Of a stretch of 64,000 nucleotides of DNA, positions 1 to 64,000 are shown piece by piece (the first letter of the stretch is position 1; every line of letters begins with the position of its first letter). Source of the stretch: Ascidiella aspersa (taxonomy: Eukaryota); assembly GCA_963924565.1 (NCBI GenBank), contig OZ004613.1, positions 9,982,001 to 10,046,000 of the forward strand, given 5' to 3'. The notes under the pieces were generated by a model that saw only the letters and a program-made list of their open reading frames with translations, was not told where the DNA came from and searched no databases. The position numbers were made by a program, and so were the translations under genes.

Positions 1-126
1 CGTTCAGGGTTTCATCCGGTCTTGATCCGGCCTTTTTTTAAAGTTTCGCGATCCCTCTGTTCTGGACGTCACGAAAATAATAAATTCATATCATATGACG
101 TCAAATTTCTATTTCTTGGTGATTGG

Positions 127-1805
127 AAAACATTGAGCCTTTATTATAAAACAGCAAAGGCGTTCGTCTCAGTTCACTGCTATATGTTTCTGGAAGTGGA
201 ATGGGTGGACCCATACTTCCACATAATAACAATGCTTACCCACTTTCGTACCTTGATACCACCCTTGTGAAACTTAATTCGACTGGCACGATGCTCGAAT
301 CAAGTTTGCAGATCTTTTTAGGGGGATTTGGTGATGGACGTAGGGGTGGGGTTTGGGCTTAGGTAAAATGTTGTATAGGCCTGATTCAGCTCATTTAGGT
401 CTTATTCAGACGGGTATAACGACCATAAGGTATAATTCTGAGTCTTATTCCAAATTGTGTTTTATTCCGACGTTGATGTTCTTCTTATTTCAATCTTATG
501 ACTGGAGTCCAGGGGAAGGCCCAATGATAAGCTTCGTCAAAGCGTCGGTCCTGAAAAGTTGTTTGCTACACGGAGGGAGTTAAACAAAATAATCGTACAA
601 TATTATTTGTCAAAAGTAAATGTCCTGAAATTGTGCCGTTGTTTTGTCAAAAAAAAATGTTATTACATTGTGAGATACATTGCCTAAACGTACATTGCAC
701 TTTCCTGTTTCGTTCATACGATACAAAGAGGCACTAGCGATAAAGGAAATAATAATTATCCGGTTGATTAGAAATACAATAATTTGGTTTTAAGAAAATT
801 AGTATTATTTTGTTTTTCTATTTGATCCAAGGCTGTGGCAGATAAACTATGCAAGACAAAGCTGAAAGGAAACAGAGGTGGAGTTGAAAAGTATTAGCTG
901 TTGTTTGTTTAACAATCAATGCGTTTAGAGATAATTAACGTTCAATTTTTAAAAACAAAAACTCAAAGTCTTTCTAAATTCAATTTGCCCTTGTTTGATT
1001 GAAATTGCCAACTGAAAGCTAGAGAGACACGATTTATACGAAACTGTGACTGTTACACGCCATAAAGCGTCTGTCTGACATCTTATTTGTGTATGGCGGT
1101 CATCATACCGGTATATTGTTACTTTCGCATTGGGTGTTAGAGTTGTTTACGGTACTACTTAAGTCAACATTGCCATACAAAGGATGTTCACATTCGAATG
1201 TCAAAAAACGATAAACACGTTAAAATGCTCTAAGTAAAATATTCATTTGGGTAAGATAAGCTGTACGTCTAGTTTTGCACCTTTGTTGAATAACAACTGA
1301 TCAAAAATAGGCTAGATTGGTGTAAAAAAGATTTAAAAAAATGTACATGGCTTGTATTACTACAAAGTGGCGCTAAGCGTATAGAATTTCAACGTTTTAT
1401 TTATAGTAGTCCGTTGAGATGGTACTCACGGAGGACTCTGGTATCTCGGTCGCAGTCAGTTGATTGGATTCCCTACTGCAATGCTGGATATGGGCCTCCG
1501 AACCAGCCACTTAAATACTACGTAGCAAGGTAGGCCGATTTTAACTTGCGACAGGTATAGCAACGGGCTAATTTATGGTCAGAAATTTTAAGATCTATAT
1601 TACCGGGAAACGGCTGTCACTGTCTGCGGCGTGCAATGGGATTATTTCGAAAAGTATCAGCTGTGTACATACAGTATAAGGTTATTTTGATACTCTAAAA
1701 TCACTAAAAACGTACAAAATGAAACCGGTTCCAAAAGTGCTAGGGGAGAATACAGAGTGGTCACGAGGTCGGACCCCCAACTATATATTTTTTTATTTAG
1801 CTATT
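127..1805 (+). repeat. Segmental duplicate (copy A) of 8631-10977, the 5' end of the PAQR9-like gene
   Basis: Colinear near-identity by eye from 'aaaacatt(g/t)agcctttattataaaacagcaaaggcg' to 'ttttatttagctatt'. Copy A lacks ~205 bp (8824-9028) and the MITE at 9947-10393. Confidence 0.95.
849..1529 (+). pseudogene. Duplicated coding exons 1-2 of the PAQR9-like gene (849-877 and 1407-1529); truncated paralog or alternative first exons
   Basis: Encodes MQDKAERKQS-SPLRWYSRRTLVSRSQSVDWIPYCNAGYGPPNQPLKYYVAS. Splice sites and frame are intact but conserved GYR is changed to GYG. No NETLNFWTH exon was found between 1530 and 8600. Confidence 0.7.
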
Positions 1806-1819
1806 TGGGTTAAACTAAA

Positions 1820-2100
1820 GGGTTGTCATTAAGCAATTTTATTATAAAATTGGGTTATTTATCTTAATTTGTGCACTTAAAACTATTAGATTGAAATATT
1901 TCGCGGTTTTGTTATTTTTTGGTTGAGTTATTGTTCATAATTGGACGAGTTTACCAATTGTAATACTTCAATATTCATCTTTATGTCAAGAATTGACTTG
2001 CTCTAATTATGACTTTACTGGGACTTGGCTTGCTGTTAATTCAAAAAGACTTGGACTGAAGTATCACTTGGACTTAACTTGTTTAACATAAACTTGACCG
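1820..2100. mobile_element. Fragment of GACTT/AAGTC-repeat non-autonomous element family
   Basis: Clustered gacttg/gactt pentamers and internal motif ggacgagtttaccaatt shared with the 26302-26760 copy; boundaries approximate. Confidence 0.65.
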
Positions 2101-5100
2101 TATTTTTTGCTATATTGCACTGTTCCTTATTATACTAGATGCGTCTGTCTGTTACGAAATTCGAAGTCTGTAAAATGTGATGCATAGTTAATAATTGAAT
2201 TTCAGAAACCTAACAAAAAGCTAACAAATCAATGGTTTCTATGGGGAAGTGAATTTAGTTCCTCTTTTTAGTTTTCACGTTTCCTTATGATCTCAGATAC
2301 AGAGAGAAATATGTTAGAATTGTGAAGCAGGATATAAATATTAGAAACGATTTCACAAATTTAGAAACAATTTTGTAAAAATAAAGCTGTATGGGAACAC
2401 ACCTGTTTACTTGACAAAACCCTGAAAGTGATTCTTTTATGTAAACTCAATAAAACAGTTGCTATTAGGGGAATTGCCCACTCTTCAAATAACTTTCTCC
2501 TAACGTTTAATTGCTATAGAAATTATAGGGATAGGCATTCCCGTTTACCTGAAGTGAATATAGCAACCATACAAACGATTATAGTGTTGCAATAGTTAGA
2601 CTCCATTGTCACTCCGACGTCATAATAGCAGGAGCTTAAACCCTCTCACGAAATTTTAATAAGATGTGAGATTTCTTTGTATATAAATGAAGCAAGCATT
2701 CCAGATATCCAGTGTCTTTCAAATCCGCCGAACTTAGAACACTATAGTAAAATTAATTCTACCATATTGTTTATTTTTCACAATATAACTTAAGTTTAAA
2801 AACGGATTTCAAAACTTAAAAACGTATTTTTTTGTATACGCTTACGGGGTGCGCATGTTTTTACAATAATGATTGTACCGTATCTACAAAATTCCTATAT
2901 TATCGGATCAGAGCCATCCCCGATGCCATGTGGTAATACCGGTATTCGTCCCACAAAATGGGTTGATATCAGTGGCCATCATGCGATTCCAAACTAAAGT
3001 ATAAGCATTTTAGCCAATATTTGTGCCCAAGTACAGGATGTGTTACCTCAAAAGTCCTTATATATTTCTCAGTTGATATTAAATTAACAGTTGAAGGTAA
3101 GTATGTTTCTAACGCGTAGGATATATTCTTACTATAATCATTACTTTCGTTGCTGAGCAGTGCTAAAAGTTCAAGTTCTTTTGCCAAAAAGCCCTAGTCT
3201 GACTTTACAAACGGAACAAGGGGAAAAGATATTCTGCTCAAAAACATGTGTTCGGAAAACTAGTTCAAAGCACATCGTTACGAATTACGCATAAGTCACA
3301 AAACAAGGGTTCTTTTTTCACAACGTAATCTTGATGCAAAGCCAACAAGTTAACGACAAATATACACATTTTGTTCATGTTTAAAAGTATTTTGTCCGCC
3401 AAATGTGCGATTACAGCTAGACGGAATTCGCTTGGTCGGTGTTCACATCCTTCTCTTCTCCGAAGAAAGCCTGGTCGCCATCATCTGAATCTCCCGACAG
3501 ATACCTCACTGTCAAACGTGTATACTGACAGCGACGACAGACACCTGATGTTCAGAGAAACATATTTAGATTGGTAACCTATACTAAGGCTAAGCTAAGG
3601 TCAAAAAAATTATTGTGTCCGGTCACAAGAAATTTAACAGGCAAAAAAACAGCAAACGCATTATCACTTGTATTAAATACATTCTTTGAGCAGTTTTTAT
3701 TTACAGCAATTTTATTTGTTGCCTTTGAAGAAATGAGTAAGGTTTATAACCTTAATAATTAAATGTCCGATTTGTTGAATAACAAATATCTTCAAGAAAC
3801 TATCGTTTGATTGCGAATTACGATGCTGAATATTTATTATGAGCATATAGTGCGTTAATATAAATTAAATTCTCTTACGCTATTTGGACAAACAAAAAGG
3901 TGAATCCCCCAATCGGACTGCGCATCGGACAATTAACTGATATCAGGCTTTTTAAAATAAAAACCAAACAAGGATTTCTCTCATGAAAGCGGTATTGTGT
4001 GGTTCTAAGGTTTTGTGACCCTTTCTACGACTTACGGTAGAATTGGCGCCGGTATACAGAGCATATTTCTCCATTCATCGACTTGCAATTATGCACAAGC
4101 TAGAAAATTAAATAACGGTTAAAAAAACACTGTAGGAAAATAAAAACAAGTGTTTCATGGTCCCCTCTCTCTCCATCCCTCCCTTAATTAAGCGGGCCAG
4201 CACCTTTTATTGCCAAACATACGATCCCTAAACTACATTACAATAAACTGAAAATATAATATTCTTTACAACTGGAGTGCAGCTAATGAAAGGTCTATAA
4301 TGTTTGAAGAATACTTTAGAAAACTTTTTACGTTTGTTTTGTTTTAAAGGGCGTTCCGTGATGCACAAACAGCCGACAGCTAACATCGAGCAAATGGTAC
4401 ATTTTCGATCGACAAACGTTTAATGTAATCGGTTTGGGACTATTAGTGATGTGGCCTACGTGGTAAAAAACAACCAATGAATAAAGCTTCCAGCGCTTTA
4501 CCTTCACCAAACACTAAGCAGTGGTGTTTCGCTGAGGGCTGAGATTTTAACCTGTTGTCCAAAAGACCCAAGTGACTGAGTGCGCTTGGAAAGTAAGCCA
4601 CTCGATATTTAAAATTTAAAGCTTTAATGGATTGAATTGCGCCGTTTGGTAACAATTTGAAAATGTAGAACTCGAATTGTTTTAACTCATCCGGATTTTA
4701 TTAAAACAACAGAAATTGCAGTGTTGACATTTTCCCTGGCAAGCTAATGAGCTTAACCGTTAAAGTATATTGTCCTAATTTGGCTTTCGCTATTAGTTTT
4801 TTAAACAGGACAAAATGGACTGTCATTAAATGTGCTTAGGTAAAACCTATATGAGATTTCATTGCCATTTATCGGAACGTGTAGCAGTACGGTACACTAT
4901 AAGTCCCAAACAAGTGTAAAAGTTACCAAAAACATATTTTGAGAATTTCACCCCTTTTTTCACGGTAGAATACGTATATGTTTTGTCCTTATCACACCAA
5001 GTATTTTATATATAGTTCTGTCATACTTGATTAAAGAGGCTCTGGCAAAAATATCGGTGACATTGTACGGTGTAACGCCTTCTTCTTCTTCGTGAACCAA

Positions 5101-5556
5101 CAGCGCTTGTTCCTATTAACAAAAAGGTAAACTTTAATTCAACCAATTCAAATGAGACATGATTTTTTATGGTGATAGAGGACAACGTGTTATTTTATGT
5201 TTGCAAAAAAGTATGCGTCTTTATGTTTTACATAAAAAGTATAGCATTTCCAACACGATAAAATTGTACTAGTTTTAACTTGTCTCTGCAAAATGTTGGT
5301 TACCCGACAGGAATTTTTGAGACTTACCAAGCACAATAACAACTATCATCATTAACAGGATCAATGCCCTTGCAGCCATTTTAGTTGTTTCCTTTTTAAA
5401 CACAAAACTATACAGGATACTTGACACTTCAAACAAAAATGTTTGTTCAAAGTTAGTCTACAACAGAAGACCTAGTTTATTATCAGTGACACCATTGATA
5501 TTTCGGCTCGCAAGAGTGTGACCTGTTGCCTTTTTGTCGGTCCCGATTGTTTATAA

Positions 5557-5916
5557 CAGGGGTCGGCAACCTTTTTCAAGTCGCGGGCCACAACCAAACT
5601 CAGAAAGATCTCTGCGGGCCGCACAAAATGTTAACTAAGAATTGTGAATACGTTTTCCGTGAAGGACTTGCCATTCGACCGCTTTTCCACGGCGTAAAGA
5701 AGCAGCTTTCCACGGCGCAACCTAAAGAAGCGCTAATCTAGGTGAAAAAACACCATCAAAACGTAAACAAACCGGACGCAGAACGATGATTCGCGCAAAA
5801 TTTTCGCACTTACATGGTTAAAATAGTCAAAAAGTATGTAAAATAGCCTCGTGTCTAATTTGTCAAAGAGGCGGGCCGTATGAATTACATCGGCGGGTAT
5901 AGGTTGCCGACCCTTG
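5557..5916. mobile_element. hAT (Buster/Charlie-like) MITE
   Basis: TIRs caggggtcggcaacc / ggttgccgacccttg; 8-bp TSD gtttataa / gattataa (7/8); subterminal gcgggcc repeats. Confidence 0.85.
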
Positions 5917-6504
5917 GATTATAATATAGAAGCTAGAATGCCAAACGATTTTCTGTACTGCATTACTTAGAAATATAAAACTATTCTACAAAGCTGCCCG
6001 AGAACATTTTGAAACGACGCCTATTTATAGCAACACAAAAAAGTAATCTTATGTTTTCCAACGTTGATAACCAATCCTCCAGTTGGTGAGCGTGCGTATT
6101 TATAATGGAAACTGATAAAGATAGTTTATTATGCTGAACTAGTAATCATAAACTTGGTTAGCTTTTCAAGTAAACCGCTTTTAAAATCCAGTTCACCAAA
6201 CGACAATAACAAGTTTCCAAACGTTTCGCGAGGTTTTTTTCGAACTAACTCACGTCAGAGTTTCTTTAAAATAACTGGTTTAAATTCGACGCAGGCCCAT
6301 TTATAGCGAATAACATCCTCTGGGGCGTCATTAGGTTTCAAAGAAGTGTGGGGAACAATCGAACGTTAGGTTGTTTAACACAGTGGTCCCTAACTTTTAT
6401 AGAATTGTGCGTGACCTGATTATAAGCTGGGTAGTACTGTTTCTATAGCGGTCAAGGCAAGCATCTCATATTGTCATAGTTTTAAAATCACCTCTAAAAC
6501 TGTT

Positions 6505-7032
6505 AAATTAAAAGTCCCAGTCAAGTCATTTGTGAATTAACTTAAATTCGTCAAGCAAAAAAATAACATGTTAAGTCCTAATCCAAGTCCTTAGTTGCCC
6601 AAGTCAAGTGCCAGTCAAGTCATTATTATAGAGCAATCATCTCCAAGTCATCAGTTACCCAAGTCAAGGGCCAGTCAAGTCATTGTTAGAGCAATCATCT
6701 CCAAGTCAAATCACCGATACGATATTAAACTTTTAAACTATTAAAATTGTCAAATTCGTCCGGTTATAAGCAATTATTTAACCAATTAACAAAACAAAAA
6801 CATGGTGCAAGCAAATTGTTTCCGGTACCAAACTTAGATAAATAGGTTAATTTTACCATTAAAACATTTTTTTAAATTTTAACACCAATCATTTGACTCT
6901 ATGACTTATGTCGAAGTAAGTAAAGCAAATTTTTCATTTTAACAATATGACTTAAGTCCAAGTCAAGTATTGGTAAAACAATGATTTAAGTACACTAAGG
7001 TCAGGTCATTGACTTAAGTCATTACAACACTG
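6505..7032. mobile_element. GACTT/AAGTC-repeat element ending in ...ttaagtcattacaacactg
   Basis: Terminus is the reverse complement of cagtgttgtaatgacttaa at 50240; many aagtc pentamers; internal ~60-bp tandem duplication at about 6590-6710. Confidence 0.75.
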
Positions 7033-7381
7033 CTAATTTCCCATGTGCTTATACTGTTGTAGATATGTTTGCCCGCAGGATAAGAATCACTGTTTTTTTG
7101 TGTATATTTGGTGTAAACAACACCAAAAAAGGACATGTTATCCTGGGTGAGTTTACTTACAACCAAACGGTACTTTTCTAACTGGCAGACCGCAACGGTG
7201 ATATTATAACATGGAGAAGGGCCATTTAAAATGCCCAAAAATTGTTGCGCCAATATCGCTCCAGATCTCCTAAACGCTAGCGAAATTGGCGCTTTACGGT
7301 GAAATTTGCTGGAGAAATATGTTAGAGTTTGAATTTATAAAGTTTTTTTTTTGACTTGACAGCATTACCCTTCCTCTAGAG

Positions 7382-7703
7382 CAGTGTGGTTCTTATTCAT
7401 TGGTAACCCGTCGAACCCTTATGTTATTCTGCAAGCGTTCGTCGACCCCAAATTTTCTCTCGGTATTCGTTTCTTCCTCCTAGAAGCTGAAACTGGGTAT
7501 ATTTACATTATAAACTTGCATTTGTATAGGTTAAATTGGCCAAACTTTTAATTTATAACGTTACTTCACACCTTGGCACATAAAAGAGATTCGAATTTAG
7601 CTTGAAATAACAGCATTTATGTCTCAGTGGACGTTCTCGCCGAATCCTTAAAAGAGCTGCGTCGAACCCCAAGGGTACGATCGAACCCTGGTTTAGAACC
7701 TAG
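7382..7703. mobile_element. Degenerate hAT-like MITE
   Basis: Decayed TIRs cagtgtggttctta / tttagaacctag, subterminal gtcgaaccc repeats, flanks ctctagag / ttctagaa. Confidence 0.5.
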
Positions 7704-8833
7704 ATTCTAGAAATATAGCCACATGTCCGAACTAATAAATCATGGTTTCAGTGTAGGCTAAGGGTTTAACAATTGGCCCGTTTTGCAAGAGAATACAATG
7801 GGCTTAAACTATGAGCGACGTCGAAATTCGCGTTCAACAATCGAATCATCTTCCAATCCATAGAAAACGGCGCTTTGTATAGTCACTATACTGCCTCGTG
7901 CGGTAATTACGACGCAAACGACAAACCCGTACAATCAGAGGAATTTCCACAGTTCATTTCCTCATGGTCCGAAACAATTTACCCGAAATTCTTTGTGGAA
8001 ATTCCATCCTCGTAACACAATCATGTGCTACAAACCTCTTTACTTCCCAACAGAGTTGGTTGCAGTACAGGATTTCCTGTCTTAAATTGTGTATTCACAC
8101 TGCTTGCCGCTATAGTTTGTATGTATTAGAAATCCCCACGGGGCTCGTATAGAATTTTCCAAGCGTCAATTAATCGTCGAATTCAAGTGATCTCAAATTA
8201 CGCGATTAAATAAAACTTCAAACTATATCAAAATTTACCATCTTATATAGAATAAGGTTGGTGTAGTGGGAGTTAGGAATATGCTATAAGGTATTTTTTT
8301 CCGAATGCGACAACCGATATTTTGGGCAAAAAGTATTCAATCCGATATCAAATGACGTCATTAATATTCTCAAACACGCGAAATGAATACATTTAAAAGA
8401 CCAAATTTACTTCAGCCTTAATATGTTTAGTTGCTTATGGTAATTGTTAACCTGCAATATTGGACAAATTAAAGACACTGCGTTGGAAGGAAAATCATGG
8501 CTAAAAATTCCGCATTATGACACTTAAGATGATATCATGGACCAAGATAGTGCGAGATGGTTTTATTGTCTGAAAAGTTCATCGTGTTTATTTCCAGACC
8601 AAAAGATTAAACTATTTTTCCGTCCGTGCTAAAACATTTAGCCTTTATTATAAAACAGCAAAGGCGTTCGTCTCAGTTCACTGCTATATGTTTCTGGAAG
8701 TGGAATGGGTCGACCCATACTTCCACATAATAACAATGCTTACCCACTTTCGTACCTTGATACCACCCTTGTGAAACTTAATTTGACTGGCACGATGCTC
8801 GAATCAAGTTTGCAGATCTTTTTCAAGGGGTTT

Positions 8834-8972
8834 ACGCTAAAAGCCTTTTAGACTACATCTAGTTTGATTGCTGTACGTGTCTGCATAAAAGTGAATTTGG
8901 AAAATAAGTTGTGTACAATGTGTTTAATATACAGGTAATCAAACCAGCGGCAAACTTTTAAGGCTGAACTAA
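8834..8972 (+). repeat. Dispersed ~140-bp repeat, second copy at 28097-28234
   Basis: acgctaaaagc..tagactacat..aaagtgaatttggaaaa..tgtgtacaat..ggtaatcaaaccagcggca..gctgaact is present at both sites. Confidence 0.8.
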
Positions 8973-9556
8973 ATCTGATGTTAATGCTGTGGGTGGGGCT
9001 AGAAAATGGGTTATAGGGTTGAAATTATTAGGGGATTTGGTGATGGACGTAGGGGTGGGGTTTGGGGTTAGGTAAAATGTTGTATAGGCCTAATTCAGCT
9101 CATTTAGGTCTTATTCAGACGGGTATAACGACCATAAGGTATAAGTATGAGTCTTATTCCAAATTGTGTTTTATTCCGACGTTGATGTTGTTCTTATTTC
9201 AATCTTATGACTGGAGTCCAGGGAAAGGTCCAATGATAAACTTCGTCAAGGCGTCGGTCCTGCAAAGTTGTTTGCTCACACGGAGGGAGTTAAAGAAAAT
9301 AATCATACAATATTATTTGTCAGAAGTAAATGTCCTGAAATTGTGTCGCTGTGCTTTAAAAAAATTGTTATTACATTGTGAGACACATTGCCTAAACGTA
9401 CATTGCACTTTCCTGTTTTGTTCATATGATACACAGAGGCACTAGAGATAAAGGAAATAATAATTATCCGGTTGATTAGAAATACACTAATTTCGCCTTA
9501 AGAAAATTAGAATTATTTTGTTTTGCTATTTGATCAAAGGCTGTGGCAGATCAACT

Positions 9557-12500
9557 ATGCCAGACAAAGCTGAAACGAAACAGAGGTGGAGTTGAAAAGT
9601 ATTAGTTGTTGTTTGTTTAACAATCAAAGCGTTTAGAGATAATTAACGTTCAATTTTTAAAAACAAAAATTTCAAAGTCTTTCTAAATTCAATCTGCCCT
9701 TGTTCGATTGAAATTGCCAACTGAAAGCTTGAGAGAGACACGATTTATACGAAACTGTGACTGTTGTACGCCATAAAGCGACTGTCTGCCATCTTATTTG
9801 CGTATGGCGTTCATTATACCGGTATATTATTACTTTCGCATTGGGTGTTAGAGTTGTTTACGGTAATACTTAAGTCAACATTGCCATACAAAGGATGTTC
9901 ACATTCGAATGTTAAAAAACGATAAACACGTTAAAATGCTCTAAGTCAAGGGTGTCCAACAAGCGGCACGCGTGCCAAATGTGGCACGCGACCAAATAAA
10001 AAATGGCACGCAAACCCCAATACTTAATTTGTTATTCAGCCAATTGTCTAAAGTAGTTATTTTTTATTCAGTAAATTGCCATTGTTTATTCACAATATAA
10101 AACAATCGCGGCAATCACGACCACTAACAATTACTTCTAATACTATAACATTATATTGTAGTGTAGGCGAGTATGCACATAACTATAAAGTTTGATATGA
10201 AGAAAGAAAAAGCAAAAGTCAGCTCAACGACGGACATTTAGATGCAGTAGTGCGAACTGCTAACTACACGTTTTTATTATTTGTAAAAAAAAACGCTTTT
10301 TTTATTAGAAAGAATTAATTACTAAACTTTGGCATGGGAAGAAGTTATAAGATAAAAATTGGCTCGCCGGCATGTTTGAGTTGGACACCCCTGCTCTTAG
10401 TAAAATATTAATTTGGGTAAGATAAGCCACACGTCTAGTTTTGTACCTTGTGGTAAATTGAATTACAACTGATCAAAATTAGGCTAGATTGATGTAAAAT
10501 TAAACATTAAAAAAATGTACATGGCTTGTATTATTACAAAGTGGCGCTAAGCGTAGAATTTCAACGTTTTATTTATAGTAGTCCGTTGAGATGGTACTCA
10601 CGGAGGACTTTGGTAACTCGGTCACAGTCAGTTGATTGGATTCCCTACTGCAATGTTGGATATAGACCTCCGAACCAGCCACTTAAATACTACTTAGCAA
10701 GGTAGGCCGATTTTAACTTGTGACAGGTATAGCAAGGGGCTAATTTATGGTCAGAAATTATAAGATCTATATTGCCGGGAAACGGCTGTCACTGTCTGCG
10801 GCGTGCATTGGGATTATTTCGATAAGTATCAGCTGTGCACATACAGTAAAAGGTTATTTTGATACTCTAAAATCACTAAAAACGTACAAAATGAAACCGG
10901 TTCCAAAAGTGCTAGGGGAGAATACAGAGTGGTCACGAGGTCGGACCCCTAACTATATATTTTTTTATTTAGCTATTAAATTCAACAAGATTTTCTTTTA
11001 AAAAAATATTTTTTGAAAAACTACTTTTGTAAAATGTTTCCTAAAACCGGTAGGTTTGCCAATAACGGCAGGATATTTACGGACACGTCCGTAATCTCCG
11101 CTTTGAACTTTGCTTTTGCAAGGAATTTTAACGTTAACCAATCAAGTTTAGCGTGAAAAAATTTGAAAGGATCAACAGCAAACCCTAATTTAAACTCTGT
11201 TTATTTGCACATTGGCGTACAAGTTCGACCTATACCAGAAAATTTCATTACGGTTACTGTTCCATGAAGTCACGATTTGACAAAACCATTGTGACGCCAA
11301 CTCTTTGTTTTTTATCCCCACCCCATAAAAAGATATCCTAGATCCACATAAAAAGGTGTACATATGATTTATTTTAGGTTTTAAATATTTCGATTTCTAA
11401 AGGTGGGAAATGTAATAAAAACAACCCCCTGCCAGCAACACATACACGCTGTTTGCAACCCTATATAACTTTCATTGGTGTACAATTATTAGCGCTTTTC
11501 ACCCGACCAACGAGACGCTGAACTTCTGGACCCACTTCCTTCCCTGCCTCTTTTTCATCCACAAATACGTGACGCGCTTTATCGCCCACGGATGCCAAGT
11601 CGAATCGTACGCCATTCCCCTGTACGCTCATGGCCTAGGTAAAAATACTAAAGCTTATAATTTTGAAACTAAAACAACATCTCCTGATAGGCATTATCTG
11701 CACTTGGACAGTTTTTCTTACCTTTATTTAATAAATTGCCAGTGCTGTAAACAAGTCAGTTTTAATTAACTTAAATCATTTGGAAAATAACTTATATCCA
11801 ACTCTAGTCGGTTGCGAAAAGCAGCAAGGCAAGTCCCAGACCAAGTCATTGTGATATCAAGTCAAGTCATTTTCACCCATATAAAATGTTGGGTTATTAA
11901 AATTGGTAAACTTATCCAGTCCTGAGCGATATTTTAAATCTAAAACGACAAAAATTTAAGTGCAATCAAGTCATTTGGAAACAGTGACTTAAGTGCACTT
12001 ACGTCAGATCAATATTTTACTTCATTGCAGCACTATAAAGTAGTCAAATTATTGTCACTATTTGGCAATTTGTTGTTTATCAGTGTAACCTAATTTATAA
12101 CTTTTGTTTAAGAAAAACGTTTGGCTTTGACAAAAAAGGAACAGAAGAAACAATTGACAAAATAAGCTATAGGCCTACATAACTTTGGGGTTTAGCAAAT
12201 ACAGCTATATGATTGTGGGTCCAGCTTAAGACAGCTTCGTTTTACCTTATATGTATAGAAGATGTTAGCCACTTTATATTCTAATTCCAATGCGGTTTTA
12301 ATAGTTTTACCTACGTTTCAGCCATTTGTCTTGTTCTACTGGGAAGTTCGGTTGCTCATTTGTTCAACGCAGCCTCTCCAAAGGTCCACCGCTGCTGCTT
12401 TGCTGTGGATAACTCGTGTATCTTTCTGCTTGCTTTTGCAACCAAAGTCGCCCTGGAGCATTACGTTTGCGAAGCGGATCATTACTGTTCAACAAGTGAG

Positions 12501-15500
12501 AAATTGGCAGTTTTTGATTTTGTACAGGCGCAAGCAAACGCTTAACAGTACACGGCTGATGCTAATTTATTAAAGTGAGATTACTTACGTTTAGGCAACT
12601 CTCTTGTTGTTCATTTTAACTTTACTCAAATTCCAGTGGTTCAATGGCTGTGGTCTAATTTACATCGGGCAAGCACTTTGCACTTTGTCATTCGTTTATT
12701 GCTATTCAGTTAAACGAGAGTCCTGAAGATGGTAAATCTACACTTTCAGTAAAGAAATCAACAAATACTACTTCAATAGACATTTGTTGTTTACTGTTAT
12801 TTGGTTGGCCATTTTCTCCAGACCTAAACATGTTTTTCCTATTAACTTACTTTGTATTTTACTAACTTGCTCAGCACTTTGCGCGAAGGATTTATTCCGT
12901 CTTCTTGAATATACATCAACCAAGTTATCTGCATGTAAGCACAGGAGTTAGATGGCTAAATTGCAGTTTGTAAAAGTTACTTTTTTATGACGCGACGTTG
13001 TTACGTTACTTTGTGAAGTCATCCCTAAAAGTTATGATAGCTCCCCTAACAAAATTTCTAGATCCTCCACTGTGGACCATCGTGATGTATGGTTAGGATA
13101 TTACTGTCACACCTTTTTCATTAGGGTGAATGGAGTGCAGAATTCTGAAAAAGAATCTTTTTTCAATTTTGAAATTTAACAGCTTTTTTGAGGGGTTTCC
13201 ACAATACTTGAACTTTAACTCATGTTACTACACACCTTTACAGAAATATCGTTTAAGAAATTTATTGGTAACAATTTAGTTAACACATTTGTGAAATATC
13301 TCATAAAGTGCCCTTACTATAAAGCTTATTGTGCGGTTATACATAATGTGTCGTCGTGTAGGGTACTCCACAACATTTTTTTTACACGAAATTATTTTTA
13401 GTTTCTTCCACGCTTACTTCGGTTCGAGCATACGGGATGTACCAGGTGATATGCTTCTTGGGATACTTGTTTTCGCGAGGTTATGAGATTGGAAAAGTGT
13501 TTGCAGCCCTTGTCGGTATTGTTGGAAATATCGTCTCTTTTTCGCCTTGCCTTATAAGGTAAACTATGTTAAATCATAAGGAGTTTTGCGGTACTCAATA
13601 TGTCACCTCCTTCGATAAATCATAATTCACGTCTACATCAGTATGACCTATGATATTCCTACTATCGTACGTTTTACTTCAACCTCCAACCGTTAAGTGC
13701 TCCAAAATTCAAGTTTAGAAAATACGGAACATAATTGAAGCTATTGGACCATTTTCTAAATTCTCTAAACACCAACATGTTCGATACTATAGTTTCCGTG
13801 TCCTGGGTCGCCAGCCGTTTACAAAACTAAAATTTGTGTCACACACAAAATGTTCAACGCTCTCAGTTGCAAGGAAGACTTTAATTACACCCTCCATAAT
13901 CACAGTTATAAACAAGTGTTTTTAGACTGGCTTAAGTTCTAGTCAAGTCAATCGAAAAATAATTGAAGCTCAAATAAATACTGTTTAAAGTCATTGGTAC
14001 CAAATAAACTTACAAATCCATTAAATACGTGTTTTCCTGAGCAATCTTTTGCATAAAAAACGTCAAATACAATTGAGCATTTTGTGTTAAGAAATTGACA
14101 TAACTAACTCGATTTTACTAAAATCTATTCAAATACTGCACTTAAGGTTAAGTTGAGTAACTTACACAGATGACTTGGCTTCAAGTAAAGTCGTCTGTAG
14201 AATTTATTTTTTTTAACAAAGTCAAGCCATTTCACAAGTTAGACCAAGGTATCCGTAAGCAACAAAGCAGACATCATCGAAACGTTTCTTAACGGCAATC
14301 AAAATCAAAAATAAATTTGAACAAGGGTTTAAACAATAGCAAGTTAAAGCTGTCATTTCCACAACTTATTACAAGATGTTGTAGGCTACGTCAGGAAATG
14401 TTTAAATGTGTTCAATGATTTAGCCTTGTTTATTAGGATTTTATATCAAGTGGAACCTCGTCGTGGACACCTAAGCTACTTTAGCGACTTTTCTGCAGAA
14501 CAATTTGTATGGGCGTATTTCATATTATCCCTCGGTTTTCTTTTCTATCTTTTCAGGATCCCAGAACGTTTTTCACCTGGTAAGCATATTGCTGGACGCT
14601 TGAGACGTTACGGAATACTATTTGCGGACTTTGTGGATGGCTTTTTTATTTTCTGTGATTTTAAAAGACAGTAAAACTTGTCGCATATTTGCTTGTTTTC
14701 TCTACTTTCTACTTGCCTAATGCGTACCACTAGAAGAAAATTGCAATTTTATTTAAATTCTGTTGCTTACAACCATGCATCTATTCAGATACGTTTTCCA
14801 TAGTGGGCCATTCCCACCAAATCTATCACGTGCTCACAGCAGCGTCAATGTATGTTCAGAGCAATATAGCCTGGCAAATTATCGACGGAATAAAAGTGGA
14901 GCTAAACAAAGGGTAAGTCTGTCTTTTCTAGAACCAACTAACTCGTATCAACAGAGTCTCAAAATATAACAGTTTGCCCGGTCTGACTGTTTTTTCGGAA
15001 CTTCACAATTGAAAACATTGGTTATGAAAAAATCAAACCAAAAATGAAATATCAATGTAAAGTTTAAAACCGACATTGGTATAAAATAAACATGTCACTT
15101 ATGTTGTATTCTTGAACAGTTATAGGTTGCATTCTTGAATAAAGCGAAACCAACCACGGTTTAAATTCCAAAGAAATCAATTGGCAATGCAGCACAAAGG
15201 CACGTAATCAATTAGCATGGCAGCACAAGAATGCGGATTACATGTAATCCGCAGGGTGCGAATACTTAAAACTTAATATTTTCGTTTCTCTGTTACTCAT
15301 TATTTTTTGTTTTAAGCGTTTTCGTCTATGTTCAAAAATCCGGGAGTTCAACCGTTTCCGTTTTCCGGTTTAAGTTCACTTCGGGTTGAAAGCTTTATTA
15401 GGTATATGCATTTCAGTTCAAGTTGCGGTTCGGAGAAATTTTGCGGTTCGACTGGTTGAAAAAAAAATTGCACGAAAACAATTTAAACATGTCATAATTT

Positions 15501-16255
15501 GACCTAATAAAAATCTTAGCTTGACGTTGAAGTTCAATTTACTTTCATCAGGTTCTTGTTCGGCTTAGGTAAAGGTTTGAGTTACATTTTAATATTCCGA
15601 TCAGTTCCGGTTCGACCCTCCAGATATTTCAAAAAAACGTTTCACGTTCGGTTACGGTTCGCAGAGAAAGAAGTGGTTCATGAAACTCCGATTTGGGTTG
15701 TGTCCCTATTCAAAAATAGCATTATTAGGCTTATTGCCTAGACCAGCGGTTCTCAACCATAGGGCCATGGCTCATTGGTGGGCCATGGAAACTTTTTAGA
15801 TGGGTCACAGACCAATTTAAAAAAGCTAGATTTATTGAAGAATTCAGGTTCATTTGTGTCACTATACTAAATTTTACAGGAATAATGGCTTGGGGAGGAA
15901 TTAAAAGGAATGTAAGCAAAACAGAATTTTTTTGGTATATGCTCCTCTATTTTTTGTTCTAAACCTATTTCATAGTTCGTTCTTTCATAAGAATTTCTTT
16001 GGCCACAGAATTTTGTGCAACGAAAATGGGCCACGAAAGAAGAAAGGTTGAGAACCACTGTCCTAGCCTTAAACAAGCTAAACACTAATTGTTTTCTTTT
16101 GCTTCTTTTGCAGCTCAATTCCGGATTCAGCATTTACACCTGCTTTATGGCGAGAGACAGCTATTTTGGTGCCTCTTATCGCAGGCCTTAACTTAGTGTG
16201 GATTTTGATCGATTGGCGAATGCGTAAATCAAAAGAAACGAAAAAACATTCCTAA
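9557..16255 (+). CDS. PAQR9: Progestin and adipoQ receptor, class II (PAQR9/mPR-epsilon-like), ~365 aa; exons 9557-9585, 10579-10701, 11493-11638, 12322-12495, 12875-12934, 13402-13558, 14437-14579, 14789-14912, 16114-16255
   Basis: Phase-compatible GT-AG exons total 1098 nt in one open frame. PAQR motifs: GYRPP, PTNETLNFWTH (as in vertebrate PAQR9), SSVAH, VDNSCI, RIPERFSP, GHSHQIYHV; extra C-terminal hydrophobic helix; C-terminal KKHS dilysine motif. The first exon (weak donor gtggag) is least certain, and orthology rests on motif recall. Confidence 0.88.
9947..10393. mobile_element. hAT (Buster-like) MITE in the first coding intron of the PAQR9-like gene
   Basis: TIRs caagggtgtccaac / gttggacacccctg; TSD ctctaagt / ctcttagt; paralogous empty site with a single ctctaagt at 1228-1235. 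Confidence 0.95.
11750..12034. mobile_element. GACTT/AAGTC-repeat element fragment (intronic)
   Basis: aagtc pentamer clusters, aattggtaaacttatccag motif, decayed terminus cattgcagcacta; boundaries approximate. Confidence 0.6.
15744..16060. mobile_element. hAT (Buster/Charlie-like) MITE in the last PAQR intron
   Basis: TIRs cagcggttctcaacc / ggttgagaaccactg; TSD gcctagac / tcctagcc (6/8); subterminal tgggcca repeats. Confidence 0.85.
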
Positions 16256-18053
16256 AGTTGCGAATTATTAACTGCTCAACCTGTTCCAATCAACCCATGT
16301 AACTTCGAATATGTTGTAGCAACCCTGTAATTATTTGCATGGCTTTGTTATTGGATAAGATTGTTATTCGTATATTGTTGGAGCTGAAAATACAGCAATA
16401 GCCATTATTAAATTACAAAAGCATATATTTGGTTTGTTTGAGGGCAGGTGATGCGAATTGACAAAATAACATTTTGCGATTATTTTTTTATCCGTTAAGA
16501 TTCATTATGAGAGGACCCATTTTGAGCAGTTATAGCAAAACTGCGTTTTTTCGTGTTCTTAAAACCGGTGTTATTTTCTGTTGGATGTAACATGTAAGAT
16601 TAAGTAGACTTATTTCTTTCTATTTGCAAAATTTACCGAATTAGTTTGGCCGACCTTGGTTGTTTTTAAATTGAAATATGAAAGCATTCCATTCGTAAAC
16701 CAGTAAAATACCAATTCGTGTTGCCGAGGTCGCCACCTAACGGTCATTTTGCTTGTCATCGCAACCCAAAATTATTTCAACTCTACTGTGTCCAAATACC
16801 CATATTCGTTCCTGTTATTTTTATCGTTTTTTTCTTTACTTAACTCCGAAGTACTTACTTTTAGGTACCTGTACATAATTTAAAAACCTTATATTTTTAT
16901 ATCTAAAATTTTGCAAAATACCTGACTGGAACTTGAGACAATTCAAAATGAGTTGTTTAGAAAAAGGTTGAAGTTGTAGTTGTTGTTGTTTGAATCAAAA
17001 CTAGTGAACTAACTGAATAAATACAAATGTACTAGAACTGCTTGTATGAGGATTAAAATAAAACAAGTTGCTTGAGACTGGTTTAGTACTGAGAAGAAAT
17101 TAAAAACTTTGACACCCTAGTATGGTCCTTTTTGCTACAACAGCCGTACTACCACCTGCATTACTAAGAGACTATAAGCCTCTAAGGAACTGTAAGTGGC
17201 TAATATCACAAACATTACATCCCTCAGAAAATCTTTTTGCTCTAGGAATAGAAAAGTGGAGTTTAGCACTTTTCTATGTTCAGCATTTTTTACAAAGAGT
17301 TAAGCTTAGCAAAACGAAAGGAATCTTGATCGAAGAAAATATAAGTAAAATTCCAACAGATGCACATTGTAAAAAGGTGGAATTACGCGCTTGGCTGGCA
17401 TATAGTGACTGTGTGCTAACTTTTTAGAAAATGCAATTTGCACTATTTTTCCGGTCGGTATTTTTTCGGAAAATTTAAATTTGAAGATATTTTAAAAATG
17501 TGATGTGAAAAACTAAAGATATATTCGAAATCAGCGCGAAAAATACATCTAAGAGACAATACTCACATCTCGTTTAAAAAAGGTGAAATTTGTTGACCAG
17601 TGTAGTTTTATAAACTTAAAGCAGCACACGGTATTTGTTATAAACATCTAAACAAAAAAACACTGATCTACGCTTTAGTAAGCAGACGCGGACAACTACA
17701 TTGATTTTGGCTTTATAAAATTAGATTAGAATTGAAATGAGAGCGTTAAAGTTTTCCTAGTTAGATTAGAATTAGATCATTTTAGTTTTTTTAAATTAGA
17801 TTGGAACTATGGAATTACCAGAGTCTTAAAAAAATCAATGTCAACTAAAATTATGTTTTTTATTTACATTCAGTTAAATTTAAAGTGCAAATTATTCGAG
17901 TTACATAAAAACTAGAATTAGAAGCACTTTGCTCTAATTCAGTAAATTAGAAAACTAGAATTAACCAAAGCGGTTACAACCTTCTCTTTGGAATTATCTA
18001 GTTATCCTATTTAATCTCTATGTTGATGACGTAGCAATGCCACTGTTTTTCCT

Positions 18054-18557
18054 CATAGTTGCCATTCTAGATTATTTTAATCTAGATTTAGATGTTTTGG
18101 TTTGAATCTAGATGTAGGATTATACAATCTAGATGTTAGATGTTTTTTTAGATTATCATAAAAAAATATTGTATAATCTAAATTAGTGACAGATTCGCTA
18201 TTGACGATAAATATTTCAGTAATTTCAAAAGTTTTTTTTTTGCAAATTGAAAAAAAAAATGATGAGATATAAAATCGAAATTTCAGTAACTCGTCATGTT
18301 CAGTAAAATGTTTTATAAAGCAGAAATCTTAAATCTAAAGCATCAAGCAAGTCCCTTTATGCAACTTTATACGGCATTAAGCCAACGCCTCAGGCGTTGA
18401 TTAAGCTTTCAATGTTGATTTTGTGTCCAAAAGTTTTAAATATTTTCAAAAATCATTTTTAGATTATTTTTTAGATTTCTCCATAAAAATCTAGATGTTT
18501 TTAGATTATTTTTTGGTAAATCTAGATGATTACTGTGAGAAAAAAATGGCAACTATG
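18054..18557. mobile_element. MITE with CATAGTTGCCA termini (P-element-like or hAT superfamily)
   Basis: TIRs catagttgccatt / aatggcaactatg; perfect 8-bp TSD tttttcct; many subterminal tctagat repeats at both ends. Confidence 0.9.
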
Positions 18558-20007
18558 TTTTTCCTACCTAGTATTGCAAAATGTCGCTAGCAAAATCACG
18601 TGGCGCAAATTCCTATATTATAGTTTTTATTTAACTGAAATTGGCTATTCCTGTGATAGATATCTCTGTTGATTAGATAGTTGGATTAAGTTAAGAATTT
18701 CGGAGATTATTAATATTACGGTTGATGTTTGTTTAGTCATTTATTGATAAATTTTAAGCTGAAACTGTTATTTAGCTGTGCATGATTATATCCAAGTTAA
18801 TTCTGGATCCCTAGCAAGTTGGCACAGACATTTCTGGTGAATATATTTTCTTCTTGGTAATGTAAAGGCAAGATGCTATTTAATTTAGGAAAAATATTCC
18901 TTTATGCTAAACTATGAACTCCTGTTTAACGTTATTGTGAAATTAAAACTTTCGTCTGCCATGGCCGTGTATGACGTCATATTTGGATTTCGTTGTGTGG
19001 CTTTTCAAACTGTTTAACGGAGAACTGTACTGTTTAAACTTTAAAGCATGATGCAGTCTGTGTGACAAATTCCCAGTGTTGTAAGCAAGCCATTTTTACA
19101 ACAACTTAGGTTAAGTCAAATTATTTAAAAAAAGTCTGTTCCAAATCAAGTTGTCATCAAAACTAAATGTAATTTTTTTTTAAATTGATTAACTTTTCCG
19201 ATTAAGAGGCAGAACTCAACTTTAAATTAAACACAAAAGGCAAAATATAACAAGATAATTGTTTTATGCGCAAAACTTATAATAAATAACGAACTTTGAC
19301 AAAACACTAGTGTTCCACGGAACAGTTGTTAAAAATTACCGATCGACGCACTAGTAACACAGCAGATTTTTTTTCAAGAAAAACTGTTGCTCAAAACCCG
19401 AACAAAACATATGCGTCAAATAAAATTTCTGTTTATATAAAAACAAAGCGTTATTTTGCAACTTATAAGGCAAAAAATACATAAGATGGACAGAATTAAA
19501 CCCCAAATCAACTCTCAAAATCGCTTTGCCAATTGAGGCAAGTGTGTGTAGTGAAAACTGTTTCAATATAAACTTTTGTTTTAGATTCCTGGCAATGAGA
19601 CGATATTGATTCGTCTATGAAAAATTGATGACAAGATAAACAATCACGGCCGCGTTGTGAAGAGAGTTCTGCGGTGGGCTAGACTTGGAAAACGACTGTG
19701 ATACGCACCTGGAGAATACTAAGTTTAAGAAAGTAAAATATTTTTTTTTATAAATTAGCAATTTTATTGATTTCACAGGGAATTTAATAAAACCAATGTT
19801 CCGTCTATTTAGGAGTTCTGTTACCATAGTTTCCACGCTTTAGATAGCTTATATTAAATTCAAAAATAAATCGAATATAAACATTTAGAACAAGAAGCGT
19901 TAGGTTAAAAACATAAATGTTTAACAAAGTGGGGTTCGGGGGACCCTGGCGATTTAAAATGGCTTAATCTTGCAACACCAATATACCGACACACAGTTGC
20001 TCAACAC

Positions 20008-23000
20008 TTATAATCGGGTAGTATGTGTATTCGGACGGTTGTTGACTGGCGGTGCTGGCGGTGCTGGCGGTGCTGGCGGTGCTGGCGGCGCGTTCGAACT
20101 GCGCTTACAGCATGAACCAATCTTACACAGTGCACCGCTGATTGTGTCGGAATAAATCAAAGGGTTTAGGGCACTGTTGGTCGGCAGCAGGACCCCTGCG
20201 CTTATGGCGTACACAACCGGGGGCAAATGCATCCCCGACAGCTGCACAAAGGCCAGGGTGCAGAGCGGAACCCAGCAAGCAAAGTCGGTGAGAATAAGAC
20301 GCGAAATGCGCGCCTGCATTTTCCTGGCCCGCTTGCTAAAGGTGCCTGCCATTCGCACGCTGACGCGGTAGATGGCAAAGTAGCAGACGACCATGTAGAG
20401 GAAAAGCACAAAGTTAAGGCTGATTAGGAAGCAGGAGAAAACCCAACCCGCCTCTCCGATGTTGACGAAAATTCGAGGCATGCAAACGCTCGTTTCGCCG
20501 TAGTAACCGATGTCGCCCTTAATGGGCAAGTAGGGGATCTTGCTTTCGATAAACTGCTTGGTCTCCAGCCACGATGAAGCGTTGGTTTGACCCATTCTAA
20601 AAGCAAGCGCTTTCAAGTCGGCTTTTTTCACTTGGTCGGATTTGTAGAAGTAGTTGGGAAACCAGACTGCGGACACAAAGTAGCCAGAAGTTGGGAATAT
20701 CAGCGGGAAGGTGGCAATCAGAGCGGCCAAAATCCAGGACGAAATAACCGCCAGTCGCCCCCAAACAATAGTAAGTGTTGAAGCGACGAAAGGTCGTAGA
20801 ATGGTGACGAGGCGAAACGTGGTCATGAATGTCATGATGAACACTGAGTTTTCGGTTGAAAGTACGACAAGGACTCCCAGAGCGGAGCAAAATTCGCTGG
20901 TACGCCACGGATTATCATGGAAACAGTACGAGCCTGAATACTGGGCAGCCTTCACACAAATAGTCAAAAGGTAAACGCCCATGAGAAAATCCGACATCGA
21001 TAGGTTAAGTACGAACAGCGAGTTGTACTGCATCGTGATTGACATTTCCTCGGCTGCCAGGAAGCTCCTCGCCGTGGTGACGAACACCACAATGTTTCCC
21101 GCGATCGAGAGCAGCGCCATCAGCCAGAAAATGGCCAGGATTAATTTGTTGCCGATCAGTTCGTACTGAGATGAAAAGACGGTGACTTTTTGGCTTTTAG
21201 GCGGACACTCGTCGCTGCCGTCCGAACAGTCCCACTTGCCGTCCTCGATGTCGCTTATCGGCACGGACAGCGGCTTTTTATCCAAACAGTAAAAGCGCTT
21301 GCCAGCGCAGCGGGCCTTGGACTCGTCGGCGCCGTTTTCACAGTCGACTCTTCCGTCGCACAACTTGTCCACGTCGATGCTCACCGAAACGCCGTTGACG
21401 CAGTAAAAGCGCTTGGAGCAGTTCTTCTCATCGAAACCGAAGGGACAGGAGGCGTTGTTAATGGCGTACGCGGCCGAGTCGTTCTGCCCGTCGCAGAAGC
21501 GATCTCCCATCGGGTAATACAATCGACAGGGATCGTCGCAAAACCACGGCCGGGTCGTGCAGTTCACACATTCGTCGGACATGTCAGCGCACTGAGGCCG
21601 CCCGTCGCACATGACGGCTTCGATCCAACCAGGCGCCGCCATGCAACGGATCGTAGCCCTGCCTTTGGTATCGATACAGCCGACCGTGTTGGTCTTGTCG
21701 ACGCACTGGTAGCTTCTGTTGCACAGCAGCTCTTCGTTTGGAAGGCAGCCTACAGTTTCGTCGCAGTAAAGCTGGTCGGAATGCTGACAGCGCGACTTGG
21801 ACACCCCCAGCACCTTGTCGCAGACTGTTTGATCGGCGCAAAAGCACTCGTCTGAAAGATCGTAGCAGTCCACCACCCCGTCGCACACCTGCCTGGGCGC
21901 TATGATCAGCTTCTTGTCGAAGCATTGGAAGCAGCGCATCGCACCGTCGACGAAGCACAAGTCCGAGCTGTCCGAGCACTGCGGCAAGTCGTCGTAGAGG
22001 TTGAGCTGCGGCAGGCTGCAGGTGAAAGTAGAGTACTTGGTGGCGCATTTGAAACCAGGCCCGTAGTGCGTTTCGTCGCTAAGGTCGCTGCACTGGCTGT
22101 TGCCGTTGCAGAACTGACGAATAATGATGACTTCCTTGTTTTCGCACAGCACTGGCTTGATGCAGCCGGGTTGGCTGGCAAAGGATGGCGTCCAAATACA
22201 AGCCCATTCGGGTGTTCGCTTCCCGATCGTGTTGTTGATGTAAGTCATGGTGAGCACCGGGTGGCAGTGCGTTAACGAGGCGTTCTCAAACCGCAGCATG
22301 TCGGTTTTTGCGCGCAAGTTTGGACAGCTCATGGCCTTGGTACTCCAATTGTTGTCGCAGTCGTTCATCCTAATTACGCAGGGCTCGTCATCGCCACTGT
22401 AGCAGTCCCTATTTCCGTTGTTAACCTGATATCGGTCAATGCAACCGTGGTCTAAGGTGCAGTTCGCGCTCGCGTTGAAAATACACCCGCACTTAACCTG
22501 CCCGCCTGAACATAGGCACCCCTTATCGTCGCTCCAGTCGCCGCAGTTGTTCTCGTTGTTACAGAGCTGGAAGGGAAGCATGCAGCCGGTAGTTGTATTG
22601 CATGTCTTGTTGGGAGCCTCGTAGCACGCGCAAGGCGTTTCGTAGGGAGCGCAGGTGCAGTCGTATTCGTCGCTCCAGTCGCCGCAGTCGTTGAAGCCGT
22701 CGCATCGCCGGACGGCGCGTATACAGCCGGGAGCGTCGCCGCAACCCGGGCGACTGCACCGGCATTGGAAGGTGTACGCTGGACAGGTGCAGTTGTTTTC
22801 GTCGCTCCAGTCGCCACAGTCGTTTACGCGGTTACAGCGCCTGATGCCAGCCACGCTTTCAGCCTTACATGAAGACAGCACCACTGGCTGAACGCTACAA
22901 GCGCAGCGGAAAAAGTCGCAGTCGGTTTCGTCGCTGCCGTCGCCGCAGTCGTCAACGCGGTCGCACACTTTGGCCGGGTTCAAGCAGCCGTTTTTGACGC

Positions 23001-24347
23001 GGCAGGTTATGGGTGTACTTTTGTAGCAGGCGCAAGCGAACTGGCCGAGAGCGCACGAGCAATTTTCCTCATCGCTCCAGTCGCCGCAGTCGTCGGCGCC
23101 GTCGCAAACGTAGAAGCGTCGGTCCACGGCCAGGCTCCGTCCCGGGCAGGAAGCGTTAGCCGCGCACGCGCACACGAAAAGGCTTGCGCGATAGGTGCAG
23201 TTTCGCTCGTCGCTTCCATCTATGCAGCCCTCGTATCCGTCGCACACCCAAGACGGCTTGATGCACCAGTTGTTCCCGGCGCAAGAGGTCGAGTTCGCTT
23301 CGGCGCAGCTGCAGCGAAAGTCGGGCGACGAGCACGGACAGGAACGCTCATCCGAGTGATCCGAGCACTGGTAGATGCCGTCGCAAACCTTGTACGCTGG
23401 CAACATGCCGACGTTGTTAGTGCAACTCCGGTTTTTAGAGAAGCAAGCACATGTGAACATGCTCGGACGGAATTCGCATCTTGCCTCGTCGCTCCAATCC
23501 CCGCAGTCGTTTTTCCCATCGCATATATCAGTTGGTGTGTTGACGCAGCCCGACGAGGTCTTGCAGCCCGACCAGTTGCACTTGCACATAAACTGGTTCA
23601 TGTAACACGCACAGGCCACCTCGTCGCTCCAGTCGCCACAGTCGTTATTTTGATCGCAAACCTTAAACCAAGAAATGCGCCGAGGACTGGTCAAGGCGCA
23701 CGAACCGTTACGCGCACATGCGCAGTAGAACTGGACCGCCACAAAATCACAGTAGAGCTCGTCGCTTCCGTCGGCGCAGTCGTCCCGGCCGTCGCACTTT
23801 TTGATCAGCGGAACGCAGCTGATCGGATCCCGGCACTTGCCTTTGGCGTAGCGGCAACCGCACGAAAACTGACCGGCGCATCGGCAGTCGGCCTCATCGC
23901 TTCCGTCGGAACAATCGCTTTTCCCGTCGCAGGTCTGCCGCTGCAGAACGCACACCTCAGGGTAGACGCACGTGTTGTTGTCCTGGCACGCGCAGCTGAA
24001 ATACCCACTCGCACAAGTGCACCCGCGCTCGTCTGTCCCGTCCAAGCAATCCAGCACACCATCACATATCTCAGCCTCGCTGTAGCAGCCTCTACCGTAA
24101 TAACAGTGGTGTGTTCTCAGCGGACAGCCGCACTGGTAAAGGCCAGGCGCACAGAAGCAGTCCTGCTCGTCGAGACCGCCTTTGCAATCGCTCGAGCCGT
24201 CGCAAACCCAGTTTTTAGGGATGTTGCTAGCTTTGTAGCTGTTTTTGACGCTCAAGTAGTAGTAGCCGTTCAGGTATTTGGTCCGGGCCGGGCACTCGCA
24301 GTTCACCGTGCTTCTAGTTGGATCCAGCCGTACGGCGTTGCACCATT
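20008..24347 (-). CDS. LDLa-repeat class A GPCR (LGR/RXFP/GRL101-type 7TM, no LRRs); 4340-nt main exon
   Basis: The 1449-codon ORF has ~22 LDLa modules (CDGxxDCxDxSDExxC) followed by a 7TM with LGR-type motifs GNIVV, NLSMSDFLMGVYL, CSALGVL, YYGETSVCMP, LILTDFACWVP, LLPTNSALNPLIY. The ORF-track start is TTG; acceptor ttgcag at 24348-24353 gives a phase-1 exon start at 24347. Confidence 0.93.
20048..20088 (-). repeat. Coding 9-bp tandem repeat (ggcggtgct)x4+ giving (PPA)n in the GPCR C-tail
   Basis: Seen directly; translates NAPPAPPAPPAPPAPPV. Confidence 0.95.
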
Positions 24348-25346
24348 CTGCAAGCAAAGTGGTAAAACTGTTTCAGGCAAAGCGGCCTGCATACGCTGAA
24401 CAGGAATTCGCAAAAGAAAAACTATAGAACCAGTCTTGTGCCATTCAGGTATTTTTTGTTATTTTGGACGAACGTTATACGGTTGTCAAATCCGATGCTA
24501 ACGGCGTCATTACTTTACAAAAACAATTTAGAAAACTGGTTATTACGCCAAAAGTGTCGGTAAGCTTATTATTCTTCGATTTATTTTGTAATATTTTTTA
24601 TAAATTTAATTTTTAAAGTCGAAAATTCTCTACATTAAAATTAAAAATAAGGCTGGAATGCAGATGTTAATTTGGCATTTACTCGGTATCAACACTAGCG
24701 TAATACCGATACTTTTACTACGGCAAACTTGCAATTAAGGGTGTCCAATATTATCGAATCTTTGCCGATACCAACCAAAATTGAATATGTATAATAGGTT
24801 GGTACGGTTGCTGATTCGAAACTAAATTGAAAAGGTATTTTATAATTGTGCGACTCAACGCACCATTTTTTGCTTTGAATTTGGAACTTTAAAGCTAAAA
24901 TTTATAACTTCAAGTTATTAGAATTTGGCAAAGCGATTTGCTATTATATATGTGAAATTTTTTTAACAAAGCAACCAAGACGTATATATATATAAATGTA
25001 GATATACTTAGGTGGGAAAACTCATCATTAGGTGTAACTAAAATGTTCAATCCGATTTAAATCACTTCGCATAAAATTCATTTCTAATATGGCAAGAGTC
25101 AAGAGTTCGATCTATTGTTGCATTTACAACAATGGCTTTGATGAGTGAAAGCCCTCAGGCCATAACTGCGGGCTAATGTCTGTTCTTTCGTGTACATTGC
25201 TGATAACGATTAACACAGGAAGTCAGTGCATTTAGGGTTAAACGAAATTTTAACGTGATGTTGTAACGACGGGAAATCCCAGTGTTTGCATATGTTAAAC
25301 GATCTGTACATTGCCAAGGGGATGACCAAAGACAATGTTCACCTAC

Positions 25347-25479
25347 TGTAATATTGAATCCATCCGTTTGGCTGACTTCCATCCACTGTAATTGTACTTC
25401 CGAATAATAAACCGAGAAGCAAGACGTGACAAAACGGAAGAGGGTGTAGCCTTGACCAGAAAAACGGCGCCATTTGCAT
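25347..25479 (-). CDS. Candidate first (signal-peptide) exon of the LDLa-GPCR
   Basis: MQMAPFFWSRLHPLPFCHVLLLGLLFGSTITVDGSQPNGWIQYY followed by a phase-1 donor gtaggt that matches the phase-1 acceptor at 24347; hydrophobic core is signal-peptide-like. Confidence 0.5.
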
Positions 25480-25714
25480 TCGTTCTGTGTAGTTTACAGT
25501 GTAGTTTATCCAGTTTTACATTTTGTTGATTTCAAATTATTGATGACAACCTTAGTTGCACAGAGAAAATGATCACCAGATCGCCTTCCTGTTTAAAATG
25601 AATGTGTTGTTTATGCTACGGCACTTCTATAATTGTGAAATAAATTATTGATTGCGTCTAAATTCCATTTCACTTTGCTTACACAACTCCCATATTTCGC
25701 CCTAATATGTTTTG

Positions 25715-25800
25715 CTTACTGCAAGTGCCTAAACTTCTGCTTACTGCAAGTGTCTAAACTTCTGCTTACTGCAAGTGCCTACATACTGCAAGTGCCTAAA
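25715..25800 (+). repeat. 25-bp tandem repeat (cttactgcaagtgcctaaacttctg) x~3.5
   Basis: Seen directly. Confidence 0.9.
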
Positions 25801-26301
25801 GCCTCCTCTATCTATACTAAGATCGTTCGTTTCTCTAATGCAGTGGTTCTCAACCTTACAAGTCCGAAACAAAATGCCAGTTATCGCCAAATACACAACT
25901 AAAATAAAACGAACTTTAACGTGCTTCAAAGTTCTAAAACCCGAATGCCGCTGAAAATTCGACCCTGCAAATGCCGAAGGCCCAAATACTATTTATCCCT
26001 AATACGTGCTTTAAACTTTTAAACCACTTAACATCTGGTAAAGCTTTGTTCGAAACGATGATTTATCGTCACGCGGCAACGTCAAAGTCGAATTTAATAC
26101 GCCCGACGCGAAATGTTGATTCGGTACAAACCACTGCAGACTAAACAATGCAAAGGCGCACAGCCCATCTAGCGTGCGATTTGTTTTAATGAATATAAAG
26201 AAAATCAGCATTGTCTGTCGCTTAACCTTATATTACTGAACTAAACGAACTTTTACTTCTAAGCGAGATCGGTAATTGCTCTGGGCCTCACAGGTATTTT
26301 T

Positions 26302-26760
26302 CAGTGTTGAAAAGTCACTGTTTTTAAATGACTTGACTTGACTTAAGCCTGTTTTGCAAAATGATTTAACCTGACTTAAGTCTGTTGGACAAAATGGCTT
26401 GACTTGACTTTAGTCTTTTGTACAAATGACTTGACTTGACTTAAGTCTTTCGGACAAATACCTTTACTTTATTAAGTCTTTTGGACGAATGACTTGGGTT
26501 GAAATGAAGTGTTTTTCATTAAGCATCTCTTTCAAAGTTGATTATTATTTATCTTAACTTTTCCACATAGAGCGATTTGCTTGCTTTATGTTTTTTAGTC
26601 GCGACATTGGTCATATTCGGACGAGTTTACCAATTTTAATTATTTAACGTTTAATTTTTAAGACAAGGACTTGACTTGGGATTGACTCGCTCTAATTATA
26701 TGAATTGACTTGGACTTAATATTAAAAAAAGACTTGACTTGGCCCTAAGTTATTTTGTAA
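26302..26760. mobile_element. GACTT/AAGTC-repeat element
   Basis: Starts cagtgttg; tandem gacttgacttgacttaagtc units; ggacgagtttaccaatt motif; right boundary approximate. Confidence 0.75.
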
Positions 26761-28096
26761 ATTACACAAAGATGCTTCAGAAAGCCACCCTGGTTGATAA
26801 ACCCTCAATGAATTTTGTGTGCCACAATCGTTAGCCAGTACTTCTTTAGAACTGCAAGACTACAGTAAATATATCCAATACCTGTGTGTATTAATATTAA
26901 AACGTTATTTGCGTTTGGGTCAAACTTGGCAAGAAAATAAACTATTTAAGCTTTAAGCAATCATAAACTTAAAAAAAATCCATGATCAACTTAAGTCTAC
27001 ATGGAACTTTCCGCCACTAACAAAATTATTTTTATTAAGATGTTTGCAACGCTTGAACAACATTGGTGTGTAATCAGATGTTGGTTGCGCACCCGAAAAT
27101 ACACTCACCCAAACCCGAATAAACTAAAACTCCAAATCAACTAAAAAATTCAAACTCTAATTGTAAACCACTGAGTGAACTTTGAGGGTGCGAATGCAGG
27201 GCCGGAACTTATAGCGAGTTGAGCTCCACTATAGGTGCCCCATTTTCTTAGCATACGATTAAAATAGTTTTGCTGTTTACAATGTTACAAAAAAGTAAGA
27301 TCATCCAAATACGACAATCTTTGTAATTCTATAGGCTACTTTCCTATAACGTCGGCAATAGAATAATTTGCCATTAACTTACCCAGAAAGAAAACAACAA
27401 AGATCAGAATAAGTAATGCCTTTTGAACAGCCATCTTGTTTGTAATTGTTAGTTAGAAAAATCAGCTGTAGTTTAAAAAGAAAATACAAAAATCAAATGC
27501 TGTGCCCTTCAATCGGGGTTCTATAGATAAATAAGATTACAATCCGAAAAACATTTGGTCTGGCGCTATTTTAACCCGTTGAAGTTTGGGTTCACTTTTT
27601 TTTTTAACGTGGTGCATTTTTTTTTTATTTCGTACATTTCTCTACTGATACCGTATTACAACTAGTTAAAAAACGTTGTTTGCCATCTGCGCGAATAAAG
27701 CAAACTTTTTTTTCAACACTCGGTTATATCAACCAATCGTCAGAATCAGCGCGGATATAGTTCGGCGACCTCCAATTTACGATAAACCGTAACGGGCTGG
27801 TCTTAACAACGGATTTAGTTTTTTTAAATTCGTCAAATTGAATTGTGCCAAACAACCATTTTAGGTGTTTTTCAAAATTCCAAGAAATTCTGATTGCTGC
27901 TCCGCTGATCGCAAATTAACTCGGATTTCTAAAGAATAAGACTGTTTGCATACAGCTCCTATTTTTAGCGACCGCTCTCAGTGACTTTCTGCGAAGTATT
28001 CGAAAATCTACCTTATTAATTAAAAATGCCGCAGTTTGAAACAGAAACGTTGCGATTAAGTAAAACGTGACATAAGTCAGCCTATAAGGCCGTCAA

Positions 28097-28234
28097 CGCT
28101 AAAAGCTTTTTAGATTACACATAGTTTTACTGTTGTACGTTTCTGATTGAAAGTGAATTTGGAAAAGAGTCTGTGTACAATCTGTTATATATACGGGTAA
28201 TCAAACCAGCGGCAGACTCTTAAAGCTGAACTGA
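28097..28234 (+). repeat. Dispersed repeat, copy of 8834-8972
   Basis: Alignment by eye. Confidence 0.8.
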
Positions 28235-30435
28235 ACGCAAACGTGACAGGAAATATTTGCACAATGCTACTCATGATCGCGAGGTTTGGTGCTCATTGTT
28301 AGAAAAGCGGTCCTCCTATAACCATGTCAATCAACCCGTTTTATCAACTCATTTAAATCAAGGAAGTCACGCCGGAAAATATTGCAACCGATTTCGTTAT
28401 GGGTCTTAAGACGCTCATTGTTGCTAGAAAGTAGGCCAAAGTGGTTGACAATGCCTGATATTAGCGATTTGAAACACGTGCCTGACACTATTTTACCATG
28501 GATTGCGTTTATTGTCTCTACGTGACTTGACCCTATACAGTGCATGGTGAGAAAATACGAAAATCCCTTGGGCCCGACTGCTTTGGTTACAAGACAATCA
28601 CGTTGCAAGCATGAGACTCGGGACTTTCAAGGACCTAGATTATTGTTGCGTTCTTTTCTTTGTTTGTTCAATCCTGACACGTTATATGCTCGTGACTGAC
28701 TCATCACACACGTTTACACGCAGCCGCACTTACTCGTGTAAATTGCTTTTAAACCTTTACCAAAGACCTGTTGATCGCATGTGTATTGCACGTTGTGACA
28801 AATAGAACGATAAACACACACAGGTTGACAATCCCAAAGCTTGTTTTTCGAATTTTTCGGTTGATTTTCTTACATTTTTCGTAAAAAGAAGGGCTTCGCT
28901 ATTTTGCTTGTCTTCCATGCCAGTTGTTTTATAGTAAGTTTCAAATAGTATACGACAAATTTGCGACAACAATTAGAAGGTATCCAATGTCCTTTGTATA
29001 TCGTATTATACCAACATCCATCATTGTGGTACAACGACATAAATAGAGAGACATTGAAGGGTGAGAGGCTATTTTTTTCTTTTTTGCCAGTAAGTTTATT
29101 CATATAACTACACAACGAAACGAATATGATAGAAAAGGAGGCGCGATAAAACACGTTAGAAAACGACGACGAAGAACGGAGGCATTAAAAGGCAGGCATT
29201 CGGGACTTACTTAAAGTGGGATTCAACAAAGACCAGTCCACCTGCAGAGAAAGTCATCATTCTTATATTTGCGATAAGACGTTCCTCCGATTTCTGGATT
29301 TGGTCATGCTAAAGGAATATGTTTAAATTCGGAATGGATTTGTCGTACGGGTGTCACACTCTTCAAAAAGTTTAGAACGCGAAGCGCAGCCCCACCTAGT
29401 GTTCGCATAACTTGTTCCTCTTGCGCAGGTAAATCGCTAAGATATTTTATTGTTGTACTGAGTGGAGTTGGAAATTTAATAAATAGGAGTTAAAAAATTT
29501 ATCTATACCTCAAGTCTTTACGTCAAACATGGCACCCCTAAAAACATTTCACATTAGTTTAAAGTCAATTAAGTTACAGGGCAATATTTTTATTTACTTA
29601 CCCACATGCTTTTGTGTAAAGGCCTCCGGAAAAAATATATATTAACAAAGTTCTGCGGAATGCCTTTCAAGCGCCGCCAGGTGCAGCATTGAGCACCATT
29701 CGGTCGAGAAATTGTTGAAATTTTTGTGTGGCGACGTCGCGCTACTTTTTCGCAAACGCTGTTTTGTTGGGATGTTAATGATGCTAATTTTCTATATCCA
29801 GCACATGTGGTGTACCGGTCTACAGCAAATAAAGATAAAAAGCTTTAAATGTTCCCTTCCCACCCGGAATCTAAATACAAATTTTTTTTCTCAGCTCAAA
29901 AACGCGTCGTGTATAGTATGACATGTTACACCAAATGAACGCATAAACTATGTAAATTGCAATTTTTGATAAATTAAATTATAAATACTGTTGCAGAGCA
30001 GTATGTGAATCTCTTGCATGTGCCTTATGCGTAACGTATATACTTTTAAAGTGAACGTTTTGCCAATAAACGCCTTTTTACAAACAATTACACACTTTTT
30101 TCGCGCACATATGATTTTAAGGGAAAAAATAAACTGGTTGGAAAAACATCTTGTAACTAAAAATAACCCTGGAAAACTACATTAGTTTTGTCTGGGGCGC
30201 GCAGTTTTCGATGCAAAACGCGAGACAATTACAGTTCGCGACCTCAACGTAAAAGTCCCAATATTTTTTCGGTTGGAAGTTCTTCCATGATTTGTGTACG
30301 CTGTTAGGGAAACTTTGTATTTAAATTGATTGTCTGCTGAAAAATGGTGTTTTTTAATCGGTTTGCAAGTGATGGACTGCATGCGATGGGATGTGTCAAG
30401 CGTGGTCTGAGTTGACCTTTTATAACCCTTTAAAT

Positions 30436-30951
30436 CAGTGATTCTCAACCTTTTTAGTGCCAGAGCCGCATTTCAAACCTAAGGTTTGCAAGAAGTCGCA
30501 TAAAAAACAACAGTAGGCATATAATTAAAAAACATTAAGAAAGCAACAAGAATATAACAAATGCATATTACGCTGGCCTAGGCTAACTAATTAACACTGT
30601 TGAAATAGATATTTCTTATTGCCATAGCTTGGCCAGGAGGATTAAATATATTATGACGTAACAAACCACAAAATTATTTTAAACAGCAGGACGGAAGTAA
30701 CCCGGTAACATTAGTACTTCGTACCCGGGAGTAACATTTAGTGGTAACATTAGTACTTCGTACACGGGAGTAACATTTAGTACTGTGTACTCGGGATCCT
30801 TGCTGATACAATTCATGAATTCTTGATTTGTCTTACTTCCTTTGTTGCAATTCTGCTACTGCTAACTTATTTTTCACTCCGTTAGTGAGAGCCGCAAAAT
30901 ATACAGTTGATAGCCACATGCGGCTCTGAGAGCCGCGGTTGAGAATCACTG
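30436..30951. mobile_element. hAT (Buster/Charlie-like) MITE
   Basis: Perfect TIRs cagtgattctcaacc / ggttgagaatcactg; perfect TSD ctttaaat; subterminal gagccgc repeats; internal 39-bp tandem duplication at about 30704-30781. Confidence 0.95.
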
Positions 30952-31399
30952 CTTTAAATGGTATTTCTGTAACAAATTTAAATTCGTCTATATTTCGCTA
31001 TAAGGAAAACGTGTTTTTACCGATTATAAAACAAAACAAATCGGCCGATTGGTCATAAGGCTGAAAGGAAAAGCTGTATTCTACTTAACTATAAGGTTAA
31101 AAGAAAACAATTTAATTTCCTATACTAAGTACACCAAGGTGCCCCGAATTCAGGCCTGCAAAGCTACACACAAATTACATAACAATCTGTGGCCAGCGAA
31201 ACATGGTTGAATTCAGTGCTTCCCATTTGTTTTCTATTCGCATATCGTGAGATTGATCAACAAAAGATATACGTCGCCAATAAACAGTTGGAGTATTAGA
31301 ACATGGTTTACAAATTTCTGCGTTAAACTGATAAATAAACTGTACATCGAAAGCCATTGCAGACCCACTGAATTTGTCGATCAACGATGCAAGCAGGGC

Positions 31400-31470
31400 A
31401 GGCTAGAAAAACAATTAGCCTGCAGTGAGGTTCGAACCCTCGACCTCCGGTCATACCACGACCGATTCAG
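31400..31470 (-). mobile_element. Possible tRNA-derived SINE head
   Basis: Minus strand reads ggaggtcgagggttcgaacctcactgcaggc (T-arm/B-box-like), but no complete cloverleaf or clear A-box. Confidence 0.3.
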
Positions 31471-31659
31471 TGTGCGTGCGATGGCTTTCGGCGACTTACA
31501 TCATTGATTTGTTGATCACCTGGAACTTATAGGTTAATTCTAAAACTATTTCGAAAGTAAGATTTTGGGCCTTTAACGAAGGAGGAAAGTGATTAAGATG
31601 ACTGCTTTTATTGTACATTTTTGTGTTAAATCCACTGACCATTGGATATTATTTTAAGA

Positions 31660-31963
31660 CAGTGCTTCCCAACCAGTGGGTGGGTCGCCAAGCAATTTCA
31701 GGTGGGTCGCGAAGCATCCCTGCATGTTACAGTTTTCTATTAGATCGGGAAAATATTGCATTAAACGTACCATTTATGCAACAATATTACAAATACTTAA
31801 CAATTAGAAGTGTTGTGTCGTATTAACTATTTCAGTATGTACGCCAGTAGTAAAGATGAAGGTTTCATGTAACTTTATTCGTTTGGTTATATTTCATTGT
31901 GGGTCGCACAATAAAACTTGCATTAAAAGTGGGTCGCGAACTGAAAAAGGTTGGGAAGCACTG
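31660..31963. mobile_element. hAT (Buster/Charlie-like) MITE
   Basis: Perfect TIRs cagtgcttcccaacc / ggttgggaagcactg; subterminal gtgggtcgc x4; decayed TSD ttttaaga / ctatacga. Confidence 0.88.
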
Positions 31964-32596
31964 CTATACGATATACAAGTTACAAAAATCAAGTGACTTT
32001 CTTTGCACAGCACGGGGCTATAGCGACTTATGGCAGCGTCTTTGAAGCCGACGTTTCACCTTGCGGCGGTTGGTTCATTAAATGTTTGCGACTCTAGGCG
32101 CGACAACTGAGCAATTAGCGACGCCAGTTCCACTTGCGCTACTGATTGCGGCGCAATCAATGGTAGGTCAAGGCCAACAACAGCTTTGCTTTCGTCGAAC
32201 ACATTCCACCAGTTGTTTCGTCATGAAAAGCCCTTGACGGGCGACCGACGGTCTGGTGCGGCACTTGCATCATTAGCGTCCGAAAACTGGGCCGTTCGGA
32301 CAGGTCAGCAGTAAGCGTGGCGCATTGGAAAATTTCGAAATGACGTAATTTCGCGTGTTTTTCGCAGAACTGCAATTACAGCTCGTTTCAAGTCAAATAA
32401 AATGCCGAAAGCATGTTGGAAGAAAAGAGCCGCATCGTTGCATGCTTGGAAAGCATGTATATCCTAGGTCAAAAAACTATAGCCAGACCTTGGCCGAAAA
32501 TACACAAATGCACTGTCTTATAATCTGCATCGATCATAAAGGGTGCCTTTCTTAAACCTTAATTTTTGCCTAACATTAACTTTAAATAACTTAAAA

Positions 32597-32960
32597 CAGG
32601 GGTCGGCAACCTTTTTACACTGCGGACCGGTTTAAAACTGAAATTTTGTTGCGAACCGGCCTTAAAAAACAGCAATTGTTCAGTAAAGGAAATATTTTAC
32701 AACTGTTTTCAAAAAACTAATTAAAATTCATGCGTTATTTCAGAAATTTCCTGTCTGATCATCAACATTGTTTATAAACATTGTTTGCATGATTTTATTA
32801 TATTGCAATTTCGGTGAGCACGCCTGAACATCAGAAAAACGTAATATATGTTTTCGATATATTGTACGATACGAGGAGTTAGATTTTACAATAAAAAATG
32901 CATTGTTAACTTTGCTACGGACCGGTTACGAACCCGCGGACCGGCGATTGCCGACCACTG
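32597..32960. mobile_element. hAT (Buster/Charlie-like) MITE
   Basis: TIRs caggggtcggcaa / ttgccgaccactg; perfect TSD acttaaaa; subterminal cggaccgg repeats. Confidence 0.92.
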
Positions 32961-35900
32961 ACTTAAAAGATCACGATGATTTTTGGTTCTATCGCTTTTG
33001 CCCATAGGAAACAACACTAAACTGCACAATCAAGTAATGGTCGGAGGAGTTGTGACTTGGCCAAGTTTGTAAGGTATAGTGTAAAGGTTTAAGGAAGATA
33101 TATCGCGCTTAATCGAATGTCAAGCGATTTGACCGAAACTTGAATTTGACTACAGATTTATTTATAAAACACGAACACTCGAAAAAGCTAAATTGTTTAA
33201 TTTTGGAACGCCCGGTGTTTTCCTTGCTCTTGGTTCGCCGCTAAATACGACTTCCCCGTGTTTTCAATGCAAATTTATCGTGAGAGGACTCACTCGTAAT
33301 CTCAGCTTAATAGCGCGGACGTTGTCAACGAAACTAACGACAATATGTAGATTAGTTATTATCTATATTCGTAGTCGTATAGTGGTTAAATGAGAAAAGT
33401 ACGTTTGATAATACATTATTTTGTCTTTTCACTCCATGACTGGCGCTCTTTTGCAGGGTTGTCCTAACACCTTACGGCAATTTAGCCTTTTATTAGGAGC
33501 AAACATTATACAAAAAAAGTATTTTAGTGTTTATTTTTAAGCTACTACACCTTTTTGTAATTGTTATACACGGCTATACACTTTTCTATTGCAATCTTGA
33601 TAACTCGTCTGACTGTTGCTTAGTACCTAGAAATGGCGTTCAATTTTTTTTATGTCGTTCTTTTCTTTCTTTTTTATTTGTTGTTTTGGCCTTACTTTGT
33701 ATCGCTTTATCGCCAAAAAGCGTATTAATGTTGAAAAAAAAAGAATTAAATCTTAAACAAAATTCAATTTAACAAATGATTTTTGAAAGTCCTTCCTTAG
33801 ATTTCTTGTTAAAAGACCCCCTTAGTGTTCAAAGTATGGCAAACGTTTGTGAAAAAAAAGATTCGCACAAAACCCTTTTATATGCCCGCAAAGCGCTTTA
33901 CAAACAGTTTTTGTTTTATTTCACACTTTGGCGTGTAGCGGGGTGAAACAGCAATACTCTAACAAGCATTGTTATTCAAATAATACCACAAGTCGCATTG
34001 AAATTAATTTGATTCAGTTTTCTGTAGAAAATGTTTGCTAAATTCGATAGACACGACTTCGTTTTACAATCTAAATCTCAGCGGGAAATTGTCACGCGAG
34101 CGACGTTGAATCTTTCAGAGTAAGGTCACGGTTGTCCTTTCGACGGGTGACTTTGCTATTGCGTTTTACGCCATCATGACAACGATTAACCTTTGTACTG
34201 ACAGCCTCCTCTAAGAAAAATTCAATTAATGCGAACTTTTATTTATTGGCGTGCATTTTGTTTTTAGCACGCCTATGTCATGAATTTCTGTACATCGATT
34301 TAGGGTTTGTATACGACGTCATTACAATGGAAAACAAAATGATTGGAACGCTATACGTAAGCATGCTATTGTCTGTATAGATGCAGGCCAATTGATGTTA
34401 TTTTATGGTGACCCACACTCCCACACGCTTTAAACAACGGTTGGCATATATTTTCGTAAACATCTGTAAAGTATCTCAATAAGATGATACGGCAACAGTA
34501 ACTACAGCAAAATAAAACATCATGCCGTGTAGTATTACAAGACCAACGACATAGAAAACAAAGTGTACAATACTATCTACGACGGAATTATACATGATAA
34601 TAAAAGCCAAACCCGTCGGCGTACGCCCTACACCCTTTCCCAATTCTAAAATTGCTGAACAATATCTAAAACGATTTAGATACGAATGGAGCCGCCGTTT
34701 TGGCAACGGCGTTTCTGGTATCACCGTTTGGGCGCCACTGTTTGAGCACCGAAATCTTTGCCCCTGTTAAGAATAAATGGTGGGTAATGTGTGGAGTTGG
34801 TTTGGTTAAGGATTAAATTATTTGTAGAGTTGTGTTAAGGGTAAGTTTATTGGCGTGTTATTATTAAAGCAGTGGGGTTGGATAAGAGATTGCTTTAATT
34901 AATTGCAGCGGTTTAGGTCTAATTATTTCATTCATCATATTCTGATATTTAGTTGTTAATCCATTTTTCGTCTTATTTTGAATTATGGTTTATTCCAACT
35001 ATAATAATATTCCAATTTCGATGTTATTGTTAGTGTCAGGTCAACCTTGATATATATATATATTTTTTTTTTATTGGATCGCTTTTAAAATAAGAAAATA
35101 AAGGCATAATGATATGTTAACAGTTTCAATGTTGTGTTTAAAACGCATATTATATAGTAAGTATAAAGCGATTGTTTTGTGGCAACAAAAAAGCGCGAAT
35201 GTGCCGCATCCGTAATGAGGTAATCTGTTAAATTCTGCTTACATCATTGGCGCACGGTTTGTACCAGGGGCCCGCAATTAGTTTTTGGCAAATTCGACAA
35301 AATTTCGCGACACGGACATGAAATTTGCAGAAAACACAAACTTGGCCGCGCAAAATCGTTTTTCTGCGACCAAAACGTGACACAAGTTGGATTTGCGAAT
35401 TCCGGCGCCGTTTGGAAACGTCTTTCACGTTCTTTGGAAAGCGTTTTCCCCACTTATTTGCATTTGGAAACGTATCGCACGACGTACGGTATTTCTGTGC
35501 AAGTTGTCTATTCGTTCTCAACGTCACTTAGGAAACAACAAGAGGCGATCAATCCCTGCGCCCACGTTTTTCCATTTGACGTATTTAAAGACATAACGTA
35601 TTTAGTGACAAAAGGGCGGATGACTTGATGTAGTATACAGAAGTGCTTCTTTGCTGCTTTTTGTTAAGATCAACTCAAGCTAAGTTTTACCACTATAAAT
35701 CTGCAATTTCTCGAGGCCAGAGATATAAAGCTACAAAAGCACAAAAAACACAACACATTCAAAAAGTTTAGAAAAACCATGGACTATCATCCATTTCTTA
35801 CGGTTCACCCTTATTCACCCCCTTTGGTTGTTTCACCCCTACAAAAAAATTATTTCCCATTGGCTGAACCATTCACCTGATTAAGAAACACTGCTCTACA

Positions 35901-37406
35901 GTGATTTGCTGTACCCTGGAACAAACAACTGTATTTTTTTCGAAACTTTGTAATGCGCCCTGGTTGTTGCGGTCCCCCCAAAAAAACTTTCTATCTGTCA
36001 TTAGCAACAGCCAAGACCAAAATTATTTTCAAGGTGTTTTTTGTTATTTTTTAGAGAGATATAAAGCAACGAATTTGAATTGCTTGATCTGTTGGAAAGC
36101 ATTTCTCACTTTTAAACCAATTCAAAAAATACGATATGTTTTGCACACAGTAGTTCCATTGATTCAGTTTGAATAAAAATATTTCGTCAGGGGCGGTCTT
36201 ATAGAAAAAATTCCAGGGGCGGTCTTTTTTTTTTACCCCCAAGGGGTCCATGGACCCCAGTTTAAGAACCCCTGCTTTATTTGTTTTAACACGCTCCATT
36301 TCTCAAAAAGGTCAATTATATAACAACCGAATACAACTTCTCACAGCATAATGTGGTTTCGCTTGTTTATGATTTAATGAGAAAATTCTATTTATGCCGA
36401 GCCGATTCTTTAATGAGGGTCAACAAATGGTCTCGTGCAAGTGCCGCATTGAAGACTGCAATTAAATGAATGACATAAACGCTCGACATATAATGCATTA
36501 AATATTTTATATAAACTTGTTGACGGTGGATTGAAATGGCCTTTAGGCCTATGTAAAGTTACGGTTTTTACCATTCCAAGACTAAAATATTTTGATCAGC
36601 TAAATACGAAAGTATTCCCGCAGCAAATTTTTAATTTATCAGTTAAAGTATATATATATATATATAAATATGATAAAACTTATGCCACAAGGTCTGATAT
36701 GATATGTGCGGGTATTGCAGAATTTTTAATAGCCGCTGAAGACTTTTTATTATTTAAATTAGGCCAGGTTGTTAAATGCATTCTGCAAGTATAAACAACT
36801 TTCATTCAAAGTATTAAAGTTATGTAACACACGCAGAATTAAATAGATTGAAACACGGCAGGACAACCGTTTTCGAGTGTTTGACGAGTAGACTTCTGTC
36901 GAGTTTTTGACGAATACTCGCTGCGCTACAGTATGCTTCCGCGTCGGTTATGCCCAAGATTCTGCAATGACAACGCTTTGTCCAGTAACATTGTTCCAAA
37001 TCGTACTAAGATAGCCGAATGGGGTTTTCCACAAATACAAGTAAAATTGCACTGGAGGCGTGCCGCTAATTGCTTTTTATGTCCTAGACCTAAATGCTTT
37101 GCAGTTTCGGGTTAATTAAAGGATTTGAGGCGCAAAAACGACGCATTACTCTTCTGTGCACTTTTTTGCCGAGTCCAAATAAGGCGTCAAAATCAGGGGC
37201 TTTCGTGCCAGCGCGTCCAGCTGCAATTGGCATAACAGACACATTAAAGGCCGCAGTGAAACTAATAAAAGCGCGTCTAAAACACTTCGTGGTATTACTT
37301 GATTGCTGGATTTCCTAGCAAGGCGCGCATGATACTGTTCTAAATTAAGGAAACATAAAAAAAACGTGACCGAAAGATTTTATTGGGAACTTTCCAACAT
37401 GGACCC

Positions 37407-38176
37407 GACGAAAATAAAGCGATGAACATTGTTTACGTAAACTTTGCGGTAATTAAGTGATATTTTCATTACGAAACCCCAGATTTGCTAATTGCGGTTT
37501 AGTAAAAACTAAAAAATGTAACATTAAATGTAATTTGTGGTTTAAACTCAGTGTTTTAAGCAATATGACCCCTGAAATCAATGACTTTACACATTGACAG
37601 AAAGTTTATGACGTTAATTGACATTTTCTTTATACTTTAATGACAGAATATTGGCCTATAAATTAAAGTAAAGATTAATTGACTTTCAATTGTTTTAGGA
37701 GCGATTTCGGACCATTAAACTTTAAGTTCGATAGGAAACTAATGAGATTACATTGTCTCTGGAATTTATTCGAAATTCCATCTGACGAAAATAAAGCGAT
37801 GCACATTGTTTACGTAAACGTTGCCCTAATTAAGTGATATTTTCCTTCCGAACCCCCGGATTTGCTGATTGCGCTTTGATAAAAACTAAAAAAATTAACG
37901 TTATATGTAGGCTACTTTGTGGTTTAAACTTAGTGTTTAAGCAATATGGCTCCTACAATCAATGCCTTTACAATTGACAGGAAGTTAATGACGTTAATTG
38001 ACATTTTCTATATACTTCAATGACAGAATAATGGCGTTATAAATTAAATTAAAAAATCAATTGACTTCAAATTGTTTTAGGAGCGATTTCGGACCATAAA
38101 ACTTTAAGTTCGATAAGAAACCAATGAGATGACATGACTTCTTCACAAATAGCGGGAATTTATTCGAATTCCATCT
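37407..38176 (+). repeat. Tandem duplication, ~377-bp unit (37407-37783 and 37784-38176)
   Basis: Both units start gacgaaaataaagcgatg and end ggaatttattcga(a)attccatct. Confidence 0.92.
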
Positions 38177-41100
38177 GGGATAAGCTGCTAGTCAAGTCGC
38201 TTGTAACCAAAACATATTTACCTAAAATTAAAAGGCGGGCCCAGTTATAAATTTCCGCCTAAGCATAAACATGTTCGATTTAAATCGTCGCTTTCTTCCG
38301 TTTGAACAATAAAACTCAATCGGACTTTGTGATTGCAATTCGTCGTTCAGTTTTAATCTAAGGCGTAACTGCCAACGTCCTGCGCCACCAGGCACAAGTC
38401 TATTGTGACGTCACAAAAGTAAAACAATCGACGCGCCGGTGCATGGCGGCGAAAGCGTTACAAAATATGCGATTACTGCAATTGCCTTGACTTGGCTGTC
38501 GTTCGTATCTCCGTCGGAACCCCGAGAATTACATTTATCACGTATTGTTTTTAAATTTTTTTGTTTGCTTAAAGATTTAAGAAAAAACACTCAAGTTTTC
38601 AAACTAAAAAGCCACGGTATTATACTTACTCTAACGTTCATACCAGAACGCGTATACAAAGTGCTTACATTGTAATCAAGCTTTTTTTATGATTTACCAT
38701 CATTAAAACTATTTAAGGTAATGTGATTCGGCAAGTGTAATTCGTAAGGAATTTAATGATGTTACGCAGACCATTCAATGCTTTCTCATTGGCCCAAATT
38801 TGTGTTATGTCAATTAATAAAGTCTTTGAAAACGTGAGGTATATTTTACAGTCTTTTCTTTTTTTGTAGTCGACATAATTTGTTTTGCACGTTTTGTGAC
38901 AAACTGTTATGTTGGTATTTACGCAGAGAGGCTTTTAACTGGCGTATATAGCCATGCCGGTTCAAAAATAAAGACTAATTCTGCACTTGTCAGCGTAATT
39001 AAAGCCGAAACGGCAATAGTTTCATAAGTGTGTTTATAATAGTACCTATATTGGCCTGTTTCTGTTTTATTTGTTTATTTAAGACTTTTGCACAAACACT
39101 TGTATTTTTGATCGATGTGCCGCACATTTTCGTAAAAAACGTGTAGTTCATTAGTTTATTCTTCCTGTTTAATTTGCAACATTATAGTTATATATGATAA
39201 ACTATGTTCAACTTAACCATATTTTCTTTTTATCCTCGACCTATTTTTACATTCATGAAACTAATGTCACCTTTACTCTTTTTGTAACAAGCATCGGCCG
39301 ATTTAAGTTATATTTAGTTTTTACTTCTGGTTACCCGTTTAAGAGGCTTAACGTGAATTTAAATTAACGCTAAATTAAGATAAAAAAATCCTTTGTTTTC
39401 CATTTGAAAAAACAAGATTCCTTCGTTATTGTAATAAATAATTTATTTTTAGTCTCATCATGCCTCAAAGTAAATATTTATTTTTTAAGGTTTTATTGTC
39501 AAACTTTTAACGCAAACGTTTAAGGTCGATCATAAACATTTTTTTGGCAAAATAAAATAATGAAAAGTCAATATCAAACAGGCGTTTTTTTATTTATTAT
39601 TAAATGAATATTTTTGTAATTATAGCTGTGATCCGTAAGAAACAAACTGAAAAGTAAACGTCTCTTCGATAAAAAAGCAGAACTGTAAATACAAAATAAA
39701 CGTTAATTTAAATACTAAATGCGATTCTATATGCGGATTATTCCGCTAAAAAATCTCTGCAAGAGTTATAGCTTTAAACAGACAAGCGCACGTATTCCAT
39801 TGATCTGTCGAATTAAGAGTCGATTCGCGTTTCCCGCTTGTTGTCGTGATGAGGCGAACGAGAATCAACTATTTTTGCTAATCTTCTTCATCTGGTAAAA
39901 GTCGAAATCGCCGCGGACGCGTAATTCCCCCCTCACTCTGACGTTTACACATTCAATATTACAAGTACTTCGTGATAGCTTATCACTTGTCCGTCTGGAA
40001 TGGAGTTTGATTCCAAAACTTGCGCTATAAATAAAAGCGCATACGAATTCCATTCGTTTATGATTTAAACACAGTGGCGCTTCTAAGCCGGCCCATCCCG
40101 CTTTCGAATCCCGTGACATTAAAGCGCAGTCTATTCTTATTACAGTGCGGGCACCTTTTCTAATTAGCTGTTCATGTTTTTTCTACTCGAAATAACTGAC
40201 CAATATTTTGGGTTGACGCAAGGTGCAGCAATGGCGTAACTTCAACGCATGGCGCAATACACCCGAGCAGGGTGTTTGCAAAAACTTAACAATCGGAGAT
40301 AATAAACCTTCTAAAACAAAACAGCATTACAAAAAAATAATTCTTGATTAAAACGATTTACTCATTAGTTTTTTGTTTGCGGACTTTGAACGATTTTTGG
40401 AAAGACTAGTTGGCAGTTATTTCCTAAAAAGTTCCTTTTGGCAAGATTATTGAAGGATTAATGCCTGAAAAGCTACATGTAACATATTAGGCGAGTTTGA
40501 CGACTGGCGTAAAATAACTTGATTGCATTTGCGTATCAATTAGTGCTTAACGAGTTCTAAATCGCTTGTAATTTAAATGGAACTATGCGGGGCCCACCAA
40601 GCGATCAATTTGCACTTTTTAATCTGTCTGCTCGTGGGCATATTCAATTTTAATTTTTCTTGCAACTGTTTCGCGGAACCGAAAAACCGTTTTCCCACAG
40701 CCCGAAGGCTAAATTTAGCTGCTCAAGATAAACAAGTGTGTTTATTGGCTGCGCGCGGTCGGTCGTTTTAAGGAGGGTCGCTTTTCGTTTTGGTCAAAAA
40801 ACGCCAAATAAAGAACGCGAAATCACCACGGCGCAAAGCATTTAAGTCACCCACAGGACAAATTCAGACAACAACAAACGGTGGAAATAAGCGGTGTGAT
40901 CAATTAGACTTGCCTTCTCAAGATTTGTAAGTGGTCAGTCGAACAACCCTCTTGCCAAATAGCCATTAAAACCGCGCTGGCCAACTGCGAGACGCCCCTT
41001 CTTCAATTAACATTCTTGTTTACCGTCGCAAATTCCTCGGGCTATACCTTGGTAAGCATCAACAAACCGAAATAGACGCCCAGATATGTCGTTGGGCTAG

Positions 41101-42169
41101 AGGCGGCTTCAGGCCTCATGACACGTTTTCTGGGGGCAGCGTATGCAAAACTAAGGCAAAGGGAATTGGCGCTTGGCTATTTTAAACGCTCGGCGGTTTT
41201 AAGTTGTTATTGGCAGAAGACGGGCATAATTAAAAGGCGATTACGCCAACGTTTGGCGGCCGTTCAGAGCTTGTGTAATAGGGCGAAATTGACGTAATTG
41301 TAATTGCGCCTCTCATAATCTGCGCTATACATATACGCCGTAAATAGGCGCCGCGCTCTCGTTCGAAAAAAAGGGTAAATTGCGAGCGAATCACCATCAT
41401 CAAGGGGAATTAGCCCATACTCGGAATGCCGCGTATGAAATAATTGCCCCGTACAGGCCTAAAATCACGATTTTATTCGCTAAACTGTATTATTCCTCTA
41501 ACTCTAAACGATCTTCTCCCTTGAATCGCAACGATTAATATCGTTCTTGTAAAATTATCCCGTTCTTTAGTTTTGTGTCTTTGTGCAGACTCCACGGCAA
41601 AGCGTCAGTTTGGAGAATCTCGGTGATTTAAACCGGTTTAGGTTCGCTTTTAAAAAAATGTATTGATGGAGCAATACTCTCTTTATCTCTTTTTGTGGAA
41701 TATTATCTATCTTGTTTGCAACTCTGCAGGAAAATGCCGGTTCACGGGCAATTTATTTCGTTTGTTTTCCCAAGTTATCCTGTTTGTGCATCCTCTGTAC
41801 CGAGATAAACGATTTAAGATCCGCTAAAGTAATTTCATAAACAAACTACCTATAATTGCTCAACATCGTGACATAATATTGGCGTATGGATTTAAATTTC
41901 CCAAGAGATTTAGCACTTTGCTTGATGTAGGTTTGATTTAGCCTGAGATTTCTGTAAAGCTGTAGACCACAGTCTAATTTTAGGGCAACGGTTGATTAAC
42001 CGTGGGTGAGTTGTTACTTCCAAGTGCAAAAAGAGCAAAAAAAAAAATTTGGGATTGGTGTTATAGTGGCGTATTTTTAATTGATTCACAGTTTAATTTA
42101 AAATACCTGTTTTTAATTGTTTAAGTTTTAAGTTTTTTGCCACTTTAATTTAAATTATTAGCGTATTAT

Positions 42170-42376
42170 TAGCTTGAGAAGCGCACCGCTTTGAAAAAAA
42201 TCATTCAGCAAGGTCTTAAACTTTTAATGTAAATATGCATCTCGCCAAGTAAAATTTCAATCGGATTAAGATAAACTGATGATGCCATTTATTTATTTGG
42301 CGAAATGCATATTGACATTAAAAGTTTTAAATCTTGCTGACTGATTTTTGTTCGAAGGTGTGCGCTTCTCAAGCTA
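42170..42376. mobile_element. Fold-back insertion with minimal hammerhead-like core (Penelope-like remnant)
   Basis: ~85-bp inverted arms tagcttgagaagcgcac...gtgcgcttctcaagcta; CTGATGA-t-GCCA-loop-TGGC-GAAA-TGCA-TA at 42276-42311. Confidence 0.7.
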
Positions 42377-42596
42377 TTATCAAATTTTAGAACAGAGCTT
42401 GACCCAGGAAACGTGTTTTATGCTTAAAATTCCCCATATTTTAATTGCCGCGCACGTTCCACTGAAATGCAAAGGGAAAAAACTTCCCTGATTTTGCATT
42501 CGCACAAACAGCGCAATTTAGCAGCAATAACAACACCAGAAAGAGCCATTAATAGCGTGATCTCATCATTTCGATTTTGCGGCGCAATTAAAACGC

Positions 42597-42660
42597 GTCA
42601 CGTGACCCGAGTGGGCGTGTGTTTGTTCCTGGGGATTCCCCGCCGGCCGGCGTATAAATA
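42597..42660 (+). promoter_or_regulatory. Core promoter of the EGF-repeat gene: E-box GTCACGTGAC (42597-42606), GC-box GGGCGTG (42613-42619), kappaB palindrome GGGGATTCCCC (42631-42641), TATAAATA (42653-42660)
   Basis: Motifs read directly, in a GC-rich patch ~115 nt upstream of the ATG at 42775. Confidence 0.7.
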
Positions 42661-42774
42661 GAGCCGGGCCGGGCTGCTTCGGGCCACAACCGTTTCTCGA
42701 TCGAGCCGATCAAAATCAAGTATTCTCGTTTACGAAAGTTGAACTTCTTCACAATCGCGAACTAAAAGAGAGAG

Positions 42775-45700
42775 ATGAGAGTAGCGACAATCCTGAGCGT
42801 CGCAGTCCTGTGCTGCGCGCACCTGTCCAATGCGTATACCCCAAAGGGACCAGGTATGTTACTATTCCATTTACAAGTATCTTTTTATTCCATTTAGAAT
42901 TTTTCCAGGTGTGCCACAGGCTTGCAGGTGGCATATTTCGGGTTTTGCTGTATTTAAAACAATATTAAATATATTTTAAACGAATTTTCTTTGCAGCAAA
43001 TTAGGGATTTGCATTTTCTAATTACTCGCGTTTGATGTTTTGCTTTTAAGACGATTTACGAAAAACACAATCGTACGCTTTAACGTTTTGTTGACCGCAT
43101 TAAAATGCCCCAATATCCAGAAAAAGTTTCAAACGCAAAAACATTTTTTCAAATTTCAGAAAAAAAATTTGTTAACGTTACGACATTTTTTTTGGTGGAA
43201 AGAAAATGAACCTCTTAAACGTTTTGTTCGACTTTAAGTGAAGGGAATCGTAACTCTAATAACATGATATTCTGGCCACTCGCAAATTTTTTTTCGCCTT
43301 TTTCTCGGAAAGTTTTACGACTCCAAGCCAAACGTATTCCACTTCTGCCTTCCAACAGGTGCAAAGCCCCACCGGTGTTTCGAGGAACCCTTCCCGTGCG
43401 ACGTTAACGCCATCTGTTCCAGCACCAATGCTTCGGTCTACCGTTGCGACTGCAAGTCGGGTTTCACCGGCGACGGTTTCAGCTGCACGCGTAAGTCGCG
43501 CAAAAACAAAATAAAACAAAATTGAAAAAAAAATTCGACGATATATTTACAACAAAGAGTGATTTGTGTTTTGATTAATCGAAAACCGCAAGCAATTTCG
43601 CAAAAGAATTGCTCCTAGAATAAAAGGTTATAACGTTTAGGTATTTTTCTAATAGTTAAACGTTTAAGTGATTTTTTATAGTTAAAAACAATAAATTCGG
43701 CGGTATATCAACAACAAAAATTGATTTGTGTTAGTTTATTCAAAATCGTAAGCATTTTGTAAAATAATTGCTCCTTAGAATAAAGTATTTTAACGTTAAG
43801 GTGATATGGTTTTATACAGTTAAGGTTTTCTAGCAAGTTAATTCGTTTACAAATACATTTTAACACTTGCATGCGTAGATTTTACATATTATCTTCAAAG
43901 GCATGAAATAATGAAAATGCATAACTTTTTTCAGTGTATAGTCAGACTTTTACTCTACTTAACCCATATGGCCTAAAAATTATTGTTTTTGCCGTTTTTT
44001 GGCTCAAACTGTTCCGAAACTTGCTCAAACTCATCAAACCAAACCGTGACCCCCCAATCTTCCCGCAGCGATCGTGGTGCCGGATATTCCCCCTTCGCCA
44101 CCCATGGACCCCTGTGACCCCAGCCCCTGCGGGTCCTACTCCACCTGCACGGTCCACTACGGCCAGGCCCGTTGCGCCTGTGACGATGGATATTCTGGAT
44201 CTGGAGATGGACGCGATTGCCAAGGTAATACACTTTTTAAAGTTCTTAAGGTCCTAGTCGGTAAAGCAATTTGGCTTGAAGGGAATTATTGGCCATGTTG
44301 TCGCCTTTAAACAGGGGTTGGCAAGTGAGGCGAAAGCACAGGGGATTTGTGTGTAGTGCGAGTTATGATAAATTAAGTGGGCGCGAAATTAAAAAAATAA
44401 ACAGCCTTAAAATATGAGCTGTTGCTATATGAGGCTCTTATTAATAAGTCAGCTATAGTTGACATAAATATACGTGAGTATACCGCCTGTCTCTCATTTC
44501 ATTCTGTGTTGTTTGATTATCCCGTGTTCGTATTAGTTTAGTGCTAAAGAGTGTACCTGTATTACGCGATGTTTTAGAATTAATTTAGTAAAATGATGTG
44601 AAGTAAACAGACAACGCCTTGATAATATTCTACATTATATACATTTCATATGTAAACGCTAATGCCAGACGAAAAATTCTTAGCCATCAACACAGGATAA
44701 GCCAGTTATTCTGGTATTCTGAAAACCCAATCAGCTCAAGCAGCAATCGCAATTTGCAGGCCAAAATGTCAAATCTGCTCTGGCACGTTTGTACGTGAAC
44801 AACAATTAAAAGTATTGTACAATGATTATATTGTTCTGAGAAGTTTAACGCACTTCGTGTGACAGTGTCATAAAAAAGGCCCCTAAATTCCAGTTACTCT
44901 CAAAGCCATTGCATCGCGTATATACCGGTATACCGAAAAAGTGCACGTTGTACGTATAAGCCAAAATAGCTAATTCGTTTTATGTCGTCAATGGGCTTAA
45001 TCACGCCTATCACAAAGTATCCAGGAAAGAATAGCAACGGCATTCAAGCAATTCTAAATTTGCAGATCATCGTTCTGCTCGTGAGTTTTATTTGAAAGTG
45101 CTAAAACCGAAAGTCAATTTTTTAATAGATATTATTACCGTTTGAATGGCTTTCCGAATTAAACAATAGGTAATACAAAAGTGAAATATAGTTAAATATA
45201 AATATTTTAGTTGGATATTTATATATTATAAAACATGCGACGGCCTATTTGTTTTCCAAATTCCGCGAAAGTAAACAGTATTACCTCGCTAAGCAAATTT
45301 ATCGAAGGCATTCCTAGGTCAAAACCATCTTTTCTCAAAACGACGGTTGTTTTGTCGCCCAAGTCACTGGACATTTGTTTTTTTCACCCACAGTGGTGGT
45401 TCCCCCACGTGACCCCTGCATACCCTCCCCCTGCAGTCAGCACGCAAGTTGCGCGGTGGTCGACGAGACTGGCTACGAGTGCACCTGTAACACCGGATAC
45501 TCTGGAGACGGAAGCCAATGCACCATTGTCTGTAAGTCGGTTTGTTGATACCAACTTCTAGAAGAAAAAAATAAACTTCAAATTAAAATGCCCACGTCTG
45601 CCCCAGTCTCTGTAATTCGGTTTGCGTTTGGTATACAGCGCTGCGCCCATGAATATACCCGCTTAGGAGAGTGTAGCGTGTTTTATAACATATTTCAACG

Positions 45701-48700
45701 CTGCACAACAGTGAAAGTATGTAAGGTGAATTAATATAAATTTGTGGAATGTATTTTTATGTTAAAATGTGTGCGACATTTACACTTACAAGTTTTCCAA
45801 CGACGTATACTTTTAGATAAAAATTGTAAATTTTGAGAAAAAATACTTTTTTTGTGAGAAATAACTTCAAAATCTGTTTTCTATTAGTTGACATAAAATA
45901 TATTTGCGCAATCACTGAAACACGGGGCATACAATTGTCAGTTCGGTTCTTAGAAAGCATCTGTTTTATATTTTTGTTAAATCAATTTATCTTTATGTAC
46001 GTATATACGTTTATACTGCTAATGGGGTGCTCATTAATTGTGCTATTTTCTAATTTAAACTGCATAAGGTAGGAAATGACGTTGAAAATTATAGAATGTC
46101 GTTATAAATTTAAAATTAGTATTGTCCAATGATTCTGACTCTGCTGTTGTCTATGACAGAAAAAGCGCTTTGAATCACATTAAACGTAAATAGAATGTAT
46201 TAAAATGTAACTATATTGTGGAAATTATTAATAATGCATCAACAACAGTAATACGCCTATTGTTAAGCAACTCTTACTTTGCCGTCAATCATTTAAAAGA
46301 ACAATTTGCTTTCGAACAGTGCATTTAAATTTTGGCTAAGGCCTATTTGTAAAATGAAACAATTAGGTTACATTTACAGCGATGTTCACACGATGCTATA
46401 TTCATATCCTTATTCAAATTTATTTTAGTCGGTTCATTTTTGTTGTGATATCGCATAACAACAAACAAGGGCGCCGATAATAATGATAAAAGCGCTGATA
46501 AAACATTGTCAACCCGGAATTACAGGTACTCTAAAGCGAAACAGAACGGTAATCAGTATCAAACTACCCCAATGTTAGCGTGTAACGTCCAAGCCTTCCT
46601 TGTAATTGTAAGGCACCGCCAATACGACAGCGGGTTATTAAAACGCAGTTCGATTAAAGCATTGTCCTTTTCAGCTGACGATACGTGTGAACAGTGTCAC
46701 GACAACGCCAAGTGCTACAGGGGACCGGGCAAATGGCAGTGCGTTTGCAATCCGGGTTATTACGGCAACGGAAACGAATGTAGACGTAAGTCCTGATGTG
46801 GATTATGTTTTGTCGCGCAATTTCTGCAAGACAAGTAATACACGTTTTCTAAAAATGCCATACCGAGCTATGCACACTCTTAATTCGCGCAACTAATATA
46901 TCGCCTATATATTCACAGCGATAAGAGTACATTTTAGATTCCGGTTCGTGTATAGATAAATAGTCGGCCTCAAACAGTGTAGTGTGAGTGTATATATGTT
47001 TCGTATAGCCATGTAATCCACATGTATATATACGGTGATCAACGTAGAAGTTATCCAACAAGCACGGCATACTTATAATAATTTAAAGGATAAATTCGGA
47101 CAGGCTATTACCGAAATCAGTTGGTGTATAAGTTAACAGAGTTGCAGAGCTGGTAAGGCAAGGTCGGTAGTAACCGCGACTTGTCTGAAATACAATTCTG
47201 ATGGGACTAAATTATTTCGGTAATAGCCTTTCCGAAGGTACCCGTTAAGTGTATAGGTTTCGATTTAATTCTGTTACTGGGAAACCTGTAAATGCAACAA
47301 GAACTGCATTTTGAAAAATTTAAAATTCCGAGCTCTAATTTAGAGCCATATATTTAAAAGTTCATCTTCAACTTTGTTAAAACGGGTTTTCAGGAGTCGC
47401 AATTCGGTCCATTTAAACAGTGATTACATTCCCTTTATGTGGGAATCGAGTGTTAAACCTTCTACTTTTTGCAGCCAAAGACCCGTGCAACGGTCAGAAA
47501 TGTCCACCGAATACAAAGTGCGTTGCATCAGCCAAGTCATTCCGATGCGTGTGCAAGGATGGATACAAACAGAGCAGCAGCGGATGCCAGCGTGAGTGTT
47601 TCGCGATATTTCTTTCTGATTTTAAAGAGACAAAAGCGAATATCATAATAAAGTGTTTCCAAATTGTTTTGGTTTTTAACTTGTGTCGCTTGGTATACCA
47701 GTTAAAATATGTTTGCGGATTGTTTTCACCCCGGGTATTAAACCCTGAGTAAACAGCTGAAAAAAGGTCTGTTTGTAAAACTTCAAAATCACAAAGAGAG
47801 AAAAATTAAAATTTGCTGTCTCACTAATCATGACTAATGCGACACACAAATGTCATGGATGGCTTTAAAATGAGCTTCTCTTACTTTTATTTATATTTTA
47901 ATCTGTCGTTGGCCGTTTCTCTTTGTCCGCCAGAACGAACGTGATACTTAGGCTAACGAAATTCGTTCGAAAACAGTTTTTATTCACGAGGCATAATTGC
48001 ACTTAAAAAGCAGATTCTCGGAACGCTAAGCAGTGGCGACGCCCAGTGGCGCAATTATGTGCTTCGCGAAACCAATTAGACTTAAGCGCGATGAAACTTT
48101 CTGTTTCGAGGACCAGTGGCCAAATTCCCGTCAATAAAAAACAAAACAGATTTTCCATAGCAAGCCGCATTGCAGACACTCATTTGCATTGACGGCGGCA
48201 AACGAACATGCATTAGGCTAATTTCGCTTTTAACAGTTCACAAACTGTCTAGAAATATCAAGGGAAAACCCCACCAAACGACGCGAACTGAGTGGAAAAC
48301 GAGACAAAAAAGCGTTTGGTTGCTATATCCAACTGCAAAAATGACAAAGCAATATTGATGTTTCCATGTCCAAAACGTAGACCTCCGTTCCTAACGTTAT
48401 ATTTCAGATAACTTTAAAATATGATATCATGTTATTGCTAGTAGTGTAATAGGACAAAAGGTGCACCAAAAGGTGCAGCCTACTCTTGCAAAGAGATTAT
48501 AGTGTAAGTAAAATAAAACCTGACTTTGAACCATAATGCTTGGAGGTATAAGAAAGGTACAACAACAGAATGAACAGTTAAAACAGCGTGCTCGATATGT
48601 ACGTTGACGTGCCGAAAGAAGCAAACTCAAATGCTAATAATATTTTAATATTCCAAAATAAATAGTATTTTGCTTTATGTCCTTTAAAAAAACGATTTTT

Positions 48701-51700
48701 TTGGCAGCAATAAATGTCTGCGCCCGTGTCCTGTGCCCGGAAAACAGCATCTGCAAGCCGAGTGGCAATGGACACATTTGCCAGTGCATCGACGGTTACA
48801 TCCAGACACCCCAAGGCTGCAAGAGTGAGTGGCGCCTTTTGGAATACATTATAAATTATGCGTTGCCTTTCTCTTTTATTTACGTCCAGAAACTTTGTTT
48901 CAATAGAGTTTATTTTGTCACACATAAAATTTCAAAGCATTTTAGCCTGCTTTGCCAGTATTACTGATCGACGGATATGGTGAGTCTGCGATGGCTTTTC
49001 GTGTACTATGATACGCAAGCCACGATCGTCGGCCAAAAAGCCGCTTCCTAGGGGCTAGATCACAGCTGTTGAACACATATGCGTTTGTATCTTTCTATAG
49101 TTAAGGTTATAAGTTGACTCCTGTTATCAGAGGTGTTACTCAGACACTGTTTTTGTAGCTTTAATAAGGGTTATCGTAATTTTACAAATCAAAAATCATT
49201 TGACAAGCCCATGAGAGAAAGGTACTCTAGCCCTCCCAAATCACCGTGGCCCTTCCCCCAGCTATATGGTCTCACATGTCTCAACTCTAGCTAATTGCAC
49301 CCTTGTCCCGAAAGTTAGCTTTGATTAAAGCGCCCCACGGCCAAGTCACTATACCACGTCTTACCCGCGCCTGCTGTTAGGCTACAAATTCCCACAGGCC
49401 AACCTCTCGCGTGGACTGTCCACTGGCCTTGAGCGATCACGAACGGCGGAAATCACAGGTCGTTATTTGGGGGACGGTGCCAACGCGTGACCGTATATGC
49501 TGGCCTATGACTTCCAATGGTCGGTTAAGGCTACCGACCCCTAGTATTCTGAACATAGGTCAGCCTTAATTGAAACTTTACTTTTTGTCGTTGTCCTGGT
49601 TGAGCAACCGTTTGAAGAATTTGTGTCGCGTATCGTCTATTGTTGCTTTTTACTGTTGATGCGTACCACCTGGTTAGCCAATTTATTTCAAATTTAACTA
49701 TGTAGAAAAAACTGAAACATCGCCAACACTAAATATAGCAACAAGAAATATTACAGGTCCATTCAACACCGTTAAACGAGAAACACCACGCCTGTATGTA
49801 CAATAATGTACTGTAGCCATCCCTAATAACTTCTGAAAATCAGTTAAACGGCTCTTTCTTTTGTCAATAATTGAGCATTGGTTTGACGAACGGTTTTGTG
49901 TGATTTTCTGGCAGCCAAGCCGAACGCCTGCTACAATAGCAAGTGCCCAGACAATTCGGAATGCGAACCTTTGAACAAGAAGGGCTACAGATGCGTCTGC
50001 AAAAGCGGTTTCGTAAAGGGCAGATACGGCAGATGCATACGTAAGCTTAACCTGTGAATTCTAACCTCGGATTATCTGTGTACGTTTGGTTTTATGTCAA
50101 TTTCCAAGCTGAAAAGCATCTTTAGCGTGTTTAAGTACAGCTAAATTTATCTGTGCGTGATACTTTGGAGTTTGGTTAAGATTCAGAATCACCAAACGTT
50201 TTGCGTTTAAGTTTCAATAACAAAGCTAGTTTTTTAGCTCAGTGTTGTAATGACTTAAATCAATTACTTGATTTACGTGCATTGTCACTGTTTTCAAATA
50301 ACTTGACTTGACTGAAGCATTTTAGACAAATGATTTGGGTTAAATGAAGTATTTTTACTAGGCCTTTTCTTTGAAAAAATTATTTATCTCATTGCTTGCA
50401 CATAAAACAATTTGCTTGCTATACGTTGCTTTTATAATATATTTTTCTCGAGGTATTTCCCATAATCGGACTGAAACGTGTTATTTTTATGACCAGGACT
50501 TGAGTTGAAATTGACTTGCTCTAATTATAAATTGACTGGGACTTGACTTGCTTTATTGAAAAACACATGATATGATTTGTTTAGAACACGGCTTCAGCTT
50601 GTCAATCAACACAAATTCCCCTTAAAAAGCGTCTCCTAAATTACTTTTTTTTAAATATAGTGTACAGTGTACACCACTTACTGGGCCCCGATTAAGGGCT
50701 GACCCATACCATAGATTATATTGTATCTTGAGTAAAATTTACCCCTTTTTCAGTCGTGGTTTAATCGCTTTGTTAACAATGTTTCGGTTAACCCTTTTAG
50801 CCTAATGATCTCAAATGACAGAACTATACCTTAATTTGCATAATATATAGGTTTTGAAATAAAAAGCAAGGCCTAAACAAACGTTTAACAAAAACAAATT
50901 GCTACAGCCTCCGACCCGTGCCATGGAAGAAAGTGCCCGGTCAACTCGGTATGCCAGGCCTGGGGTAAAGGATACAAGTGCGTTTGCAAAGAAGGATTCG
51001 TGAAGCGAAACGGAGCCTGCCGGGGTGAGTTACCTTTGTCTTTTGCGCATATAGGTAGGCAATTCTAGCTTGTTGGGATTTCTGTGTAAAACTGATGAAG
51101 GTTATATAAAGGCACCTAATATTTTATTGCCTGAACACGATATTATGGAGTGGAATATACGGTGTCCGATCCACCACAAATCACTCTAACACGAAAGTTA
51201 GGTCAATAAAAATAAAAAAATGATAAGTGTAAATGCCAAACTTAACTATATATACGTTTTAAATCTGTTTAATACCGTTGATATCAGACGTAAAAATTAT
51301 AACATACCAATTGTTGCTTTCACAGCGAGCGACCCTTGTCATGGCCGAAGTTGCCCCCCAAATTCGATCTGCCAGGCTAACGGAAAGAATGGATATCGGT
51401 GCGTTTGCCAGGACGGATACGTGAAGACCGCATACGGATGCAAACGTAAGTGTACAAGCTCAATGGCGTAGACAGCCGCAAAATTTTTTTTTTGGGGGGT
51501 GCAAAAAGTTTGAACTATTTTGTTTAGCCTTTGCCATTGTATGAACTGCCGAATCGAACAAAAACAAATATTCTAGCAAACCGTTTCAAGCAGAAACTGA
51601 CTGAGCTTTAACGCAATACTCAAAAACCATTTAAAGACTAAAAAGTAGTAAAACCACATTACTAAATATGGCAAACGTAATAATAACTACATCGTTTGTG

Positions 51701-54700
51701 ACGTAACAGTGCATGACAATTGAAGGCGTGGTATGCCTGTGATAGACTGTTGTGGTATTGCTAAAAAAAACAAATAAATGTTACAAAACAAATTATTAGA
51801 ATGACAGTATTTTTTTAGATATATTTTTGTTGGGGGGATCATGACCCCCTTGTGTCCTTGCTTCGCCTATGGACAAGCTGCGTGTTTCACACGACTGTGT
51901 GTGTCTTTGATTAATGGCAAAGCGACAGCCTTAATTTGAAACTTAGTCGATGTAAAGTAGAAATCACACTATTTCTGTATATTATTGGTATTTAACACTT
52001 TTAGTCACAATCTATCAATTTATCAGCATTTAGGTCTTGTATAATTGGATATGTTCAATGGTAATGTACAGTAAAGTGTTATGATCGCTTTAAGCAAATT
52101 TTGGCTCTTAAAATGCAAACTCTTTATCAAATAAGGTTTATTTAAAGTTTAAACGTCCATTAAAAAAGCTTCGATCGAACGCTGTAATTTTGATTGACAG
52201 CTCGCAACCCTTGCCACAACATCAAGTGCGGGCCCTACTCTACCTGTCAACCGAACGGCAAGAAGGGATACCGATGCGTGTGCAACGCCGGTTACGTTTG
52301 GGCCGGAAACGCGTGCAAGCGTAAGTCTAAGAAATTTGCTTCACTACTTATAAAGTGTTGCTCAACTTTGGCGACCTAATTTTCTTCACTGAGTTTTTGT
52401 GGGTGAATAAAACATTTAGGTTCACTATGCACGGATCTGTAATGCAGCTTGATAATAAATTTCAAAGCCAAAATGATGATTTTGATTTGCTCGACCTTTT
52501 TGACTCTGAAATTCATTATTACCCCAAATAAAACATTAGTATAAATAATTTCGTGTATAATTAATGTGGTCACTTATTCCTATTTGTCCTACTAATGTCG
52601 AAGAAATCTTGCTCTAAACCGATTTTAATACGTCTAGCTATGTGAGCTACATCAGCGACCCGACCAAACTAAATGGGACCTAATTTTGGGCCGAAAGCAA
52701 TAGGGTGAGAAACACTGCTTTAGAAGTCGGTACAAAAGGTGCACAAACTACTACCAAAAGTTTTTTAATTGTTAAGTTGTTTTATTGTGATGAATCGATC
52801 AGCGTCGGATATTTCCTTCGCGTGGTTTAGAGCTTATATAGCTTTTTTTTTCTTTGTCACATTAACTGCTGTTTCATTGAACAACCGTGACTTCAGCTTG
52901 TTATATTCTCACCACAGATGCCGATCCATGCCACAACATTAAGTGTGGTCCCTACTCTTCCTGCAAAGCCAACGGCAAAAGGGGATACCAATGCGTTTGC
53001 CAGGACGGATATGTAAAAGGACCAAATGGCGTTTGCAAAAGTAAGTTAAACGCATACGGGAAATAGCCGAATGGTCGGCATAATAAAAAAAATGTCATTC
53101 TCTATAACCAACTTTTTTTTTTCTACACATTATGCAGGGTTGTACTTAAAGGTTTTAAAGCCGTGCTAATAAAATTGGCTTAACATATGCTTGAATGTCT
53201 GTCGCCTTTTTAATACGATCAGAACAATAGACATGGAAATTTTGGCATAACTATCACGATCCTTCGTGAAACCCAATTGATCGAGCTACAAATAATTCCC
53301 TACAATGGTGCAAAATGGTATTTTGTGAGAAAATTTGACTGTTAGCAGTATATTGATAACCGGCGAACCATTGTGTGCTGCACTTACTATAAGTTTGTAA
53401 GCGATTAGCTTTAAAGTCAGCCGAACAACATTCGTTGTTTTTTTAAGGTGTTTTGGATTTCAAATTTCTCCAGCGGTTTCCCAAATTTTGGACTTGCAAC
53501 TTTTTGGTATTTAAATGAAACACTTGCGGTTTCTTAAAACTACTTAGCGGTCACCCAAACCAAACCTTAAAAAAAAACTGATAACGTTGTTTACAAAATG
53601 TAACTTTTCACGTGCAGATAGCGACCCCTGTCACGGCCGTACCTGCCCGAAAAACTCCGTGTGCCAGTCGAACGGAATAAAGGGATACCGTTGCGTCTGC
53701 ACTCAAGGATACGTCAAGAGGGGATACGCGTGCTTACGTAAGTTAAACGGATCCCGTCTACTGAAATCTCGATTGTAACGACCAAAAGAGGCGATAGGTC
53801 TGCGGTGCAACAATGTGAAGTGTTCGTTCTGTGCACAATTTAACTTTAACTGCAAGTCGAAAACGTTTTAAGAGTGTATGAAAACTTAGAATGTCGCATT
53901 CTTACTTTGTTTACAAACATTCCGGTTTAATATATAAATTTTGCTATCCGGCATAGTAATAATAATAAACAACACCTTCTCTGGTAATTGTAATTGTTAA
54001 CCAACGTTTAGGCAACCTATTCAAACCACCTTTTTCAGGATTTACGCTTGTAAGTGAATATAGCATTACAGGGTTCACACTGAAGAAGGCGATTTGAATA
54101 CTTTGCCGAAACGTTGGTTAACAATTACTATTACCAGAGGAGCTGTTTTAAATTATTACTCCGGTTTAATCTTCAACAAATATCACTTCTTAGACGTAGG
54201 TTGTGGCTACGAATTAAATTAATATTTTAAATCTTTATTTAAATTTTTAGCCAAAGACCCTTGCCATGGACGCAAATGCCCTGCCCATTCGACTTGCCAG
54301 GCGAACGGAAAGAACGGATATCGTTGCGTATGCTCGGACGGATACGTGCCAACCAATTACGGATGCAAAAGTACGTTAACGGAGATCGGACGTTATTGTT
54401 TTCGAACTTAGCAAGTCATTATGAAATAACTTAAGTCGAAGTCAAATATTTTTGATTTAATGATAAGGCAAGTTCCAGTCGAGTCATAATTAGAACAAGT
54501 CTTTTAAGTCCCGCCCTTGCCATAAAAATGAAACGTTAAATGATGGGAAATGGTAAACTCGCACGATTGAGAAAACACTTCTTTTCAACCAAAGTTATTT
54601 TTAAAAACACTTAAGTTAAGTCAAGTCATTTCGCCCAAAATATTTAACTCAAGGCAAGTCATATAAAAAAAGTCACTTAAGTGAGCAGTGTAATTCTGAG

Positions 54701-57700
54701 GAGTCCGTAAGATTGGGGTCATATAGAGATCTGCGACTAGCGCAATTTAAACTATACATTTATGTAAAAGCTATAAAATGTATCTAAGAACCGACGCCGT
54801 TTTGTTACAGAGGTCAACCCGTGCGACAACATTAACTGCGGCCCCTTCTCCTATTGTCAACCACAGGGTAAGAAGGGCTACCGGTGCGTGTGCAACGACG
54901 GATACGTCCAGACCGGACACGGAGGTTGCAAACGTACGTATGCGCAGGGAACTTGAAGTTTTATTCTTGTGAAAATAATTTGAAAAACCTTTGAGTAATA
55001 AGTATTTTTATTAGGGCATTATATTTTCACACAGATTCAAAACGCAACTAAGAAATAAAATAAATAATAATGAGTACCGTTATGTTTTGTTCTCGTTATT
55101 GTGGCAACCTGTATTGTCCAAAATCAATTTTCGTCACGAAAAATAGACATTTGCTCTGGTAGAACTCTACAAAGCTACTGTATTGATATGAAAAAGTGTG
55201 ACCTTTCAAAGGTTTAATTTTCTGTGTGAAAGCTACCGTTCAGTGATTTCTCAATTATTCTAAAATCGTATAAAACATGATTTACAACAGATTCCGACCC
55301 ATGCCACAACATTAAGTGCGGTCCATACTCTTCATGCCAAGCCAATGGAAATAAGGGATACCGATGCGTTTGCCAGGACGGATATGTTCCCTCTGCATCT
55401 GGATGCAAACGTAAGAACGTGAAAGTTTGGGTTTTAATATAAAAAGCTTTTGGTGGAATCAAGTTGTAAAAATTTCAAAACCAGTGTTTTAAGTAAAAGT
55501 TTAGCTTGCAGTAATATAAATTAATTAGCTAAACAAATCAATTCATGTATAGAATCAAAATTTCCAATATTACACTACTATATTAGATATATATGGCCGT
55601 TAGCTTTCGTACTTAATATCAATTGTTTTGTTGCAGATGCCGATCCATGCCATAACATCAAGTGTGGCCCCTATTCTTCCTGTCAATCCAACGGCAAGAG
55701 GGGATACCAATGCGTGTGCCAGTCCGGATACGTAAAAGGACCAAACGGCGTTTGCAAACGTAAGTCGACGGAAGTTTATTCTACTAGGAAATATTAACAG
55801 CTAAACCACGTAGGCCTTTCAGGTGTAGAAACACATGTGTAAAAAAGGTTCAGTGATAAACATACTTAAACTATATTACTTATAATAGTGTTGTTCTACA
55901 CTCCACACTATAGGGTCAGTGATATTTTGCTCATTTTTACATCAGAAAACACTTAATTGGATTGCGCCAATGTCGTCGTAACAACTAAGCTATACGTGTA
56001 GAACTTAGATGTTTGTGTAGACAGGTTTATAGAAAAGGGTAATTAACATACCGGAACAACATTTTGTTTATAATACCTTGGTTTTACAGGGCCTTTTTCA
56101 CCTTGTACATCAGTAAAATACATGGATTACGCCAAAGTCAACTTACAATAACGGGTTTTATCAATTTTGCTTTAGATGCCGACCCTTGCCACAACATCAA
56201 GTGCGGCCCATATTCTTCATGTCAAGCCAATGGAAAGAGGGGATACCGTTGCGTTTGCCAGGACGGATACGTCCCTGCTGCATCTGGATGCAAACGTAAG
56301 TCTATAAAATACATGTATAAACAATTAACATAGTTTAGGTAGGAAAAAATAGGGTAGAAAAAGGACGAAGGAAAGGCATTGCGATACTGAATCTATCCGT
56401 TCTAAATTTAGACCTAATTGCTTTTTGTAAGAAAAAACTTCTTGAAAGCGAGAGTTATCTTTCTCCTATTACTTTTTTATATTTAGGATTGAATATTTTA
56501 AATGACATTAGATCAAGGAAATTGAGGTTAGATTGCGTAGGCCTATAAACTCGTCCGATTATTATGAGAAATCCAAATGTCGCAGAAAATAAAGATAAAG
56601 AACCCCATTTTATAAAAAATGTCCAAAATACTTAAGTCAAGTCAAGTCTATTGAAAACAGTGACTTAAGTGCATTCGAGACAAGTCGTTGACTTGAGTCA
56701 TTATAACATTGCCTAACAGTCAATTTTACTTCAGATGCCGACCCATGCCACGACATCCAGTGTGGTCCTTACTCGACGTGTCAAGCAAACGGCAAAAGGG
56801 GATACCAGTGCGTGTGCCAATCCGGCTACGTCAGAGTCGGAAATACAGGGTGCAAAAGTAAGTTGTGTTTTGAAACCAGGTTAAGAATCCCAACTTCAGA
56901 GCAGATGATTTTATACTTCTGTTAAAGCCTTTGGTTTGGTTAGAAATGTTTAACACCACACAGCACTATAATCTGAATAATGGATAATGGGGTGTGACAT
57001 TTTTTGGGGGGGAAATTTAACACATATCGGAAATAAATACTATTTTTGGCCTACATACGGGGCTACATAACATATGGACCATAACTGATCATTTGCCTAA
57101 GAAATTTGCACTTTAAGACCTATTAAATTTATTAGCTACAAAATATGTTAAACATGTATTTTCAAACAAAAAGATTAACTAAAATGAAAGTTGAAACCCT
57201 GGGTAGAAGGTTTAAAAACTGCGTTATTATTAATACTTCTATATACTTCTACAAAAACAATCCTCTGTAAAAAGAAACTACTGTTTCTGTGCTTAACTTG
57301 TGTTTATAATATTTTGAGTTTATTTGTTAACAGCTAAAGAGAAGCATAAATTAGCTGGCGCTTTACAAGAGTCTGATGGCTTATAGTCAACAATAAACGA
57401 TCTTGTATTATGTTAGGAAGCTGTAAGCTAAATTTTTCGTCCAATTAACAGACGCTGACCCTTGCCACGCGGCCAAATGCCAGAAAAACGCCGTCTGCAA
57501 GCCCAACATCAAGGGATTGTACGGCTACAGGTGCGTCTGCAAGAAGGGATTTGTACCCGGCTACGGTGGACAGTGCAAACGTGAGTGTAACCTTAGATGT
57601 TCATTGCCCCTTGATTTTTTTCTTTGCCTACCCGACACATCTCGTGTGCATAATACTGTATAGTGTATATACCACAAAGTGGAACACAAATGCACAAAGT

Positions 57701-60700
57701 GGAATACTTAAGAGAGTGATGCGACTTGTTTCTGTTTTTCCATAAAACGTGTTTTTCAGGGCAGAAACCCCTTATTAGCACATGGCGGTTGAGAGTAGCC
57801 TGCGTGCAGCTAATAAACATAAGAAGTGCGTAATCGACTTTAAAAAACGGGACCTTCAAAGTTGTTTAAAAATTTTTGACCACATAATGCAATACTTTCG
57901 AATAAGAAAACTCAATGTGAAAGTGAGGCCTTAAGTCAAAAAAGCTACGAACACTTTTGACAACCAGTAAAGTACAATTGTTATTTGTTTGCCTTCTTTA
58001 GCTTACGACCCATGCAGAGATGCCCGTTGTGGTTTCTATGCCACATGTACTGTTTATAACGGCAAGGCCAAGTGCGTGTGCAGAGACGGCTACATACAAA
58101 CCAGCTACGGATGCAAACGTAAGTTGTCGACACGATACGAAGGAAAAACTTACAACAGCAAAACAGACTGTGTACATAATGGAATAATTCAAATTAAATA
58201 CGCTGGACCAAGGTTTACCAAAACCATTGCAGCCCCGGGAAACATAACCAATAACCATACTAACATGCAGGCTTTTTGTTCTATTTACTTTGAAGCTCAG
58301 GGCCTGCGTTCAGTGAACAGTTGCTTAGCTATTTTAACTTAAGGTTTTGTGCACAGGTCCCGACCCTTGTGAAAACAACGACTGTGACAAGCACGCCGTT
58401 TGCAAAACCTGGGGCAACTCATACAAGTGCGTTTGCAAGTACGGATGGGTGGGAAACGGAAAACAATGCAAAAGTAAGTGGTGAAATCACGTTCATATAT
58501 AGTTGCTATTGCATTAGATAAATTCTTTTCTGCTCTTATTGACCACAGAAAAGCTATCGGTTACAATGTACTCATAAAACTTAAAAACGTACAGGAATTT
58601 GAACATTGGACGAAATAGTTTGGTCAGAAAGATTTGTTTTTTTAAGGGGCTATGTAGGTTTTACGTTAACGATTGACCGTGGCTTTAAAGTTACTTTTGA
58701 ATGTATGTAAACTGTTATGGCAATGTTAGCTGAAAAATTTTAGTACTATATCATGACCTAATTGGTATCGCTACACAAAACATTTATCAGAAAGTCCGAA
58801 AGTTTTAAACTGAATGCTGCACGCAATTTTTTCGCAGCTAACCCATTTAAATATCGTTTGTTCTCGCATTTTTGCTTGCCATGGGTTTAGCCTGCCGCCA
58901 ACCATTTGTTTCATTTGCCACGCAGGACCAGACCCGTGCGCCAAGGCCCACTGTTCCGATCATGCCGTGTGCACCCCTCTCAGCTACTCGACATACCGGT
59001 GCACTTGCAAGCCTGGATTCCTCGGCAACGGATTCAAATGCAAAAGTAAGTTAATACTGGCAGATTCTGAGCGGAGTTGGATTGTTTTTGTAGCGCGACG
59101 AACGTATCGCGTATTCCGAACAGCGCGTTCTAGATGTGATCAGAGGAAAAGTAGATAGTTTTGCCATTTAATCAAAATATCTCAAACTTTACGTTAACCT
59201 GTATTCTGAACATAAAACTGATTACTGCTTTGCAAGCATTTATACAGCACATCTCAAACCAATAAGAATGTAAGTGCCAAATAAACAACCCTGGAGGACA
59301 ATATGACGGTTCACAATGGGTATAAACTGGACTGCCAACCTCAAATACGCCCCTTGAAACCCTAACCTGGAGTATTATTGGCAGTTCAAAGCAGCAACTT
59401 TGGGCTGACATTGTTTCATATCATCGATAGCCAAGAAAACTAGGCTATATATTTTCCTTGCACAATACGTGGCTGATAATGGGTGCAAATGGAAGGAACT
59501 TAATATCACACCGGCTTTAAAAAAATAGATTTCCCTAAAGTCCAATTCAAACAAGGTTAACTTAATCGCAACTAAAGAATAAAAAAAATTAGCTTGCCAA
59601 AAAGATTCACCCGACCGTTTCTCTTGCAGAGCCTGACCCCTGCCGCGTCTGCAGCCCCCATGCAATCTGCCATAAGCAGCCAGGCAGCTACCAAGTCAAG
59701 TGCATGTGCAAGCCAGGCTACGTCGGATCCGGCCGCTATTGTTCAGGTTGGTAACGCGAGATGGTTTCGTTTTAAAGGAAAATATAGTGGCCGCCAAAGT
59801 GGGTGGATTTTTGTTTTACATTTATGAATGAAACCAGCAAAAATGAGCGTGAAAAGGAACAAAGGATGCCAGTAAATATAGAATTAAAATAAAACGGAGA
59901 GAGATTTTGATCATGCAGTGAAAATGTGTAAAAAGTTTTAAAATACGCAGATAACTGCTAAGTTTGTTTTATATTAGCTGCGTTTCTTTAAAGCATGAAA
60001 CAACACATTTTTATATGAAAAAAATGCAAAACTAAAGCGTGGCCCTGTTTTCCAAACTCCGAGTGTGATTTTTTTCATTTTTACAAACTAAAAATAATTA
60101 CCTCACACCAGTGAGGGGAGTAATTAAAAGAAAACGCAAAATGATGTTCATTTACCACCAGGCCATCCCGCTATCTCCTATAATGTATTTAAACTAATTT
60201 CAGTTGCATACTTCATCGAAACGACAACCTCGGGTTACTTGTTTAGACGTTCTGTTATGCCTGAAAAGCGTCAGGTGTCCCAGTACTAAAACCTATTCTA
60301 CTTTTACCTAGCCTCGCCCCTAAAGTTCGGTACAGCTTGGTGGGTTGCGAAACAGTGCATTTTTTTCTTTTTACAGTCGATCGTTGCTACCATTCGAATT
60401 GCAACGAACACGCGGTGTGCATTCCAAACGGGCTGTTCGGATACACGTGTCGATGCAAGGCCGGTTACTACGGCAACGGACGCTACTGCTCACGTAAGTT
60501 ACCGACTGTGCCAGTGCGCATGCGCAAACATGTGCACGGCAACCTCTTTAACTAAAAAATCACAAAATATGAATCGGTTATTTTAGGTTCTGTGTGACAC
60601 GATGTGGCCATTTATGGCTTTCCATATAAGTATGTTAAGTAACTTGTTTTTATGCGCGTCATCATGTCGCCGAACATATATACAGCCAAACATGGAAATA

Positions 60701-63355
60701 TTGCAGCGTTCTCTTGGCAACACGCCAACTATTTGGTTTCTAGTGGCGCTGGCGCCTGAATAAGTTCTAACATTTCTCGAAAGTCCTGTTCTAAAAACAA
60801 GTTCAAAGAAAGCATGATTTGACAAGAATGACAAGTAGACTTAGAGAAGAATGACAAGTATAGCCTTCTTACACGAACAGGCACGAGACGAAAAAAATCG
60901 AGGCCACTTTAAAACGCGTCAATCCCCTCTCCAAAAATCTTCATTTTTTTTTTAACCAGCCAACGCAACTTTTTTTAGATGAAGCATCTCCTTTAACCCG
61001 AAAACTACAGCGTTTTAGTACAGCCAGGTAATCTGGCCTAATAGGTGCAGGCACCGCCATCCGCAAATCGAGATATATTTAACTAAGCGCACATGTTGGT
61101 GACAGGCGCTCACAAAAACAAAGGCCAAATTTCGGGCACGTGCCACGATTTGTTTACTTCGCGACGGGAGTGTCAATGGCCTAAGCACTTGTCATCTCTC
61201 TTTTAGCACACATATACGCCATTGAGCTTAATCTGGACTCCTTCTTAAGTCGCCCAGCCCTGTCAGTTTATGGCTTACGTTGCGGTTGTTAATTGCTGTG
61301 GCGCGCAGTCGCAAAATTACAAGACACCGAAGAATGGCGGGTTCCGTGCGGTTTAAAATGAACGGCTTATTTCAAGCCGTGTAAGTGCGGACGATGGCGT
61401 GTGCTTTAATTATAGAACGACAGAATCCTTAACCATAACTTGGGCTAGACAAAAGATAAAAGCTAATTTTTAAAAAAACTTAAAGCTAATTCCAACAAAA
61501 TATAAGTTTGTTCTTGAGTTAACTTATGTAGCATGCTCTGTTGACTCATTGTAACAAAGCACCCCGCCTTAAGTCAAACAGTAGTTTTGTATGTAAACAA
61601 GTTTAAAGTAACCTTTTTAACAATAAGTTTATTAGGACCTGCTAAATTCCAACAAAAATATATTTTATTAGTTTGGCTTTTCCATCACGAGCAATTGATC
61701 AATCGATGGCCTTAGGTTTATTGAAATAACACCTCTACCGAACAAAGTGACTGATGACATTTTAATGATTGCATAAATTTAGCTGCACTAAACAAGCACA
61801 TTGACGGAATTGCTTGTAGTCACCACGACAATGCATCGGGATAGAAACCAGTTGTCGAAATTGCTTTTAATTTTGACTATTGGGGCTAGTAAACAGATGT
61901 ATAAATATTAATTTTAATTTCCACGCTACAAGCATAATATGACTTTATGGTCGACATGATGTTATTATTTTATTTATTTATGACGGCGTAATTCTGATCT
62001 AAAAAAGCTCTCTTGAATCACGTAATTGTGTGTTTATTTGGGTTGGCCGTTTCAACATGAATATACATGCCAAAGTCTTACGTCAACGTAACTATACAAG
62101 GAATCTTAATTAAAACCGGCGGCGAAGCGTATGTTTTTAGTCTAATCTGATCGTGATTTGCGATTACAAGCTGAATTATTTCTGGACGTGACCCTTACGG
62201 CGCTTTGGCGCTTCTAGCGGCTATTGTATGCGATGCGGAGTTGCTTCATATATAGTTGTGTAATTAAACGTGTAATCATTCTTCCATTCTCATTTTACTC
62301 ACTTTGTACTTCATCCTTTACTGTTTTAGGTTACGTAGTTTAAGCTTCCCTTTTTAACGGTCTATATTACTTTGAAGATTGCATAATCTTGGTCCTTAAA
62401 TACAAAACAAGATTGCTTCACTTGCAGTTTCAGATCAATGTTTTTTGTTCCCGGCGGGGTTTGAGATGAAATGATATTACGTTTAATTGAATTCCCGACA
62501 AGCTTTCGCACAACCGTGCTTCATCACGTCAAGCTTTATTTATATACTTTGACCTAATGAAGCACAGTTGTCGGTTGTGCGAAAGCTTGTCGAGAGTTAC
62601 AGTTTGTCTTTACATATTGCCTTTACATATTGCCACCTTATTCCTCTATTTAGAATTATACCAATACGACCATTTAGAAAGATGCATTTAATTGCAAATC
62701 TATTTGCATTTAGAGAATAAGATTGGAATGTATTTTAACTATAGTGTATTAGTTAACGTCATGCTATAGGCACAATTCAGCAAATTACTGCTTGACATGC
62801 ATTTCCTGTTCTTCTCCTGTCAATAGTGTCCTTCGACAAACATAGAACCCTTTATTGTGTATTTTCAGAACCAAACAACAGTTGTAAGGGCAGATGTAAC
62901 AACAGCTACTCCAAAGGAAGCCATTGCCAATGTACTTCGAAATGTTCCAAGTACAACAACTGCTGCGCGGATTACAAGAAATTCTGTAGGTTTTCCACAA
63001 TTACCAAGTCTAAAGTAAAAAAATAGAATGCAACGAAAAGGTGGCTATCAAGAAAGTACTACTTGACACCTCAGCGTTTTGAACAAAGCGTGACTAATTG
63101 CAAATAACGAAGTATAGATTGGTGAAACTCTATGTGACGTCAAAGCCTACTAAACGTGTTAAAATATTATCTTGACACATTGTTAAAGGTATATGGACTG
63201 CCACGAACGCAACCTTCATGTTAACTATCCCGACACATTAAACGCTTGTAATGATGCACAACTTCACCCGAATACATTAAGATGTTTAGTTACAAAAACA
63301 ATAAAACTGTATTTTATTATTTGCAGGCGGCAAAGGCTACGGATACCAGTGGTAA
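42775..63355 (+). CDS. Secreted tandem-EGF (24x) + somatomedin-B protein, ~1055 aa, adhesive-plaque-matrix-protein-2-like composition; exons 42775-42853, 43359-43490, 44069-44224, 45394-45531, 46675-46785, 47475-47591, 48708-48824, 49915-50040, 50908-51024, 51326-51445, 52201-52320, 52918-53040, 53618-53737, 54251-54370, 54811-54933, 55291-55410, 55637-55759, 56176-56295, 56735-56857, 57452-57580, 58002-58118, 58357-58473, 58926-59045, 59630-59746, 60377-60493, 62869-62985, 63327-63355
   Basis: Signal peptide MRVATILSVAVLCCAHLSNA. All internal exons are phase 1-1, GT-AG and a multiple of 3; exons 2-25 each encode one EGF (e.g. DPCHNIKCGPYSSCQANGKRGYRCVCQDGYVPAASGCK). SMB domain SCKGRC..CQCTSKCSKYNNCCADYKKFC; stop after GKGYGYQW; total 3168 nt; no TM segment. 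Confidence 0.92.
43548..43802 (+). repeat. Diverged intronic direct repeat (~95 bp, period ~160 bp)
   Basis: caacaaa..tgatttgtgtt..aattgctcc(t)tagaataaa..taacgtt.aggt occurs twice. Confidence 0.7.
47087..47244. mobile_element. Small TTAA-flanked MITE (Kolobok-like)
   Basis: ttaa|aggataaattcggacaggctattaccgaaat ... atttcggtaatagcctttccgaaggtacccg|ttaa: ~30-bp imperfect TIRs with TTAA on both sides. Confidence 0.65.
50240..50600. mobile_element. GACTT/AAGTC-repeat element (intronic)
   Basis: Starts cagtgttgtaatgacttaa; aligns with the 26302 copy; right boundary approximate. Confidence 0.75.
51461..51871. mobile_element. hAT-like MITE inserted 15 bp downstream of a splice donor
   Basis: Imperfect TIRs caatggcgtag / cttcgcctatg; TSD tacaagct / gacaagct (7/8); subterminal G/C runs. 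Confidence 0.7.
53932..54159. mobile_element. Fold-back insertion with hammerhead-like core (Penelope-like remnant), flanked by an 11-bp direct repeat
   Basis: Inverted arms at about 53956-54038 and 54080-54159; CTGAAGA-a-GGC..GCC-GAAA-CGTT at 54080-54115; tccggtttaat at 53921-53931 and 54160-54170. Confidence 0.7.
54410..54690. mobile_element. GACTT/AAGTC-repeat element fragment (intronic)
   Basis: aagtc pentamer clusters and ggtaaactcg motif; boundaries approximate. Confidence 0.6.
56490..56711. mobile_element. GACTT/AAGTC-repeat element fragment (intronic)
   Basis: aaactcgtccgatt motif, aagtcaagtcaagtc, terminus gtcattataacattg. Confidence 0.65.
62490..62598. mobile_element. Fold-back insertion with mutated hammerhead-like cores on both arms
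   Basis: Arms cgacaagctttcgcacaaccg / cggttgtgcgaaagcttgtcg; sense gac-CTAATGA-a-GCACA..TGTGC-GAAA-GCTT-gtc. Confidence 0.7.
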
Positions 63356-64000
63356 ACTCTTCAATGCAACGCCTTTGGCCATTCCACCCACCCAATCAGT
63401 GTTCAGTAGCCGAAAAACTATTGCCTATTTCGCTTATTAATCGACAATCGTACTGTTTTTCGTACCTAAATGCTGCCCTTGTTTGAATCTTTGATTTTTC
63501 AACTTGATCCATTTTTATTTTTTGTTTTCCGTATATATCCAGAAAAAATATAGCTCAAACTTTGTTAAAACTCATTTGACGACGAGATTTCGCCTGCCTA
63601 TAAACAATAACTAAATAAGCAATTGGTTTTGTAATGTGTATAATACATCAGTTCGTTTTCGGGAGATTTGCAAATATAATAAACTTCCCTTGTTTATGCC
63701 GTTTGCAAATGCAATTGATTTTTCTAAAAAACTAGGTAGATAGAATATGCAAGATCAGGTAAAGTCCCTCTTAAGATGTATATTCTTACTTTTTTGTGGA
63801 CCTGTTGTATTTTATCGTTGTTGAAAAGATATCCAAAGTATTAAAGCAAACGGTTTCAGAAAGGATAGACTTGAAAATTTGGTGCGAGGAAAATTACCAG
63901 ATTGCACTTTGATGAGGCAATAGCCAATCAGCGGCGATGCCACATGCTTTTTTTATCACGCAATTAAAGCAATCAGCACTTTCGGGCAGACGTTTGTTTC

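Follow-up and report, generated by a model that had tools for sequence, protein, structure and literature searches.

A secreted tandem-EGF and somatomedin-B protein predicted in the ascidian Ascidiella aspersa, a candidate cationic cross-linker of matrix glycans

Mussel foot protein-2 (mfp-2) is a 45-kDa protein of the plaque core with 11 EGF repeats, a pI of 9.5 and 5 mol% Dopa. Its role is cohesive, and its adhesion to mica is low, at 1 mJ per square metre (PMC9999432). Long Cys/Gly-rich EGF arrays are also found in the attachment structures of other molluscs, as in Barbatia bcbp-1 and bcbp-2 (16 and 19 EGFs) and scallop Sbp9 (49 EGFs). The part played by tandem EGF repeats in marine adhesives is disputed, with DOPA chemistry set against glycan binding. 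GlcNAc-bearing chitosan is bound strongly by mfp-2 and also by Dopa-free human EGF (PMC11697411). Ascidians are major foulers, and few of their glue or tunic proteins have been characterised. EGF-repeat proteins have been found in the stolon and papilla adhesives of Ciona, and the papilla protein APAP-1 of Ciona robusta is described as cohesive, with multiple EGF-like domains and a mass of 46.5 kDa in recombinant form (PMC12817120). Here we describe an A. aspersa gene that resembles these systems in layout and departs from each of them in detail.

The window is the whole 64,000-nucleotide stretch of DNA analysed, part of contig C7. A scan for Cys-rich exons flanked by AG and GT, together with gene modelling, places the gene on its + strand, from the ATG at 42775 to the end of the TAA at 63355. 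The model has 27 exons. All 26 introns run GT..AG and lie in phase 1, and the exons join into a single open frame of 1055 aa with a calculated mass of 112 kDa. The encoded order is a signal peptide, 24 one-exon EGFs, a somatomedin-B (SMB) exon and the short tail GKGYGYQW. A TATA box candidate, recognised by its sequence, lies at 42653..42660 (+), ~120 bases before the ATG. Exon 1 (42775..42853), which ends at a GT donor, would encode a signal peptide of ~20 aa and the first mature residues; inspection and hydropathy (1.6, compared to 0.53 for the best 19-residue window past it) were used to call this signal peptide and to place its cleavage near residue 20-21. On the basis of the model, Pfam and charge counts, the EGF exons fall into three groups. 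EGF1-4 (43359..46785; singly 43359-43490, 44069-44224, 45394-45531 and 46675-46785) form an acidic block with Pro-rich linkers, one before EGF2 and one before EGF3. EGF5-20 (47475..58118) form an expanded basic core. EGF21-24 (58357..60493; singly 58357-58473, 58926-59045, 59630-59746 and 60377-60493) are also basic and nearer the generic EGF_3 type. The SMB exon (62869..62985) is basic as well, with 6 Lys, and the terminal coding exon (63327..63355) carries GKGYGYQW and the stop. The 3' UTR extends approximately from 63356 to 63700, as judged from RNA depth and an AATAAA at 63678.

The gene is transcribed and is a live gene. In 1,177 million letters, ~6% of one stranded RNA run, compared with the gene from 52000 onward, the junction 62985>63327, a GT..AG splice, is spanned by five sense-strand reads with five different starts. 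Every other junction has fewer than 3 reads in this sample, and, apart from the last junction, the 27-exon splice chain is predicted. RNA depth is ~0-3x on the EGF exons, several of whose bins are zero, and 6-9x at the 3' end; it reaches 6.3 in 63367-63587, within the 3' UTR, and falls to 1.1 in the following bin. Sense reads cover three of the four bins of the EGF21-24 exons. Because the confirmed splice leads from the SMB exon to the stop exon, no membrane anchor follows in those transcripts. A downstream transmembrane exon, which the initial annotation had named beforehand as refuting its proposal, is thus ruled out for the transcripts seen, and in the 40 kb downstream of the gene we saw no EGF, SMB or other continuation. 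The signal peptide, the lack of a transmembrane segment or anchor and the C-terminal SMB domain with its GKGYGYQW tail, all proposed there, agree with the hydropathy values, the Pfam match and the junction reads.

All 24 repeats find an EGF-clan match in Pfam with E<=0.01, mostly below the curated cut-off. The calcium-binding consensus occurs in none of the 24, which bears out the initial description of compact EGFs without it, and the C5-C6 spacing is 10-12 throughout. An AlphaFold model of one repeat (pLDDT 83) shows the hairpin typical of EGFs, and EGF domains align with it. Ten of the 24 repeats carry the O-fucosylation consensus; we discount it, because the enzyme prefers the 8-residue EGF class. 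On the exon at 62869-62985, Somatomedin_B (PF01033) scores 44.3 bits against a cut-off of 23.1 (E 2.3e-11). The eighth SMB Cys is supplied across the splice to the terminal exon, and the domain aligns with those of vitronectin and EndoU. The mature chain has 152 Cys, that is, 24x6+8, all of them used by domain disulfides, so that no free thiol remains. In a Pfam search the coding exons contain only EGF-clan and SMB domains, with no nidogen or fibrillin accessory domain, and RGD and KGD are absent from the protein. Fibrillin, fibulin and nidogen, in contrast, have both the cbEGF consensus and accessory domains. Judged by its predicted sequence, the protein does not belong with the calcium-binding EGF matrix proteins.

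The SMB domain of vitronectin has an acidic-hydrophobic patch that binds PAI-1 and uPAR. In the alignment, D-E-L and Y-Y of that patch are replaced here by T-S-K and K-Y. Being basic and without the acidic patch, the SMB domain here more likely extends the cationic surface or docks another partner.

The composition of the protein is unusual. Overall, K makes up 8.8% and Y 6.8%, with K+R-D-E = +75; the EGF cores contain 7.5% Lys, 4.3% Arg and 7.6% Tyr. Net charge per EGF is +2.5 over all 24 repeats and +3.5 for EGF5-24. For controls, we took 263 other EGFs from 16 loci of the same genome, which average -1.76 per EGF (a mean weighted by a few large arrays), and 306 database proteins with at least 5 EGFs, which have a median of -1.5. 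Only 4 of the 306 reach the same charge per EGF, and 5 the same Tyr share. These data support the initial reading of a Lys/Tyr-rich protein, with one restriction: EGF1-4 are acidic (-2.5 each), and the Lys-rich part consists of EGF5-24 and the SMB domain.

The basic residues are not spread evenly. K and R account for 26% of positions in C1-C2 and 26% in the C3-C4 hairpin, compared to 4% in C2-C3; in EGF5-20, they are placed in C1-C2, the C3-C4 hairpin and the linkers. The C3-C4 hairpins of these 16 repeats hold 37 K/R and 1 D/E in 142 residues, and 11 of them (EGF8-18) carry a motif of the type G-x-x-G-Y-[R/K/Q]. Recurrence of short Lys/Tyr/Gly motifs, as noted initially, is confirmed by the counts (KGY 7, GY[RK] 11, YG 11).

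Comparison with mfp-2 reveals both likeness and difference. Each is almost wholly tandem EGF, basic, Lys- and Tyr-rich, and secreted (predicted for the protein here). Inspected by eye, the 9 visible repeats of M. galloprovincialis mfp-2 have ~12% K, 7% Y and +4.7 per EGF. A hairpin of the form G-K-x-G-Y-[K/R]-C-x-C, like that here, occurs in 2 of these 9 and in none of the 351 proteins retrieved by our EGF searches. However, the C5-C6 spacing is 8 in all nine, as judged by eye, compared to 10-12 here. The protein is therefore not an mfp-2 member, and since the EGF class differs, any likeness would be convergent. The acidic part is an N-terminal Tyr/Lys/Pro peptide in mfp-2 and four folded EGFs here, and no SMB domain is described for mfp-2. 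Finally, DOPA has been shown in mfp-2 and is conjectural in the present protein. The label mfp-2-like, used in the initial annotation, is thus apt for architecture and for the basic Lys/Tyr composition, and inapt for the class of repeat. Among the other attachment proteins, bcbp-1, bcbp-2 and Sbp9 are molluscan and have WSC, transmembrane or calcium-binding domains where the SMB domain stands here. APAP-1, as described in review (PMC12817120), shares with our protein an ascidian origin, multiple EGFs and a proposed cohesive role; its mass is less than half of 112 kDa.

A further parallel is follistatin domain 1 (1lr7), which binds heparin and combines the C-x4-C-x5-C-x9-C-x-C spacing with a basic C3-C4 hairpin, as here. 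Foldseek ranks this structure first for a single modelled repeat (E 0.35, not significant; rmsd 1.3 A over 25 columns), and its basic hairpin aligns with the C3-C4 loop (E 0.084, also not significant); a second structure aligner does not include it in the 50 entries that it lists. Each hairpin has 2-3 basic residues here, compared to about 5 in follistatin, where the EGF part is followed by a Kazal domain. We use follistatin domain 1 as an analogy for mechanism only.

Homologs were sought by word-index searches with two EGF-exon alignments and by HMMER against 1.84 billion representatives. Both methods, which are weak for 40-residue queries, returned generic EGF arrays, the best named matches being nidogens and fibrillin-like proteins with 27-31% identity to the full model; none of the EGF matches listed was an ascidian ortholog or showed an SMB pattern. 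The name Mytilus mfp-2 is absent from the best 120 of 340 and the best 120 of 401 word-index hits. The ESM Atlas yielded generic EGF clusters only, and the SMB exon, used as query, matched a single unnamed protein in which SMB is accompanied by a different domain. A full-text literature search, largely of papers outside subscription, found no ascidian protein with an EGF array plus SMB.

A likely ortholog came from a published table, in which the Ciona protein XP_018669846.1 appears under the automatic name 'adhesive plaque matrix protein 2' (PMC11697411). It is absent among the matches listed by our word-index and HMMER searches. We compared it by eye over the first 400 of its 508 residues. 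Its EGFs 1-3 match EGF1, EGF2 and EGF4 of the present protein, in the same order, with 50-53% identity. The first pair (19/37 identical) has a 6-residue C1-C2 and shares PFPC and AICSS. The second (19/36) shares HYGQA and is preceded in both proteins by a Pro-rich linker, and the third (16/32) shares a 2-residue C1-C2 and an identical C4-C5 11-mer. HYGQA, AICSS and the 11-mer each occur in none of the 351 EGF-search proteins. The series of EGF spacings is by itself unspecific, being shared by 8 of 332 proteins, and ~50% identity is also reached between single EGFs of unrelated genes. The case for orthology thus rests on collinearity and on these motifs. Both proteins lack the calcium consensus and look unanchored in their tandem-EGF layout (over the first 400 residues in Ciona); the Ciona protein has a C5-C6 spacing of 10 and 7.8% Tyr in its EGF cores. 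The two probably belong to one orthogroup. The 108 residues that follow this stretch in the Ciona protein would be of fitting length for an SMB end.

The differences between the two are equally clear. XP_018669846.1 has 11 EGFs, compared to 24 here, and its central repeats are four identical copies, compared to 16 diverged ones. Nine of its EGF cores, counted by eye, contain 3 Lys and 24 Tyr in 307 residues. This corresponds to ~1% Lys and ~+0.7 per EGF, versus 7.5% and +2.5 here. Because the Ciona protein keeps Tyr and has few Lys, Tyr richness would be what has been conserved, and the extended cationic core would be either specific to the A. aspersa lineage or lost in Ciona. We found no functional study of XP_018669846.1, and neither its accession nor its name occurs in the searched parts of the supplements of PMC10962819 and PMC13225635. 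The initial annotation had not recognised the architecture as a named family. The likely ortholog already carries an automatic mfp-2-type name, and the novelty is lower than was suggested.

On balance, we favour, with a probability of about 0.5, the view that the gene encodes a secreted ascidian matrix protein whose many cationic sites would cross-link sulfated or GlcNAc-containing glycans in an external matrix. EGF modules are ~2.5-3 nm long, and the exported protein could form an extended rod of ~60-70 nm. The basic C1-C2 loops and C3-C4 hairpins would provide repeated glycan contacts along this rod, and the SMB domain with its aromatic tail might serve as a docking end. The protein could reside in tunic, holdfast or larval glue, and would contribute cohesion rather than surface priming. 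Indirect support comes from the high charge and its placement in these loops, from the chitosan binding of mfp-2 and human EGF, from the multi-EGF proteins of Ciona adhesives, from the tandem-EGF layout shared with the likely Ciona ortholog and, below significance, from the follistatin hairpin. Candidate ligands are present in ascidian tunics, where both sulfated galactans and N-acetylated sugars occur (PMC8747265). Hydroxylation of some Tyr residues, or dityrosine cross-links, could harden the matrix later, but the model does not need them. Several caveats apply. The proteins that revealed the EGF-GlcNAc mechanism, mfp-2 and human EGF, are of a different repeat class, and the list of 'adhesive' proteins in the same source is based on database names (PMC11697411). 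An RNA depth of 0-3x on the EGF exons is less than one would expect of a bulk structural protein, unless expression is restricted in space or time. Moreover, the likely Ciona ortholog does not share the cationic character, and the function of the family must therefore involve more than charge. If an attachment or tunic role is correct, the Lys-poor Ciona form and the twice-as-long Lys-rich form offer a ready comparison in a tractable group, one that makes the charge-versus-DOPA question testable.

In a more specific version, the Ciona ortholog would be a glue protein of the larva or holdfast, possibly APAP-1. In the A. aspersa lineage, exon duplication would have doubled the EGF array and the charge would have turned from near-neutral to strongly cationic, the protein thereby converging on mfp-2 composition and hairpin motif from another EGF class. 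We put this forward as a tentative idea, doubtful as it stands. If true, it would identify a chordate glue matrix protein and provide a natural Lys-poor/Lys-rich pair separating charge, glycan binding and DOPA.

Three other accounts must be weighed against the glycan cross-linker. The protein could be a true mfp-2 analogue that needs DOPA or TOPA, with catechol-metal and oxidative cross-links curing a glue or cuticle and lysines assisting. Its K, Y and charge composition near that of mfp-2 and the shared type of GK-x-GY hairpin speak for this, as do two exposed Tyr in the tail and the 28 of 64 EGF-core Tyr that lie outside the two consensus aromatic positions of the EGF fold. Halogenated DOPA peptides are reported from Halocynthia holdfasts; before that report, which concerns peptides, DOPA adhesive proteins had gone chemically undetected in Ciona and other ascidians (PMC13079984). 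The arrangement of the tyrosines argues the other way. In catechol-cation primers of the mfp-3/mfp-5 type, Tyr(Dopa)-Lys dipeptides are enriched. Here, 21 of 71 Tyr are flanked by K or R, compared to 20.2 +/- 3.5 in shuffled sequences (926 of 2000 shuffles reach 21), and the other 36 EGF-core Tyr occupy the consensus positions. Tyr modification inside folded EGFs is only conjectural, and the likely Ciona ortholog is poor in Lys. The catechol-cation design put forward initially is accordingly unsupported, and we regard a DOPA-dependent analogue as unlikely. A protein of ordinary internal ECM or of mucus, or one serving as tethered ligand or spacer, would have no attachment role, and the Ciona name would then be owed to automatic naming alone; the same label appears, in the table of PMC11697411, on unrelated spider, coral and tapeworm EGF proteins. 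The named best matches are all generic EGF arrays, and the genome is rich in others. Yet the protein lacks calcium consensus, RGD/KGD and nidogen/fibrillin accessory domains, and its charge lies well beyond that of the controls. Neither word-index search nor HMMER, both weak for short repeats, revealed a one-to-one ortholog among known ECM proteins. We consider this account quite improbable; were it correct, the gene would be one more lineage-tuned EGF array of little general interest.

The promoter region bears on the remaining account, in which the protein is a sealant or microbe trap of blood cells or epidermis, induced by injury or infection, whose polycationic EGF string aggregates anionic surfaces. 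Two candidate elements lie at most 60 bases upstream of the TATA box candidate: a palindromic E-box, GTCACGTGAC, at 42597..42606, and a perfect NF-kB-type site, GGGGATTCCCC, at 42631..42641, which ends 11 bases before the TATA box. The latter was called with GGGRNWYYCC, which we take to be the NF-kB consensus; this pattern occurs at 4 distinct places in the 64 kb, GGGGATTCCCC being one of them. The E-box has 1 match in the window where 0.04 is expected, and 4 of 100 shuffles reach 1. Low basal expression in the one RNA run and the strong positive charge fit such a role. However, both motifs were noticed post hoc, and kB palindromes similar to GGGGATTCCCC are present at 3 of 24 unrelated comparison loci. 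The mechanism also overlaps with that of the glycan cross-linker, the main difference being context. Induced sealing strikes us as a long shot.

A search of the 309-Mb genome with the core repeat gave 13 matches, all within the gene, which appears to be single-copy. pN is lower than pS in 27 of 27 repeat pairs, and all 9 exonic differences listed from two DNA runs are silent; the gene is under purifying selection. Two other SMB loci were considered and set aside, as they are SMB arrays without a nearby EGF pattern and hence no second copy. Likewise, EGF exons near C7:9.39-9.52 Mb proved to be acidic arrays of other types. Tandem one-exon SMB genes of acidic type were seen at L001:8183-9003 (at least 2 copies) and L003:6943-9280 (at least 4).

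Many other tandem-EGF arrays exist in the same genome. At C4:33.06-33.42 Mb there are giant single-exon calcium-binding EGF arrays, with frames of 5504, 3453 and 3412 codons; they include 129 near-identical 41-aa repeats in 20 kb, rich in N-glycosylation sites. At C1:27250000-27259999, 48 near-identical one-exon EGFs recur every ~205 bases over 10 kb, exon and intron having been duplicated as one unit. LDLa-GPCR expansions are known in ascidians, and within the window an uninterrupted 1454-codon frame (20011-24372, -; 54-58% GC) encodes many LDL-receptor class A repeats and, after them, a 7TM domain of rhodopsin type; Pfam shows no LRR match in it.

Three related sulfotransferase genes lie within 20 kb downstream of the EGF-SMB gene, at L005:7466-7948 (-), L006:5125-5568 (-) and L006:8819-9295 (+), of which the Pfam scan covered one; any tie to sulfated glycans of the matrix is guesswork. 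Within the intron between EGF24 and the SMB exon, 61820-62261 (+) has a sense RNA depth of ~2, equal to that of neighbouring exons. We saw no plausible in-frame exon there, and the signal might stem from pre-mRNA or mark an alternative exon or start that is unannotated. Short interspersed high-copy repeats occur in introns near 52420-52530, 53450-53580, 54000-54150, 54400-54680, 56620-56680 and 62486-62670, where summed contig depth is up to 200,000, compared to ~60-100 for unique DNA.
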